From IMG/VR virus record IMGVR_UViG_3300043442_000932, positions 1 to 59,422 of that record: a stretch of 59,422 nt of DNA; one strand, written 5' to 3'. The notes beneath the pieces are model-generated. The model was not told the origin of the DNA. It made no database searches and saw only the letters and a list, made by a program, of their open reading frames with translations. A program made the translations under genes and the position numbers. This document shows positions 1-59,422 of the stretch, in pieces; position 1 is the stretch's first letter; the number at the start of each line of letters is the position of its first letter. The stretch comes from a virus. Lineage: Duplodnaviria; Caudoviricetes.

Positions 1-452
1 CAGAAGCGGAAGTCGGATAGATCTACTCCGTGCTCGCGCTCGGTGTCGAGCACAAGTTTACGAATGACCGAGATCTTGGCAAAGTCGTCAGGGTAGACGC
101 CTTGGTGGTCCTTCGGATTGTAGAACGACGACGTCGACTCAGGAAGCCGCATGCCGGCGAAGACCGCGTTCTCTACCGGGATCCAATTGTTCTTCCCATT
201 GTCGTAACCGTATGCGAGCATGATCGTCGCGGCGACCGCGTTCACTGGCTTTAGTTCTCTGCCAGCTCGGACGTACATCTCAAGATTCTTGTACTCCATC
301 GGCTTTGAGTAGATCCACAGACAGTCCTTCAACGCCAGCCGCACTCGAGATCCCGGCGGACCAAGTTTCGTCATGAGGATGACCTCGGCGGCCGGGTCTT
401 CGTAGTCGAAGTCGTCGATCTGGTGCTTGGGTGTGACTAAGACGGCCCGCAT
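1..452 (-). CDS. hypothetical protein, 3'-truncated by window edge
   Basis: Manual translation from ATG at 452 (MRAVLVTPKHQIDDFDYED...) is open to base 1; TAATG overlap with the upstream gene stop. Confidence 0.7.
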   Translation of the reverse strand, partial: MRAVLVTPKHQIDDFDYEDPAAEVILMTKLGPPGSRVRLALKDCLWIYSKPMEYKNLEMYVRAGRELKPVNAVAATIMLAYGYDNGKNNWIPVENAVFAGMRLPESTSSFYNPKDHQGVYPDDFAKISVIRKLVLDTEREHGVDLSDFRF

Positions 453-970
453 TAGAAGATCTGGAATCCGCCGCAGTGTCGCAAGAACTGGGCGAACTCG
501 TCGACGTTCGAGACATCGAACGGATAGTTCGACATGAAGTTCGCCTGTGATCCGTGGCCGTCGCAGCCGTTGCACCAGCCGAACTCACGTCCGTACAGGC
601 TCGCCTGCTCGGGAGTCAACTTCTTGTCGTGGTAGCCGTACTGGATACCGACTTCGTCTCTGCGGATTCCGGTCTCGTCACACAGCGAGCAGGCTTCGCG
701 CGGAAGGCTGCCCAGGTGTTCGCGGTACGCAGTCTCGTACTCTTTCGTGTGGCCCGAGCGGATCGCCTCTTCGAGTGCGTCCGCGAGACGGATTGAGTCC
801 TCTGCGTCAAGTCCATCGCCCGAGTTGCTGTGGCCTTCTTCGACCTTCTCGCAAACATCCGGCAAGACCTCGCAGCAGTAGTTCCAAAGCGGGTGCCACC
901 ACCACACGTTGTTGCGGAAGTACTCGCCCGCATCGTCTGTGGGGTTCTTCCCCATCACGTCCATTCCCAT
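452..970 (-). CDS. hypothetical protein with CxxCxxxG zinc-finger pair
   Basis: 172 aa; CSLCDETG...CNGCDGHG; RBS GAAGGAG; downstream of repeat element. Confidence 0.8.
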   Translation of the reverse strand: MGMDVMGKNPTDDAGEYFRNNVWWWHPLWNYCCEVLPDVCEKVEEGHSNSGDGLDAEDSIRLADALEEAIRSGHTKEYETAYREHLGSLPREACSLCDETGIRRDEVGIQYGYHDKKLTPEQASLYGREFGWCNGCDGHGSQANFMSNYPFDVSNVDEFAQFLRHCGGFQIF

Positions 971-1014
971 GATTGTCTCCTTCGTCGTTGGTTGTTGATT
1001 CTATTATACTAACT

Positions 1015-1227
1015 TTAGTTCTTCTTCGAGAGGTCGGGGTCGAGCGAGTTGCACGCCTTGACGACCTTCTCGTAGTCCGAGTTCTTCATCCGCAGTGGAT
1101 CGGTAAGCATCGACTTGATCTTGCGAACGGTGACACCCGACTTGTCCGCGACTTCGTTGATGCCTATCCGCATCACCCAGCCGTACGTTGCGATCACTCG
1201 CTCTTCTAGCGCATCTAGCATTCCCAT
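1015..1227 (-). CDS. small HTH (XRE/Cro-like) DNA-binding protein
   Basis: 70 aa; IGINEVADKSGVTVRKIKSML resembles a helix-turn-helix; stop TAA lies inside the repeat element. Confidence 0.55.
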   Translation of the reverse strand: MGMLDALEERVIATYGWVMRIGINEVADKSGVTVRKIKSMLTDPLRMKNSDYEKVVKACNSLDPDLSKKN

Positions 1228-1266
1228 GTGCGTCCCTTCGTGTTGGTAGTATCTATTATAACAACT

Positions 1267-1437
1267 TTAGATTCCGAAGTGGAAGACCAAGTTGTCGTGA
1301 AGTTCCTCGTCTGTCCCGGCGATGTTCTTGATGATCTCGACCAGGATGTCGTACTCGTCCACGTCCGGGAAGTCGGCCCGCGCGTCTTCAAGTCCTTCGT
1401 TCACTTCAGCGATTGATTCCAAGAGTGTGTTGCTCAT
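1267..1437 (-). CDS. small acidic hypothetical protein (probably leaderless)
   Basis: 56 aa MSNTLLESIAEVNEGLEDARADF...; ATG 7 nt after TATAAT; stop inside next element. Confidence 0.7.
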   Translation of the reverse strand: MSNTLLESIAEVNEGLEDARADFPDVDEYDILVEIIKNIAGTDEELHDNLVFHFGI

Positions 1438-1456
1438 GGTATCCATTATACTAACT

Positions 1457-1621
1457 TTAGTTCTTAGACTTTCCCTTTAGTTCCATGACAATCGTGCTCG
1501 ACGTGTGCTTTTCTTGGTTTTGGCACATCGGCGGCTCAGACACCCGCACGTGGACGGTGATCGAGGTTCCGCACTTCGGGCAAACATACGTGTCGTTTCT
1601 TTTCGGCTTTTTCTCTTCCAT
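1457..1621 (-). CDS. small zinc-ribbon-like protein
   Basis: 54 aa MEEKKPKRNDTYVCPKCGTSITVH...PMC...H; stop inside the element. Confidence 0.6.
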   Translation of the reverse strand: MEEKKPKRNDTYVCPKCGTSITVHVRVSEPPMCQNQEKHTSSTIVMELKGKSKN

Positions 1622-1636
1622 AGTCGTACGACAGTA

Positions 1637-1921
1637 TCACTTAGCCAGTCGCATTCGCTCTTTCTTGGCTTTTCTACGCGCGACGCGGCGCTCGTTGAGA
1701 GTAAGTCCGCCCCAGACTCCGAAGTCGTCGTTTTCCATCGCGTATGTGAGACACACTTCTTTGACAACGCAGATCGCGCAGAGCGCTTTAGCCTTTGCTA
1801 CATTTGACTTTTTCTTGTCGTCAAAGAACAAGTTTCCTCGTCCGCGGCATGCTCCACGTCCGTGCCACTCGGGTCTCTCTGGGTAGCTCACATCTTCGGT
1901 GAACGTTATTCGTTTTGCCAT
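1637..1921 (-). CDS. whiB: WhiB family Fe-S transcription factor
   Basis: Four Cys (AC...LCAICVVKEVCL) and GVWGG turn followed by a basic C-terminal helix. Confidence 0.93.
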   Translation of the reverse strand: MAKRITFTEDVSYPERPEWHGRGACRGRGNLFFDDKKKSNVAKAKALCAICVVKEVCLTYAMENDDFGVWGGLTLNERRVARRKAKKERMRLAK

Positions 1922-1972
1922 TCTCTTCGTCCTTTCAAACTGTCACCCGCGGCGGCATGCGCCACGTATCAA

Positions 1973-2674
1973 TTATAACTTCTTTAGTTTTTTCGCCCGG
2001 GCAGGGCTCTTCGCTTTCTTCGCTTTCTTCGCTTTCTTCGTCGCTGGTTTCTTTTTCGGCTGCCTTGTGTACTTGCGCTCGATCGGACCAGACTGAGACA
2101 AGATGTGGAACGGCGGACCTGATCCAGAGTCAAGTCTTGCGCCGACCTCGAGCGCCTTGCGGACGATGTTCTTTGTCTTTTCTACGTGAAGCTCGCGCTT
2201 TGGACCGAACATTCCGTGCAGAGCGCCGAGCGCGTAGTCTCCTCCGCTGCCGGCCGCATAGATCCCGTACGTGTCTCGAGCCCAGGCGTAGTCGGAGTCG
2301 ATCTCGTAGATCGTCCCGTTGACTACGACCAGAACAGTAGAGTTGTGCACGGCGCCTTCCTCGGACCCCTTGACCGCGTAGCCTTGGTCTTCGAAACACT
2401 TCCGCAACGCGGGAATGAACTTCGTGGTCATGAAGCGATCGAGTTTGACTCCGATGAGGTCGTCCGGTTTCGGCGGATTGAACGCGTACGAAAGAAGGTT
2501 GATCGCGCGGACGTCACCGGCCGCACCGATCAAGTAGTCTCCGTTCTTGGCGATCTTCTCAATTCCGCGCCCGAGAGTAGAGACTCTGTTCACGGTGTCT
2601 GTGCCGTACGACACACGGGAGTCGAATCCGACGATGGCCCAACCCGCTCCCTGAACTGCAACTATGGTTGTCAT
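1973..2674 (-). CDS. Ntn-hydrolase / proteasome-beta (HslV-like) protease with Lys-rich tail
   Basis: N-terminal MTTIVAV...DSRVS, conserved K (EKI), GAAGD, AGSGGDYALGAL, SG; C-terminal KKAKKAKK tail. Confidence 0.82.
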   Translation of the reverse strand: MTTIVAVQGAGWAIVGFDSRVSYGTDTVNRVSTLGRGIEKIAKNGDYLIGAAGDVRAINLLSYAFNPPKPDDLIGVKLDRFMTTKFIPALRKCFEDQGYAVKGSEEGAVHNSTVLVVVNGTIYEIDSDYAWARDTYGIYAAGSGGDYALGALHGMFGPKRELHVEKTKNIVRKALEVGARLDSGSGPPFHILSQSGPIERKYTRQPKKKPATKKAKKAKKAKSPARAKKLKKL

Positions 2675-2680
2675 TGGTCC

Positions 2681-3001
2681 TTAGATCTTGTCGATAATGC
2701 TCACCGGAACGGTGATCAGCTTTGACTCAACCTTACCATTATTCATTGCAGCAAAGCGGCCAACTGGATTCTCCAGTCGTACTACGACCTTGGTCTTCTT
2801 CTTGTTGACGATCACCGCGGTGTGTCCTTGAATGTACTTCGTGCCGCAGTAGTCATTGAAGATGACCCTGTCGCCTACGAGATACTCTCCGGACGTGCGA
2901 GAACTCCGCATCGAGATCTGCCGAGCCTTTGCGGCCTTTTGGATCTCTTCAAGTACTGCGTCATACGTGCCGCTCGTGATCTCATCGAGAATCGTTGTCA
3001 T
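2681..3001 (-). CDS. hypothetical protein (SH3/KOW-like C-terminus)
   Basis: 106 aa; VGDRVIF...GHTAVIV; RBS AGGAGG. Confidence 0.7.
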   Translation of the reverse strand: MTTILDEITSGTYDAVLEEIQKAAKARQISMRSSRTSGEYLVGDRVIFNDYCGTKYIQGHTAVIVNKKKTKVVVRLENPVGRFAAMNNGKVESKLITVPVSIIDKI

Positions 3002-3173
3002 GTGTGTCCCTCCTATTCTTTGGTTGTGTTGGTTGTGATTGTTAGATCTACCAAGCCCGGCGGCGTCGACGGCGTCGGCTTGAGCGCCTGTGGGTTACGC
3101 CTTTGGCGAACCTGTATGCCTTTCGTGCCTTGAGGATGTGGTAGACCATGATTCCATTATAATAACTTTAGTT

Positions 3174-3422
3174 TCAGGACTCCCACTCGCAGGCAAAGAA
3201 CGCGGACTTCCTGTCCTGTGCAATGTTGAGCATTTGGCTCACCATGTCAAAGAACTGGTCCGCTTCAATGTCGTCCCCGTCCCAGACGGTGATCTCATCT
3301 CCGAAGTAGCCCGCATCGGCTGCCGCAGGTGTGAATGTGAAGTTCACTATCTTTCCGTGCTCAACCTGTGCGAACATGGTGCCTGGCACCATGACGGTGG
3401 TCTTGATCTCTTCTTTCTTCAT
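3174..3422 (-). CDS. hypothetical protein
   Basis: 82 aa; RBS GAAAGGA; TGA overlaps the element. Confidence 0.75.
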   Translation of the reverse strand: MKKEEIKTTVMVPGTMFAQVEHGKIVNFTFTPAAADAGYFGDEITVWDGDDIEADQFFDMVSQMLNIAQDRKSAFFACEWES

Positions 3423-3494
3423 GTGTCTTTGGGTCCTTTCGTTGTTTCCCTGGTATTCATTATAACAACTTTAGTTCTAGTGCTGATCGAGTGA

Positions 3495-3710
3495 TTACGC
3501 TACGACAGCGTTGTTTACGCGCACGCTGAAGCCAACGTACTTGTTGGTATTCGCCAGTTGACGAAGAGTTTCGCGTTGTTCGGGATTGAGAAGATCAAGA
3601 AGTTCTTGATACGAATCGCTTGTAATCAAGACCGCTGGAATCGAATTGAACTCGAAACCAGAAACAGTGACTTGATACGGATAATCGGGATTGAGGATTG
3701 GATTGTTCAT
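3495..3710 (-). CDS. hypothetical protein (low-GC cassette)
   Basis: 71 aa; RBS GAAAGGAC; after element at 3738. Confidence 0.7.
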   Translation of the reverse strand: MNNPILNPDYPYQVTVSGFEFNSIPAVLITSDSYQELLDLLNPEQRETLRQLANTNKYVGFSVRVNNAVVA

Positions 3711-3766
3711 GATGTCCTTTCGTAGGTTGTATGATCCATTATAACAACTTTAGTTTCACGCACTAC

Positions 3767-3811
3767 AAACCCCCGCCGAGACTCCTCACTGGAAGTCTTA
3801 TCGACGGGGGT
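3767..3811 (-). terminator. probable intrinsic terminator
   Basis: CCCCCGTCGA...TCGGCGGGGG stem followed by TTTGT on the minus strand. Confidence 0.55.
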
Positions 3812-3852
3812 CGTTCACTACACTCTTCCTGTAGTAGTAGTAGCGACTTGCG

Positions 3853-4044
3853 TCAGCGGCACTTCACGATCTTCCAGTACTTCCAGCACTGTTGATTGAT
3901 CTTGTTGTAGCCGATGTAGCGTGTGCCTTGCGGCATTCTCCACTCCGCAGGCGGAAGCGGATCATTCGCGGCGCTCACGCTCTGCGTGAACGGCGCGAGT
4001 GACGCGATTGCGATCGAGACCGCGATGATTGACTTTTTCACCAC
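3853..4044 (-). CDS. small secreted protein
   Basis: GTG start; KKSIIAVSIAIASLAPFTQSVSA signal-peptide-like. Confidence 0.65.
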   Translation of the reverse strand: MVKKSIIAVSIAIASLAPFTQSVSAANDPLPPAEWRMPQGTRYIGYNKINQQCWKYWKIVKCR

Positions 4045-4154
4045 GGCTTCTTTCCGCCCTTGTTGCGCGAGACGATGAGTCCCACGATCAAGAACGTCGC
4101 GACTGACCACGCGACCGCGGCTGCGGTGTTGTAGAACTCCAGTTGAATGTTCAT
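4038..4154 (-). CDS. small single-TM membrane protein
   Basis: 38 aa MNIQLEFYNTAAAVAWSVATFLIVGLIVSRNK...; RBS AGGAGA. Confidence 0.6.
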   Translation of the reverse strand: MNIQLEFYNTAAAVAWSVATFLIVGLIVSRNKGGKKPW

Positions 4155-4237
4155 GGTTTCTCTCCTGTTGTTGGTTGTTGTTTGCCGAAGCAGCGGAGCC
4201 GATCCTCGCGGACCGGACTCCGCAGCCTCGAGAGAGA

Positions 4238-4489
4238 CTAGACCTCGTAAGCGACTGCGTAGCCGCTCGAGAGCTTGTCCCACTTCTTGTTGCTCGCCAT
4301 CGCGAGTGCCGCCTGGTTGCTGCTGCACACGATGGTTTGAGTCTTGCGCTGAACCTTCTCAGCCATTCCCCACGAGAAGGTGACGACTCTGCCGCTCACC
4401 TGAATCTCGTAGACCTTCTTCTTTCCAGTCTGTCCGCGACCCATCGGGCCACAGTCACTCGCCTTGAGAAGTGCGATCTTCTTGTCCAT
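4238..4489 (-). CDS. WGR-domain protein
   Basis: KKVYEIQVSGRVVTFSWGM...A...K..DKLSSGY matches the WGR fold pattern (WGR to WGM). Confidence 0.65.
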   Translation of the reverse strand: MDKKIALLKASDCGPMGRGQTGKKKVYEIQVSGRVVTFSWGMAEKVQRKTQTIVCSSNQAALAMASNKKWDKLSSGYAVAYEV

Positions 4490-4551
4490 TGTCCTTTGTC
4501 CTTTCGTCGGGGCCTTTCGGCCTTGTATGATCCATTATAACAACTTTAGTT

Positions 4552-5352
4552 TCACCGCCCTAGGGTCTGGTGGTTGACCAGGTGGTTGCGCAGGGCCGGG
4601 TCCCTGACCACATGGTCGTAGTTGGCCAAGAATAGGCCCATCGGATTGCCAGTGTCCCACCGGAGGCCTCCAGATGCGTACCCACGCAGTGAGCCTGCCT
4701 CCGCGGCCATCTGCAGCGCGTCTGTCAACTGGACCTCTCCTAGAGCCCCTGGCGGGCAATCCAGCAAGTAGTCCATGATCTCGGGTCCAAGGACGTACCG
4801 GCCGATGATGGCCATGTCACTTGGAGCATCGTCTGCCGCCGGCTTCTCGACGACCCGAGAGATCCTCGAGTCCTCGTGCATGTCCGCGATCCCGTACCTG
4901 TGCACTTCTGACCGCGGCACTCGCTGAAGCATAACGACACTGTCGCCTGTCCGCGTGTACTCCGCGCACATCTGTTGAAGCGGCTCCCACGTTCCCATGA
5001 TCTCGTCCGGCAACAAGACAACGAACGGCTCACCAGCAACGGCGTCGCGAGCGCAGCCAACCGCATGGCCGAGGCCATTGGGCTCATCTTGGTAGACGAT
5101 CTCGATCTGCGACGAGCACCACACGAGTTCGGCGAACACGTTGATCGCCGGCTTGTTTCTGCTGGACACAAGAATGATCCGCTCGACACCCGCGCTGAGC
5201 GCCTCGCTGATCACGTACTGAAGAGCCGGCGTGTCGTAGATCGGCAGCAACTCCTTCGGCACGTAGAAACTCGCCGGTGCGAACCGGGAGCCCACGCCCG
5301 CGACCGGGATCACCGCGGTACGGACGTTCGTCGTTGTTTGTACGTTCGTCAT
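4552..5352 (-). CDS. galU: UTP--glucose-1-phosphate uridylyltransferase
   Basis: AVIPVAGVGSRF.P....PKELLPI, QDEPNGLGHAV, YG, VEKP, AIIGRYVL, GEVQLTDAL, RWDTGN. Confidence 0.92.
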   Translation of the reverse strand: MTNVQTTTNVRTAVIPVAGVGSRFAPASFYVPKELLPIYDTPALQYVISEALSAGVERIILVSSRNKPAINVFAELVWCSSQIEIVYQDEPNGLGHAVGCARDAVAGEPFVVLLPDEIMGTWEPLQQMCAEYTRTGDSVVMLQRVPRSEVHRYGIADMHEDSRISRVVEKPAADDAPSDMAIIGRYVLGPEIMDYLLDCPPGALGEVQLTDALQMAAEAGSLRGYASGGLRWDTGNPMGLFLANYDHVVRDPALRNHLVNHQTLGR

Positions 5353-5371
5353 GTCTCTCCTAAGTTTGGAA

Positions 5372-5414
5372 GCGTCCGGTGGAGGAGGAAAGGAAACTCA
5401 ACCCCACCGGACGC
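5372..5414 (-). terminator. stem-loop with CU-rich loop
   Basis: GCGTCCGGTGG...CCACCGGACGC 11-bp stem, inner loop TTTCCTTTC (minus strand). Confidence 0.5.
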
Positions 5415-5424
5415 GATCTTTATC

Positions 5425-5616
5425 CTACGACACGAAGTCGTAGGAAACCTCAACGTCCTCTCTGTTGAACCAGCCGTACCAGCCATCTTCCAACGACCGC
5501 ACGTGGAGAATGTCGTCGTGCGGGTGACCGGCCAGCGCGTACCGCAGACCGTGGTTGTGCAGAGTCTGCCTCACGCTCTTCCGCACACCCTTCGCGGGAC
5601 TTAGCCACACGTTCAC
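5425..5616 (-). CDS. hypothetical protein
   Basis: GTG start overlapping upstream TGA; VNVWLSPAKGVRKSVRQ...GWYGWF. Confidence 0.6.
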   Translation of the reverse strand: MNVWLSPAKGVRKSVRQTLHNHGLRYALAGHPHDDILHVRSLEDGWYGWFNREDVEVSYDFVS

Positions 5617-5753
5617 GCGGCCCAGTCCTTCCCGCGACACGCCTTGCGGCTCGCCTCACGACGCTTGTTCGGCATCGTCTGCGCCCGCAGCCGCACTCCG
5701 GCTTGGAATGCTTTGCGATCTTCATCGCTCCACTTGTTGATCGGCTTCTTCAT
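5613..5753 (-). CDS. small basic protein (probably leaderless)
   Basis: MKKPINKWSDEDRKAF...LRAQTMPNKRREASRKACRG; ATG 7 nt after TATAAT. Confidence 0.65.
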   Translation of the reverse strand: MKKPINKWSDEDRKAFQAGVRLRAQTMPNKRREASRKACRGKDWAA

Positions 5754-5778
5754 AGTATCCATTATACTATCTTTAGTT

Positions 5779-6000
5779 TCAGCCGAGGCAGAACGCCGAG
5801 CCCGCGCTGTCGATTCCAAACAGCGCACCCGCATCGTTCCCCTCGGTGTCCATCGACGGGTATAGGACTACGCCTGTTGAGAGCACGACGCACGCCGGCA
5901 CCTCACGCTTCATCCAGCCTTCTGCCTTCATCTCGTCCGCAGTCATGGGACGGATTGCGACGACTGTCGCTCCAATGATCGGGTCGCTCATGTTAGTCAC
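5779..6000 (-). CDS. hypothetical protein
   Basis: 73 aa; IRPMTADEMKAEGW...YPSMDTEGNDAGALFG; TGA overlaps the element. Confidence 0.75.
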   Translation of the reverse strand: MTNMSDPIIGATVVAIRPMTADEMKAEGWMKREVPACVVLSTGVVLYPSMDTEGNDAGALFGIDSAGSAFCLG

Positions 6001-6466
6001 CCGAGTAGTTGTTGAAGGAGGTGGTCACGTACTCTTCCTTGCCGCATCGCGAGCAGGTGTGTTTGTAGCCGCGGTCGTACGTTCCGAGCACGTAGTTGTC
6101 GTGCGCTGTGTAATCGCGACGCTCGCCCCACTTGTGATTGCAGATGCTCCGCATCCAGGCGATCGCTTGCTTCGGACTTTGCATGAACCACGGGTAGTAG
6201 AGACGGACCGCGTAACTCCAGCCGGTCACCGCTGCTCGCCAGTTCATCATGTAGAACTCGAAGTCCTTGTCGTCTTCCGACAACTCGCGTGCGACCGCTT
6301 CGGCTTCGGCGAGCATATCCGCGGGGATCTTGCTCGCGTTCTTGTACCAGGGCAGGCGCTCTGGCTCTCTGTTGTGAACGACGCAGAAGGTGATCATGCC
6401 GTAGCCTGGCACCTCTTCACGTGTCGTGCTCATTCCCATTGGGGCTCTTGTCTTTGTCTTGCTCAT
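5993..6466 (-). CDS. hypothetical protein with CxH/CxxC zinc motif
   Basis: 157 aa; ICNHKW...TCSRCG; RBS GAAAGGACAA. Confidence 0.75.
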   Translation of the reverse strand: MSKTKTRAPMGMSTTREEVPGYGMITFCVVHNREPERLPWYKNASKIPADMLAEAEAVARELSEDDKDFEFYMMNWRAAVTGWSYAVRLYYPWFMQSPKQAIAWMRSICNHKWGERRDYTAHDNYVLGTYDRGYKHTCSRCGKEEYVTTSFNNYSGD

Positions 6467-6517
6467 CGGTTTGTCCTTTCGTTGTGAACCGTAAGATCCA
6501 TTATACTAACTTTAGTT

Positions 6518-6766
6518 TCATCCGCCGGCAAACTCGTCTTCTTCGTCTTCGCCGAGCGGCGGGAAGACTCCCTGCTCGTCCCACTCGTTCACGAGATCGG
6601 CGCCGGCCTCGGCCATCATCGCCCAGTACGTGTACAGAAGATCGGCCTCACCCGCATCAGCCTCGAGTTTGAGGTTGGTGTACCCGCCGTCGTTCGGCAA
6701 GGTGTACAAGATCTCAACTCCATCGTCGAGACGCTGCACCTTGATGATCCCGCCTGCGGGCATCAT
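6518..6766 (-). CDS. hypothetical acidic protein
   Basis: 82 aa; ATGA coupling with upstream gene; TGA overlaps the element. Confidence 0.7.
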   Translation of the reverse strand: MMPAGGIIKVQRLDDGVEILYTLPNDGGYTNLKLEADAGEADLLYTYWAMMAEAGADLVNEWDEQGVFPPLGEDEEDEFAGG

Positions 6767-6993
6767 GACGCCACCGCGCTGCTGAAGTCGACGACCGGGA
6801 CCAGAGAACGAGTGACTCGGCCGACGAGCGCGTCCATCGACTCGTCACCTTCTTGGTGGACGAAGTACGCAGTCTCGAAGTCAGAGCGCTTGAACTTGAC
6901 GACGACGTAGGTGGGCCACACGACGATCTCGATCGTCGGCGCCTCTACTCGTGAGGTGTCAGTTACTCCGTGGCTGTAGATGGTGGTTGACAT
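6763..6993 (-). CDS. hypothetical protein
   Basis: 76 aa; RBS GAAAGGACAA. Confidence 0.7.
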   Translation of the reverse strand: MSTTIYSHGVTDTSRVEAPTIEIVVWPTYVVVKFKRSDFETAYFVHQEGDESMDALVGRVTRSLVPVVDFSSAVAS

Positions 6994-7112
6994 TGCTTAG
7001 TTGTCCTTTCGTCGTTGGTTTGGTATTCCTGGATTCTATTATAACAACTTTAGTTTCCCGACCGAGCCCGGGCTAGGCTACCGATCTCGGTAACCCGCCC
7101 GGGTTGAGTTGA

Positions 7113-7445
7113 TCAGAAGAATCTGATGCTATTCAGAGAACGCCTGAACTTGAGAAAGTTATGAGTTTCAAAGAACTCACGAACCGCAACCTCAAACTCC
7201 TGCTTTACTTCTGAATAATCTGAGTTCACTCCTTCAACGAATCCGCGATCATAATCATCGGACTCAAGATTATCAGCGATCTCGCACTCCACATCATCAA
7301 TTACCGGGATCTCGAGATCGACGCACAATCCTTGGATTGAGTTATAGACGAGATACTCTCTATCTCCGCCCGCATACTCAAGAATCGCCTCATCAATTCC
7401 ATTCAGCGAATCTGCCAACTTCATACTTACCATTGACTTGTTCAT
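7113..7445 (-). CDS. hypothetical acidic protein (low-GC cassette)
   Basis: 110 aa; RBS GAAAGGAC; AT-richer codons than neighbours. Confidence 0.7.
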   Translation of the reverse strand: MNKSMVSMKLADSLNGIDEAILEYAGGDREYLVYNSIQGLCVDLEIPVIDDVECEIADNLESDDYDRGFVEGVNSDYSEVKQEFEVAVREFFETHNFLKFRRSLNSIRFF

Positions 7446-7492
7446 ACACTGTCCTTTCAGCGTTTGTTGATTCTATTATAATAACTTTAGTT

Positions 7493-7648
7493 TCAGCAAG
7501 GAGGATACCCATTCTTCACTCGCCACTCATTCAACTCGCGAATGATCTTCAACATCTCAGCAATCACCTCAGCAGAGTTCTCACCGCTGCCTTCAATCAC
7601 TTCGACGAACCCCTCAGCCATCTCTCGAACTTGCCCTCTCATCTTCAT
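7493..7648 (-). CDS. small hypothetical protein
   Basis: 51 aa MKMRGQVREMAEGFVEVIE...; fills the interval between two elements; TGA overlaps the element. Confidence 0.65.
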   Translation of the reverse strand: MKMRGQVREMAEGFVEVIEGSGENSAEVIAEMLKIIRELNEWRVKNGYPPC

Positions 7649-7687
7649 CCTTTCGTAGGTTGTAACACCATTATAACAACTTTAGTT

Positions 7688-7858
7688 TCAGACAGGGCAC
7701 GACTCGATCGCGTCACGAGCGTGGAATCGTCTCTCGAAGCCGCATTCTTTGCAGACCTCGGAGAGTCTCTTCTCTTCTCGAGCGAGATCGTCTACGATCC
7801 GCCTTCGGCCGGCCTTGCGGCCGATCCGGTAGGCGACGTAGGTCGAGAGTAGACCCAC
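7688..7858 (-). CDS. small CxxC protein
   Basis: 56 aa, GTG start, MGLLSTYVAYRIGRK...VCKECG...H...CP; TGA overlaps the element. Confidence 0.6.
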   Translation of the reverse strand: MGLLSTYVAYRIGRKAGRRRIVDDLAREEKRLSEVCKECGFERRFHARDAIESCPV

Positions 7859-8059
7859 CTAGGAATCCTGACCGTCATCGAACGGCAACGCGTCCTGGCC
7901 TGAAGTCTCGCGCAGAAGTTGCGCGACGACGTTGTGCCTCTCTGCGTCGGGCGTTTGCGCGACGATGTCCCACTCGTCCTCGGTGAAGTTCGGCGCGTCG
8001 GTGAGGAGGATGTCCTCCGCATCTCCGTACGATCCGTCCTTAGCGAAGTAGTACAGCAT
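7859..8059 (-). CDS. hypothetical protein
   Basis: 66 aa MLYYFAKDGSYGDA; RBS GAAAGGAG. Confidence 0.7.
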   Translation of the reverse strand: MLYYFAKDGSYGDAEDILLTDAPNFTEDEWDIVAQTPDAERHNVVAQLLRETSGQDALPFDDGQDS

Positions 8060-8091
8060 GTTGTCTCCTTTCGTAATCCATTATACTAACT

Positions 8092-8448
8092 TTAGTTTCC
8101 CTCGGCCCACGCCAGGACACCCGTCTCATCTTTCTTTCCGACTAGCACGCCTGATCCACTCGGGTGCGGCTTCCACGCCCACTCGCAGCACGGCACGCTG
8201 TCTTCGCACGGATGAAGTCCTGGGACGAGCGTAGCCGCAAGGCGAGGGAATGCCCGCAAGAAGTGAAGAACACAGTCGTGGCACAGAACCCAAACCTCAG
8301 GGTCTTCGATCTCCTCCCACGGCTCGTTGTCCGTGAAGCCGCCGTAGTGCCCAAGCGCTCTGAACGGTATCGTGATCCCGCCCTCAACTTGATGCTTGTT
8401 TCCAAACAGCGTCTTCTGCTCGAACCCGCACGCGTCGCACTCTGTCAT
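8092..8448 (-). CDS. Cys-rich hypothetical protein
   Basis: 118 aa; CDAC, CHDC, HPC...CC; stop inside the element. Confidence 0.7.
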   Translation of the reverse strand: MTECDACGFEQKTLFGNKHQVEGGITIPFRALGHYGGFTDNEPWEEIEDPEVWVLCHDCVLHFLRAFPRLAATLVPGLHPCEDSVPCCEWAWKPHPSGSGVLVGKKDETGVLAWAEGN

Positions 8449-8739
8449 CTACGAGACACGCGCCCAGGTCCAGGTCTGCTTGCCGTAGCGGCATGACGCA
8501 GAGTCGAAGTGTTCAAGCACCTTGGCTGAGATCATCTGCACGGCCTCGCGCTTGGTCGTGCCCGACCCCATCGGGTCCGAGTCGTACAGTCCGCGCATGA
8601 CCCACGGATCAGAGTGACTGTATGTCTCGTCGTAGGTGACGTAGCCGAGTTGAATCGGATCGTCGTTCGCGTACTTTGCGAAGACGTCCCACGTCATGTC
8701 CGCACGCTTGCGAGTGTAGATGTCGACGATGAAACTCAC
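8449..8739 (-). CDS. hypothetical protein
   Basis: 96 aa, translationally coupled ORF. Confidence 0.65.
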   Translation of the reverse strand: MSFIVDIYTRKRADMTWDVFAKYANDDPIQLGYVTYDETYSHSDPWVMRGLYDSDPMGSGTTKREAVQMISAKVLEHFDSASCRYGKQTWTWARVS

Positions 8740-8999
8740 GCCGGCACCCGGGCTTCCTTCGCGCGATCGAGCATCTCGATCCAGTCCTCGCCGCGCACGG
8801 TGACGCAGCGGAGGAAGGCCATGCGAGCCGATGCCTGGATGTTGCCGAGCAGGTAGGCCGGAGTCTCCTCCAACTTCGGGCTCACGTCGAAGCTGACGCT
8901 CTTCGCCGAGACCCAGATCTCGGTGAGGACCCGCGAAAGTTCGCGGATGTCGTTCTCGAGGTCGCTGACCCTGAGTTCTAGTTCTTGCTTTGTTGCCAT
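8736..8999 (-). CDS. coiled-coil hypothetical protein
   Basis: 87 aa; RBS GAAAGGAC. Confidence 0.7.
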   Translation of the reverse strand: MATKQELELRVSDLENDIRELSRVLTEIWVSAKSVSFDVSPKLEETPAYLLGNIQASARMAFLRCVTVRGEDWIEMLDRAKEARVPA

Positions 9000-9047
9000 G
9001 TCGATGTCCTTTCGTTGTTGGTAGATACCATTATAACAACTTTAGTT

Positions 9048-9305
9048 TCAGCCGGCCTCGTCCATCACCGGGTCGACCGCGTTACGCAAGGCTGTGTCGA
9101 TCCAGGCGTCCCGGTACTGGGTTGAGAACTTGAAGCCGCGATCGCTCGCGCGATTGAAGAGATACCAGCGGAAGAACTTCTCCGGGTCCTTGGCCTTCAC
9201 CCGCCCGCACGCTAACTCGATGCGATACAGGCTGCGGAGTTCTGGAGTGTCGAGGTCGCTCAGCGCCGCGACAAGCGCGCTGAAGTCTGCGTGTGAGACC
9301 TTCAT
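9048..9305 (-). CDS. hypothetical protein
   Basis: 85 aa; TGA overlaps the element. Confidence 0.7.
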   Translation of the reverse strand: MKVSHADFSALVAALSDLDTPELRSLYRIELACGRVKAKDPEKFFRWYLFNRASDRGFKFSTQYRDAWIDTALRNAVDPVMDEAG

Positions 9306-9590
9306 TCAGTCCCACCCCCTGCATCCGCAATAGAAGATGTCGTGCTCGAGAGCGCCGATCGGGTGGAACTCGTGATCGAGAATCCTCTTGAGGTGCGTCG
9401 CAGTCGGATCATTCTTCGCTCGCTCGTGAGCGACGTCGTGGTAGGCGCAGGTCCCGCATCGCACTTGAGCGACTCGTGATCCCTCTCCACGGTACTCGAA
9501 GAATGCCAGGTTGAAGTCTGACGGCTCGGTTCGTCCACACGAGCACTTCGCTGTGCGTCCGATGAGTTGGTCTTGCGTGATGGCTGTCAT
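9306..9590 (-). CDS. Cys/His-rich hypothetical protein
   Basis: 94 aa; CSCG, CGTC...H, YCGCRGWD. Confidence 0.72.
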   Translation of the reverse strand: MTAITQDQLIGRTAKCSCGRTEPSDFNLAFFEYRGEGSRVAQVRCGTCAYHDVAHERAKNDPTATHLKRILDHEFHPIGALEHDIFYCGCRGWD

Positions 9591-9688
9591 TGCTGTCCTT
9601 TCGTAGGTGATGATTCCATTATAACAACTTTAGTTTCAGCGCCGGGCCCGGGCCTCCCGCCCGGACCCAGACGCCTAGTGAATCTGAG

Positions 9689-9868
9689 TTACCACTCGCA
9701 GTCGACGGGCTCGAACCCGAGATCACGCGCGACCCTGCGCGCCTCTGCGGCAGTCTTGAATCCATCGAACGTCGGGCCGACGATCTTCGTCTGGCCTCCT
9801 CGCGGATTCTTGTGGACTCCGATGAACCGGCCATTCGGCTGATCCACGATGACCATGACTTTCTTCAT
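9689..9868 (-). CDS. small hypothetical protein
   Basis: 59 aa MKKVMVIVDQPNG...; RBS GAAAGGGGA. Confidence 0.65.
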   Translation of the reverse strand: MKKVMVIVDQPNGRFIGVHKNPRGGQTKIVGPTFDGFKTAAEARRVARDLGFEPVDCEW

Positions 9869-9919
9869 GTGTTTCCCCTTTCGTTGAAGTTGACGATTCA
9901 ATTATACAAACTTTAGTTT

Positions 9920-10219
9920 CTAGTCCAGGTAGTAGACGAAGTTTGACATCGCTTTGTCCCAAGCGTGAGAGAACTCATTCTCATCGGCTTGAGCGAATCC
10001 AAAGTTTGGATTGTTGTGCGATGCTCCGACAAGTACTGCTGCTCTGGCCATTGCTGTGTCCAGACCTGGATACTTTTCTTGCCAAGCGTTCGCGATGTAG
10101 TCACCCCACGTGACGACATACGCGTCATCGGAGATTGAGATGTAGACCTCAATGTCGTCTCCTTGGTGGCCAAAGAGCAGGTTCTCGGTGTCTTGAACTA
10201 TTAGTGATTCCATTGTCAT
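9920..10219 (-). CDS. hypothetical protein
   Basis: 99 aa; WGDYIANAWQEKY; TAG abuts the element. Confidence 0.7.
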   Translation of the reverse strand: MTMESLIVQDTENLLFGHQGDDIEVYISISDDAYVVTWGDYIANAWQEKYPGLDTAMARAAVLVGASHNNPNFGFAQADENEFSHAWDKAMSNFVYYLD

Positions 10220-10266
10220 TGGTGTCCTTTCGTCAGGTTGATGATTCAATTATACAAACTTTAGTT

Positions 10267-10620
10267 TCAGACTTCGTCAACAGGCACGGCCTTCGGGTAC
10301 GCGGAGATCGGAGTCCCACCCGGGATCACACTCACGTGTGTCTTCGTTTCGCGGAAGATCGGCCATTCGTCTTGCGTTTCAAACTTTCGCCAAGGCGACG
10401 CTTCTTCAGTTCCACATTCTGAGCAGATCTCAGTCTTGTCGTCAGTGCGCGACAGCGCGCCTGGGTACGCTCCCGGGTTGTCGTTTGTCGGGATGAACGA
10501 CGACTCGCAGCGCGGGCACACAGTCGCGTAGGCTGACCCGTCAACAGTTTCAGGCCCTGGCCAGGCCTGACCCGTCAACGATTCTTCGCCTTCCCTAGCC
10601 GGGCCTGACGTTTCGCTCAC
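10267..10620 (-). CDS. zinc-finger hypothetical protein
   Basis: CPRC...YPGALSRTDDKTEICSECGTEEA. Confidence 0.72.
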   Translation of the reverse strand: MSETSGPAREGEESLTGQAWPGPETVDGSAYATVCPRCESSFIPTNDNPGAYPGALSRTDDKTEICSECGTEEASPWRKFETQDEWPIFRETKTHVSVIPGGTPISAYPKAVPVDEV

Positions 10621-10892
10621 CTGTGCTCCTTGAGGTACGCTTCGATTCCGGCCATCATGTCAGGCAAAGCCTCACGCGCCTCGAGTGTGCTTTGCAGCAT
10701 GCTGATCCGTTCACTCAGCGCGTCTAGGCAAGCCAACTGCGCGCCGACACTCGGGTGAGTCGGTCCGTCTTCTTGCAGAGAAACTAGGTGATGCATTCGA
10801 GTCATGAGAGCCGTCACCACCACGTCGAGCTCGTAGGCCGACATGCTCATCTCGATTGATGGCTCTTCCGTCTTCTTCTTCTTTCGTTTCAT
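10617..10892 (-). CDS. hypothetical protein
   Basis: 91 aa; RBS AGGAGG. Confidence 0.7.
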   Translation of the reverse strand: MKRKKKKTEEPSIEMSMSAYELDVVVTALMTRMHHLVSLQEDGPTHPSVGAQLACLDALSERISMLQSTLEAREALPDMMAGIEAYLKEHR

Positions 10893-10973
10893 GTGGACCT
10901 CCTGTCCGTCATTTGGTTTGTGCGGTGCAGGCCGGAGGACAATGGGACTTGGACCCGGCCCGCACCACGATCT

Positions 10974-12824
10974 TTACTTTCCTGCTCCGCCGACCGCGGT
11001 CAACGCCTTGGCCGCTGCCGCGCCGATGAGTTGCGCCGCGCTCGCGATGTCGCGTCCGCACGCTACGACCTGCGCCTTGGTGCCACGGCAGATGTGCTCC
11101 GCCTCGCGTGACACGTGGCCGTGGTGCTCGAAGGTGAGCCACAGCACTCCGACACCGGCGCGATCGCACTCGTTGATCCACTTGCGTGCCGCCTGCGACT
11201 CGGCGTGAGTGTAGCAGCCATCGCTTGCGACGACCAGGAGTCGTGCGCCACCTCCAGAGAGGAGCGACACTCCGCCATCGAGAGCCTTGAACGCTTTGTC
11301 GAACCGCTCGGTGCCATCAGGTGCGCTGTACACGGTGACCTTGTCGAGGTGCTGACCGGGCTTGAGAGTCGGGAAGACGCCCTGACCGTAGTAGACCATC
11401 GCTGCTCGTCCTTGGACTCGGCGGACTGCCTCAGACATGACCCACGCTGAGACGGCCATCGGCTGCATCGCGTCGCTCATCGAGCCGCTGATGTCAACCA
11501 TCATGCCGACCGAGAGAGTCGGGTCGTCGACGTGCTTGCGGACGGTGCGGCGCCAAGGCTCGACCTGTGTCATGACACCCTTGCTCTTGAGCGCGGCGCC
11601 CTGCACCATCGCACGAGTGCGCAGGCGACCAGGAGGCAAGATCGAGTGGATCTCCTTCTCGTCACGATCGCGGTACTTCGCCTTGTCGAGCATCTGCGCG
11701 ACCTTGACAGCGGCCGAACGCTCGGGACCTGTCGGCTGACGCTCCTCAACAAGGGTGCTGGCAGTGTGCGTGTCTGCGACCGGACCAGTGCCTTTGCCGA
11801 AGACGTCGGCCGCGGTGTCGCGTGCGTCCTTGGCTTGCTTCGCGGCACCAGCGCGTGACTTGGCTTCGTCCTTCCAGTCCTGGCGTTCTTGCTGATCTGC
11901 GAGTTGGTCGTTGACAGAGACCGCGGTAGCTTCAGCGGCCTCCTCAAGAGCTTCCATCATCTCAGCGAAGTCCTCCGCACCGAGACCCGAGCTTGAGCCT
12001 TCGCCATCGCCTGAGCCATCGCCGCTTCCGCTGCCATCGCCAGGCTGACCATCTTCTGCGTCCTCTTCACCACGCTCCTCAGAGACTTCCTTGATCAGCG
12101 CTTCCCAGCGTCGGGCGATGTCCATGAGCACTGTGATGTTCGCGGCTTCGGTGTCTTGAGCTTGCTGCCAGAGAGCGCGGAGCTTGTCGTAGAGCTCTAC
12201 GCCCAAGATGCCGACGATCATCGTGCCGAGATCGGCAAGGTCGTCGAAGTCGAGGACACCAGCGTCGATGCGAGCGTACGTCAGAGCCGCCATGTTCGCG
12301 GCGATACGAGTCTTAGATCCCTCAATCGGGTTGTCACGCATGTCGGCGACGACCAGCTCGAGAGCGCACGCCTTGAGGAAGGCGGCCATGTCTGGGTCGA
12401 GAGCAACGCCGCGCTTCTCGATGCGTCCCTCTTCGAGATACACCAGCGCCATGAACTCGTGGCGCGTGAGCTCGTGCTGCATCGCGATGATGTCCCACGT
12501 GCTGAACCGAGCGTGCATCGCTTCGTGGTAGATGGCGCCGATGGCTTTCGGCCACTCGTACATGACGTCACGCTGAGTGAGGTCGCCGATCATCTCTGGC
12601 TTGATGCCTTTGCCGAACGCAGTCTCGACGTTGACCTCAACTTCCGCAGTCGCGGGAGTGAAGCAGGCCGGCGCTGTGCCGCCTGCGCCTGGTCCTACGT
12701 AGGCGATGAGGTCGCCGCGTGACGCCCACATGTTGGCGAGTATGCCGATCTTCGAGCCGACTGGCAGCCACTCTGACGGAGTTGCCTGGCCCTTGGTCTT
12801 GCGCTTGTAGTCGATGTGTCCCAT
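10974..12824 (-). CDS. CobT-like protein: HExxH metallopeptidase-like N-domain, acidic linker, C-terminal VWA domain
   Basis: YHEAMHAR...LEEGRIE; GDGSG acidic linker; MIDAS VDISGSM...GT...SDG; likely start MGHIDYK at 12824. Confidence 0.85.
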   Translation of the reverse strand: MGHIDYKRKTKGQATPSEWLPVGSKIGILANMWASRGDLIAYVGPGAGGTAPACFTPATAEVEVNVETAFGKGIKPEMIGDLTQRDVMYEWPKAIGAIYHEAMHARFSTWDIIAMQHELTRHEFMALVYLEEGRIEKRGVALDPDMAAFLKACALELVVADMRDNPIEGSKTRIAANMAALTYARIDAGVLDFDDLADLGTMIVGILGVELYDKLRALWQQAQDTEAANITVLMDIARRWEALIKEVSEERGEEDAEDGQPGDGSGSGDGSGDGEGSSSGLGAEDFAEMMEALEEAAEATAVSVNDQLADQQERQDWKDEAKSRAGAAKQAKDARDTAADVFGKGTGPVADTHTASTLVEERQPTGPERSAAVKVAQMLDKAKYRDRDEKEIHSILPPGRLRTRAMVQGAALKSKGVMTQVEPWRRTVRKHVDDPTLSVGMMVDISGSMSDAMQPMAVSAWVMSEAVRRVQGRAAMVYYGQGVFPTLKPGQHLDKVTVYSAPDGTERFDKAFKALDGGVSLLSGGGARLLVVASDGCYTHAESQAARKWINECDRAGVGVLWLTFEHHGHVSREAEHICRGTKAQVVACGRDIASAAQLIGAAAAKALTAVGGAGK

Positions 12825-12955
12825 AGTTTGTCCTTTGTCCTTGTCCCTGGTATCAATTATACCAACTTTAGTTTCTGAGAACCCCCAAGGGAGGTCCCTG
12901 GACACCTACTATCCAGAGACCCCCCGCAGCCAAGAGAGCCGAAAGGGGTGAAGGC

Positions 12956-13954
12956 TCAGATCTTGGCAGGTCTGCACTCTTCTCCGAAGACTCGAGTGAA
13001 GACATCGGCGACCACCGGGCGATCGAGCTCGGGCGCTGCCGCGAGCAAGTTGCTGATGGCGAACTTGGTGCCGAATGTCGTGCTGAGATCTCGGAAGGCG
13101 AGGAGCTCACGCATCTGCGGAGCCCACGACGTCTCGGCCGAGTCCTGCTTCTTGGCGAGGTTCTGCGCCGCGGTGACGGCGGCAGTCGGAACGCCGAGCT
13201 TGCGAGCAAGCGACCAGTCGGTGGTCATCTCGGCGTGAACCGCGAAGCGAGAGAGGAGAGCCTCAGAGAGGCGGACTCCCGGCGCATTCGGGTTTGTGGC
13301 CGCGATGACGTAGAACCCATCGGCAGCCTTGACGGTGCCGCGTTCAGGATTGGCAGTGACGTTGTACTCGCGTCGGCCGTCCATGAGACCGTAGACGATG
13401 CTGAGCACCTTCGGGTCGATGAGACCGATCTCGTCGATCAGCAGGACGCCGCCGGCTTCAGCAGCCTTGACAAGCGGACCATCTTCCCAGATGAAGCCGC
13501 CGCTCGGAGTCTGGACGTAGCCGCCCACGAGATCTGCGACTTCAGTGTCACCCGAGCCGAGCACAGTCTGCATGCCGCCGGCCTGGTCGTAGAACGCCGC
13601 TTCGACGAGTGCAGTCTTGCCGCAGCCGGGAGCTCCGTAGAGGAGGATGTAGCTGGACATCTCACGCGCCTTGCGGAGCACCATGACGTCGTCATGCTCA
13701 CCCCACTTGCGAGTGTAGTAGGCCTCGCCATTGGGTCGCATGAACTTGTCCATGCCAGTGAGTGATTCGGTGGTCGTCACGGCGACTTTCTTCTTGGGCG
13801 CTGGCGCGCGGGTCGGAGTGATCTTACCTTGTGCATTGACGTGCTCTGCTAGCTTCGTGGCCGCGTTGGTGTCGAACGCCTGAGCGGCGGCCGAGACCAG
13901 CAGGTCGGCGAGGCCGGCGCTGAGCTTGTCGTAGTCTGGAATTGTTGATGTCAT
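12956..13954 (-). CDS. MoxR/CobS-like AAA+ ATPase
   Basis: Walker A GAPGCGKT, DLVG, Walker B LLIDEI, IAATNP, SEALLSRF. Confidence 0.92.
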   Translation of the reverse strand: MTSTIPDYDKLSAGLADLLVSAAAQAFDTNAATKLAEHVNAQGKITPTRAPAPKKKVAVTTTESLTGMDKFMRPNGEAYYTRKWGEHDDVMVLRKAREMSSYILLYGAPGCGKTALVEAAFYDQAGGMQTVLGSGDTEVADLVGGYVQTPSGGFIWEDGPLVKAAEAGGVLLIDEIGLIDPKVLSIVYGLMDGRREYNVTANPERGTVKAADGFYVIAATNPNAPGVRLSEALLSRFAVHAEMTTDWSLARKLGVPTAAVTAAQNLAKKQDSAETSWAPQMRELLAFRDLSTTFGTKFAISNLLAAAPELDRPVVADVFTRVFGEECRPAKI

Positions 13955-14011
13955 TTTGTGTTTCCCCTTTGTGGTTTGTAGGTGTTGGATTCCATTATAC
14001 TAACTTTAGTT

Positions 14012-14485
14012 TCAGACCGAAGGCTGCGGGATGATCTTCTCAGGGAAGCCCCACGACTTACGAGTCTTCATGATTCGGCCAATGACTTTGTACGGCGTGT
14101 GGCCACGGCGTACCGCGAGCAGGTCGTCGGCGCTGACCTCAACGACAAGCGGACGCTTGACAATCTTCCAGCCGTTGGTGATCAGCGAGACGTACAGCGA
14201 GTCTGTCAGAGACAGGACGTCGCGGGTCATCTCACGGAGCTGAAGGTCAGTGTGAGTGTTGGTCGTCGGCGTGACACCAGGATTGAGAATCTTGGAGCTC
14301 GTGAACTGACGCCAGTTCTTCTTCGGTGCGGCGATGGTGAGACGGCGACGGTAGGTCGTCATCGGCACAACTGCCATGTCTGCTGCGCGGCCCTCAGGCA
14401 TGATGAGAACCTGAGTGACTTGCGAGGGTCGCTCGAACTCTAGATAGAGAGCTCTTCCGACCAGTGTGTTCTTGATGTCTGTCAT
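14012..14485 (-). CDS. hypothetical protein
   Basis: 157 aa bounded by two elements. Confidence 0.75.
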   Translation of the reverse strand: MTDIKNTLVGRALYLEFERPSQVTQVLIMPEGRAADMAVVPMTTYRRRLTIAAPKKNWRQFTSSKILNPGVTPTTNTHTDLQLREMTRDVLSLTDSLYVSLITNGWKIVKRPLVVEVSADDLLAVRRGHTPYKVIGRIMKTRKSWGFPEKIIPQPSV

Positions 14486-14539
14486 TGTGTCTTTCCCCTT
14501 TGTTGGTAGGTTGTAGTATCTATTATAACAACTTTAGTT

Positions 14540-14848
14540 TCAGGCCTGGGCCTTCGGGACCCGGGCTACCAGGGTCCAGCGAACTCGGCCGGCCTTGTCC
14601 GGGTTCTTGAGGATCACCCACTCGAGCGTCCAGCCGGTGGACTCGTTGAATCGCTTCCGCAGGTTGTAGCGGACGGTGTGGCAGTAGGCGTTGCTGCTGC
14701 CTTGGTACACGACGCCCCACTCTCCTGCGCGGCGCTTGATCGCGGCTAGGCGACGTGCGTACTTGCCTTCGCGAGACTTCTTTTGCGGAGTCGTGCGAAG
14801 CTGCGAGACCATCTCGTCGCTGATGAATGTGGTGATTGGCTTTGTCAT
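14540..14848 (-). CDS. basic hypothetical protein
   Basis: 102 aa; RBS CTGGGAGG; TGA overlaps the element. Confidence 0.72.
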   Translation of the reverse strand: MTKPITTFISDEMVSQLRTTPQKKSREGKYARRLAAIKRRAGEWGVVYQGSSNAYCHTVRYNLRKRFNESTGWTLEWVILKNPDKAGRVRWTLVARVPKAQA

Positions 14849-14904
14849 TGTGAGCCCTCCCAGGCGTAGTGGTTGACGTATTCCATTATAACAACTTTAG
14901 TTTC

Positions 14905-15303
14905 TCAGCTCACCGCCGCGAGCTGAGTAGACGGCACGCTGGTGAATGTGATCCAGACGTCGAAGTGGCTGAACGTGTTGCCGCCGATGTTGAGCGTCTG
15001 CTTCGGCAGGACGAATCCTGGCGAGCACGGGCACGAGCAGCCTGCGCGCTGCGACCACTGCAACTTGCCGAGATCAAACATCTCGCCAAGCAGCGAGCTA
15101 TGGATCAGCGTCTTGTAGAGGTTGTACGGGCGGCTGCGACGATTCATCAGGTTCTCGACGAGCGTCTCGTCCTTGACGTCGACGTACATGCGCGGAGCCG
15201 AGACGTACTCGGAGTAGCGCTGTCCGGCGTAGAGCTTGCGCTCGATGATCGTGATCTCAATGTCCTTGAGACGGCATGTGTATCGCTTGCGGGTATCTTC
15301 CAT
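14905..15303 (-). CDS. hypothetical protein
   Basis: 132 aa; WSQRAGCSCPCSPGF motif. Confidence 0.75.
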   Translation of the reverse strand: MEDTRKRYTCRLKDIEITIIERKLYAGQRYSEYVSAPRMYVDVKDETLVENLMNRRSRPYNLYKTLIHSSLLGEMFDLGKLQWSQRAGCSCPCSPGFVLPKQTLNIGGNTFSHFDVWITFTSVPSTQLAAVS

Positions 15304-15360
15304 TGTGTTGTCCTTTCGTCGTAGGTTTGTATTGCGATACCATTATAACAACTTTAGTTT

Positions 15361-15456
15361 CTAGAAGTTGTTGCCGATGACAGATGACGCTGAAGCCATG
15401 ATCACGAAGAACGCAACGACGGCCGCGGCTATTGCGATCGCCCTCAGAGTCTTCAT
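15361..15456 (-). CDS. small hydrophobic peptide
   Basis: 31 aa MKTLRAIAIAAAVVAFFVIMASASSVIGNNF; ATGA coupling; TAG abuts the element. Confidence 0.55.
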   Translation of the reverse strand: MKTLRAIAIAAAVVAFFVIMASASSVIGNNF

Positions 15457-15695
15457 AGCTCCTCCGGCCGCAGGCCTTCGACAAGCACCTTGAATAGGTC
15501 CTCATGCGTGAGTGTCTGCTCATCGACGATCTGGCCGCAGCTGAAGAACGCGAACGTAATCTCTTCACGGCCTACGCTGATCTCAAGTTCTTCTCGTTCT
15601 TGATCGTAGTAGTCTCCGACGAACACCCGCACAACGCGGCGCTCTTCATCGCCGAGCTCGCAGGTGTCGATTGACAGGTCTGGTTTTGTGATCAT
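15453..15695 (-). CDS. hypothetical protein
   Basis: 80 aa acidic ORF. Confidence 0.65.
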   Translation of the reverse strand: MITKPDLSIDTCELGDEERRVVRVFVGDYYDQEREELEISVGREEITFAFFSCGQIVDEQTLTHEDLFKVLVEGLRPEEL

Positions 15696-15780
15696 GATGT
15701 GTGTGTGTGTCCAGTTCTCCCAGGAACCGGGCTCAGTATCTCCAAGGATGTGAGCCCGGCTCCTAGCATGGGAGGTGACG

Positions 15781-16215
15781 CTAGACCGCAGCCCCTTCCT
15801 CGCTCAGACCGGCGATCATGTTGACGAACTCGTCGCTGTTGCGAACAGAGTCGCCAGCCGCGAGATCAATGAAGTCGTCGAAGCTCATTCGCGCGACGAG
15901 GTTTGTGATGTTGGACGCCTCACGCATCTCGACGATGCACTTGTCCCAGACAACGACCAGTACGTAGTCGTAGTCCGGCATGCAGAAGCTCTCTCCTGCG
16001 CTGATGCCGAAGTTCAGCTCCTGCGACCAGAGATCTCCGATGATCGTCGACATCGCGATGCGTGTCGCATAGCTCGAGTCTGACCATCGCGGCTTCGCCT
16101 GAATGATCGCTTGCGCGAGATCTTGCCTTTGACTTGATCCGCCCCAGTGGCTGTACAGCCACACCGGCGTCGCGTCTTTACTTTCCTTGAATCCGAATAC
16201 TGCCCTGTCACCCAT
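15781..16215 (-). CDS. hypothetical phage protein
   Basis: 144 aa; MGDRA...LYSHWGG...PRWSDSSYATRI; RBS CTGGGAGG. Confidence 0.78.
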   Translation of the reverse strand: MGDRAVFGFKESKDATPVWLYSHWGGSSQRQDLAQAIIQAKPRWSDSSYATRIAMSTIIGDLWSQELNFGISAGESFCMPDYDYVLVVVWDKCIVEMREASNITNLVARMSFDDFIDLAAGDSVRNSDEFVNMIAGLSEEGAAV

Positions 16216-16302
16216 GTTGTTGACCTCCCAGTCTTTGTTGTGGTGATGTGACTCGTGAGTGGGGCCCGGGCGGGATTGCCCGGACCCCGAACTCGCGAGG
16301 TA

Positions 16303-16644
16303 TTACTTGGCCAAGAGGACCGTGTAGTTCCCCTCAACCAGCGTCGCGGAGTATGCCTCCGGGAACGCGGCCTTGAGAGCCTCTCGGTCGATCTTGCTCA
16401 TGTTGCGGAGCGAGATCGTGATTCGCTCGACACCGCCGATGGTGGCTGAGGTGCAGTCACCGAGCATCTCGCGGAGAGCCTTCTCAGCGGCGTCCTTCTG
16501 CGCTTCGAGCGCCTTGATGCCTGCCTTGGCCTCAGCGAACTGCGCGATCAAGGCCTCGGCCATGTCACGATTGTCGTCGAGCACCGCGACCGACTTGGTC
16601 GTGGTGACCGCTGTCGTCGTGGTTGTGGTGGTTGTGGTTGCCAT
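16303..16644 (-). CDS. hypothetical protein resembling the C-terminal part of YqaJ-type viral recombinases
   Basis: Coiled coil + LREMLGD...IGG...KIDREALKAAFPEAY; poly-Thr N-terminus. Confidence 0.6.
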   Translation of the reverse strand: MATTTTTTTTTAVTTTKSVAVLDDNRDMAEALIAQFAEAKAGIKALEAQKDAAEKALREMLGDCTSATIGGVERITISLRNMSKIDREALKAAFPEAYSATLVEGNYTVLLAK

Positions 16645-16760
16645 TTTGTGAACCTCCCAGTTCTTGTTGATTGGCTGTATACCATTATAACAACTTTAGT
16701 TTCAGAGTTCGGGCTTTTCCAGGGCCCTGGCTCCTTGTCCCTAATAGTAAGGACGGGGTG

Positions 16761-16985
16761 TTACAGGGTTTCGTTGCGCGGCCGGAACGGAATGACCTGA
16801 GCGTCGGGCTTCTCTGGCTCAGGCTCGGGGGTGTCGGGGCGTTCTTTGTCCGCGAGTACCGAGACATAGCGAAGCTCGGCGTCGAGCTCTTCAGCGATGA
16901 ACTTCGCGAGGAAGTCAGAGATGGCCTCGGCCTTCTCTTCGTCGGCCTGAATCGAGAACGACGCGCTGATGTTGTACCAGGTCAT
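16761..16985 (-). CDS. hypothetical protein
   Basis: 74 aa; ends AQVIPFRPR. Confidence 0.65.
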   Translation of the reverse strand: MTWYNISASFSIQADEEKAEAISDFLAKFIAEELDAELRYVSVLADKERPDTPEPEPEKPDAQVIPFRPRNETL

Positions 16986-17413
16986 TTGCGCTCGTCCGGC
17001 CTGATCTCATACTTGCGGCCATCGGCCTTCTTGAATCGCCAGCCATAGTTCTTCATGAACGTTCGCAGCTGCCCACCGGTGACGCCCATCTTCTCGGCGA
17101 ACTCGGCGACTGTGAAGATCTGGTAGTGGTTCTCTGGAGTGTTGATCCAGCGTCGGATGACGTCGTCGGGATCGAGATCGGTGCGTCGGCCGCTGTTGAA
17201 GATGTCCTTACGGTTCTCTGCCGAGATCAGGTTTCGCTCGCGGCTACTGAGCACGACCATCGCTCGCGGAAGTCCGAGAACGTCGACGGCCTTTCGAAGA
17301 ATGTCCTCGGCCTGTTTCGGGTCGAAGATCTTGTAGCTGTCGTCTCCGCCGCGCAGCTCAGTGATGATCTCGTGGAATGTCTTTTCTTTGTCTTGCACTG
17401 TAGTCACTTCCAT
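16982..17413 (-). CDS. hypothetical protein with C-terminal winged-HTH-like region
   Basis: FTVAEFAEKMGVTGGQLRTFMK...FKK..GRKYEIR. Confidence 0.65.
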   Translation of the reverse strand: MEVTTVQDKEKTFHEIITELRGGDDSYKIFDPKQAEDILRKAVDVLGLPRAMVVLSSRERNLISAENRKDIFNSGRRTDLDPDDVIRRWINTPENHYQIFTVAEFAEKMGVTGGQLRTFMKNYGWRFKKADGRKYEIRPDERK

Positions 17414-17473
17414 GTACGTACCTCCCCAGGTAGTTGTTGGTAGGTACCATTATAACAACTTTAGTTTCCGAGC

Positions 17474-17722
17474 CTACAGCTCGAATCGCCAGAAGCCGGG
17501 GAAGAGAGACGGAAAGGCGCAGTCGATACAGATCGGCCAGGCCTCCTCATCTTCGTTGTCGACGAGCAGAGCACACGGAATGTAGGTGTCAGAGCACGGC
17601 CCAACCAAGATGCCGCAGTTCTCGCACTCGGTGTCGCCGATCGTGAAGTTGAAGAGACCGGATGTCGCGACGCGAATCGCGTCATCCGGCTCCTCGAGTA
17701 TGAGCATTTCGTACGAGATCAT
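17474..17722 (-). CDS. Cys-rich hypothetical protein
   Basis: CENCG...CIDC. Confidence 0.65.
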   Translation of the reverse strand: MISYEMLILEEPDDAIRVATSGLFNFTIGDTECENCGILVGPCSDTYIPCALLVDNEDEEAWPICIDCAFPSLFPGFWRFEL

Positions 17723-17743
17723 GAGCGTTGGTCGCTCATGGTA

Positions 17744-18409
17744 TCACGAACGGACGATCTTGCGGATCTCCGCCAGCTGAGCTTCAAGCTCAGCCACTCG
17801 CGACAGCAACTTCTCGACGCGGCCATTTGAGACCTCGCTGACAAGAGCGCTGATCAAGTCGGGCGTTGCCGGCGTAGCAGCTGGGCTCTTGCTCTTGCTC
17901 TTGCGGCTCGTCGGCTCACGCAGCTCAGCGAGAGCGGCGAGGCGTTCGCCATGAGTCTCGTTGTAGCGGCGCGAGAGCTCGAGGAGGCGCTCTCTGTTCT
18001 TGCGGTAGTACGCTCGGCGCGAGCGCTTGTCTCCGCGACTGATTGAGTTTCCATCACCGAGGATGATCCCGGGAATGACTCCGCTGCTGACGCGTGTCGG
18101 AACGTCTGGCGACATCCACCACAGCATGCCTTGCGTTCCTCGAGTGGATTGTTTTCCGGCTCGAGCGATGCGCTCTTCCTTGGTTTCTCGGCGAGAGAAC
18201 ACCATTGACTTGCTCTGCATCTGACGCAGGACCTGCGTGACTCGCGTGGAGTCGATGTCAGTCTCCAGCAATTGACTTGCCTGGAAACGGATCTCACCTC
18301 CCGCGACAGGCTCCGGGGCAGACGAGAGGATCACGGTGATCGTCTCTTCTAGTTGCGGTGTCGTGACTCGCATGGCGCGAGTCTTGCGACGTGTTGACGT
18401 TTTCGTCAT
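17744..18409 (-). CDS. putative DNA-binding protein (wHTH-like N-terminus, basic region, coiled coil)
   Basis: 221 aa; first gene of the array; RRAYYRKNRERLLE; RBS AGGAGA. Confidence 0.6.
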   Translation of the reverse strand: MTKTSTRRKTRAMRVTTPQLEETITVILSSAPEPVAGGEIRFQASQLLETDIDSTRVTQVLRQMQSKSMVFSRRETKEERIARAGKQSTRGTQGMLWWMSPDVPTRVSSGVIPGIILGDGNSISRGDKRSRRAYYRKNRERLLELSRRYNETHGERLAALAELREPTSRKSKSKSPAATPATPDLISALVSEVSNGRVEKLLSRVAELEAQLAEIRKIVRS

Positions 18410-18570
18410 TTGTCTCTCCTATGAGTTTCGCTCGGCTGGATGCCGAGGTTGACTCAATTATAACATCTTTAGTTTCGCCGGCGTGATGATGAATCTAGAA
18501 AGCTATATACGTCTGATGTGACTTTTCATAGAGAGAGCTCTAATAGGACTAATTGTCCCATTTCTAGAGA

Positions 18571-19404
18571 TCAGGGGAGAATCGAGAAAGTTCGCGAGAT
18601 TCGGCCAAGAACTTCAAGACTCGCCCAATCTGGTTTTCCATTCGCTCGATCTCCGACGTAGCCGATTCGGCGTTGAAATCGAGCCATCGCAGATTCGGTG
18701 GCCGAATCCCATAATCCAGGATTCGCGCCTCTCATTCCGCCGAATCCGGCCAGAGCTCTCTGGATCAGCTCGATGTCTTCAGATCTTCGGCGAGATCGAG
18801 CCTGCTTTTCGATCTTGCTGAAAACGAGACCCGTCAATACCGGCGAGTCTATCCCAGGCCGGGGTTCGCGAAAAAGCTGACCCGTCTCACTTTTTGAGCC
18901 TATCCCAGGCCGGGGTTTCTTTTTTCGACGCAGAAACGCAGGCCGGCCGAACGCGATCACGTCGTTCTGCCAACGAGTCCGAAGATGCACACCGTCTCTA
19001 TCGTCGGTCTTTCCCTGGCCTGCAACGTTCGCCTCGATCGCCGTGAAGCACCCGTCGCTCTTCCACTGTTCGACACCCGTCACTATTCCCACATGCGCAG
19101 GCCCGAACTGTGAGTCCGTCCCGAAGGCGAAGAAGACGATGTCCCCAGGCCGGGGTGAATTGACGATCCGTCTTGCCCAGAAGAACTCTGCCAAGCCTGA
19201 ACTTGGATTGATCATCGACGGAACGTAGACGCCGGCGTCTTGAGCGACGCAGTCGATGAAGGCACCGTCCCACGGAGCACCGTGTGCCGTGTAGCCGACC
19301 CGTTCAGAGAAGATGTTTCCTCCCCCAGGCCTGCTGTGGTACCTCAACCATTTTCCGGCCTCGGCTGTGAAATCGTCGGCCGTCACTAATCTCTCCCAGT
19401 ACAT
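18571..19404 (-). CDS. CHAP/NlpC-like cell-wall hydrolase with peptidoglycan-binding C-domain
   Basis: PRPGDIVFF...HVGIV...AIEAN; C-terminal IQRAL...GLWD...ARFQRRIG...ANGKP; WC replaced by WD. Confidence 0.75.
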   Translation of the reverse strand: MYWERLVTADDFTAEAGKWLRYHSRPGGGNIFSERVGYTAHGAPWDGAFIDCVAQDAGVYVPSMINPSSGLAEFFWARRIVNSPRPGDIVFFAFGTDSQFGPAHVGIVTGVEQWKSDGCFTAIEANVAGQGKTDDRDGVHLRTRWQNDVIAFGRPAFLRRKKKPRPGIGSKSETGQLFREPRPGIDSPVLTGLVFSKIEKQARSRRRSEDIELIQRALAGFGGMRGANPGLWDSATESAMARFQRRIGYVGDRANGKPDWASLEVLGRISRTFSILP

Positions 19405-19405
19405 G

Positions 19406-19564
19406 TTACTCCTCGGTAACTAAGCTCTCCAGTTCAGAGACAATTGTAGCCGCCTCGTTGGCGCGAGCCGTGATTCGGATGTGCTCTTCTCGAGTCTTCG
19501 CCTTCGACACGTCTTCAAGAAGACGATCGAGAAGATCTCTCGCTGATGTCAGGATCTCATTCAT
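19406..19564 (-). CDS. small helical protein
   Basis: 52 aa MNEILTSARDLLDRLLED...; fills the gap, overlaps the upstream stop. Confidence 0.6.
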   Translation of the reverse strand: MNEILTSARDLLDRLLEDVSKAKTREEHIRITARANEAATIVSELESLVTEE

Positions 19565-20477
19565 TGTTTTCATCGGGCGCCTCAAGCTCTCTCGGTGCGC
19601 TGCCGTCCTCGCTTTCTACTAGAACTCCGTCGCTCGCAAGTCGAGCGGTCACGTCGATCGCGGTCGCGGCAAGACGGTTCAAGCGCTCCGCGACGATGTC
19701 GCTCGCAGCTCTTCCGTCGGTCACGGTCAGAGACGCGTCGAACTCGATTCCGCCGCGGACGCCCGCGCGGTCGAGGATCTCGGTGCTGGCCTTGAGCTTC
19801 ACAGGCTCGCTGATCGCGTTCTCCATCAGATCTTCAAGAATGTCGACGGCGTACGGCGCCGCCTGAACGAGCTTCGCTCGAGCGCGCTCGATGTCCTCGC
19901 CCGGCTTGCGCTGGATCGACCCGAGGTGAACGCGGCAGAGGCCGTCATCTTTCGCCCGTCCTGATGTCCAGAGCATGCAGCGGATGCCGTCTTCTTTTAC
20001 ATGGCGGCAACGAGCAGGAAGAGGAGCTGGGCCCTTCTTGGGAGAGACAGGTCCGCCGAGATCTTGCTCTTTTACCCACAGGCGGGTCGCGGCGATCACC
20101 CACGGCGGAACGAGATAGTCAGATGCAGACTCGGCCATCAGGTCAAGACCTGTGAGATAGTCGGAGTTGATGCGGTCGGGATCGACCAAGATCGGTTTCT
20201 TCTCGGCGAGGCTCAAGACGCGGCGTGCCTTCGCCATCTCCTGTGAACGGGCCTGGATCAGGCCGGTAGGAACTCCGTTAGAACTGTAGACAGTGTCCCA
20301 GCCCATCTTCGCGCGGCGCAAGATCTGGCGGTTCTCGAACGTGTCTTGGCAGACTCCCCGCTCAACCTCGTCGATGCCCAGCTCGCTTAGAACCGGACGG
20401 AGGTTGACGGGCTCGTCGATCTGAACCTCAGGACGTTCTCTCTCGGGTTCTTCAAATGGTTGGATCGTGGTGCTCAT
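19557..20477 (-). CDS. probable terminase small subunit
   Basis: C..C..CRVHLG zinc motif followed by AAPYAVDILEDLM...VKLKASTEILDRAG, a pattern common in actinophage TerS. Confidence 0.55.
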   Translation of the reverse strand: MSTTIQPFEEPERERPEVQIDEPVNLRPVLSELGIDEVERGVCQDTFENRQILRRAKMGWDTVYSSNGVPTGLIQARSQEMAKARRVLSLAEKKPILVDPDRINSDYLTGLDLMAESASDYLVPPWVIAATRLWVKEQDLGGPVSPKKGPAPLPARCRHVKEDGIRCMLWTSGRAKDDGLCRVHLGSIQRKPGEDIERARAKLVQAAPYAVDILEDLMENAISEPVKLKASTEILDRAGVRGGIEFDASLTVTDGRAASDIVAERLNRLAATAIDVTARLASDGVLVESEDGSAPRELEAPDENNE

Positions 20478-20520
20478 TTAGATCTCATCGTTGTATAGAA
20501 TGACTGCACAAGAAGGTGAA

Positions 20521-20563
20521 GGTGACCCGACGGAGGGGAGAGAGGGCAATCCGCCGGGCCACC
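20521..20563 (-). terminator. stem-loop with CU-rich loop
   Basis: GGTGGCCCGGCGGA / TCCGTCGGGTCACC with G-U pairs on the minus strand; loop TTGCCCTCTCTCCCC. Confidence 0.55.
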
Positions 20564-20574
20564 CTCGATCTTGC

Positions 20575-20811
20575 TCAGCGACCGAAAAGACGAGCGAAGA
20601 AGCTCTTCTTCTTCTTGAGAGCTGGAGCCGGCGTCGTTGCCGGAGCGGAGAGCTTGGCGATCACCTCTTCGGTGATTGCGAACCTTGGAAGTTCCGCCGT
20701 TGCCTTAGTGCTCTCAGAAGACGGAGAAGACTTCTTTGCGGGAGTCTTCTTTTGCGCTGGCTTTTTGGCCGGCGTCTTCTTCGCTGGTGCTTTCTTCTTG
20801 GGTGCTGACAT
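20575..20811 (-). CDS. histone H1-like Lys/Pro/Ala-rich protein
   Basis: KKAPAKKTPAKKPAQKKTPAKK repeats. Confidence 0.7.
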   Translation of the reverse strand: MSAPKKKAPAKKTPAKKPAQKKTPAKKSSPSSESTKATAELPRFAITEEVIAKLSAPATTPAPALKKKKSFFARLFGR

Positions 20812-20831
20812 TGTTCTCTCTCCTTGGTTAG

Positions 20832-21029
20832 TTACTTGGACGTACGTCCGAAGGCGAGATCCTTCGGGTTCAGGTATCGCATCGCGACAGGCAGGGCCGC
20901 GGCCCAGAGTGCGTTGAGCGCCGCCTTCGGATCTCCGGTCGCGACGTATGTGGCGACGGCAGCTCCGACAAACGAGCGCGCGTAGGACGCGAGCATCGCC
21001 TTGTTCGCTGGTGTGAGTAGCTTGTCCAT
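20832..21029 (-). CDS. putative holin
   Basis: 65 aa, two hydrophobic helices, ASYARSF...RYLNPKD.AFGR. Confidence 0.6.
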   Translation of the reverse strand: MDKLLTPANKAMLASYARSFVGAAVATYVATGDPKAALNALWAAALPVAMRYLNPKDLAFGRTSK

Positions 21030-21216
21030 GATGGTGTTTCTTCTTTCCGCGTCTTACGAGACGCGAGGATAACTGTAAGCCAAGAAGATCAGGCTGTGAG
21101 TCTCAAAGATTTTTCGGTGAGATCACACTTACAGGAGGAACCGCCTTTCAGAAACACGGTCCTGCGGCCGAACACGACCACATCTTGAAGTGATTCTGAA
21201 CTGCCGGCGAAAGTGG

Positions 21217-21600
21217 CTATTTCGCGATGTTGACGACGGAGTACTTCTCGGCGTGAGCTGAGCTTGGATCAAGAGTTTTGTACCAGCCACGGGACTGCAT
21301 GAGGACTCCAGGTCTGCCCGTCACCTCGCAGGTGCGAGACGCGATCTCTTCGTACTTCTCCACGACGGCGTCCATCTGCTGCGAGACTAGATCTCCCTTC
21401 CTTGTACTGAAGTAGTACCTTAGTCCGCCGTACTTCTCTTTGATCTGGCAGACTTCATAGTCTGGGTCTATCTCCGTCAGGTCACGGTCGCAGTCGATCA
21501 CAAGCTGATACCAGCCAGGTCCGACGTCAATCGAGTACCAGTACCCGGGAATGATCTTCGCCTTGATCAGTTCTAGTTGTATTTGTATTTCTGATTCCAT
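21217..21600 (-). CDS. conserved phage hypothetical protein
   Basis: VGPGWYQLV...QIKEKYGGLRYY...TCEVTGRPG; ATG immediately after tRNA-Pro. Confidence 0.78.
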   Translation of the reverse strand: MESEIQIQLELIKAKIIPGYWYSIDVGPGWYQLVIDCDRDLTEIDPDYEVCQIKEKYGGLRYYFSTRKGDLVSQQMDAVVEKYEEIASRTCEVTGRPGVLMQSRGWYKTLDPSSAHAEKYSVVNIAK

Positions 21601-21601
21601 G

Positions 21602-21675
<74 letters not shown>

Positions 21676-21686
21676 TATTTTTTGAG

Positions 21687-21760
21687 AGCCCTCGGTGGGA
21701 TTCGAACCCACGACCACCTCATTACAAGTGAGGTGCTCTGGCCAGCTGAGCTACAAGGGC
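21687..21760 (-). tRNA. tRNA-Thr (anticodon UGU)
   Basis: GCCCTTG acceptor, CCTCA-CTTGTAA-TGAGG anticodon arm, GGTTCGAATCC; CCA not encoded. Confidence 0.96.
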
Positions 21761-21789
21761 GTTTGGATCTCTGTACTTTCACTGTACTC

Positions 21790-22203
21790 TTAGAGAACCG
21801 GATTGTTGCCTTCTACAAGATCTATCGCACGGCGAAGACCCAGCGTATAGAGGCTCTTGTCGTCTGGAATCTTGCCGTCCCACTCTGTGATCATCGTCCG
21901 AAGACGAGATACGAGCGTGTCCTGCCAGCGGCTGATCGTCTCATACGCGACAAGAATGATCACGTCCTCTGGGAAGACGTCGCCAAAGGTCATCGTCATG
22001 AGCCGAGCGATCTCAAAGGAAGCTTCTTGAACGCTGTTGATCTCGCGCTGAGGCTCGATGACTTGGTAACCAAGATCTTCCGCCGACACTGGTCGAAAGT
22101 CAGATGCTGCTCTTTCGTCTAGCTCCACCCAACCGGAGTTCTTCTCCGGATCGTAGACGTAGTTCTCTCGGTTCTCTGGGTCGTAGATGTTCTCGTCGGT
22201 CAT
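21790..22203 (-). CDS. hypothetical protein
   Basis: Start MTDENIYDPEN after AGGAG; ends LYTLGLRRAIDLV. Confidence 0.75.
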   Translation of the reverse strand: MTDENIYDPENRENYVYDPEKNSGWVELDERAASDFRPVSAEDLGYQVIEPQREINSVQEASFEIARLMTMTFGDVFPEDVIILVAYETISRWQDTLVSRLRTMITEWDGKIPDDKSLYTLGLRRAIDLVEGNNPVL

Positions 22204-22276
22204 TTCTTGCTCCTGTTGTTGAGTATGAAGAATAGCGCTGCGATCGGCCCGATCACAAGAAGCGGAATGAGGTTGT

Positions 22277-22768
22277 TCATACCTCTGTCCTGCACTTTCC
22301 GCAGAGAAGCGCGTCAAAGCCTGTCGCGTGCGTCGCCGACGTTCCGCGCTGAGTAACAGCGGCAGGAGTCAGGTCGGCTGCCTTTTCCTTGCACCGGTCA
22401 CAGACTAGATCTTCCAGCCAGTCGATCTTTCCGTCTTTCTGCATCAGCGCGTACATTCCACGAGCAAGAGCGTGCAGTCCGCCAGATCCCTCGGTCTTTC
22501 TCAGGAACGGACGTAGATCCGACACCTTCACGACCGGGCGACACCTCTTGCACGGACAGTCCATCTTGGTCGGCTTGCAGATCGTAAGAGCTCCGGCAAC
22601 AGTGTGCCGAGTAACCGGATGTCCACAGATACAGATCCGATTGTCGCGCTTTGGCTTTGCCGCTAGATCTCCCTCAAGAGACTTCATGTCTTCCTGAGTC
22701 AGGCCGATCGCTTTCAGTCCGTCTTCCGCGCTTGTCGTCAGATCAGAGTTGTCTATCTTTTTGGGCAT
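22277..22768 (-). CDS. Cys-rich (multi zinc-binding) hypothetical protein
   Basis: CICGH..H, CPC..C, CDRC, CGKC. Confidence 0.78.
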   Translation of the reverse strand: MPKKIDNSDLTTSAEDGLKAIGLTQEDMKSLEGDLAAKPKRDNRICICGHPVTRHTVAGALTICKPTKMDCPCKRCRPVVKVSDLRPFLRKTEGSGGLHALARGMYALMQKDGKIDWLEDLVCDRCKEKAADLTPAAVTQRGTSATHATGFDALLCGKCRTEV

Positions 22769-22799
22769 CCGTCTTGTCCTTCCAAAGAGAGAAAGTTGT

Positions 22800-23460
22800 A
22801 CAGTTCGCGTATTCCCATGTCAAGAATCTTACCATGTGAAAGTGTGCGATGCGTCATCGTGTACCAACTATTCAACTAATACCGACTTATACTGAGTTAT
22901 TAGTTATTTCAACTATTCTTTGGATACGGTGCACGTGTACGCGTATACGCGTATTAGACTAATAGTTGACATTGCTAATAACTGTATACTTGTACCGGTC
23001 ATACTACTCTCATTTGTGTGTGAGCACACATCATTCTTCTGTAGTATCTTTTTTCACAGATCTCTCTCGCTCGCTCAAGAGATCCGAATAGTCGAAGGTT
23101 GACATTAGTGCAATAGTGTTTAGTTGACATTAGTCGTACCGCGTCCTCTCTTGCTCGTTTTCTCTGTGCAAATCCTCCGGCAGAAGCAGATTAGTACAAT
23201 AAGATCTAGACCTAGAGCACTTATCTATCGACCCGCGGCGAACTCGAGAAAGAGACAGTTCGGCAACAAGCAGGTTTACCGTTCTGTCTTGTTCAGTCTC
23301 CGCAACGGTCACTTGTAAGTTCCTGAGCGTCGCACTTATTTGTTCAGCAAATCCTCTCACAGCGTCTTCTCTGACTTTTCAAAGTTCCATAATCGAGAAC
23401 AAAAGTCCTGTCTCATAATCCATAATCGCGCTGCTGCGCGAGCATTATGCGCATAATGAG
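22800..23460. other. AT-rich non-coding strand-switch region with palindromes and short repeats
   Basis: No credible ORF; TACGCGTATACGCGTA palindrome at ~22938-22953; repeated TCAACTA/TAGTTGA. Confidence 0.6.
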
Positions 23461-23465
23461 AGCAG

Positions 23466-23756
23466 GTGAGCGAAGAACTTCACCGCGTGGTGTACAATGA
23501 CTGCATGGTGTTCTTTGAAGAGGATCCGCAGGAGAAAGCTCTTCGAAGAATCAACGCGTGCATTCACACGATCGTCAGTGTCATCGAAGAGATTGACGAT
23601 CCGGAGGAGATCGACGAGCGTGCAGATCTGCTGATCGCCGTCGAGAACTTGATGGACGTGTCCACATTTCTTACAGACCAAGTTCGCGGCATCGCGTGGC
23701 AGCACAGCCTGACGCCGAGCGAGGCCGCAGACAGAGAAGATCCAGACAGCTACTAA
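23466..23756 (+). CDS. hypothetical acidic protein
   Basis: 96 aa, GTG start. Confidence 0.7.
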   Translation: MSEELHRVVYNDCMVFFEEDPQEKALRRINACIHTIVSVIEEIDDPEEIDERADLLIAVENLMDVSTFLTDQVRGIAWQHSLTPSEAADREDPDSY

Positions 23757-23765
23757 AGAGAGCGA

Positions 23766-26700
23766 ATGTTCATAACTCACCCGTCCGGGTGGGGAGACCA
23801 AGGGGCAACAACTTCATCTAAGCGTCGCGTGATCCGCAGGCGCTTTCTTGCCGTTCTTCCGGCCTTCATGTGGGTGCTTGCGCTTGTTCCGCAACCCAAG
23901 TCGGTGAGCGCTTCCGACGGGCAGGGACTTGTTTTTGCGTGGCAGTCTGCCACCGTCTCGCAAGACGTAGCGGTTCCTGGCAACTGGGCGTCTGCGTCTA
24001 CTCTTACGGCGACCGTCAGCGCGGCGGAGGCGCAGGACTGGAAGGCGTCATCCGACACCCTCACCGTCGGCATTCAGCTTCTTGGCGCAGGAGGCGGAAG
24101 CATCTACAGCCACAACACCGGTGTCATCACGCTTACCGACGGTGGAACTTTCAACGATTACTCGGTCAGCGTCACGGCGTCTGGCGTCGGCGCAGGTTGG
24201 GCGAGCGTCGCAACCGCTCGTATCTACATCATCGGCCAGGACGGCGAGTTCTGGGCAGGCAACTACGGCACCCGCGTCGACACCGCGTCTCTCACGCTTG
24301 ACGGCACGGAGCTGCTCACAAACGGCGAGTTCACATCTACGTCTGGCTGGACATCGTCTCTTGGCTGGCAGACATGCTCAGGCGGATCAGGCGCGCTTCC
24401 GTGCGTCGGCCAGTCAGCCGTCCAGATCAACAACCCGACAACAACCACGACTTCTTCTACAACTACGACTACGACGACTACCACCACGACCGTCCCCGCT
24501 CCTGGAGCAGGCACCGAGACGACCGAGAACTTCGAGGGTCCCGGCCCGACAACCGCGAATCTCACTGCAAGAGTCAACGGCAACGCATTGACAACATCGA
24601 ACCAGAGCGGCTGGTACTACGCGAACTTGAGCAACGGTTACGGCACTCAAGGCTACGCGATCTACGCTGGTAACCCGAGCGCCGCGATGACGATCACGCT
24701 TCCGTCAGCTCTCAATCCGCGAAGCTTCTACTTCCGCGTCGGTGCGAAGAACGGCGATGCGACAGGCACCGTCACCTACTCCGACAGCACAACGGCGTCG
24801 TTCACGATCGGCAACTCTGTTCTTACCGCCGGCTGCTCGACCTGCCAGGCTCCCGGTTACTACAAGGAGATCTACTTCAACGGCAACGGCAAGATCATCA
24901 CGAGCTTCTCTCTGCCCGCTGAGGGCGACATCTACTTCGTCGACATGCTGCGCATCAGCGACGCGACAGCCGTCTCGAGCGGCGTCGATCCAAACCCGTC
25001 GCTTACTACTACAACCACCACAACTACTACAACCACAACAACTACGACAACAACAACAACAGTCCCTCCGACAACGACCACGACCACGACCACTACGACA
25101 ACAGTTCCGGTGTCTCAGGCTCAGAGCGGAATCGTCGCTAGGTTCTACACATCCGTCGGCGGAGGAGCGCCTCCTCTACCGTCTGAGAGCAACTTCGTAG
25201 GTTCTGTCGCGTACACGCAGATCAACCAAAGCTTTGACTCATCTCCGCGGTTCAATCTTTACGATCACTTTGCCGTCAGGTACGACGGGTATATAACGTC
25301 TCCTGTCTCTGGCAACATCACGTTTTACCCGACTGCCGATGACGGGACAAAGTTGTACGTCGACAACGTGCTGATCGACAACAACTGGCGAGACAAGGGC
25401 GGCGGCGGCAACGTGAGCTCTGCCGTGGCGTTCACCGCCGGAGTACCGAAGCCGTTCAGGTTGTGGTACTACGAGAACGGCGGCGGCGCAAGCGTCAATT
25501 TGTACTGGAACGTCGCAAACGGAGCGATCGTCGCCGGAGGTTGGACGCTCGTGCCCGTGTCCGCGTTCACTACAGACGAGACTCCGACAACAACAACTAC
25601 GACTACGACTACGACTACGACAATCGCTCCTTATTTCAACTCAGTACAGAACTTGACGGCCGTCGCAAACGCGAACGGAAGCGTCACTCTCAACTGGGAC
25701 GCACCGACATCAAGCAATCTTTCTGCACACATGTACGACGTCTCCTGGTTTGATCTGAACAACAACGTTGAGTCCGGCGGCTGGGGCGTGTGGACGTACG
25801 CCGAGAACACAAGCTATGTCGTGGGCTCGTACCAGTTTCCTGGCACTACCGGCTACGGCCCGGTGAGATTCAAGGTTCGCGCTGGAAACGCCGCGTGCGT
25901 CGGTGAAGGTGCCGGGTCATGCACCTACGGATCTTACGAGAGTGTCGACGTTGTTGTCTTAGATCCGACTCCGGCTACGACAACAACAACCACAACAACA
26001 ACCACAACCACCACCACGTCAACCACAGTTCCAACAACAACGACAACAACGACTTCGCCTCCGCAGCAAGAATCAACACCAAGCGAAACAACTTCTTCAA
26101 CTACTCTTGCTCCTGATCCTGAACCCGAGACGACTGTCCCAGAAGAAACCGTACCGGAATCAACACTGCCAGAGCCAGAAGAAACAACCACGGTGCCGAC
26201 GCTTCCAGAAGAAACAGCGCCAGAAGAGACAGTCCCAGATACAGAACCTGAAACAACGCAACCAGCACCTGAAGAGGAAACAGAAACAACTCAGCCACAA
26301 GACGATCCTACCGAGGGCGTCGTCGAGATTGACACCGAAGAAGCCGTGGAAGCGATCACTGAAGCTGACACCGCCGAAGAGCTTGCCGCGGTGCTTACGG
26401 AGGTCCTCAGCGAGCCGATCAGCGACGAGCAGTTCGACGAGGTTATCAGCGCGGTCCTTGACGAGCCGCTGACAACTCAAGAACTTGAAGCGGTTCTCGA
26501 CGTTCTTGAGTCCGACTCGGTCACTGAAGAGCAGGTCGCATCGGCTGTTGACAAGATCCTCGAGAATGAGGTTGATACTGGAGCGGCTGTCGCGCTCGTG
26601 ACAAGCGAGAAGGTCCTTGAGTCGATCAGCACCGAGCAAGCAGAGCAGATCTTCGAGGCGATCGACACAGACGCGCTCGACGACTCGGCCAAGACCGAGA

Positions 26701-27095
26701 TCGCCGAGGCCTTGACAGACGCTCCTGAGGACGTGAAAGAGACGTTTGAAGAGACGATCGACGTCTATGGTGACGGCTTCGATGAGTACACGCCGGTCGG
26801 ATCCGCGGTTACAGTAGGAGAAAGGCGCACACTGATCGCCGCGACAGCAGTCTTGTCGACCGCTGGCGCTGGCGTTGCGATGGCTGGAGGAGCGTCTGGC
26901 GGTTCGCCGTCAGGCGGCGGCAACGGGGGGAACAGCGGTGGCGGCTCTTCAGGTGGCGGTAGCAGCGGTAACGACGCGGCAAAGAAGCCAGAAGAAGAGG
27001 AAGAGGGCGGCGGAGAGTTGACGGGGCCAGAAGAAGACGATGACGACGAAGAGTTTACACGCAATAGCATCTTCAAGTACCCCGAGGAGTTGTAA
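23766..27095 (+). CDS. large exported/surface protein with carbohydrate-binding-like domains, PA14, FN3, poly-Thr linkers and acidic stalk
   Basis: N-terminal RR-rich + hydrophobic signal; PA14 FAVRYDGYI...ADDGTKLYVD...YYENGGGA; FN3 VQNLTA...VTLNWDAP; five poly-T tracts; C-terminal hydrophobic segment. Confidence 0.85.
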   Translation: MFITHPSGWGDQGATTSSKRRVIRRRFLAVLPAFMWVLALVPQPKSVSASDGQGLVFAWQSATVSQDVAVPGNWASASTLTATVSAAEAQDWKASSDTLTVGIQLLGAGGGSIYSHNTGVITLTDGGTFNDYSVSVTASGVGAGWASVATARIYIIGQDGEFWAGNYGTRVDTASLTLDGTELLTNGEFTSTSGWTSSLGWQTCSGGSGALPCVGQSAVQINNPTTTTTSSTTTTTTTTTTTVPAPGAGTETTENFEGPGPTTANLTARVNGNALTTSNQSGWYYANLSNGYGTQGYAIYAGNPSAAMTITLPSALNPRSFYFRVGAKNGDATGTVTYSDSTTASFTIGNSVLTAGCSTCQAPGYYKEIYFNGNGKIITSFSLPAEGDIYFVDMLRISDATAVSSGVDPNPSLTTTTTTTTTTTTTTTTTTTVPPTTTTTTTTTTTVPVSQAQSGIVARFYTSVGGGAPPLPSESNFVGSVAYTQINQSFDSSPRFNLYDHFAVRYDGYITSPVSGNITFYPTADDGTKLYVDNVLIDNNWRDKGGGGNVSSAVAFTAGVPKPFRLWYYENGGGASVNLYWNVANGAIVAGGWTLVPVSAFTTDETPTTTTTTTTTTTTIAPYFNSVQNLTAVANANGSVTLNWDAPTSSNLSAHMYDVSWFDLNNNVESGGWGVWTYAENTSYVVGSYQFPGTTGYGPVRFKVRAGNAACVGEGAGSCTYGSYESVDVVVLDPTPATTTTTTTTTTTTTTSTTVPTTTTTTTSPPQQESTPSETTSSTTLAPDPEPETTVPEETVPESTLPEPEETTTVPTLPEETAPEETVPDTEPETTQPAPEEETETTQPQDDPTEGVVEIDTEEAVEAITEADTAEELAAVLTEVLSEPISDEQFDEVISAVLDEPLTTQELEAVLDVLESDSVTEEQVASAVDKILENEVDTGAAVALVTSEKVLESISTEQAEQIFEAIDTDALDDSAKTEIAEALTDAPEDVKETFEETIDVYGDGFDEYTPVGSAVTVGERRTLIAATAVLSTAGAGVAMAGGASGGSPSGGGNGGNSGGGSSGGGSSGNDAAKKPEEEEEGGGELTGPEEDDDDEEFTRNSIFKYPEEL

Positions 27096-27286
27096 TGAGA
27101 AAGATCCACTGGCCGCGATTCTTCAAGAAGTTCGCGAAAGAGACAAGCGCGCTGTCGTTCACGATCGCAAGCAGCGTCATCGTGTTCGTCACCCTGTCGG
27201 GAGACACGCGCAAGATCGCGATCATTGCTACCGTCGCCGCGCTTGTTGTCCACTACATCCACGTGATGCTGGAGAATGACGAGTAA
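27095..27286 (+). CDS. small 2-TM membrane protein
   Basis: TAATG coupling; LSFTIASSVIVFVTLSGDTRKIAII. Confidence 0.7.
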   Translation: MRKIHWPRFFKKFAKETSALSFTIASSVIVFVTLSGDTRKIAIIATVAALVVHYIHVMLENDE

Positions 27287-27497
27287 GCTTAGGCGTCTCG
27301 CTCTGCAATACTTCAGAGATCTAGTCTCTCGAGAGCGGTACGTCATACTCATGATGCTCCTTCTCTCGGCGGTGACCTCCGGCAAGTTGAAACTTATAGT
27401 CACGCTTGCTGCTTCAGCATCTCTTGTGATCTGGACGATTCTCTGGGTTCTTGAGAAGATCTTCGAGGAAGATCAAGACTCTTCATCACAGTTATAA
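27276..27497 (+). CDS. small 2-TM membrane protein
   Basis: 73 aa, two hydrophobic stretches. Confidence 0.6.
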   Translation: MTSKLRRLALQYFRDLVSRERYVILMMLLLSAVTSGKLKLIVTLAASASLVIWTILWVLEKIFEEDQDSSSQL

Positions 27498-27586
27498 CGA
27501 CGCTGAAAGTTCCTTGTATAATGAACGCACGGCCTGTTCCTGTAGGTCGCACAACAACCCCTAACTAACAAGGAACAACGACAACA

Positions 27587-28063
27587 ATGCCAACAGATAC
27601 AGACATCGTCAAGGCGTACGCCAAGAAGATTCGCCCGCTTCTCCCAGAGGCGCAGCGCGCGTACGGCGCACGCAACCAAGACACTCCGTACCACCAGGCC
27701 AGCCGCGAGTACAGCAGGCTCTTGGTCGAGTACGCTAAGGACGGCGGAAGCTTGATCTCGCTCGCCGAAGAGCTCGGCGTCTCGTACGCCGGACTTCGTC
27801 GCCGCGTCCAGACGTTCGACCTTCCGGTCAACGACTTCACCGCGAACCCAGAAGCCGACGTAGACGCTCACATCGCTACGATCGAGACAGCCAAGGAAGA
27901 AGGCGCGTCTCAGTACCACGAGGCTCTCTACAACGCGTACAAGGACGGCGTCTCGCTGTCCGAGATCGCTCGTCAGCTCGACATCACCAACTCGTACCCG
28001 CTCTACTACGGTGTCCAGCGACACCAGAAGAAGCTGCAGGGCAAGCACCTGAAGCGCCGATAA
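27587..28063 (+). CDS. tandem HTH DNA-binding protein
   Basis: GGSLISLAEELGVSYAGLRRR and GVSLSEIARQLDIT; TATAAT at ~27517 upstream. Confidence 0.75.
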   Translation: MPTDTDIVKAYAKKIRPLLPEAQRAYGARNQDTPYHQASREYSRLLVEYAKDGGSLISLAEELGVSYAGLRRRVQTFDLPVNDFTANPEADVDAHIATIETAKEEGASQYHEALYNAYKDGVSLSEIARQLDITNSYPLYYGVQRHQKKLQGKHLKRR

Positions 28064-28161
28064 CATGATCGACGCCGGAAAGAAGCTGCCGTACTGCCCC
28101 TGCGCCGAAGACGAAAAGATCTGGGCGATGCTGTCGCACCCGATCTGCGAAGGAGGCCGAG

Positions 28162-28383
28162 ATGACGACGACTGAGCAAGACCGAGCCGAGTTGACGTAC
28201 ACCGTCATCTACAGGCAGGTCTACGGCGCGCTGCAGAAAGACGGCCACCCTCACGAGAAGACGCACCGCTCGGCGATCCAGATCACCGACGCGCTGTGGT
28301 TCATGTACACCGAGTCTCGCTCGATGGCCATTCCGGCCACCGAGAGCGTCATCGTTGACATCGTCCTCAAGAGCTTCAACTGA
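28162..28383 (+). CDS. hypothetical protein
   Basis: 73 aa; RBS AGGAGG. Confidence 0.65.
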   Translation: MTTTEQDRAELTYTVIYRQVYGALQKDGHPHEKTHRSAIQITDALWFMYTESRSMAIPATESVIVDIVLKSFN

Positions 28384-28568
28384 TGGTCAATCCCCCGACG
28401 GGACCGGTCTGCGAGCTCTGCAAGACGACAATCGACGTAGCAGGAAAAGACGGCTGGTACGGGGTCGGTGGAGTCTGGGCGCCAGGCCAGAAGTACGTCT
28501 CGCTGTGCAACACCAAAGACAGAGACTGTTTTACGCAATGGTCGGTGCACGGAGTCCGTCCTTCTTAG
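28383..28568 (+). CDS. small Cys-containing protein
   Basis: 61 aa; TGATG coupling; CELC...C...C. Confidence 0.6.
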   Translation: MVNPPTGPVCELCKTTIDVAGKDGWYGVGGVWAPGQKYVSLCNTKDRDCFTQWSVHGVRPS

Positions 28569-28607
28569 TATACAGTAATAAGCAACTACGAACGACAAGG
28601 AGAGGCG

Positions 28608-29429
28608 ATGATGAACGCGCATAGCTACGGCGACGGTCTTGACATGTTTGACAAAGAAGTCGGAATCATTCCTCCGACACCGACCGAGCGCGGCGCGTTC
28701 GTCAAGATTCCAGAGGCGTACTCGGCGATGCTCGAGGTCTCGATGAAGTACGGGTATCTGGTCGGATACGCTCAAGAGCAAGACGGAAAGTACATCCAGC
28801 ACGTCTATCCGGTCAAGTCATTCGAGACTGACCAGATCTCAAACTCGTCTAAGACTCAGCTTGAGCTTCACACCGAGACGGCGTTTCACCCGTATCGTCC
28901 CGACTACATCGTCCTCGGCTGCCTGCGTGGAGACAAGGCGGCCAAGACGACCTACGCTCACGTAGACACCATCGTGTCGTTCCTCGACAGCAAGACCGTC
29001 GACACCCTGACTCGTCCAGAGTTCATCACTACCGTCGACCAAAGCTTCCGGCTTCACGGCGAGCCAGACCAAGAGGTCTTGCTGCCGATCTTGACGACAG
29101 ACAAAGACACCGGCCGATGGCGAATGACCTTCGACAAGTCCACGATGCGAGGCACAAACCCGGAAGCTCAGCGCGCTCTTGACCTGTTTGCAAAGGCTGT
29201 TGAACCTTGCGTCAGAGAGATCTCTCTCCAGCGCGGCGATTTCTTGGTCATCGACAACTCTAAGATCGTCCACGGTCGCACGCCGTTCCCGGCTCGCTAC
29301 GACGGAACAGACCGCTGGCTGATCCGCGGCCTGGTCCGCAAGGAGCTTCCGCCGTTCAACGAGCGTGAGGGCTCGGTAATCACGACGACTCGTTTCTCGA
29401 GGCAAGAGCCTGAACTTCAGTCTGCCTAG
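28608..29429 (+). CDS. 2OG-Fe(II) dioxygenase, clavaminate synthase / AsnO (TauD-TfdA) like
   Basis: HTETAFH (HxE), PDY..L.CLRGD, GDFLVIDN...HGR..F..RYDGTDRWL.R. Confidence 0.88.
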   Translation: MMNAHSYGDGLDMFDKEVGIIPPTPTERGAFVKIPEAYSAMLEVSMKYGYLVGYAQEQDGKYIQHVYPVKSFETDQISNSSKTQLELHTETAFHPYRPDYIVLGCLRGDKAAKTTYAHVDTIVSFLDSKTVDTLTRPEFITTVDQSFRLHGEPDQEVLLPILTTDKDTGRWRMTFDKSTMRGTNPEAQRALDLFAKAVEPCVREISLQRGDFLVIDNSKIVHGRTPFPARYDGTDRWLIRGLVRKELPPFNEREGSVITTTRFSRQEPELQSA

Positions 29430-29526
29430 CGGCGGCTGATTCTATACCTCTATCAAGAGGCTATTTCTGTGTGTCACTCGTGCTTGTGACCTTTGTCTAG
29501 GATGAGACCAAGGCAAGGAGAGTCAC

Positions 29527-29850
29527 ATGAAGACTAAAAGCAAGAAAGCCAAGAAGAAGACGATCAACGACCTGTACCCGATCATCGTGCACCAGTCTCG
29601 GTATTCAGGAGTGTACGAAGGCGGAAAGTGGTTCGCCACAGGCGGCGTAGATTTCGACGAGTTTGACGACAGGATGCGAGAGTACCTGCACGGCGACGAC
29701 ACGGACGCGGTAGACTTCTGGTACTCAGCGGAGGCCAATGTCATAGGCGTCGGAGACGATCCTCAGAGCGCGGTCGTTGACCTACTCGTGAGGAATGGCG
29801 TTGATGACGAGCTAGAAGGCGTGGAGATCACTCCCACATATCGCGATTAG
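29527..29850 (+). CDS. hypothetical protein
   Basis: YPIIV.QSRYSGVYEGGKWFA; RBS AAGGAG. Confidence 0.75.
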   Translation: MKTKSKKAKKKTINDLYPIIVHQSRYSGVYEGGKWFATGGVDFDEFDDRMREYLHGDDTDAVDFWYSAEANVIGVGDDPQSAVVDLLVRNGVDDELEGVEITPTYRD

Positions 29851-30036
29851 GCAGCGTCAGGTCTTTTCGCATCTGCCAAAGCTTGTAGACAAGAGTCACA
29901 GCAATGGCAGGCAGAAAGACGAAGAACGCTATAAGCGTTGTGGCGTCACGCTTTTTATCGAAGTCCATCGTTCTATCCTTTCTTTTTGTAGATTTTCAGA
30001 GTAACTTGTTTTCCGGCGATCTTTTAGAATAACAAG

Positions 30037-30195
30037 ATGCCATTTCTCATCTTATTCACGATCATCATGCTCGCCACCGCGTTCCACAAGCTTGTTCTTA
30101 TGCGAGCTGTCAACGACTACCACTACAGCAACGACCGGTCAAAGCGCAGCAAACAGCAAGAGATACTAGACCGTCACGGCTACTGGGCGCGCTAG
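30037..30195 (+). CDS. small membrane protein
   Basis: 52 aa MPFLILFTIIMLATAFHKLVL... Confidence 0.45.
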   Translation: MPFLILFTIIMLATAFHKLVLMRAVNDYHYSNDRSKRSKQQEILDRHGYWAR

Positions 30196-30398
30196 TCGGA
30201 GCCCGAGACCATCTCTTCAAGGTCGATCACCAGGATCTGGCGGACATCAAGTAACAAGTCCGTCATCTCGGCAGACGACACTAGGTCTCTTCCGCTTACC
30301 TCAACAAGCGCTTTGTCGATTCGCTCAACGGCCATCGCGTTTGTGACCAGCACGATCTGCTCGAGCGCTTCTTCCGCTTCTTGAAGCTCAGTCATCAT
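30192..30398 (-). CDS. hypothetical protein
   Basis: 68 aa; IDKAL..VSGRDLVSSAEMTDLLLDVR. Confidence 0.65.
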   Translation of the reverse strand: MMTELQEAEEALEQIVLVTNAMAVERIDKALVEVSGRDLVSSAEMTDLLLDVRQILVIDLEEMVSGSD

Positions 30399-30499
30399 GC
30401 GACTATTCTATCTATCAATGTCGTAGTATTGACTCAAACGTCCCACCCCGTTGACAAGGATCCTCCAGGTCCTTCCGAGAGGATAGGCGGGGTGGTCGC

Positions 30500-30910
30500 T
30501 TACTTGCCTGCCGACTTAGCTCTGCGTTGACGCAAAAGCTCGAAGTCTTTTACCTTCGTGTCGCCCATGTACTCCCAAGCGTATCCGTCAGCAATCAACG
30601 CATGATTGACTGACTTGTCTGCTCCGTCTAAGAACAACCAGCCAAGAATGCGACCGTACTTCTCAGACGAGTCAGGTTTTTCCGTGCGAATGACGATTGA
30701 CGTTGCGGAGTCGATCAGCTTCTTTAGACGGTCTTTTACCTCAAGTCCAAGGACTTTTTCTTGCTTGTCGGTCGTCCGAGACTCTGGAGTGTCGATGCCA
30801 GCGAGACGGACTCGCTGAGTGTAAGAGATATCAAACCCAAGATCAATGTCAACATCAATTGTGTCTCCGTCAACTACCTTGAGGACTTTCTTGACTCTGT
30901 ACTCGTACAT
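30500..30910 (-). CDS. thermonuclease (SNase-like) family protein
   Basis: KVVDGDTIDV.IDLGF...RVRLAGIDTPESRT...KYGRILG...GYA. Confidence 0.9.
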   Translation of the reverse strand: MYEYRVKKVLKVVDGDTIDVDIDLGFDISYTQRVRLAGIDTPESRTTDKQEKVLGLEVKDRLKKLIDSATSIVIRTEKPDSSEKYGRILGWLFLDGADKSVNHALIADGYAWEYMGDTKVKDFELLRQRRAKSAGK

Positions 30911-30911
30911 G

Positions 30912-31166
30912 TCACTTGTCGTCGCAAGAGCAGTTATCGCAGTGATCGCCAGATTTCTTAGTACCTTTGGCACCGAAGTATCCACCAAGGATACCGATGA
31001 CACCACCAAGCGCCGTCTGGACCAGAGTCATTACTTCTGCGGATACATCAACGGCTTCGCCAGTTCTCATTGTTTCAATTCCAGCGACTACGTAGTCACC
31101 GACAATTGCAGTGATGATCGCGACTCCAACCATCATTGATAGAAGCCACATTGTCTTATCCTTCAT
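30912..31166 (-). CDS. 2-TM membrane protein
   Basis: 84 aa; two hydrophobic helices, GGVIGILGGYFG. Confidence 0.7.
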   Translation of the reverse strand: MKDKTMWLLSMMVGVAIITAIVGDYVVAGIETMRTGEAVDVSAEVMTLVQTALGGVIGILGGYFGAKGTKKSGDHCDNCSCDDK

Positions 31167-31443
31167 TGCTGATCTCCTCTTCTGGGTCTTCTTGCTTGTT
31201 TCGGCCGGTCGAGATCATCAATCCGGCAAGAGTTCCTGTGATGAACGTCGCAACTGATGACAGCACACCAAAGAACATCTTGTCATTTTCAGCCTGTGCT
31301 CCGATGGGTTGCGTTACAAACACAAGCGCGTACAAGACGCCGATTGTCGTGATTGTCAGCACGGCAGCCAGCACACAGCCGACGACGAACTTCAACCTCG
31401 CGTCGAGGTCTTCGGGCGTCATTCTTTGCTTGTTCTTTCTCAT
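31156..31443 (-). CDS. 2-TM membrane protein
   Basis: LYALVFVTQP...QAEND..FF..LS.VATFITGTLAG. Confidence 0.75.
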   Translation of the reverse strand: MRKNKQRMTPEDLDARLKFVVGCVLAAVLTITTIGVLYALVFVTQPIGAQAENDKMFFGVLSSVATFITGTLAGLMISTGRNKQEDPEEEISNEG

Positions 31444-31679
31444 GGCTGCCCTTCTTCTGCTGGCACAGTTTCACTTGTTACGTTTGTTTCACTTGGCGGG
31501 TTCTTTGGGTCGAACCCGATCAGCGTCTCCGTGCACATTCCGTCTACAAGACAGATCGGCGGATTGCATTCATCTGCATCCCAGTTCTCTGGGTCTTGAC
31601 ACTCATAGCGGTATTTGCCGTCGTATCCGCATCCTCCTAAGACTAGGACGATAGCCGCCGCGGCAAGAACGCGCCTCAC
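31440..31679 (-). CDS. small lipoprotein
   Basis: Lipobox VLGGC followed by GYDGKYRYECQDP.NW...ECNPP.C. Confidence 0.75.
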   Translation of the reverse strand: MRRVLAAAAIVLVLGGCGYDGKYRYECQDPENWDADECNPPICLVDGMCTETLIGFDPKNPPSETNVTSETVPAEEGQP

Positions 31680-31987
31680 AGCGCCTGCTGTTCTGTGCTT
31701 TCGGATACATACTCCGCAGGAGCCTCGACAATTTCTGGCTCAGCGCTCTTAGCAGGCTGCTTGCCGACCTTGTCGAACACCGCGTTGATCTCGTCCAGAC
31801 TGAGCTTGCCGTCGTCCAAGAACGCGCGTGACAGTCCTTCGATGACTGTAGCGACTCCGCCGATTCCGGCCATGAAGATCGCTTGCCACAGCGGCACACC
31901 TGCGATTGTTCCAGCGCCTATGACGCCAAGTCCGGACGCCGCGAAGGTCGCGATAATCCTGAGGATGATGTTCTTGATCTGTTCCAC
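31676..31987 (-). CDS. holin-like membrane protein
   Basis: RIIATFAASGLGVIGAG...RAFLDDGKLSLDEIN. Confidence 0.65.
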   Translation of the reverse strand: MEQIKNIILRIIATFAASGLGVIGAGTIAGVPLWQAIFMAGIGGVATVIEGLSRAFLDDGKLSLDEINAVFDKVGKQPAKSAEPEIVEAPAEYVSESTEQQAL

Positions 31988-32109
31988 ATAGCCTCCAACA
32001 GAAGTTTGCGCCCTCTGATAGAGGCTCCCCAGCCTCGGTCTCCATAGTAACCTATCCGTCGGTTTTTGATACTAAGACCAATAACCGCCGCGGAAAGTTA
32101 CAGATAGAT

Positions 32110-32283
32110 CTATTTCCTGCCCCTGTTGTACCGGTTGGCTTCCTTGCAGGCGTCGCAAGTCACGTTAGCCTCGTTGAACGTCACCCACTCGGTGTCAGCC
32201 TCAACGCCGCAGAGAGTCATGTAGTTGCCTCCCCAGCCGCCCACGGACAGGTGCACGATCGCGTAGATCTCGTTACTTGGCAT
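32110..32283 (-). CDS. small zinc-binding protein
   Basis: 57 aa MPSNEIYAIVHLS...TLCG...VTCDAC; overlaps the nrdJ end. Confidence 0.5.
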   Translation of the reverse strand: MPSNEIYAIVHLSVGGWGGNYMTLCGVEADTEWVTFNEANVTCDACKEANRYNRGRK

Positions 32284-34324
32284 TTTCTTTCACGAACTTT
32301 ATCTCACAAGAGTCCGTCGTGCAGTATGACTCTCCGATCGCGTCTGCAGCCATTCCCGCGTATACTCCAGAGAAGTCGATCGGGAACAAAGCCGTCTTAG
32401 CGGCGACGTACTCGTCTTTAGTGATCTGCGTGTACGGCATCTGCGGGTACGTCTCGTTGCCGCTCGGCAAGAACGACACCGTCTTGAGTTGACCGTCGTA
32501 CATGTGCAAGACGGTTCCGACATGGTCGGCCTCGGTCTCTTTGTCAAAAGAGATCGTCACGGACACCGAGTTGTCGGACCAGTACCGCTGCGCGGTCGCT
32601 GCCAGCGACATCTTCTCGAAGATCGTCACGTCTTTTTCCGAGCGCTTCGCGACAGATTCAATCGGGAAGAAGACCACCGATGTTGTATTCGGCGATTCTG
32701 ACGCTTGCTCCACCCGGTAGTTAGCCATTCGGAAGAGCGGAAGCATCGGGTCATCGTTCGCGAACCTGATCGCTCTCATGAAGTATTGTCCGCCCGGAGT
32801 CCAGTGCACTCCCGGCGATTCTCCAGCAAGTATCGACACCGTGCCAGACGGCTTGACGGTAGTCATCTTGATCGACTCGCGGATTCCCATCCACTCTGAG
32901 TAGACGTTATCATACCGCTGGATCGTCTTGTATCCAGAATCCATCCAGTCTCTGAGGACCGGCAGACCGTGGATGTCAGCGAAGTTGGCGACGCCAGACA
33001 TCGACGTTCCGATGCGGCGGTTTCGTTGCATGATTGCATTGGTCTCCTCCCAGTGCGTCGGTAGGAGAGTCACGGTCTTCGCGTACAGGTAAGCAAACTT
33101 CAGCGTTCGCTTGTAATCTTCAAGGCTGTCGTGCCTGTTCAAGTATGTCTCGACCAAGGTGCAGCACTCGTACGACTCGAGCGACTGCTCGGCGCACGGG
33201 TTGTATCCGACCACTCTGTGATCTTTGTTGTTCGGTGGATCGACAAGTCGTCCGTACTTGCGGCTCATGTCTAGCCAAATGACGCCTGGCTCACCGTTCA
33301 GCTTGATGCCCTCGACGATAGAGTCAAGGTCTTCACCTACTGAAGTAAGCACCGAGTTGTTCGACATCCAGCCCCAGCCTGGAGAACTCGCGTCATAAGA
33401 GTTGCGCTCAGGAAACGCCTTCGGGTTCTTGAGATTCAAGAAGTCATTGTCGTTGATGCTGCCGATCAGCAGCTCTGCCGAGCGTCGGACGTTGCCAGAT
33501 ACGACGCACACGCCGATCAAGTTGCCGATGTCGGCGATGTCGACCTTTGTGAGCGGCTGTCCAGCTCTCCCGTCAAACAGTCTGCGGATGTGGTTGTGCA
33601 GACGCTCAAGCGGCTCGTGCCCAGCGGCGGTTCCGCCGAACGTCTTGATCGGCGTTCCTGCCGGACGCACGTATTGGTAATCGAAGTCGATCTTGTTCAT
33701 CTCTGGCTTCAAGTACGAGTTCAGCAACAGTACAACAGACTCAACCCAGCCTTCGCGAGTGTCTGGGACCTCGTACACGTACGTGCCGACCGACCCAGGC
33801 TTGTAGATCGTGAACTCTTTCTCTGCTCCAAGGTTGTCGAATCCGACGCCTACGCCGAGCATCGACGCCTCCATCAAGAAAGCGAACGGCTTTGCAGGGT
33901 TCGCCTTCGTCATGTCGGCGGTCGAAACGAACGCGCAGTTTTGAAGAGCGGCAGAGTTGCGCTGGTCGTTCACAAGCGGCGTGCCCATGACCCAAAGTCC
34001 ACGGCCAGGCGGCGTCCACTTGAGATGGAACATTCTGTCGAAAGCTTCTTTCGCAGACGCTTGTCCCTTGCTGTCGTTCCAAGGCAGACGGTTTGTCTTG
34101 CAGTGGTCTTTCTGAAGTGAGTACATGCCGTTGATGACGCGCTCGCACACGTCGGCCCATGTCTCTTTTGTGCCGTCTTCCTTCAACCGAGAGTACGTGC
34201 GCAAGAACGTGATCTCACCCACAGAGTTTCCACCCGCGTCACGGTAGCCGAACGGCGCGGGCCTGTCACGGTACTCGTTGACAAACTCCGGCGAAAGACG
34301 GAAAGAGAACAAAGACATAGTCAT
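32273..34324 (-). CDS. nrdJ: class II (adenosylcobalamin-dependent) ribonucleotide reductase, monomeric type
   Basis: RTYSR, PPGRGLW, NC, GNVRRSAE, NPCAEQ, TVKPSGT, C-terminal YCTTDSC redox pair. Confidence 0.95.
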   Translation of the reverse strand: MTMSLFSFRLSPEFVNEYRDRPAPFGYRDAGGNSVGEITFLRTYSRLKEDGTKETWADVCERVINGMYSLQKDHCKTNRLPWNDSKGQASAKEAFDRMFHLKWTPPGRGLWVMGTPLVNDQRNSAALQNCAFVSTADMTKANPAKPFAFLMEASMLGVGVGFDNLGAEKEFTIYKPGSVGTYVYEVPDTREGWVESVVLLLNSYLKPEMNKIDFDYQYVRPAGTPIKTFGGTAAGHEPLERLHNHIRRLFDGRAGQPLTKVDIADIGNLIGVCVVSGNVRRSAELLIGSINDNDFLNLKNPKAFPERNSYDASSPGWGWMSNNSVLTSVGEDLDSIVEGIKLNGEPGVIWLDMSRKYGRLVDPPNNKDHRVVGYNPCAEQSLESYECCTLVETYLNRHDSLEDYKRTLKFAYLYAKTVTLLPTHWEETNAIMQRNRRIGTSMSGVANFADIHGLPVLRDWMDSGYKTIQRYDNVYSEWMGIRESIKMTTVKPSGTVSILAGESPGVHWTPGGQYFMRAIRFANDDPMLPLFRMANYRVEQASESPNTTSVVFFPIESVAKRSEKDVTIFEKMSLAATAQRYWSDNSVSVTISFDKETEADHVGTVLHMYDGQLKTVSFLPSGNETYPQMPYTQITKDEYVAAKTALFPIDFSGVYAGMAADAIGESYCTTDSCEIKFVKENAK

Positions 34325-34346
34325 GGCTGATTACTACTCCCTACAG

Positions 34347-34559
34347 TTATTGAAGCTGTTCGTATATTTGTTTGCAGCGCTCGCAGACTGGAAAGCCATC
34401 TGGGTCTCTTGTTGGTACCCATATCTTTCCGCAGAGAGCGACAATAGGAACGCCTGTAACGACGGCTTCTACGATGTCTGCTTTGTCTGCGTAGTGAGCG
34501 AACTTGTCGTGATCGCCAGAAACGTATGCTTTAGTGTCTGTGCTCTCTGCGACTTTCAC
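34347..34559 (-). CDS. DUF3039-like actinobacterial protein
   Basis: GDHDKFAHY..K..IVEA.VTG.P..ALCGK.W.P.RDP..FPVC..CK.IYE. Confidence 0.85.
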   Translation of the reverse strand: MKVAESTDTKAYVSGDHDKFAHYADKADIVEAVVTGVPIVALCGKIWVPTRDPDGFPVCERCKQIYEQLQ

Positions 34560-34568
34560 CTACATATT

Positions 34569-35366
34569 TTATCTTTGACAGGTAGGACACCAGTAGAGAG
34601 TCCGTGAATCAAGTTCTGTTTCTTTTACTTCTGTCATACAGAGACGGCACGACTGACGTTGCCGTTTATAGACGTAGCTGAACTGAGAACAACCGTGTAA
34701 TTTGACTTCGTCTTCGCCCAAGTGCTCGGGCGCCACCGTGCGAATCTTGCCGTCGGTCGACCCATCTCGAAGAAGAATAGAAGCGTTCCGCCATATCTCA
34801 TCGAACTTCTCGCGTTGCATCTGCATACCGGGAATAAATGGATCAAGACGAGACAAGAATAACAGCTCGGCACGGTACACGTTTCCGATCCCAGCGATCA
34901 CGGATTGATCCATCAACAGTCCCGCGATGGTACGCTTCGACTTCACGATCTTCTTCCAAGCCTGTTCTGGGTCTGCGTCGTCGTGTATCGGATCAGGTCC
35001 AAGCCTCTTCTTTATCGCGCTCACTCCCGCGTCGTCAAGCAGTTCACACGCTGTCGGCGCTACCAGGTCCGAGATGTAGATGTCGTGTTGCAGTCGCAAC
35101 CTGGTCGAGTCTTTAGGTTTCTTGTTTGGGTTCTTTGACAGATAGAACCACCCATACAGTCCAAGATGCACGTGCACGGTCTGCCCGGTGTCAAAGTGCA
35201 AGAACAGATGTTTGCCGTGCGCTGTCGTATTATTCAATATACGATTGTCGATATTCTTCGCCTCGTCCGCGAACCGCCCCTGCGGACTAGAAGCTCTCAC
35301 TGTCTTCCCAGCGAAAGCTCCCTCATGTATCGTCGCCAGGTGTCGTATTGAATGTCCTTCAGGCAT
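34569..35366 (-). CDS. nei: Fpg/Nei family DNA glycosylase
   Basis: Catalytic N-terminal MPEGH, GKHL, HLGLYG, LGPDP, LLMDQ..IAGIGNVYR.E, zinc finger CRLC...WCPTCQ. Confidence 0.93.
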   Translation of the reverse strand: MPEGHSIRHLATIHEGAFAGKTVRASSPQGRFADEAKNIDNRILNNTTAHGKHLFLHFDTGQTVHVHLGLYGWFYLSKNPNKKPKDSTRLRLQHDIYISDLVAPTACELLDDAGVSAIKKRLGPDPIHDDADPEQAWKKIVKSKRTIAGLLMDQSVIAGIGNVYRAELLFLSRLDPFIPGMQMQREKFDEIWRNASILLRDGSTDGKIRTVAPEHLGEDEVKLHGCSQFSYVYKRQRQSCRLCMTEVKETELDSRTLYWCPTCQR

Positions 35367-35479
35367 TCTTCCTCTTTTCGTTGTTCGTCGTTTCCTTGCT
35401 ATTCTACAATAGTTACGGCGGAAAGTTTGAACTGTGATCAATGACCTACAACAGATCTATGTCATGTTACTATTGCCCT

Positions 35480-35615
35480 CGCGCCAGACGGGCTGAATGG
35501 TTGATAGGTCGTCTAGGCCGAGCGCATGTAGTAGGGCGCTCGCACCCTCTCCCAGGGGTGGCCGGCCGGGGCCGTGACGTGCGTTGTCCTTTCCGACGTC
35601 ACTGGCCCCGCCATA
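35480..35615 (+). ncRNA. putative four-hairpin small RNA (or structured leader of the endolysin gene)
   Basis: Four consecutive stems (35483-35518, 35520-35541, 35543-35560, 35568-35609); G-U pairs favour + strand; extended -10-like TGTTACTAT at 35465-35473. Confidence 0.55.
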
Positions 35616-35707
35616 AGCTCTTCTTGATCAGGAACCAAGACAGGGTTCCAGAAGTAGTTTATAGTTGCTCTTACCGTTTTTACACCCACCTCTAGGAGCT
35701 TTTCGCA

Positions 35708-36568
35708 ATGGGCAAAGTCGCATGGGATTACGTAGTCAAGGTCACGATGCCGGAGGACCTCAAGGGTCACAAGCCAGGCAGGCTTCCTGAGGCGCTGCTG
35801 AAGCCGGCGGCAGGCGGAGGCAAGCTTCACTGGCGCGCAGCGAATGCGTGGGGCGCGATGGTCGCGAAGGCTAAGGCCGACGGTATCGAGCTCAAGCCGG
35901 TCTCGTCTGGCGACACCTACCGCTCGTACGACTCACAGCTCAAGGTCTTCCTCGAGCGCTACACAAAAGAGCCGAACGGCAACAGCACTCGTACGTTTGA
36001 AGGCGTCAAGTGGTACAAGAAGAACGAGAAGCTCGCCAGCCTCGCTGCTCCAGGATCTTCACAGCACAACCTCGGAATCGCCGTTGACGTTCACACCGCT
36101 AGCGGTGCGCGTCTTGAGTGGCTGATCGACAACGTCAAGGACTTCGGTTTCTCGTGGGAAGTTGTCCCAGAAGAGCCGTGGCACCTCCGCTACGTCGCAG
36201 GCGACGTTGTTCCAGCAGCAGTCTCGGCTTGGATCGCCGCCGGCAACGGCTACGCGAAGCCAGACGTCGCGGCCGCTCCAGCAGCCGAAGAGAAAGAAGA
36301 CAAGCCAGCACCGGCTCCTAAAGCTGAAAAGCCAGCCGCCGCGCCCGCGCCGACAGGTGACGGAGCGCTCGACGTTGGCGACAGTGGTCCTCGTGTCAAG
36401 GCTCTGCAAGAAGCGCTGAAGAAGCAAGGCTTCTACCCGAAGAACCCGGACGGTAAGTTTGATCAGGCAACAGCGAACGCAGTGAAGATGCTGAAAGGCA
36501 AGCACGGACTGAACGCTAAAGAGACCAAGGCCGGCGCCAAGGTCCTTGACATTCTCGGACTGAAGTAA
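35708..36568 (+). CDS. endolysin: M15 (VanY-like) peptidase + peptidoglycan-binding domain
   Basis: YRSY..Q, A.PGSSQHNLG.AVD, EPWH; C-terminal GDSGPRVKALQEAL...DGKFD..T. Confidence 0.9.
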   Translation: MGKVAWDYVVKVTMPEDLKGHKPGRLPEALLKPAAGGGKLHWRAANAWGAMVAKAKADGIELKPVSSGDTYRSYDSQLKVFLERYTKEPNGNSTRTFEGVKWYKKNEKLASLAAPGSSQHNLGIAVDVHTASGARLEWLIDNVKDFGFSWEVVPEEPWHLRYVAGDVVPAAVSAWIAAGNGYAKPDVAAAPAAEEKEDKPAPAPKAEKPAAAPAPTGDGALDVGDSGPRVKALQEALKKQGFYPKNPDGKFDQATANAVKMLKGKHGLNAKETKAGAKVLDILGLK

Positions 36569-36573
36569 GTCTA

Positions 36574-36858
36574 ATGAACGAGGTGCTCGTCGCGCTCATT
36601 GGTCTTGTCGGCGTCTTAGGCGTCGGCTACATGGAGCACGGACGCAGGACAAATAACCGCCGCTGGCATAAGAACAGCGAAGATCACAACTTTGTCGTCG
36701 ACAAGATTGACCAGCTCGGCAAGTCTCTCGGCCGTTCAATCGACAGAGTTGAAGAGACCGCGGTTCGTACAGAAGGCAAGTTAGACCAGCACATCAACGA
36801 TCACATGACAGGAAAGCTCAGTGGGCAAGAAAAAGTCCGGCGGCGGAAGCTCGGGTAA
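36574..36858 (+). CDS. membrane protein with coiled coil (lysis-cassette associated)
   Basis: N-terminal TM; KLDQHINDH. Confidence 0.72.
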   Translation: MNEVLVALIGLVGVLGVGYMEHGRRTNNRRWHKNSEDHNFVVDKIDQLGKSLGRSIDRVEETAVRTEGKLDQHINDHMTGKLSGQEKVRRRKLG

Positions 36859-37033
36859 GTCGGCGCAACAGCGCCGCCGCGTGCACCCAAAGACCGGTGC
36901 CGTTGAGATGGTTCCAGGCACAAAAGCCGGTAAGAGGCGTCAGCGTCTTCCGTACGGTCATGAGCTGCGCACTCACGATCTGCACGGTCCTGTCGGCGTA
37001 AAGAAAAAGCGACCGACCAAAGCTTCTAAGTAA
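36821..37033 (+). CDS. small basic protein
   Basis: 70 aa K/R/G-rich. Confidence 0.55.
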   Translation: MGKKKSGGGSSGKSAQQRRRVHPKTGAVEMVPGTKAGKRRQRLPYGHELRTHDLHGPVGVKKKRPTKASK

Positions 37034-37715
37034 GCCACTCGTTTCTAATCCGTCTATCTATCTGCCACTTCATGCTATTCTGCTCGTCGATGGGCAGTTC
37101 TTCTTTCGCGTGAAAGTAGCCGTGATTCTCGCCTATCGTGAAGTTGTCTCTTTTGTAGAACTCTGGGCTTGAGTCTCTTGTCGTCCCGTGTGAGTAGAAG
37201 TTCATCTTGATTCCAGGTCTTTTGATCAAGGTCGCGAATCCCATTCGCGTAATCCTGCGCGTGTAGTCCGTGTCCTCGTAGTACGCAGGATAGAAGTTTT
37301 CGTCGAATAGCCCGACCAGTCTCACGATGTCGCGCCCGAGTGAGAACGTCGCGTACGGCTCTGGGTCAGTCACGACCATGTGACACTCAGAGCTCTCGTC
37401 GATCAGCCGCGTCAGCTCTCCTGGAATCCACCCGTTGTCATGAGACCCGAAGATCACGAACGGTTCATGAGGATACAGCTTGATCCCTAGGTTCCAAGAC
37501 CCTGCTACCCCTAAGTTTGACGGCAGGTTCAGGATCTTCAGTTCATAACTGCGGCTGAAGTTTTCAACTAGATCTGTATAATGACCGCCGTTGTCTACGA
37601 TCAAGATCTCTTTGATCCTGTCGTCGTCCACCGACGCCAGCGTTCTGTCAAGCAGGTCGTAGCCGTTCAGCACCGGTATGACCATTACTACCCGACCGTC
37701 TCTCCCGTACGACAT
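37026..37715 (-). CDS. glycosyltransferase family 2
   Basis: VIPVLN..DLL.R.L.SV, IVDNG, NLGVAGSWNLG, VGLFDENFYPAYYEDTDY..R. Confidence 0.88.
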   Translation of the reverse strand: MSYGRDGRVVMVIPVLNGYDLLDRTLASVDDDRIKEILIVDNGGHYTDLVENFSRSYELKILNLPSNLGVAGSWNLGIKLYPHEPFVIFGSHDNGWIPGELTRLIDESSECHMVVTDPEPYATFSLGRDIVRLVGLFDENFYPAYYEDTDYTRRITRMGFATLIKRPGIKMNFYSHGTTRDSSPEFYKRDNFTIGENHGYFHAKEELPIDEQNSMKWQIDRRIRNEWLT

Positions 37716-38320
37716 CAGTCTTTTTTCTTCTTGCAACCTTTCATCTCTGGCTTCCAGGTGCATGGATCCCACGGGCCGAAGCCCGCGATGTCATAGAGGT
37801 ACTTCCCCGCTCTGAGGTTCGTGATCGGGTCAAGAAGCGTCTCTTGGTCGCAGATTCCCATGTTGCGGCAGATGCTTCCAGAATACTGCGGGTGGTCTTT
37901 CTTCCAGTGAGTTCCGTTGATCTGGAGCAGCCCTGTGTCCGATCTATGGTTCCACTCGGAGACCCGAGTGATACGGCAGTTCTTGTCAACAACGTCGCCT
38001 CCCCTGCGGTTCGGGCAGCCGCCCGACTCGCGGAGGATGATCTCGCCGAGCTTGTCCCAGGTCTCTTCTGGCCAGCCCGCCTCGGCGGCCAGCTTCGGCA
38101 GCCACGAGATGTCACCGTGCCGAAACACGATTCCGCGGTTCTTTTCCTTCTCCATCAACCTTTCCAGGTGGTCAGCTGCGACTTGGACTGGAACAGTCCC
38201 GGCCCGGGTAGCGACGACCTCAACGGCAGGTTTCGTAGTGTCTACACTCTCGGCCTTCAAGTTGAAGGCCCCGCTAAGGCTACTAACAGACAATAGGAAT
38301 ATCGTCAGTAGTTTTGTCAA
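37715..38320 (-). CDS. secreted lytic transglycosylase (SLT-like)
   Basis: Signal peptide; catalytic RESGG; DTGLLQIN; LLDP.TNLRA...Y...G..PW. Confidence 0.85.
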   Translation of the reverse strand: MTKLLTIFLLSVSSLSGAFNLKAESVDTTKPAVEVVATRAGTVPVQVAADHLERLMEKEKNRGIVFRHGDISWLPKLAAEAGWPEETWDKLGEIILRESGGCPNRRGGDVVDKNCRITRVSEWNHRSDTGLLQINGTHWKKDHPQYSGSICRNMGICDQETLLDPITNLRAGKYLYDIAGFGPWDPCTWKPEMKGCKKKKD

Positions 38321-38490
38321 GCTTTGAGTCCTCTCGCTAGGGGGTAGGGACTTGTCTTTAGCGTTGGGTCTATCCTACCAGGCGAGAGTCCGAAGTTACA
38401 CTTTGATTACTGATAGATCTAGTTCAGAGTGTCTTGGTGCAGTTTATGGACTACAATGGTGGCAGTTGTCTGTTTGGAGGTCTCTCGGAG

Positions 38491-38838
38491 ATGCTTGCAG
38501 GAGTTCTGCACTTGAAGATGGAGCAGGGTGCTACGTTCACCCAGCGCCTTACCTGGAAGATCGACGGATCTCCTGTCGATCTAACGTCTTATTCTGCACG
38601 GATGAAGGTTCGTCGCATGGTCCAAGAACCTGCGATCTTGTCGTTGACAGCATCGACAGGCGGTGGCATCGTGCTCGGCGGAGTCAACGGAACGATTGAC
38701 ATTACCGTGTCGGCGACGCAGACCGCGCTACTAAACGCGGGCAAGTACATGTACGACCTCGAGCTTGTCACGGCGGGCGGAGTTGTAACTCGTCTCGTCA
38801 AAGGAAGGCTCACAATTGACGCAGAGATCACGTACTGA
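38491..38838 (+). CDS. virion structural protein (BppU-N-like Ig fold)
   Basis: EQGATF...W...[13 protein letters not shown]...YDLEL...V.RL..G. Confidence 0.72.
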
Positions 38839-40433
38839 TGGATGACCTTGCTAGCAGCGTAGTCTACGTTGATGTCTCGAAGACAACTGTAGAGGTCACC
38901 GAGACCGAAGCGATCATCGAGGTCATCAACGAAAAGACAGAGGTCATCATCTCTGGTGATCAAGGTCCTCAAGGCATTCAAGGACCGACCGGACCGACTG
39001 GTCCAACTGGACCCATTGGCCCAACCGGCGCAGCGTCAACAGTCACAGGTCCAACCGGCGCGATCGGCGCGACAGGTCCGCTTGGCCCAACAGGCGCAAC
39101 AGGCCCGACCGGACCCACCGGCGAGATCGGACCCACAGGTCCAACAGGTCCACAAGGTGAGATAGGACTCACAGGCGCAACCGGTCCAACTGGCGCAGAC
39201 TCAACAGTTCCAGGTCCAACAGGCCCGACCGGACCAAGCGGTGCCGTAGGTGCGCAAGGTTCGACAGGACCAACCGGTCCAACCGGCGTGACGGGTCCAG
39301 CAGGTGACACAGGCGCGACAGGACCTATTGGCCCGACAGGTGCGACAGGCACAGGCATCACAGTTTTGGACTATCACGATACGTATGCCGAGTTTATCGC
39401 CGAGCATCCGACTGGAGATCCAGGTGACGCTCACATTGTCGGCGGCGATCTTTACGTGTGGAGTTCGACGTCTTCTTCTTGGAATAACGCAGGCAACTTG
39501 CTGGGTCCTATGGGTCCTACAGGTGCTACAGGTCCGCTCGGCTCCGCCGGGCCCACTGGACCAACTGGACCGACTGGAGCAACTGGTCCAGCAGGTTCCG
39601 ACTCTACAGTGCAAGGTCCAACTGGACCGACCGGTCCTACAGGCGCAACAGGCGCTGCTTCAACAGTTACTGGTCCGACAGGATCAGTAGGTCCGACAGG
39701 TCCGACCGGACCAACAGGACCGATAGGTCCGCCTGCTACAACAACAGCGACGTCTCTTGTCCGGCACCTCGTGCGAAATGGAATAGCGTCGACGATAGCG
39801 GCAGGAAAAGCGGTCTACGTAATCGGATCAACAGGTCTCGCAGGAACAAATATGCTTGTCGGACTTGCTGACTACAGCACAGAAGCGACGTCTTCAAAGA
39901 CTCTTGGCGTGATGGCAGAGTCAATTGATCCAAACAATGCAGGATATGTCGTCACTGAAGGTCTTGTTGAAGGACTTGACACTTCTGCTGCCAACGCCGC
40001 TGGAGATCCAATTTGGCTCGGTGATGATGGAAATCTGATTTTTGGTCTCGCAAACAAACCAGTCGCGCCTAATCATCTTGTATTTATCGGTATTGTTACT
40101 CGAAAGCAGCAGAACAACGGAGAGATCTTTGTCAGGCCACAGAATGGCTTTGAAGTGCAAGAACTTCACAACGTCTTGATCAATGGTTTACAAGACAAGC
40201 AACTGTTGGTATATGAAACTGCTACAAGTCTTTGGAAGAACAAAAATGCCATTGCCGTAACTGGCATTGCCTATAAATCTGGGTATCCAGCATCAAAGAC
40301 TTCAACAGGCACACTTGGTGAAATATGTATTGACGATGCCAGTGGAACTTTGTACATTTGCACAGCAACTAACACCTGGCAGAAGGTTTCGTTGAACTCG
40401 GCCAACTTTACAAACGCCGGCGGATTTGCCTAA
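38838..40433 (+). CDS. collagen-like fibre protein
   Basis: Extensive GPT/GAT Gly-X-Y repeats; HPTGDPGDA module; C-terminal fibre domain. Confidence 0.88.
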
Positions 40434-40540
40434 AAAGTCCATACTGGACAACGGTTTCCTGTGTACACGCCTAAACTTAGGTGTGTTAGAGTGTAGCCAA
40501 CGAGTTTTGTACAAGATTGTCCCGGAAAGCCTTACTGGAT
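40434..40540. promoter_or_regulatory. palindrome cluster, candidate res-like site of the serine recombinase
   Basis: GTCCA-TAC-TGGAC, GTGTACAC, ACACGCCTAA-AC-TTAGGTGTGT, TTGTACAA directly upstream of the recombinase. Confidence 0.4.
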
Positions 40541-41239
40541 ATGGAAACTAGCAAGTCATCAAAGAAAGTCGCGTTACTGTATACAAGAGTGTCCACTTCT
40601 ATGCAAGTAAACGACGGAATGTCTCTTGCCGTGCAGGAGCGAGCTCTCAAGAAGGCTGCTAGCGACATCGGGTACAAGAAGACAGAGCTTCTCAGGGAAG
40701 AGGGCAGATCTGGTAAAAGTATCAAAGGCCGTCCAGTTCTCTCGTCTGCTCTCGAGCGCTTAGACCGCGGCGAGGCAGAAGCGCTGATCGTCACAAGGGT
40801 CGACCGACTTGCCAGGTCTACTCAAGACTTCCTGTCGATCATCGACCGAGCGAATAAGAACAACTGGCGCGTGGTCATGCTCGACCTCAACCTCGACACC
40901 TCTACGTACCAAGGACGGTTTGTTGTCACAATCATGTCAGCTCTTGCAGAGATGGAGCGAGCGATTATCGCCGAGCGGCAGAAAGATGTCCATAAAGATC
41001 GCCGAGCTAACGGAGTTGTCTGGGGCAAGGACAAAGGTCCTAAGACAAAGATCCCTGCCGAAGTCCTCAACGTGATGACACAGTGGCGAGCTTCTGGGAT
41101 CAGCTACTCAGAGATCGCGCGAAAGCTCAACGAGCTTGAGGTCTCAACTAGCAACGGCGGAAAGAAGTGGTATGCGTCTAGCGTGTCTCACGTACTTCTC
41201 AAAGGAAAGCACAACAAAGTAGTTGAGCCGGGACCCTGA
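40541..41239 (+). CDS. serine recombinase (resolvase/invertase family)
   Basis: YTRVST (catalytic Ser), SG...RP.L, VTRVDRLARS, AEMER..I.ER, C-terminal HTH. Confidence 0.93.
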   Translation: METSKSSKKVALLYTRVSTSMQVNDGMSLAVQERALKKAASDIGYKKTELLREEGRSGKSIKGRPVLSSALERLDRGEAEALIVTRVDRLARSTQDFLSIIDRANKNNWRVVMLDLNLDTSTYQGRFVVTIMSALAEMERAIIAERQKDVHKDRRANGVVWGKDKGPKTKIPAEVLNVMTQWRASGISYSEIARKLNELEVSTSNGGKKWYASSVSHVLLKGKHNKVVEPGP

Positions 41240-41271
41240 GTCTCTCGTCTCAGAATCCCGGCTCGTTTTTT
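41225..41271 (+). terminator. intrinsic terminator
   Basis: GAGCCGGGA...TCCCGGCTC followed by GTTTTTT. Confidence 0.7.
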
Positions 41272-41301
41272 CAGCGCCCGTCTCTCCCCGAGCGAAGAAA
41301 C

Positions 41302-43989
41302 TTATCTAGCGAATCTTGTAGCGATTCCCCAGTCAACCTCACCTTGCGGCACCACTCTCGGCATCAGCAAACGGCCCATCAACTGCGCGCGTGATCCGTG
41401 GCCTTCAACGGCGATGCCTCTGTCTTGCAACTTGCGCTGAAATGCGATCTGTGTCATTGGCTTCTCGCCTCGTTCTTCTGACCAGATACGGTAGACCGCG
41501 TACAGTGACTTTACAGGTGTAGCCGCGCCTTCTGACTCTTTGGTCTCTTCGTTCAAGAAGAATCCGATGCGGTCTTCGTTCTTACGGTAGATCTCAGCAG
41601 CGTCGCTGACTGCGGTGCACCAGCCAAGAGCATCGCGTGCGCTCGAACTAAGAAGCTTGATCGCGCCTTCGACTGCCCACGACAGCACCGCCGGCAGTGC
41701 GCCTTCTGGATCAAAGATGTAGTGCTTGAGGTCTGGGTCTGGATTTTCTGGAATGTTTGTGAGCGGTATCGGACGAAGTCGGCGCCACATCGCGTCGTCG
41801 CTGATGATCGGCCTGTGGTTTGTGGTGACCCACAGCTTCGCCTGTGACTGGAACGTAAACGGCTTTTCACCTGGCGAACGCGCTGAGATCTCAGAAGAGC
41901 CTGTCAGTTTCTTGACCGAGTTCTCTTTCATGCGCTCTGACTCTGGCAACTCGTCGACCCACACCATACGGCGCCCGCGAAGCTCTGCCCAGTGATACAG
42001 GTCCGCACCGTGCGCTTGTCCGTCGCCTTGAGCAAGAATGCTTGAGTCTAACGGCCACGCGTACTGCGCCGTGCCGAGCGCTTTGACCAGCGCTTCAACC
42101 ATCGTGTTCTTACCTGATCCTGGAGGACCGTAGACTAGGAACATGACATCGTATGTTCGTAGTCCAGTAAGCGAGTATCCAGCCGCTCGTTGCAACCATT
42201 CCTGAAGCTCTTTGTCGCCACCAGTCGCGAAGTCAATGAACTGTTCCCAGCGGATATTGCGTATTCCAGGATTGTACGCGACCGGCGCGCGGCGAGTGAT
42301 GTAGAGATCCGGGCGTCCTTTCAAGAGCTCACCGGTGCGGAGATTGATCACTCCGTTGGCTACGCCAAGAAGAGTCTCGTCAGAGTCCCAGTTGTTGACG
42401 CCAACCAAGATTCGCGGGTCCGAAGTGGCGCTCTCGATGCAAGACGTTATGCGCGAGTTTGACTTCGCCTGCTGCGCCCACTTGATTACCTCTGACTGCT
42501 TGTCTGCGTCGTCGAGATAGTGGACAACCTCGCTTGCGACAATAGGCGCGATCTTCTTTGCAAGTTCTTGCATCTCAAGGCTCTCGACGTCTGGCTTCCA
42601 GTATCCGCCGTCCCAGTGAAACCAGCCTAGACCTGGAGTGTATCTGACCGCGGCGCCAAACGAGTCGACGAGTCGACGACCGTTGCCGGTGTCGGTGAGC
42701 GTTCGCTTGCCAGGTTCGCCGCCTTCTTCTTCGCTGATCGCGTCTGGGTCTTGCGGTACGTCGATGTTCGTCAGGCTTGTCGCCTTTGCAAGTGAGTCAC
42801 CGTCTTGTAATGCCGCGGACACTGTCCCGCCGATCGTGCCAGGCAAGTAAGTTGTGTCCGACTGAGTAGGAGGCCGTGCGACGATTGACGTCGTTGTCAT
42901 GCCTGACTTAGCTCGCGTTTCTTCCTGCGACTTGATCGCCCAGTCTTGCAGACCTGGCCACAGCTTCTCTGTCTTTGGGTTGTCAACAACGAACTGGATA
43001 GCGCGACGAACATGCATCAACAGTCCGCCCTGTCCTTCGAGCTCGAGCGGTGGACGTACTTTCTCGGCGTTGAAGCGAATCATCATTGTCTCAACTGCTA
43101 GGCGACCTGCCTCGGTGTTCACAGGAAACTTGTTAGCGAGAGCGCACGCGAGTGCGTAGATGTCAACGGCGCGAGAGCCTTCGTCGATGCCTTCAGTAAG
43201 AAGCCTGTCAACGTCGACTCTCTCGCCAGAGAAGTCTGCGTCTTCGAGCCAAGTCCAATCGCCTTCGCCCAGTTTGGATGTAGCTCGCTTTCCGCGCTTT
43301 CTTAGCGCCGACAGCAGCTCTTCTGGTGCCTGCGCGACTGGGATCTCCCAAGGCGCTTTGCCTTGCACCCACTCGTAGCACACGCCAGAGAAATGTCGTG
43401 ACGGCGCGATAAGCACGTAACCGTTGTGCTTGATGTCGATGCCGTTTAGACCAGACTTCTTGAGATTGCCAACTAGCGACTCTGATTCGTCGCACTTGTA
43501 GAAAAGATGTCTGCCTCGAATAATCTTGCCGTTCGCGGTGTACGAGCCAGTGATCGCCTCAACTGTTGGCGGAAGCGCACCTTCTACAAGAGACTCAAAC
43601 TTTTCAAACGAGTCAGGCCCACCCGCTCTCGGATCGATGTCGATGACAAAGAATCCGCTCGGTCGGCAGTACACGCTGACGTTGCTGTCTTGGTCTTGTG
43701 TCCACCACGTTTTGACTGCGTCGATGTTCGCAGTCGCCTGCACGTTCCACTCGCTTACGCGAGGATGCTTGCCTACGTCTTTCGGCTCGGGGTGCGATCC
43801 GCCGCACGTGCAGCGTCCGCCGACAATGCCGTAGCAAGGCATGACGAACCAGCCCTGCTGTGCGTACCATTCGGCAGCTGAACCCAGTCTACCAGTTGCT
43901 GATTCCCATGTTGTCATTGAAGCGAGAGATCTTCTTTCGGTTGAGAGATGTGCGAAGCTTCTGGCCGCGCTATTTGTTGTGTAGGTCAT
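41302..43989 (-). CDS. DNA primase-polymerase (bifunctional Prim-Pol) fused to D5/P4-type SF3 helicase
   Basis: KHP, VIDID, GRHLFY, GIDIK..GYV..APSRH; TDTGNG.R; Walker A GPPGSGKNT; KKLTG, TNHRP, WRR; alternative start 43917. Confidence 0.93.
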   Translation of the reverse strand: MTYTTNSAARSFAHLSTERRSLASMTTWESATGRLGSAAEWYAQQGWFVMPCYGIVGGRCTCGGSHPEPKDVGKHPRVSEWNVQATANIDAVKTWWTQDQDSNVSVYCRPSGFFVIDIDPRAGGPDSFEKFESLVEGALPPTVEAITGSYTANGKIIRGRHLFYKCDESESLVGNLKKSGLNGIDIKHNGYVLIAPSRHFSGVCYEWVQGKAPWEIPVAQAPEELLSALRKRGKRATSKLGEGDWTWLEDADFSGERVDVDRLLTEGIDEGSRAVDIYALACALANKFPVNTEAGRLAVETMMIRFNAEKVRPPLELEGQGGLLMHVRRAIQFVVDNPKTEKLWPGLQDWAIKSQEETRAKSGMTTTSIVARPPTQSDTTYLPGTIGGTVSAALQDGDSLAKATSLTNIDVPQDPDAISEEEGGEPGKRTLTDTGNGRRLVDSFGAAVRYTPGLGWFHWDGGYWKPDVESLEMQELAKKIAPIVASEVVHYLDDADKQSEVIKWAQQAKSNSRITSCIESATSDPRILVGVNNWDSDETLLGVANGVINLRTGELLKGRPDLYITRRAPVAYNPGIRNIRWEQFIDFATGGDKELQEWLQRAAGYSLTGLRTYDVMFLVYGPPGSGKNTMVEALVKALGTAQYAWPLDSSILAQGDGQAHGADLYHWAELRGRRMVWVDELPESERMKENSVKKLTGSSEISARSPGEKPFTFQSQAKLWVTTNHRPIISDDAMWRRLRPIPLTNIPENPDPDLKHYIFDPEGALPAVLSWAVEGAIKLLSSSARDALGWCTAVSDAAEIYRKNEDRIGFFLNEETKESEGAATPVKSLYAVYRIWSEERGEKPMTQIAFQRKLQDRGIAVEGHGSRAQLMGRLLMPRVVPQGEVDWGIATRFAR

Positions 43990-44146
43990 TCATAATACAC
44001 CAAGCTTCGCGTTGAAGCGTGAATGTGGACAAAAAAGAAGACATAGATGAGCTTACAAAGAATTTGTTGATAGTTCACACGCGATGACAATGAGTATGAT
44101 ATAGTGACTAATGACAAACACCGGCCAAATCATGGGAGGTACGGTT

Positions 44147-44386
44147 ATGGGCGATCTTCTCAAGGAGATCCAAGAAACGGAGATTCACCCTGGAAACAGG
44201 TCACGAATCGCCGAGATACTAGAGGCACTCGAGCCGTCAGACAGAAAAGATCTGCTGGCAGCGCTCGACGACCACGCGATCTCGGCTTCGCGAATCTCAA
44301 AGGCAATGGCGCGCAGAGGACATAAGCTCGCCTCGTCAGTCATTTCGAGGTATCGTCGAGGAGAACTCTCGACGAAGATCAAATGA
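44147..44386 (+). CDS. small HTH-like protein
   Basis: ALDD..ISASRISKAM..RG......ISRYRRG; RBS GGAGG. Confidence 0.65.
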   Translation: MGDLLKEIQETEIHPGNRSRIAEILEALEPSDRKDLLAALDDHAISASRISKAMARRGHKLASSVISRYRRGELSTKIK

Positions 44387-45399
44387 GTCTTGAGGATGAG
44401 ATCAAGCTCGAGGAAGAGATAGCAGATCTCCGAAGAGCTCTAAAGACCGCCCAGGCTTCTGAATACAAGGCCAAGCGCAAGAACGAAGAACTTGTAGAAG
44501 CAGTCTATAAGGCAGCGTACGATGCAGGCATCGCCGCCGGCCGAGGGATCCCAGACAAGCAAAAGCCACCAGCTAAAGATCCTCGCAAAGGCAAAGGCGA
44601 GGTTGCAGTAGTTCACGCCACCGACTGGCAGCTTGGAAAGAAGACCGTCTCGTACGGCATGACTACCTGCGCCGCTCGTATGGATCAAATGATCGTGAAG
44701 GTCAACGAACTTTCGACGATCCAGCAGAGCCATCACCCGGTCAGAGAGCTATGTCTTCTTTTCGGCGGAGACATGGTCGAAGGCATCACGATCTTTCCCG
44801 GGCAAGCCTGGGAAGTAGAGGCGCATCTGTTCGAGCAGCTCTTCGAAGCCGCGCGGATCATGGAAAAGATGGTCCGCTCGTTTTCATCGACTTTCGAGAA
44901 GGTCTCGATCGTCTGCGAGTTCGGCAACCACGGTCGTCTCGGTCGTAAGGGAGAACTTCCGTCAGGTGACAACATCGACGCGATGGCGTACCGGATCTGT
45001 CAAGACAGAACAAAAGATCTGAAGAACGTCACGTGGCAGATGTCAGGTGACTGGTATCAAATCGTCACTATCGGCAACTACAAAGCGTTGCTGGTGCACG
45101 GCGACGAGATCAAGAGCTTCGGCGGCAACACGCCGGCGTTCGGTATTCTCCGCAAGGCGAATGCCTGGGCGACAGGAGTGGTCGAAGACTTCCAAGACGT
45201 CTACATGGGTCACTGGCACACGCCGATGGCGCTGACGATGGCGAACGGCGGTCGAGTGTTCGTGACTGGCTCTCCTGAGTCCGGCAACGAGTACGCTCGA
45301 GAGTTCGTCGCCGCGATCGGCAGACCGTCGCAACGTATTCACTTCGTCGATCCAGACAAAGGTCGAGTGACGGCAGAATACGTCATCTGGCTCGACTGA
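44383..45399 (+). CDS. calcineurin-like metallophosphoesterase
   Basis: TDWQLGK, GGDMVEG, GNHGR, HGD, GHWH. Confidence 0.88.
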   Translation: MSLEDEIKLEEEIADLRRALKTAQASEYKAKRKNEELVEAVYKAAYDAGIAAGRGIPDKQKPPAKDPRKGKGEVAVVHATDWQLGKKTVSYGMTTCAARMDQMIVKVNELSTIQQSHHPVRELCLLFGGDMVEGITIFPGQAWEVEAHLFEQLFEAARIMEKMVRSFSSTFEKVSIVCEFGNHGRLGRKGELPSGDNIDAMAYRICQDRTKDLKNVTWQMSGDWYQIVTIGNYKALLVHGDEIKSFGGNTPAFGILRKANAWATGVVEDFQDVYMGHWHTPMALTMANGGRVFVTGSPESGNEYAREFVAAIGRPSQRIHFVDPDKGRVTAEYVIWLD

Positions 45400-45480
45400 G
45401 TGGTCACACTCTCAATGCGTTGATACAATTTGGCTATCCCGCCGTGCCCCCGGTAGGACATGACTGTATTGGAGTCGTGA

Positions 45481-45864
45481 ATGGCCAAGTCTCGTCGCAT
45501 CTTGAAGGACTCCCACAAGAGCAAAGTGCTCGAGACCGCACAGCTTGTTGTCACCGCGCAGATGGCAGATCAGCAACACACCGATCTCTCAAGAGTCGGC
45601 GTTGTGTGGTCTGGAATCTTGGACCTAGAAGGACCGATCCCGCCGTCTGAAGTAGCGGCGATGCTCAGTGCCTACGACCTAGTGAGAGCGACGACTTTGG
45701 TCGACGCTCATGAGCACTGGGTCAGCGCCGCGGCGTACGCGGCTATAGCTGACGCTACAGAACCAGTTCAACCGAAAGAACTAACAGTTCTAGAAGATGA
45801 AAAGCCTAAGAGTTCTGAGTCCGCGACCATTGGATTTGTGGCTTCCCGTAGGAATGAGGAGTAG
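45481..45864 (+). CDS. divergent DUF6378-like protein
   Basis: VLETA..V...WSGIL...I.P.EVA.ML...R.....H..WV..A.YAA pattern. Confidence 0.55.
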   Translation: MAKSRRILKDSHKSKVLETAQLVVTAQMADQQHTDLSRVGVVWSGILDLEGPIPPSEVAAMLSAYDLVRATTLVDAHEHWVSAAAYAAIADATEPVQPKELTVLEDEKPKSSESATIGFVASRRNEE

Positions 45865-45942
45865 TCTACCGTTGGTATTATTCTCCAGTAGTTTTAGCAT
45901 TGTTGCACCCTGCGAGCAATGCAGGACAAGGTGGATTCGTCG

Positions 45943-48900
45943 GTGAGTTGGTCAGAGGACATTGTAACCCGTGTTGTAACCGGTAGCTACATTACCGCGC
46001 GCGGAACTGCCGGTCGAGGCACAGTCACGTTTACTCCGACCAGCACGGTCGTCGATGAGAACGATGATGTCATCGTAACAGATCCTGTTGTGGCTACTCT
46101 TGACGGAGCAGGCGCATTCAGCATCACTCTTCCGACAACAGACAACCCAGCGCTCAAGCCGACAGGTTGGGCGTACGAAGTTCAAGTGCGTATCAACGGC
46201 GTCAAGCCGACAAAGTTCTGGATCTTCCTTCCAATAGGTGACGGAAGCCCTGTCGATATTTTCTCTCAACTTGGCAGTCTTTCTCCTGTCTCTGACGCGA
46301 CTGCAGGTGCAGCCGCTCGTGGTTCTATTGGACCGCAAGGTGCGACAGGTCCTACAGGTCCTTCAGGACCAACCGGTCCACTCGGGCCAACTGGACCTTC
46401 AGGCGGTCCTACTGGTCCGCAAGGTCCGCAAGGTGACGTCGGACCAACTGGACCCGCCGGAGCAACAGGTGCGACAGGTCCGCAAGGTATTCAAGGCACT
46501 CAAGGTGTTGTTGGCGACACCGGACCTACAGGTCCTGCTGGAACGTCAATCACAATTCTTGGCTCATACGCTACGTATAACGCACTCATTGCGGCGCACC
46601 CGACAGGAAATCCTGGTGACGGATATCTTGTTGACGGTGACTTGTACGTTTGGGACAACGTTGGTTCAGAGTGGGACAACGTCGGCAGCATTGAAGGTCC
46701 GACTGGTCCGCAAGGTATTCAAGGACCGACAGGTCCACAAGGCGACATTGGTCCAACCGGACCACAAGGTGATCAAGGTCCTCAAGGCGACGCAGGTCCT
46801 ACAGGCCCGCAAGGCGACGTCGGTCCTCAAGGTGACCTCGGTCCAACTGGTCCGCAAGGTGATCTTGGTCCGACAGGTCCAGAGGGTCCGACAGGTCCGC
46901 AAGGTGACCTCGGCCCAACTGGGCCTGAAGGCGCAACTGGTCCGCAAGGCGATGCAGGTCCTACAGGACCTCAGGGTGACCTAGGTCCAACCGGTCCTAC
47001 TGGACCGCAAGGCTTCGATGCGTTCGAGTACTCGCCGTTGCGCGCGTTTGAAAACGCGTATCAGCCGGGTGAGATCATCTTCTATAGTGGAAGTTACTTC
47101 ATCTGTCTTGCGACAAACGACGCGCTTCCTCCGACAGGTGGAAATCTTGGAGTCTACTGGAACCCATACTCGTTTGTTGGCGCAGTCGGTGCGACTGGTC
47201 CGCAAGGCGAGCAAGGTGCAACTGGTCCGCAAGGTGACCTCGGTCCAACTGGTCCGCAAGGTGATCTTGGCCCGACTGGTCCGCAAGGAGACATTGGACC
47301 AACTGGACCGCTCGGTCCAACAGGACCGCAAGGCGAGCTTGGTCCAACAGGTCCCCAAGGAACTGGCGTCACCATTCTTGGTTCGTATGCTTCATACGCA
47401 GCACTCATCGCAGCTCAGCCGACAGGAAATCCAGGTGACAGCTATCTTGTTGCCGGTGACTTGTATGTGTGGTCTGCAACGTCGTCTTCGTGGGTCAACG
47501 TTGGTCAAATTCAAGGACCGACAGGACCTGAAGGTGACATTGGTCCCACAGGACCACAAGGCATTCAAGGTGTAACTGGTCCGCAAGGTGACCTCGGTCC
47601 AACTGGTCCGCAAGGTGATCTTGGTCCAACTGGACCGCAAGGCATTCAAGGTGAAGTAGGTCCAACTGGTCCGCTTGGCCCAACAGGCCCGCAAGGCGAT
47701 CTGGGTCCAACTGGTCCGCAAGGTGAGCAAGGTGTAACTGGTCCGCAAGGTGACCTCGGTCCAACTGGTCCGCAAGGCGATCTTGGCCCGACTGGTCCTC
47801 AAGGAAACGTCGGTCCGACAGGTCCACTAGGACCTACAGGTCCGCAGGGCGATCTTGGTCCGACAGGTCCTCAAGGCTCGGCTGTAACAATTCTAGGCGA
47901 ATACGCCGATCTTGCTGCGCTGCAAGCTGCGCACCCAACTGGTAACGCAGGCGACGGGTATCTTGTTGAGAACGGCGACCTGTATGTCTGGAATGCTGTC
48001 GGTTCGACATGGGTAAACGTCGGAAACATTCAAGGACCTACAGGTCCAGTTGGCGCAACAGGTGCAACAGGACCGCAAGGTGAACCTGGTCCAACCGGAC
48101 CGCAAGGTATTGAAGGCAACGTCGGTCCTACAGGCCCGACAGGTCCTGAGGTTACAGGTCCTACAGGACCTATTGGCGACACAGGTCCAACTGGCCCAAC
48201 TGGACCCACGGGTGACATCGGTCAGTTTGCGATCTCTTCTGCGACACCTCCACCTTCTGCTGATATCGGCGACGCTTGGTTCAACTCTTCAACAGGCCAG
48301 ATCTTCGTCTATTACGACGGCTATTGGATTGAGTCAGCGTCAAGTAACAAAGGCGACACTGGCCCAACAGGTCCAGTAGGTCCTGCGTCAACAGTCACAG
48401 GCCCGCGCGGCTCGACTGGTCCGACAGGTCCTACTGGTTCGACAGGTCCTGCGTCAACAGTCACAGGTCCAACCGGCCCGCTTGGACCTACTGGTCCCAC
48501 CGGTCCAACTGGCCCACTTGGTCCTCAAGGATTGCAAGGTCCAACAGGTCCAGGTATCACTGGCCCAACTGGTCCGCAAGGTCCGCAAGGCGTACAAGGC
48601 GTCACAGGTCCAACTTCAACAACTCCTGGTCCGACTGGACCGCAAGGTCCGCAAGGCGCAACTGGACCCACCGGTCCTACTGGTCCTGCATCAACAGTCG
48701 CTGGTCCGCAAGGCGTCATTGGACCGACCGGGCCGACCGGCCCGCAGGGTCCAGCGTCTAACGTCACCGGTCCAACTGGACCGCAAGGCCCAACAGGTCC
48801 TGAAGGACTGGCGTCTAACGTCACCGGTCCAACTGGACCGCAAGGCCCAACAGGTCCAGTCGGTGCGACCGGTCCTGGGTTCTACAATCTCACGTCTTCA

Positions 48901-49194
48901 ATCATTACGTCGTCGCACACGCTCGGTGCAAGCGACGCTGGCAAGCTTGTCGAGGTCGACTCAGCACTTGCAGTCGAGCTAACAATTCCTGCCGACTCGA
49001 CGTACGACTTTGCAGTAGGCACACAGCTTGTGATTGTTCAGGTTGGTCTCGGTCAGGCGTCCGTTGCTCCTGCCGTAGGCGTGACGTTGAACTCAGAACA
49101 AAATAGACGAAAGCTTTCGCAGCAGTGGTCAGGTGTATCGTTGATCAAGCGCGCTGCAAATACGTGGGTTCTCTTCGGCAGCTTGGTAGACTAG
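45943..49194 (+). CDS. large collagen-like fibre protein
   Basis: Hundreds of GPT/GPQ/GDL triplets, three TILG.Y...PTGN.GD.YLV.GDLYVW modules, C-terminal F.VGT...VQ.G.GQ domain; ORF open from 45919. Confidence 0.9.
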
Positions 49195-49196
49195 CC

Positions 49197-50114
49197 ATGC
49201 TGATATCTGTTCACGGAGCTATTGGCTCAATCAAACGAGCTCTTGTGCCTGAGACATGGACGCAGCGCACATCTACGTTTGGATCGTCAAACATCAACCA
49301 CGTCACCTATGGTAACTCGGTGTTTGTAGCAGTTGGCGACTCAGGAAAGATGTCCGTGTCTCAAGACCTCGGCGTGACGTGGTCGTCGCTGACGTCGTCG
49401 TTCGGCACAAGCAACATCTGGAGCGTACAGTACGGAAACAACTTGTGGGTTGCTGTTGGCAGTACTGGAAAGATGGCAACGTCGGTAGACGGCGTGAACT
49501 GGTTTCAGCGCGTGTCTTCGTTCGGCACAACTACTATTCTTACTGTTGCGTACTACGAAGGATTTTGGATCGCCGCAGGAGTCGGAGGTAAGTTGGCGAC
49601 GAGCATCGACGGTCTCAACTGGACGCAGCGCACTTCGTCGTTCGGCACGACTTACATCTATGACATCTCATACGGAGGCGGAAAGTGGGTTGCTGTTGGA
49701 GACGCTGGCAAGCTCGCGACATCTGTAGACGGAATCTCTTGGACTCAACGTACGTCATCTTTTGGAACAGACAGAATCCGAGAGATCGCGCACACACCTA
49801 CTGGATACGCAGTCATCGTTGGAAACAACGGAAAGATCGCTACAAGTCCAGATGGAACCGCGTGGACACAACAGGCAAACACGTTCTTGTCTTCAACTCT
49901 TGAGGCAGTGTCGTACGGCGGTAACGGTATGCTTGTAGCGGCAGGCTTTTCAGGCAAGCTCGGAACTTCTAGAATCTTGAGCTCGGTCAGCAACGACGCG
50001 TGGGTTCAGCAAACATCATCGTTTGGCACAACACCAATCAACTCAGTGGTGTTTGGATCTGGTACGTTCGTCGCGGTCGGCCAGGCTGGAAAGATCGCGA
50101 CGTCGTCTGGATAG
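49197..50114 (+). CDS. beta-propeller (BNR/Asp-box-like repeat) virion protein
   Basis: Seven repeats of WTQRTSSFGT..I..V.YG...WVAVG..GK.ATS.DG. Confidence 0.85.
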   Translation: MLISVHGAIGSIKRALVPETWTQRTSTFGSSNINHVTYGNSVFVAVGDSGKMSVSQDLGVTWSSLTSSFGTSNIWSVQYGNNLWVAVGSTGKMATSVDGVNWFQRVSSFGTTTILTVAYYEGFWIAAGVGGKLATSIDGLNWTQRTSSFGTTYIYDISYGGGKWVAVGDAGKLATSVDGISWTQRTSSFGTDRIREIAHTPTGYAVIVGNNGKIATSPDGTAWTQQANTFLSSTLEAVSYGGNGMLVAAGFSGKLGTSRILSSVSNDAWVQQTSSFGTTPINSVVFGSGTFVAVGQAGKIATSSG

Positions 50115-50121
50115 GAGAAAC

Positions 50122-50286
50122 ATGGACATGTACACGTATGAGATTCAAGAGACTCCGCCGATGGCGAAGATCTATAAAGATGGAAGTCTTATAGACAACT
50201 CAGGGCCGTGGGAGTCGGTGTCTGCTGCCGCAGACTGGGCGATGCTCATGGTCTCACGCCTAAACGCAGGCTTGGAGTCGTTGTAG
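50122..50286 (+). CDS. small hypothetical protein
   Basis: 54 aa; RBS AGGAGA. Confidence 0.6.
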   Translation: MDMYTYEIQETPPMAKIYKDGSLIDNSGPWESVSAAADWAMLMVSRLNAGLESL

Positions 50287-50328
50287 AAGTAGTAAGATTT
50301 AGGAAGTTCTTGAAGCCGAGGAGCTTTA

Positions 50329-52083
50329 GTGTCAGCGATTGATTTTCCAAATGACCCAGTAGTTGGGCAGGTTCACACCGGAGGAAACTCTCAGTGGGTG
50401 TGGAACGGTACGGCTTGGGAGACGCTGCGTATTACTCCTACAGGTCCGACAGGTCCTACTGGACCGCTCGGACCAACCGGCCCGTATGGAATCTTTTCAA
50501 TCGCAACTGAGACTCCGCCGCCATCACCGTCACTAGGTCAGGCGTGGTTCAACGGTGTGACTGGAAAAGTTTACGTTTACTATGACGACTTCTGGGTTGA
50601 GGTCGGCGCCGCGCCTGTCGGCGCAACCGGTCCTACAGGTCCTCTTGGGCCTACAGGCGCAACTGGACCGCAAGGACTTCCATCAAATGTCACCGGACCG
50701 ATGGGACCTACTGGTCCAGCTGGCGAGTCAGTCACAGGCGCGACAGGTCCAGCGGGAACAAATGGCAAGTATCTTGCTGGAGAGACGTATCCAAACCCGA
50801 CGCCTGAAGAAGGTGACGCTTGGTTCAACACGATCAACTTGAAGACATACGTCTATTACGATGGATTCTGGGTCGAGGTCTCAGCGAACGACGCTGGTCC
50901 GACTGGTCCTACTGGTCCTGAAGTTCCCGGACCAACCGGTCCGCAAGGTCCAACTGGACCGACAGGCGCGCAAGGCGAAGCGATCACAGGCCCAACTGGT
51001 CCGCAAGGTCCGCAAGGTCCGACTGGTCCGTCAGGCGGACCAACTGGTCCTACAGGACCTCGCGGCGCAACTGGACCAACAGGACCCACAGGACCTGGAG
51101 TTACTGGACCAACCGGTCCAACTGGACCAACAGGTCTTGCACTTGTCCCGTTCCGAAACTTGCTGACAAATGGAGACATGCGCGTAGCGCAGCGTTCTAC
51201 TTCAGTCGCGTCGATTTCATCGACCAACTACTACACTGTTGACAGGTTCAATCATGTGATCTCAGGCATAGGTATCTGGACATCAGAACAAATAAGTGAC
51301 GCTGTCGACGTTTCTCGAAGCGCGTTGAAGCTCACCTGCACAGCCGCATCACCAGCGCCAACACCAAACTCATTTTCTCGCATTGAGCAGAAGCTTGAAG
51401 GATTTGACGTTCAGTCTGCTAAGAAAGGAACAGCTGATGCTCTTGCACTGACACTTTCATTTTACGTAAAGTCTAACGTCATTGGCACTTACATTGCAGA
51501 ACTGTACGACAACGACAACACCCGCTCGGTCAGTGCCGCGTACAGTATCAACGTCGCAGACACATGGGAAAAGAAGACGATCACTTTTGCTGGCGACACA
51601 GTCGGTCAGTTCGACAATGACAACAACGCTTCGTTGATTGTCGGTTGGTACCTCGGCGCTGGGACTGACTACACAAGCGGCACGCTTGCGTCGTCGTGGG
51701 GAGCAACTGTCACGGCGAACAGAGCTGTCGGTCAAACAAATCTTGCGTCATCTGCGTCACAGTACATCGCTTTTACTCAGGCGCAGCTCGAGGTCAATAC
51801 TGTAGCAAGTCCATTTGATGTTCGGCCACTCTCAATTGAGCTCGCTCGCTGCATGCGGTACTTTGAAAAGTCTGCCGGCAACTCGCATGCTGTTGTCACA
51901 GCGGCATCTTCGTCATTTCCGACGGTGTTCTACAAGGTACGCAAGCGAGCAACTCCTATTCTCACTCCAACATTCAACGTCGGTACAGGTGCGTCGTTCA
52001 CGGTAAGTGCCGACGGTCACGTGCAGACCGGCAACCACTCAGCTGGCTCGTTGTATACATTCACTTCGTCGGCGGAACTGTGA
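50329..52083 (+). CDS. collagen-like tail fibre with C-terminal carbohydrate-binding-like domain
   Basis: AIDFP start, GPT repeats, [14 protein letters not shown]...DR....EL.RC.RYF. Confidence 0.88.
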
Positions 52084-52090
52084 GCGCATC

Positions 52091-53371
52091 GTGGCAGTAG
52101 ACTTTCCTAACTCTCCAGTACTGAACCAAACAGTCGTCGTTGGAAACAAGACGTACCGATGGACTGGTACGTCGTGGGACCAAGACTCAAGTCTTGGCCA
52201 GGCAGGCCCAACTGGACCAACAGGACCGCTCGGTCCGACAGGGCCTACTGGTCCTGCTCAAACGATCAACACCTCCGCTCCGCTCGTGTGGAACGCCGGT
52301 ACTCAGACGCTGTCAGGCCCGACAATCGAGACGGTGTCCGGGTCGCAGAGCAAGGCCGATGCAGCCGCGGCCGCCGCAGTCGCGGCGCACAATGCGCAGC
52401 AAACAAACGTCCACGGAATCTTTGATGTCGAAGAACTTGAGACTCAGCTCGGCGCTCTCGAAAAAGCGCAGAATGAAGCCGCTGCCTCGACGGAAGCGCA
52501 CCGTATCGACACAACAGACGTTCACGGCATTCCAAACACCGCAGATGTCGTTCTTCGAACAATGGTCGACGCAAAAGGTGACTTGATCGCCGGAACCGCT
52601 GACAATCTTGTTGCGCGTCTTGGAGTTGGAGCAAACGGCACTACTCTCGAGGCAGACGACACAGAAGCTACTGGAATCAAGTGGTCAACTACAGTTGGCG
52701 ATCACATTGCGGCGTCAACGTCAGTGCACGGTATCTCGAACACGTCAAATCTTGTCTACTATTCTGGCAGCGTCGTCAAAGACTCTACCGGCGTGGCTAT
52801 TAGTCCGTACCACATCGGTGCTCCGTCACTCACGGCGATTCAAGGCCACTTCCATCTTTCACCAAACGCGATTGACACCGCTCCGCGAACTGTCAACACA
52901 ACAACAAACCTCGCAACTGGAACCGCGTTCTTCACGTTCTTCACTCCTCTGTACACATTGACGGTGTCAAATATCACTTATGTCTCAGGCACGATTGTCT
53001 CAAGCGGCGTATCAATCGCACGATTTGGTCTTTACACAGTCGATGCAAGCGACAACGCGACGCTTGTCGCGCGAACAGACAATGATACTGGTATTCTTTC
53101 TTCTGCAAACACTGCGTACACAAAGCCGTTTTCTGTGCTAAGCGGCTACCCGGCGTCATACACACTAGAAGCAGGACAGCGGTACGCAGTCGCGATCATC
53201 ATGGTGGCTACAGGTGCAGGTTCTGTGTACATGAACTACGCAAGTCCAATCACAACAATAAACTCTCTTCCACCTCGTATGACAGGCGCTGCTGGATCAC
53301 AAGCAGACCTTCCAACGTCGCGCACAACATACTCAAACACCGTGTCAACACCGTGGGCTAGGTTGTCGTAA
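52091..53371 (+). CDS. fibre/virion protein with short collagen segment
   Basis: AVDFPNSP start; H...TT.VHGI repeats; DAKGDLI.GTADN...RL.VG module. Confidence 0.82.
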
Positions 53372-53832
53372 TGGCTATTGATTTTCCGTTCGATCCAACG
53401 CCAGGTGACGAATACGTATACGGCACGCAGAAATGGACATGGACAGGCGTCACTTGGGACCTTGTTGTCACAGAGCTTGTGGGTCCTACAGGACCTACAG
53501 GTCCACTAGGTCCAACTGGACCACTTGGGCCGACTGGCCCACTCGGGCCAACTGGACCTCAAGGAGTTCCGACTCTCATCCTCGCGCAGTTTGAGACGTA
53601 CAACGACCTTGTCACAGCGCATCCAGTTGGTTCAGTGGGAGACGCCTATCTTCTTGACAATGGCGATCTCTACGTTTGGATACAATCTACTTCGTCGTGG
53701 AATAACTCGGGCAATATTCTTGGACCTACCGGTCCAGTCGGCTCTCTTGGTCCAACAGGTCCTACAGGTCCTCAAGGTCCAGAAGGTGGCGGCGGACTTG
53801 GATTCGCAACAAACTGGTGGCTAGCAACATAG
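53371..53832 (+). CDS. short collagen-like protein
   Basis: MAIDFP start, GPT repeats, HP.G..GDAYL module. Confidence 0.82.
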
Positions 53833-53842
53833 GAGCTGAATA

Positions 53843-54181
53843 GTGGCAACACCGATTCGACGACTTGGTATCGTCCGACCGACGGCAGATACTCCTATGC
53901 TCGCGTTCACATCCACAAGCTACTTCTTCGTGTCGGTGATCGCGACAAACGTCTCAGAGACCGACAACGCGACTTTCACCGTGTGGGTAATCCCCGCAGG
54001 AAACGAAGCTTTGATTCCGTCGCACGTCGCATTCAACCTTCCACTCAATCTCAAAGATTCTTATGAAACGTATCGGTTTCCAGTCATGAACACCGACGAG
54101 ATCATGGTTGAGGCGTCTACTTCTGACGTCACTTTCACCGTCGTCGGTATCGACCAGATCAACGAAATCACGTCAGTCTAG
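53843..54181 (+). CDS. virion structural protein (beta-rich)
   Basis: 112 aa; RBS AGGAG. Confidence 0.72.
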   Translation: MATPIRRLGIVRPTADTPMLAFTSTSYFFVSVIATNVSETDNATFTVWVIPAGNEALIPSHVAFNLPLNLKDSYETYRFPVMNTDEIMVEASTSDVTFTVVGIDQINEITSV

Positions 54182-54190
54182 GGGTAACAG

Positions 54191-54535
54191 ATGCCAGGAT
54201 TTACAGGAAGATCTACCGACGGAGTTCCACGGACAATTGTGGTCACCGTCGAGGACGCTGACACGGACACCGCGGTCTATTCTCCGACTCAAAAGGGTCG
54301 TGTCACGTCGCTGATCGCCGCTAACCGCACCGGCGGAACGCTGCCTTTGACGGTGAAGATCACGCGGGGCGCAGACACACACTATGTCGTCAAGGACCAT
54401 CGAGTGCCCAACGGAGAGAATAGAGAGCTTGCCGGCAACGGTATTATTGTCCAAGCTGGCGACGTTCTTGAAGCAGTTTGTCCAGTGGAAGATTCATTTG
54501 ATCTAATCGTTTCGGCGGTGGAAGGACTCGTCTAG
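54191..54535 (+). CDS. virion structural protein (beta-rich)
   Basis: 114 aa; LIAAN...V....IIVQAGDVL. Confidence 0.72.
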   Translation: MPGFTGRSTDGVPRTIVVTVEDADTDTAVYSPTQKGRVTSLIAANRTGGTLPLTVKITRGADTHYVVKDHRVPNGENRELAGNGIIVQAGDVLEAVCPVEDSFDLIVSAVEGLV

Positions 54536-54792
54536 TGCCAGCTCCAGACTATTACAACGTTGAGGACATCGCAGACAAGACGTTCTACGGCCTGCGTTTT
54601 GCTCCATCGACAGGGACACTTACGGCAGTAAAAGTAAATGACGGAACTCCAGTGAAGCTGCCAGAACTCACGACGGAAGGCGATCCTTACATTCGTAAGC
54701 CGTCTGATTACCGCGCATGGGTCTGGACCAGCAACACATTGCGGTTTTCGTGGGATAATACAACAGGACACCTTTTGGTGGAGGTAGTGTAA
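54535..54792 (+). CDS. hypothetical virion protein
   Basis: 85 aa, coupled GTG start. Confidence 0.7.
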   Translation: MPAPDYYNVEDIADKTFYGLRFAPSTGTLTAVKVNDGTPVKLPELTTEGDPYIRKPSDYRAWVWTSNTLRFSWDNTTGHLLVEVV

Positions 54793-57700
54793 GTGGCACA
54801 ACTAATCGATCTTGGAAAGCTCCGCTTCTATTTTGCCGGAGAGTACAGCACCGCGACTGAATACGAGCTGAACGACTGCGTTCGCTACGGCGGCAACGTG
54901 TATGTCTACACAAATGAAGTTGCCACGACAGGCACTCTTCCGACCGCAACCTCGCACTGGCAGGTCATGGTCGAGGGCATCAATTTCCGCGGTAACTACA
55001 ATGCAGTCACACCGTACGCGGTAAACGACGTCGTTGCGTTCGGCGGCATTCTTTACACCTGCATCCAGAACAGCACAAATAACGTCCCGACTAACACAAC
55101 CTACTGGGAAAAGTTCGTTGACGGTCTTCAATATGAAGGCAACTACAACAACGCAACGCCTTACCAAAAGAACGACATCGTCACCTATGGTGCACGCGCG
55201 TACATCGCCACCGCTACGACGACAGGAAATCTTCCGACAAACACCTCGTACTGGCAGGTCTTTGCAGACGGTCTCGCGAGCCTTGGTCTTTACAACGCCG
55301 CGACCGAATACAAAAAGAACGACGTCGTCTACCTCGGCGGTCGTACGTACGTCGCGCTTCGTGACACGGTAGGCGATGAACCAGGTGCCACCGGGAGCGG
55401 ATCAGACTGGGCGGTCTTTGCCGACGGTCTCAAGTTCCGCAGCAACTGGAACACAGCAACTCGCTACGAACTGAACGACATCGTCCTTCGCGGCGGCAAC
55501 GCGTACATCTGTATTCTTGCGCACACGTCTGCCGGCACATTCAACGCAGATCTGACAGCACTGAAGTGGTCTGTCTACAGCCAAGGATTCCGCTTCCGCG
55601 GTATCTGGACTCCAGAAACAGATTACTTGGTCAACGACCTTGTCTCTGACGGAAACTCGACGTTTGTCTCAAGCGCAGACTTTACGTCTGGTGCTACAAG
55701 CATTCTTGACGACGCGTACTGGTCGGTCTTTGCGCTTGGTGCCGACTACCTCCCGGCCCAGGTAAGCAACGAGAACAAGCTTCTTTCGACTGACGGAACA
55801 GACCCGTTCTGGTCATCGAACATCGACATCTCTGGCGACGTTCAGGCGGGCGGAGTTCTCTATCTTGGCCAAGACGCGTACACAATCGCCACAGCAGTCG
55901 CTCTTCCAAACCTCATCGGTTTGGCGGTTGGTGACGCTGGCGGATCGTCTGAGGAATACGCTCAGTTCGTCGTCTGGAACAAGAACACTGACGGTCTAGC
56001 CTCGACCGACCTCATCGTGCAGACGCACGATGCTACAGACTCTGACGGCTTCATCGACATCGGTATTACCGGCGAGAACTTTGACAGCGAAACGTACGGC
56101 ATCACAGGACCGAACGACGGCTACCTGTTCATGGTCGCTCCGACAGGAACCACCGGCGAGGGCAACCTTGTCTTGGCCACAGGAGACACCGGAACAGCTA
56201 ACAAGATCGTCTTCGCAGCCGGCGGTTTGACATCTGGCAACACCCAGATGGAGATCATTCCAGACACAAGCGTGCACATTGAGATCGCGACTGCGTCGAC
56301 GAGCACTACAACAGGAGCGCTCGTAGTCGCGGGCGGCGTCGGTGTCCAAGGTGACATGAATGTCCAAGGTGACCTCAACGTCATCGGTAACCTCGCATTG
56401 AGCGGTCTTGACTATATCGGTGTCGGTGACGGAGCAGCGGCATTCGGCGCTACGTTGACTAACCCGATCGCGACGTTCCAGATCGACGCAGATGACTACG
56501 CACAGGTTGCGTTTAGGAACATCAGTGACGCCGTCAACGCGTCAACTGACTTCATCGCGTACGCCGACGATGGCTCTGACAACGACGGCTACATCGACAT
56601 GGGCATCACGTCGAGCAACTTTGCCGACCCAGAGTTCACTCTGACCGGAGCACACGACGGCTACATCTTCATGAACGCTCCGACCGGCTCTGGCGGCGCA
56701 GGAAACCTCGTCTTGGCTACAGGCGCAAACGGCGTCGAGAACAAGATCGTTTTTGCTGCCGGCGGTCTCACGTCCGGTAACGAACAAATGATCATCACAC
56801 CGTTCCAGTCGGTGCATGTCGAGATCGCTACAGAATCTACAAGCGCTACTACTGGAGCATTCACTGTAGACGGCGGTATCGGTCTCACTGGTAACTTGAA
56901 CGTCGGCGGAAACGTCGGCATTGTCGGTAACGTCGACATCCAAGGCCAGATCACGATCGCAGGCGGCGGAACAACATTCGACACCGCAAACCTCGCAGTC
57001 GTTGACCCAATGATCTACGTCGCGCAGTCTAACTCGGACAACGCAGTTGACTTTGCGTTCGTCGGCGAGGCAGCGTTCCCGATCACTCCGATCGCTCGTA
57101 CCGTGACAAACAAGGTCCTCACCGACAACATTGCCACGCTGACGGTCTCGGCGGCGCACACGTTCCAAGAGGGCGACTACGTCGTCGTCGCAGGCGTCGA
57201 TGCGACATTCAACGGAACTCATTTGATCACAGATCTTCCGACGGCCTCGTCATTCAGCTTTGCCAAGACTGCAACAAACGTTCCAGCGGCGTCTGCTACT
57301 GGTACAGCGACTGTTTCCAACAGAGCGAAGTACTCAGGTCTTGCGAAAGACGCAACAGACGGAATCTGGAAGCTGTTCGCAGACGCGAGTACCAAGCCAG
57401 CGAACACAGTAAACTTCTCTGAAGCTGGTGTCCGCTACGACGACCTCCAGCTCCGCAACATCACCGCGGTCGGCAACGTCGCCGTCACAGGTACTCTCAA
57501 GCAGAATAACCACGATGTTCTGACAAACGACATCGCGAACGCGAAGGGCGACATCATTGTTGCTACCGCGCCAGACGCGATGACTCGACTTGGTGTTGGA
57601 TCTAACACGACGTTCATTCAGGCCGACAGCGCTCAAGCTACTGGCCTCAAGTACACAAGCTTGGCGACAGACACCGTTCTTGGCGCAGTCCAAGTCACGG

Positions 57701-57966
57701 CTTCGACCTCTCGTCCAGCATCTCCTTCCATTGGTCAGTTGATCTTTGAAACAGACACTGACTACATCAACCGCTACACTTCTAGCGGATGGAAGGCTCT
57801 CGGTCCGGTGTTCCTCGGTTTCACGACCGACGACGATGGCAACCTCACGGCTGTCACAGGTCCGGACGGAACCTATAATGTTGGAGACTACACCGACTAT
57901 GGCATTCTCCCAGCGGAGATGACAGTGTCGGTGAACGCCTCCGGTCAATTGGTACTCACCTCGTAG
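54793..57966 (+). CDS. large tail-fibre-like protein with CBM5/12-like repeats
   Basis: IDLGKLRF start; six Y...T.Y..ND.V.YGG..Y repeats; duplicated ASTD...DG.ID.GIT module; STSTTTGALVV.GGVG. Confidence 0.85.
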   Translation: MAQLIDLGKLRFYFAGEYSTATEYELNDCVRYGGNVYVYTNEVATTGTLPTATSHWQVMVEGINFRGNYNAVTPYAVNDVVAFGGILYTCIQNSTNNVPTNTTYWEKFVDGLQYEGNYNNATPYQKNDIVTYGARAYIATATTTGNLPTNTSYWQVFADGLASLGLYNAATEYKKNDVVYLGGRTYVALRDTVGDEPGATGSGSDWAVFADGLKFRSNWNTATRYELNDIVLRGGNAYICILAHTSAGTFNADLTALKWSVYSQGFRFRGIWTPETDYLVNDLVSDGNSTFVSSADFTSGATSILDDAYWSVFALGADYLPAQVSNENKLLSTDGTDPFWSSNIDISGDVQAGGVLYLGQDAYTIATAVALPNLIGLAVGDAGGSSEEYAQFVVWNKNTDGLASTDLIVQTHDATDSDGFIDIGITGENFDSETYGITGPNDGYLFMVAPTGTTGEGNLVLATGDTGTANKIVFAAGGLTSGNTQMEIIPDTSVHIEIATASTSTTTGALVVAGGVGVQGDMNVQGDLNVIGNLALSGLDYIGVGDGAAAFGATLTNPIATFQIDADDYAQVAFRNISDAVNASTDFIAYADDGSDNDGYIDMGITSSNFADPEFTLTGAHDGYIFMNAPTGSGGAGNLVLATGANGVENKIVFAAGGLTSGNEQMIITPFQSVHVEIATESTSATTGAFTVDGGIGLTGNLNVGGNVGIVGNVDIQGQITIAGGGTTFDTANLAVVDPMIYVAQSNSDNAVDFAFVGEAAFPITPIARTVTNKVLTDNIATLTVSAAHTFQEGDYVVVAGVDATFNGTHLITDLPTASSFSFAKTATNVPAASATGTATVSNRAKYSGLAKDATDGIWKLFADASTKPANTVNFSEAGVRYDDLQLRNITAVGNVAVTGTLKQNNHDVLTNDIANAKGDIIVATAPDAMTRLGVGSNTTFIQADSAQATGLKYTSLATDTVLGAVQVTASTSRPASPSIGQLIFETDTDYINRYTSSGWKALGPVFLGFTTDDDGNLTAVTGPDGTYNVGDYTDYGILPAEMTVSVNASGQLVLTS

Positions 57967-57984
57967 TAGCAAAAAAGGATAGCA

Positions 57985-59422
57985 ATGGCAACGATCAATC
58001 TTGGAAAAATCCGTCTCAACTGGCGTGGCACGTGGTCGAGCGCTACGGCCTACACGGTCAATGACGCGGTGTACCTCAACGGCGACTCGTTCGTTGCTGT
58101 AGCCGACAACACAAACGCTCAGCCGCTTTCTGGCGGCGCGCTCAACGCGAACTGGAACTACCTGTCGCGCGGCGCATCAAGCGTCGTCACAACACGCGGT
58201 GACATCGTCTACCGCGGCGCTTCTGGTCTCACACGACTCGCGGCTGGCACTGCTGGCCAGGTCCTCACAACGCAGGGCACAACAGGCGATCCGTACTGGC
58301 AGGACAAGAGCGGTCGTCCGAACTACTCGACGTACACCGGAGCTGTTTCTTTGCTGAACAGCGCGTCACAGTACGGTCGACAGACTGCAGGCTATGCGGT
58401 CGGCGGCTTGCACATGTGCAACAACGGCGCAAATCCTGGCTACGGCAACTTGTTCATGATCACTCAAGACCGCAAGAACATCAAGGCTGTCGGCTACCAG
58501 TGGTACCAGAGCCTCGGCTTCGGTCACTTCTCAGACCAGATCAGTACTTCTACCTATCCAGGAAGCCGCGCTACTACCGGGCAGTATTGCCAGTTCGATA
58601 CCGCGCTTGACGCAGACGAGTATTTCGCATACGTCGTCCGCAACTACGCTTCGGCCGTCGCGGTCACGACGAAAGGTCGTCTCTACTTCACAGGGTACAA
58701 CGGCTACGGCCAGTTCGGTTTCGGTGACACGACAACACGCCAGATCTTCACGCGCTCGGCGTACTTTGGTCCGAGCACCGGCCGCACCGCGGTCGACGTC
58801 AAGATCGGCAAGATCTTCTCGGGCTCGGACGGCCTCACGACTCCGTTCCTTGTTCGCACGTCTGAAGGCGAGATGTACGGCGCAGGCTACAACGGCGCAG
58901 GTCTTCTCGGACAAGGCGACACCACGAACCGCACGTCGTGGACGCGCATCGGCGCCGCGACGCTCAACTCTGGTGGCGCGACGATCACCGGGTACCAGTT
59001 CAGCAACAAGTGCGCGATCAACAACGCGATCATCATCGCGTGGAACTCTGCGGGTCAGATCTTCGGCTGGGGCGCACCGACGCGCAACCAGCTCGGTCTG
59101 AACACAACAGCGCAGCAGAACACTCCGCAGCGTCTTACGCAGCTCGAGTCTCTCATCGGTGCAGGCGTCACTCCGGTCGACATCTGCATGCCGGTCGGCG
59201 GAAACGACAACAACGGTGTCGTCACTGCTATCTTGATGACCAACGGCGAGATCTACACGGCAGGCCAGTCGCTCCACGGTCAGCTTGGTATCGGTGGTGC
59301 TGACGGGCAGACGTCCGCGATCTGGCAGGTCGTCACAAAGCCTGCTGGTAAGACATGGTCTAAGCTTTGGTCGTCAGGCGGCGAATCTGCGACGTTCTAC
59401 GCTGTAACTACGGACGGCTTCT
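57985..59422 (+). CDS. RCC1-repeat tail protein, truncated by window edge
   Basis: MATINLGKIRLNWRGTW; TTRGDI.YR module; GYNGYGQFG.GDT, GYNG.GLLGQGDT and GQLG RCC1-type repeats. Confidence 0.85.
   Translation, partial: MATINLGKIRLNWRGTWSSATAYTVNDAVYLNGDSFVAVADNTNAQPLSGGALNANWNYLSRGASSVVTTRGDIVYRGASGLTRLAAGTAGQVLTTQGTTGDPYWQDKSGRPNYSTYTGAVSLLNSASQYGRQTAGYAVGGLHMCNNGANPGYGNLFMITQDRKNIKAVGYQWYQSLGFGHFSDQISTSTYPGSRATTGQYCQFDTALDADEYFAYVVRNYASAVAVTTKGRLYFTGYNGYGQFGFGDTTTRQIFTRSAYFGPSTGRTAVDVKIGKIFSGSDGLTTPFLVRTSEGEMYGAGYNGAGLLGQGDTTNRTSWTRIGAATLNSGGATITGYQFSNKCAINNAIIIAWNSAGQIFGWGAPTRNQLGLNTTAQQNTPQRLTQLESLIGAGVTPVDICMPVGGNDNNGVVTAILMTNGEIYTAGQSLHGQLGIGGADGQTSAIWQVVTKPAGKTWSKLWSSGGESATFYAVTTDGF

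What the first reader, a model, noticed from the sequence alone, without database searches (positions are those of the whole stretch)
35480..35615. Putative four-hairpin sRNA whose loops are complementary to the ribosome-binding leaders of the cassette genes
Seen: an intergenic stretch folds into four consecutive hairpins. The hairpin-4 loop is UUGUCCUUUC, the exact complement of the GAAAGGACAA RBS of cassette leaders (10/10 at 4496, 6471, 7001, 15308; 9/10 near 3713, 7449, 9005, 9593, 10222). Hairpin 3 displays CUCCCA(G), the complement of the second leader class CUGGGAG (near 14857, 15718, 16225, 16654). Hairpin 2 (GUAGG) and hairpin 1 (GGUUGA) loops match ACCUAC and UCAACC tracts that recur in the same leaders. 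An extended -10-like TGTTACTAT precedes it. Established: anti-SD loop sRNAs exist (actinobacterial 6C RNA, alphaproteobacterial cuckoo RNAs). Inference: a late-expressed phage RNA, co-oriented with the endolysin, that shuts off translation of the early array in trans.
Basis: partly seen in the sequence, partly recalled or inferred. Interest (0 to 1): 0.82.

Follow-up and report, generated by a model that had tools for sequence, protein, structure and literature searches.

The report
Conserved phage small RNA, anti-RBS loop
An uncultured freshwater actinobacterial phage carries, just upstream of its lysis genes, a conserved and structured small RNA of about 135 bases whose last hairpin loop matches the ribosome-binding sites of the phage's own early genes, so it may switch those genes off, though no transcript or repression has been shown.

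Summary
The four hairpins at 35483-35612 are real. They form a discrete conserved module. Lineages about 5% diverged show no change across 35461-35636. A metagenomic copy, L086 (about 15% diverged overall), has 5 changes in 153 nt. Four of those five lie in stems and all keep pairing on the + strand: one compensatory G.U to U-A, two wobble changes. The fifth adds a U.G pair. On the - strand the same helices would hold 3-4 C.A mismatches. The only open frame shows no coding pattern.

A -35-less extended -10 (TGTTACTAT) precedes the element. In L086 hairpin 4 is followed by a run of seven U. A variable spacer and a separately conserved endolysin promoter block follow. I therefore read it as a stand-alone + strand sRNA gene.

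Only the hairpin-4 loop complementarity is robust: 13 of 26 early leaders match 7-11 nt, and early leaders score better than other start regions (P=0.001). Hairpin 3 is marginal. Hairpins 1 and 2 are at chance.

There is no Rfam family. No copy was found in 5 related phage genomes, even though two of them (of four checked) carry the same leader motif. "Late expression" and trans repression are untested.

The parts
35465..35473 (+). Extended -10 promoter-like site TGTTACTAT (TG + TACTAT). There is no conserved -35. The predicted start is about 35480-35483.
   Evidence: Read from the sequence. Identical in L003, L004 and L086, while 35434-35460 just upstream varies. Same TGTTA..AT type as the early promoters. 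Consensus match only; no start site has been mapped.
35483..35518 (+). Hairpin 1, 12 pairs, loop AAUGGUUGA at 35496-35504.
   Evidence: Folds. L086 carries a compensatory change, 35491 G>T with 35509 T>A (G.U to U-A), and 35488 A>G (A-U to G.U). Loop complementarity to leaders is not above chance.
35519..35542 (+). Hairpin 2, 7 pairs, loop AUGUAGUAGG at 35526-35535.
   Evidence: In L086, 35525 C>T gives U.G and 35526 A>T adds another U.G pair, which extends the stem. Loop complementarity is at chance.
35543..35560 (+). Hairpin 3, 6 pairs including one U.G, loop CUCCCA at 35549-35554 (pyrimidine-rich, anti-SD-like).
   Evidence: Leader matches: 4 of 26 with >=6 nt against 5 of 38 other start regions; shuffle P=0.03.
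35564..35612 (+). Hairpin 4, 18 Watson-Crick pairs, 10-nt loop UUGUCCUUUC at 35584-35593. Proposed to be both the terminator and the seed loop.
   Evidence: -29.5 kcal/mol, z -4.0. Invariant in every copy seen. In L086 it is followed by ACA and then seven U. The loop is unpaired in the ensemble and is the site of the best predicted pairing for 9 of 26 early leaders at <= -10 kcal/mol.
35614..35639 (.). Hypervariable spacer between the RNA module and the endolysin promoter block.
   Evidence: 14 differences in 26 nt against L086. In a contig of run X12, 35616-35636 is replaced by 117 other letters (table 5).
35640..35683 (+). Conserved promoter-like block (AAGACA-17-TATAGT, -10 at 35660-35665) about 43 nt upstream of the endolysin ATG.
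   Evidence: Promoter scan. Only 2 differences against L086. A similar block stands before the endolysin of DSL-LC01, which lacks the RNA.
35708..36858 (+). Lysis cassette: VanY/M15 endolysin with a PG_binding_1 domain (35708-36568) and a 94-aa ORF with a hydrophobic N-terminus (36574-36858, holin-like).
   Evidence: Pfam VanY 4.9e-18 and PG_binding_1 5.2e-11. ORFs. The holin label is an inference from the sequence; there is no Pfam hit.
34569..35416 (-). Divergent Fpg/Nei DNA glycosylase gene (34569-35366) with a conserved promoter-like CTATTCTACAATAG (TAGAAT on the - strand) at 35399-35416.
   Evidence: Pfam H2TH 1.2e-20 and Fapy_DNA_glyco 3.3e-11. The motif is unique in the window and also occurs in L005.
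1003..18474 (-). Early-gene array: 26 copies of the promoter AACTAAAGTTNNTATAAT, each followed by a short A/C-rich leader, many with the RBS GAAAGGAC(A). These are the proposed targets.
   Evidence: 26 matches against 0.05 expected, all on the - strand; leaders. In a crude gene call, the GAAAGGAC-type RBS appears only in this array.

Best explanation
35465-35613 is a stand-alone small RNA gene on the + strand. It has a -35-less extended -10 promoter and encodes an RNA of about 130-135 nt with four hairpins. The last hairpin (H4) is a GC-rich terminator.

Shown: the module is conserved far beyond its flanks. Its substitutions preserve pairing on the + strand only. It is not coding. It is separated from the endolysin by a variable spacer and a separately conserved promoter block.

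Inferred: the RNA acts in trans by base pairing. The exposed 10-nt H4 loop, helped at most weakly by the pyrimidine loop of H3, binds the GAAAGGAC(A)-type ribosome-binding sites of the short leaders of the phage's early genes. That occludes 30S binding and turns down translation of that regulon. This would be an RNA counterpart of a protein translational repressor of early mRNAs. The timing of expression is unknown.
For: Conservation. There are 0 differences across 35461-35636 against L003 and L004, with a 5.4% background (P=6e-5 at 5.4%, 0.012 at 2.5%). No difference inside 35461-35615 was listed for contigs of three further DNA runs. L086 has 5 of 153 differences against about 15% in the flanks (P=5e-5 after removing the 24 positions fixed by the search pattern).

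RNA and strand. All 43 pairs are standard in all 3 distinct rows. There is 1 compensatory pair and 2 one-sided wobble changes. On the - strand, 3 (window) or 4 (L086) of the same pairs would be non-standard. Simulated random substitutions leave every pair intact in only 2-4% of trials.

Not coding. Third-position divergence is 3 of 44, against 31-42% in five neighbouring genes. The frame is truncated in L086. There is no Pfam hit.

Stand-alone unit. The promoter motif is conserved. L086 has a U7 run after H4. Six of 26 early cassettes in this phage (3738, 7038, 9618, 12856, 14522, 14885) end in strong GC-rich hairpins, most of them without a U run. The spacer is variable, and the downstream promoter block is conserved and shared with DSL-LC01.

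Target. The loop is accessible. 13 of 26 leaders carry a 7-11 nt perfect complement, against 6 of 38 other start regions. With accessibility included, early leaders average -8.7 kcal/mol against -6.1 (Mann-Whitney P=0.001), and 9 of 26 against 1 of 38 reach <= -10.
Against: No transcript ends are known. The promoter and terminator are consensus-level calls, and the window's own H4 has no U run.

Only one diverged copy exists. The column-shuffle control is therefore uninformative (167 of 500 shuffles reach the observed values).

L086 was found with a pattern that fixed 24 loop bases, so loop conservation in L086 is not independent evidence.

Seven of the ten loop bases are what I recall any anti-SD-like sequence would carry. 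14 of 38 other start regions also match at >=6 nt.

The GAAAGGACA leader motif occurs 18 times in DSL-LC01 and 8 times in G001, and both lack the RNA. There is therefore no sign of co-evolution.

Conservation is uniform over the whole length, not confined to a seed. That is more typical of protein-binding or tertiary-folded RNAs.

The promoter is of the early type, so self-repression of co-expressed genes would have to work through delayed accumulation.
Confidence: 0.4

Rival explanations
1. It is a stand-alone structured sRNA, but with a different job. It may target host mRNAs through its pyrimidine loops. Alternatively it may act as a protein-binding or decoy RNA, for example a mimic of the 16S 3' tail or of another host RNA. 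On this reading the match to the early leaders is a by-product of their being Shine-Dalgarno-like.
For: Conservation covers the whole length, including H1-H3 and the junctions, not just a seed. The H1 and H2 loops have no significant phage targets. The leader motif exists without the RNA in relatives. 14 of 38 non-early start regions also match the H4 loop at >=6 nt.
Against: The loop matches the phage-specific extension (C-A-A after the SD core) in 10 of 26 leaders at >=9 nt. Early leaders outscore the other start regions. No host sequence is available for testing host targets, and no known RNA family matches.
Confidence: 0.25
2. It is a cis-acting 5' leader of the lysis operon. Transcription from TGTTACTAT is stopped at H4 unless an antitermination or ligand signal allows read-through into the endolysin and holin genes. 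This would be an attenuator, a riboswitch-like device, or an arrangement like the lambda PR'-tR' leader.
For: It lies directly upstream of, and co-oriented with, the lysis cassette. It combines a compact multi-hairpin domain with a strong terminator-like hairpin, which has a U7 run in L086. Whole-length conservation fits an aptamer-like fold.
Against: A separately conserved promoter-like block lies between it and the endolysin. That block is shared with DSL-LC01, which lacks the element. The spacer is hypervariable, and in one variant it is replaced by 117 nt. The only alternative pairing I found, between the H2 5' arm and the H4 5' arm, is no better than shuffles (z -0.31), and by my reading the 35526 A>T change in L086 breaks it. 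No riboswitch or leader family matches. Relatives express the endolysin without the element.
Confidence: 0.2
3. It is not an RNA gene. It may be a small basic protein (the 84-aa ORF at 35441-35695), or a DNA-level element such as a protein-binding site, a recombination or mobile module, or a replication or packaging signal.
For: An open + frame spans the element. Three of the five L086 substitutions fall on its third codon positions and are synonymous. The module has sharp boundaries, and one variant has a junction at 35615.
Against: Third-position divergence is 3 of 44 against 31-42% in real genes. The ORF as a whole shows 8/8/11 differences by codon position. Its N-terminus changes non-synonymously, its C-terminus is frame-shifted or truncated in L003 and L086, and the proposed promoter lies inside it. 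There is no Pfam hit. A pure DNA element does not predict G.U-compatible, strand-specific, compensatory changes. No second copy exists in the window, in 80 related loci or in 5 related genomes, so repeat or mobile behaviour is not seen.
Confidence: 0.07

Closest known systems
c4 antisense RNA of phages P1 and P7
   Same: It is a phage-encoded structured RNA whose loop sequences pair with a ribosome-binding region and block translation. I saw this described in passages of the review PMC12197685.
   Different: As I recall, c4 acts on one downstream target in its own operon (icd-ant) to maintain immunity. Here the candidate targets are a class of at least 9-13 early leaders lying 18-34 kb away on the opposite strand of a large, apparently lytic phage. 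There is no Rfam match to any family at E<=10 apart from CcsR1.
6C sRNA of Actinobacteria (Rfam 6C family)
   Same: [quoted passage not shown] I saw only the title and abstract of PMC6486639 in a search listing.
   Different: 6C is host-encoded and widely conserved, and its loops are C-rich. This element has four hairpins, its loops read CUCCCA and UUGUCCUUUC, it is phage-encoded, it is confined to one narrow lineage, and it gives no Rfam hit.
CcsR / cuckoo RNAs of Alphaproteobacteria (RF02791 and relatives)
   Same: They have two hairpins with anti-SD-like pyrimidine loops, the second of which is the terminator hairpin. This was the only Rfam model to align at all: H3 plus H4, 35531-35610.
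   Different: The score was 10.5 bits against a gathering score of 65.3, with E=7.7, which is chance level. The CCUCCUCCC loop motif is absent. The host phylum differs. This is not homology.
RegA translational repressor of phage T4 (recalled, not looked up)
   Same: Functional logic only: one phage product binds the ribosome-binding regions of many early mRNAs and shuts off their translation.
   Different: RegA is a protein. Here the proposed effector is an RNA, and no repression has been demonstrated.
Lambda PR'-tR' leader ('6S' late leader RNA; recalled, not looked up)
   Same: It is a short terminated transcript from a promoter placed immediately upstream of the lysis genes.
   Different: In lambda, read-through by Q antitermination is the only route to lysis-gene expression. 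Here a separately conserved promoter block sits between the terminator and the endolysin, and no antiterminator gene is adjacent.

Membership tests
Rfam 6C RNA | Match to the family covariance model at or near the gathering score | tested here: not met
   No hit at gathering over the whole window, and none at E<=10 over 35380-35720.
Rfam CcsR1 / cuckoo RNA (RF02791) | Covariance-model score at gathering (65.3 bits) and CCUCCUCCC loop motifs | tested here: not met
   10.5 bits, E=7.7. The loops read CUCCCA and UUGUCCUUUC.
P1/P7 c4-type antisense RNA | Loops complementary to the ribosome-binding region of the target mRNA | tested here: met
   The H4 loop matches 7-11 nt in 13 of 26 early leaders and gives the best accessible pairing at <= -10 kcal/mol for 9 of 26. 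This is complementarity only; no binding assay was done.
P1/P7 c4-type antisense RNA | Sequence and structure homology, and location in the same operon upstream of its single target | tested here: not met
   No Rfam match. The candidate targets lie at 1003-18474 on the opposite strand.
Independent trans-acting sRNA gene (generic class) | Own promoter | tested here: inconclusive
   The extended -10 TGTTACTAT is conserved in 4 of 4 copies, but it is only a consensus match. It was not listed by the two-hexamer promoter scan. No start site has been mapped.
Independent trans-acting sRNA gene (generic class) | Own terminator giving a discrete 3' end | tested here: inconclusive
   An 18-bp GC hairpin is followed by U7 in L086 but not in the window. 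Six of 26 early cassettes end in strong GC-rich hairpins, most without a U run. Termination was not measured.
Independent trans-acting sRNA gene (generic class) | Conserved secondary structure supported by covariation | tested here: met
   1 compensatory and 2 wobble-compatible changes, with 0 of 43 pairs broken. The support is weak in number: 3 distinct rows, and the shuffle control is uninformative.
Independent trans-acting sRNA gene (generic class) | Discrete transcript detected | not testable with these tools
   The only RNA run holding part of the stretch was available as contigs. These cannot show ends or strand.
Transcription attenuator / riboswitch leader of the lysis operon | Mutually exclusive antiterminator pairing, a known aptamer, and no promoter between the element and the gene | tested here: not met
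   The alternative pairing has z -0.31 and is not preserved in L086. No Rfam aptamer matches. A conserved promoter-like block lies in between.
Small protein-coding gene (ORF 35441-35695) | Codon-position substitution pattern, preserved frame, family match | tested here: not met
   Third positions differ at 3 of 44 against 31-42% in real genes. The frame is truncated to 71 aa in L086. No Pfam family matches.

The most novel reading that the evidence does not exclude
A large lytic actinobacterial phage encodes an RNA counterpart of a RegA-type global translational repressor. A single sRNA of about 135 nt uses the loop of its own terminator hairpin as a seed against the RBS motif shared by a whole regulon of individually promoted early genes. 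It would time early-gene shut-off post-transcriptionally, without Hfq. A still bolder variant is that the loop mimics the 16S 3' tail and acts as a decoy for a host factor that attacks the anti-SD. My evidence does not exclude this, but nothing here supports it.
Probability: 0.3. Interest if true: 0.75.

Novelty: new variant of a known kind. Interest (0 to 1): 0.55.

Why it matters
Known phage sRNAs come almost entirely from enterobacterial and a few other model phages. The review I consulted (PMC12197685, passages) has no occurrence of 'Mycobacteri'. Transcriptome work on actinophages reports abundant intergenic non-coding RNAs without assigning them a function (PMC10986025, section 17 and discussion passages).

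This element has clean boundaries, structure-preserving substitutions, and a concrete hypothesis testable by compensatory mutation: an RNA that recognises the common RBS of some 10 or more early leaders. If that holds, phages can shut off an early regulon with an RNA instead of a protein. It would also provide a compact, Hfq-independent, RBS-class-specific repressor module for Actinobacteria.

If it does not hold, this is still a new, narrowly distributed structured phage RNA next to the lysis genes, and its function would need another explanation.

Tried and rejected
tRNA or tmRNA: ARAGORN finds only tRNA-Pro and tRNA-Thr at 21601-21760.

Known RNA families: none at gathering. At E<=10 only CcsR1 appeared, at chance level.

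Homologues:
- blastn against 50,697 phage records found no match.
- blastn and nhmmer against 82 loci found only L003 and L004.
- Four exact or degenerate pattern scans of IMG/VR found only the same two contigs.
- The metagenome scan gave L086 (a real copy), L087 (the same length and match position as L084, not examined further) and L085 (a chance hit inside a long ORF).
- The GTDB scan gave 3 hits. By my own estimate about 3 are expected by chance, and none matches model R1.
- R1 found nothing in 80 further sources or in 5 related phage records. The tool itself notes that an empty answer without a positive control shows little.

Analogous element in relatives: the IGR upstream of the DSL-LC01 endolysin is unstructured (z -0.61). 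The Nei-endolysin IGR of L005 has a different sequence and, by eye, no TCCTTTC.

- strand RBS reading: GAAAGGACAA on the - strand at 35584 has no ATG, GTG or TTG within reach (by eye).

Interaction energies: my first attempt used duplex_subopt over whole sequences and gave meaningless long duplexes with positive totals and no separation (P=0.51). I replaced it with the windowed, accessibility-aware scan. That scan is my own approximation, not IntaRNA or RNAup.

Expression: the one RNA run (X20, contigs, depth 2) laid only on 35093-35243 and 35297-35445 and not on the element. Contigs cannot show strand or ends, and DNA carry-over is possible, so I draw nothing from this.

Repeated late-promoter motifs: the three IGR motifs are each unique in the window.

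Supplementary files of papers were not consulted.

Full report
CONTEXT. The window is an IMG/VR viral contig of 59,422 bp, estimated 38% complete. Its nearest named relative is the uncultured freshwater Actinomycetia phage DSL-LC01 (OQ999401.1, 129 kb). The ribonucleotide reductase is 82% identical at the protein level and the endolysin 55%. I saw the DSL-LC01 paper, PMC10611076, only as a search listing.

The finding lies in a 341-nt intergenic region, 35367-35707. On one side is a leftward Fpg/Nei glycosylase gene (34569-35366; Pfam H2TH and Fapy_DNA_glyco). On the other is a rightward VanY/M15 endolysin with a PG_binding_1 domain (35708-36568), followed by a 94-aa holin-like ORF.

Bases 1003-18474 carry 26 copies of a promoter, AACTAAAGTTNNTATAAT, all on the - strand. 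Each is followed by a short A/C-rich leader, and many leaders carry the RBS GAAAGGAC(A).

OBSERVATION. The four hairpins exist. The H4 loop is the exact complement of GAAAGGACAA, and the listed sites are right. CTGGGAG sites and their complement in the H3 loop are right too, but that 7-mer is not enriched in the window.

I tested each loop against the 26 leaders, against 38 other start regions from a crude gene call, and against 2000 loop shuffles.
- H4 matches >=7 nt in 13 of 26 leaders, up to 11 nt, against 6 of 38 other start regions. Shuffle P=0.0115, and no shuffle in 2000 reached the observed mean match length.
- H3 matches >=6 nt in 4 of 26 against 5 of 38 (P=0.03).
- H1 matches in 7 of 26 against 2 of 38 (P=0.11).
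- H2 matches in 3 of 26 against 3 of 38 (P=0.18).

I then ran my own accessibility-aware pairing scan. The unpaired windows of the RNA turned out to be exactly the four loops and the two ends. Early leaders averaged -8.7 kcal/mol and other start regions -6.1 (Mann-Whitney P=0.001). Nine of 26 early leaders against 1 of 38 others reached <= -10 kcal/mol, all nine through H4. One of the nine (7670) pairs inside the coding start, not at the RBS. So the H4 claim holds and beats generic SD complementarity within this phage. The H1 and H2 claims do not.

IS IT A REAL ELEMENT? Two IMG/VR contigs (L003, L004) are about 5.4% diverged over 5.9 kb yet show no difference across 35461-35636. Differences cluster immediately left (35434-35460) and right (35637 onward) of that stretch.

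Contigs of three more DNA runs likewise listed no difference inside 35461-35615. One contig (X12) replaces 35616-35636 with 117 other letters, which puts a junction three bases after H4 ends.

A loop-only pattern scan of the metagenome collection recovered L086, a contig 84.7% identical over 4.9 kb. In L086 the flanking intergenic DNA differs at about 15%, but 35461-35613 differs at only 5 of 153 positions. That gives P=5e-5 even after discounting the 24 bases fixed by my pattern.

RNA, AND WHICH STRAND. The five L086 changes are as follows.
- 35491 G>T together with 35509 T>A: these are partners in H1, and G.U becomes U-A.
- 35488 A>G: A-U becomes G.U.
- 35525 C>T: C-G becomes U.G in H2.
- 35526 A>T: this creates a further U.G pair.

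All 43 pairs stay standard on the + strand. On the - strand, 3 (window) or 4 (L086) of them would be C.A mismatches. Random placement of five substitutions leaves every pair intact in 2-4% of simulations, and in 0.3-0.9% if at least four must also fall in stems. With only three distinct rows, the column-shuffle control is uninformative. The covariation evidence is therefore real but thin.

NOT CODING. One + frame (35441-35695, 84 aa) is open, and three of the five changes are synonymous third positions in it, so I tested it. The five neighbouring genes differ from L086 at 31-42% of third positions. The element differs at 3 of 44 (P=3e-5; 8e-4 with the fixed bases removed). The whole ORF shows a flat 8/8/11 pattern by codon position. 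Its ends are not conserved, and it is cut to 71 aa in L086. It has no Pfam hit.

STAND-ALONE GENE OR LEADER? TGTTACTAT (35465-35473) is invariant in all copies, while the 27 nt upstream of it vary. It is a -35-less extended -10, like the early promoters (TGTTATAAT type).

H4 has 18 Watson-Crick pairs (-29.5 kcal/mol). In L086 it is followed by ACA and then seven U, a textbook intrinsic terminator. In the window the tail is only moderately U-rich, but 6 of 26 early cassettes in this phage also end in strong GC-rich hairpins, most without a U run.

Downstream come a hypervariable spacer (35614-35639) and then a block (35640-35683) with only 2 differences against L086. That block contains AAGACA-17-TATAGT. 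A similar block precedes the endolysin of DSL-LC01, which lacks the element. I read it as the endolysin's own promoter, which makes the element a separate inserted module.

The only candidate antiterminator pairing is no better than shuffles (z -0.31), and by my reading it is broken in L086. The attenuator or riboswitch reading stays possible, at about 0.2, but is less economical.

DISTRIBUTION. No Rfam family matches. No copy was found in 50,697 phage records, in 80 other endolysin loci, or in five related large phage records. Yet DSL-LC01 and G001 carry 18 and 8 strand-biased copies of GAAAGGACA, and DSL-LC01 carries 13 early-promoter copies. The RNA is therefore a recent acquisition of one narrow lineage on top of an older leader motif. 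That allows 'evolved to target it' but gives no co-evolution evidence.

MECHANISM AND COMPARISON. My best reading (0.4) is a trans-acting sRNA whose terminator-loop seed occludes the RBS of the early leaders.
- In logic it resembles P1/P7 c4 RNA, where loops pair with an RBS (review PMC12197685, passages).
- In style it resembles the actinobacterial 6C sRNA, which uses pyrimidine loops and needs no chaperone (PMC6486639, title and abstract in a listing).
- In architecture it resembles the cuckoo/CcsR RNAs (listing; Rfam alignment at chance level).
It is a member of none of these families. The comparisons with T4 RegA and with the lambda PR'-tR' leader are recalled, not looked up.

On the question of print: my searches for 'phage-encoded' with 'small RNA' and 'anti-Shine-Dalgarno', 'phage-encoded sRNA' with 'ribosome binding site' and 'early genes', and 'actinobacteriophage' with 'small RNA' and 'non-coding' returned no paper describing such an RNA. 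Those searches cover only the held library. Actinophage transcriptomes do report abundant intergenic RNAs of unknown function (PMC10986025).

WHAT IS NOT SHOWN. There is no transcript, no timing and no binding evidence, and the host is unknown. 'Late-expressed' is unsupported.

VERDICT. This is a genuine, conserved, + strand structured RNA module with a plausible and testable anti-RBS function. Interest 0.55.

Noticed in passing
window 1003-18474 (- strand): There are 26 copies of an 18-nt promoter motif, AACTAAAGTTNNTATAAT (extended -10, no conserved -35, conserved upstream GAAACTAAAG). Each drives a small gene with a leader of about 25-35 nt. The motif also occurs 15 times in G005 and 13 times (at <=2 mismatches) in DSL-LC01, but not in G001-G003.
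   Followed up: partly
window 21601-21760 (- strand): Two adjacent phage tRNA genes, tRNA-Pro(UGG) and tRNA-Thr(UGU), found by ARAGORN and Rfam.
   Followed up: no
window 35616-35636; run X12 contig (table 5): One metagenomic variant replaces these 21 nt with 117 other letters, starting three bases after hairpin 4 ends. The inserted letters were not shown, so their content (another hairpin, a promoter?) is unknown.
   Followed up: no
window 35399-35416; also about 20490-20520 and 30190-30400 (by eye output): TAGAAT-type -10 motifs (for example TTGTAGAATAG leftward before the Nei gene) recur before several middle-region genes. The Nei-side motif CTATTCTACAATA is also present in L005, but there it lies next to the endolysin rather than next to Nei.
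   Followed up: partly
window 3738-3800, 7038-7100, 9618-9680, 12856-12920, 14522-14590, 14885-14950 (- strand, upstream of early promoters): Strong GC-rich hairpins (-22 to -38 kcal/mol) sit directly before the next early promoter, most of them without a U run. They look like U-tract-poor terminators insulating each early cassette.
   Followed up: partly
window 32273-35366 (- strand): A class II-like ribonucleoside-triphosphate reductase (683 aa; 58.7% identical to that of Mycobacterium phage Gaia) lies next to a phage-encoded Fpg/Nei DNA glycosylase. Both are shared with DSL-LC01.
   Followed up: no
window 35093-35243 and 35297-35445; RNA run X20: Two 151-nt contigs from a salt-marsh metatranscriptome (depth 2, 95-99% alike) lie on the Nei gene and on its upstream region up to 35445. 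That is beyond the predicted leftward -10. Strand and origin (RNA or carried-over DNA) cannot be told.
   Followed up: no
L085 790-879; L088, L089, L090: The three-loop degenerate pattern also hit a eukaryote-like 664-aa membrane-protein ORF and three unrelated MAG contigs. None matches model R1. They are chance hits, in about the number I estimate is expected.
   Followed up: yes
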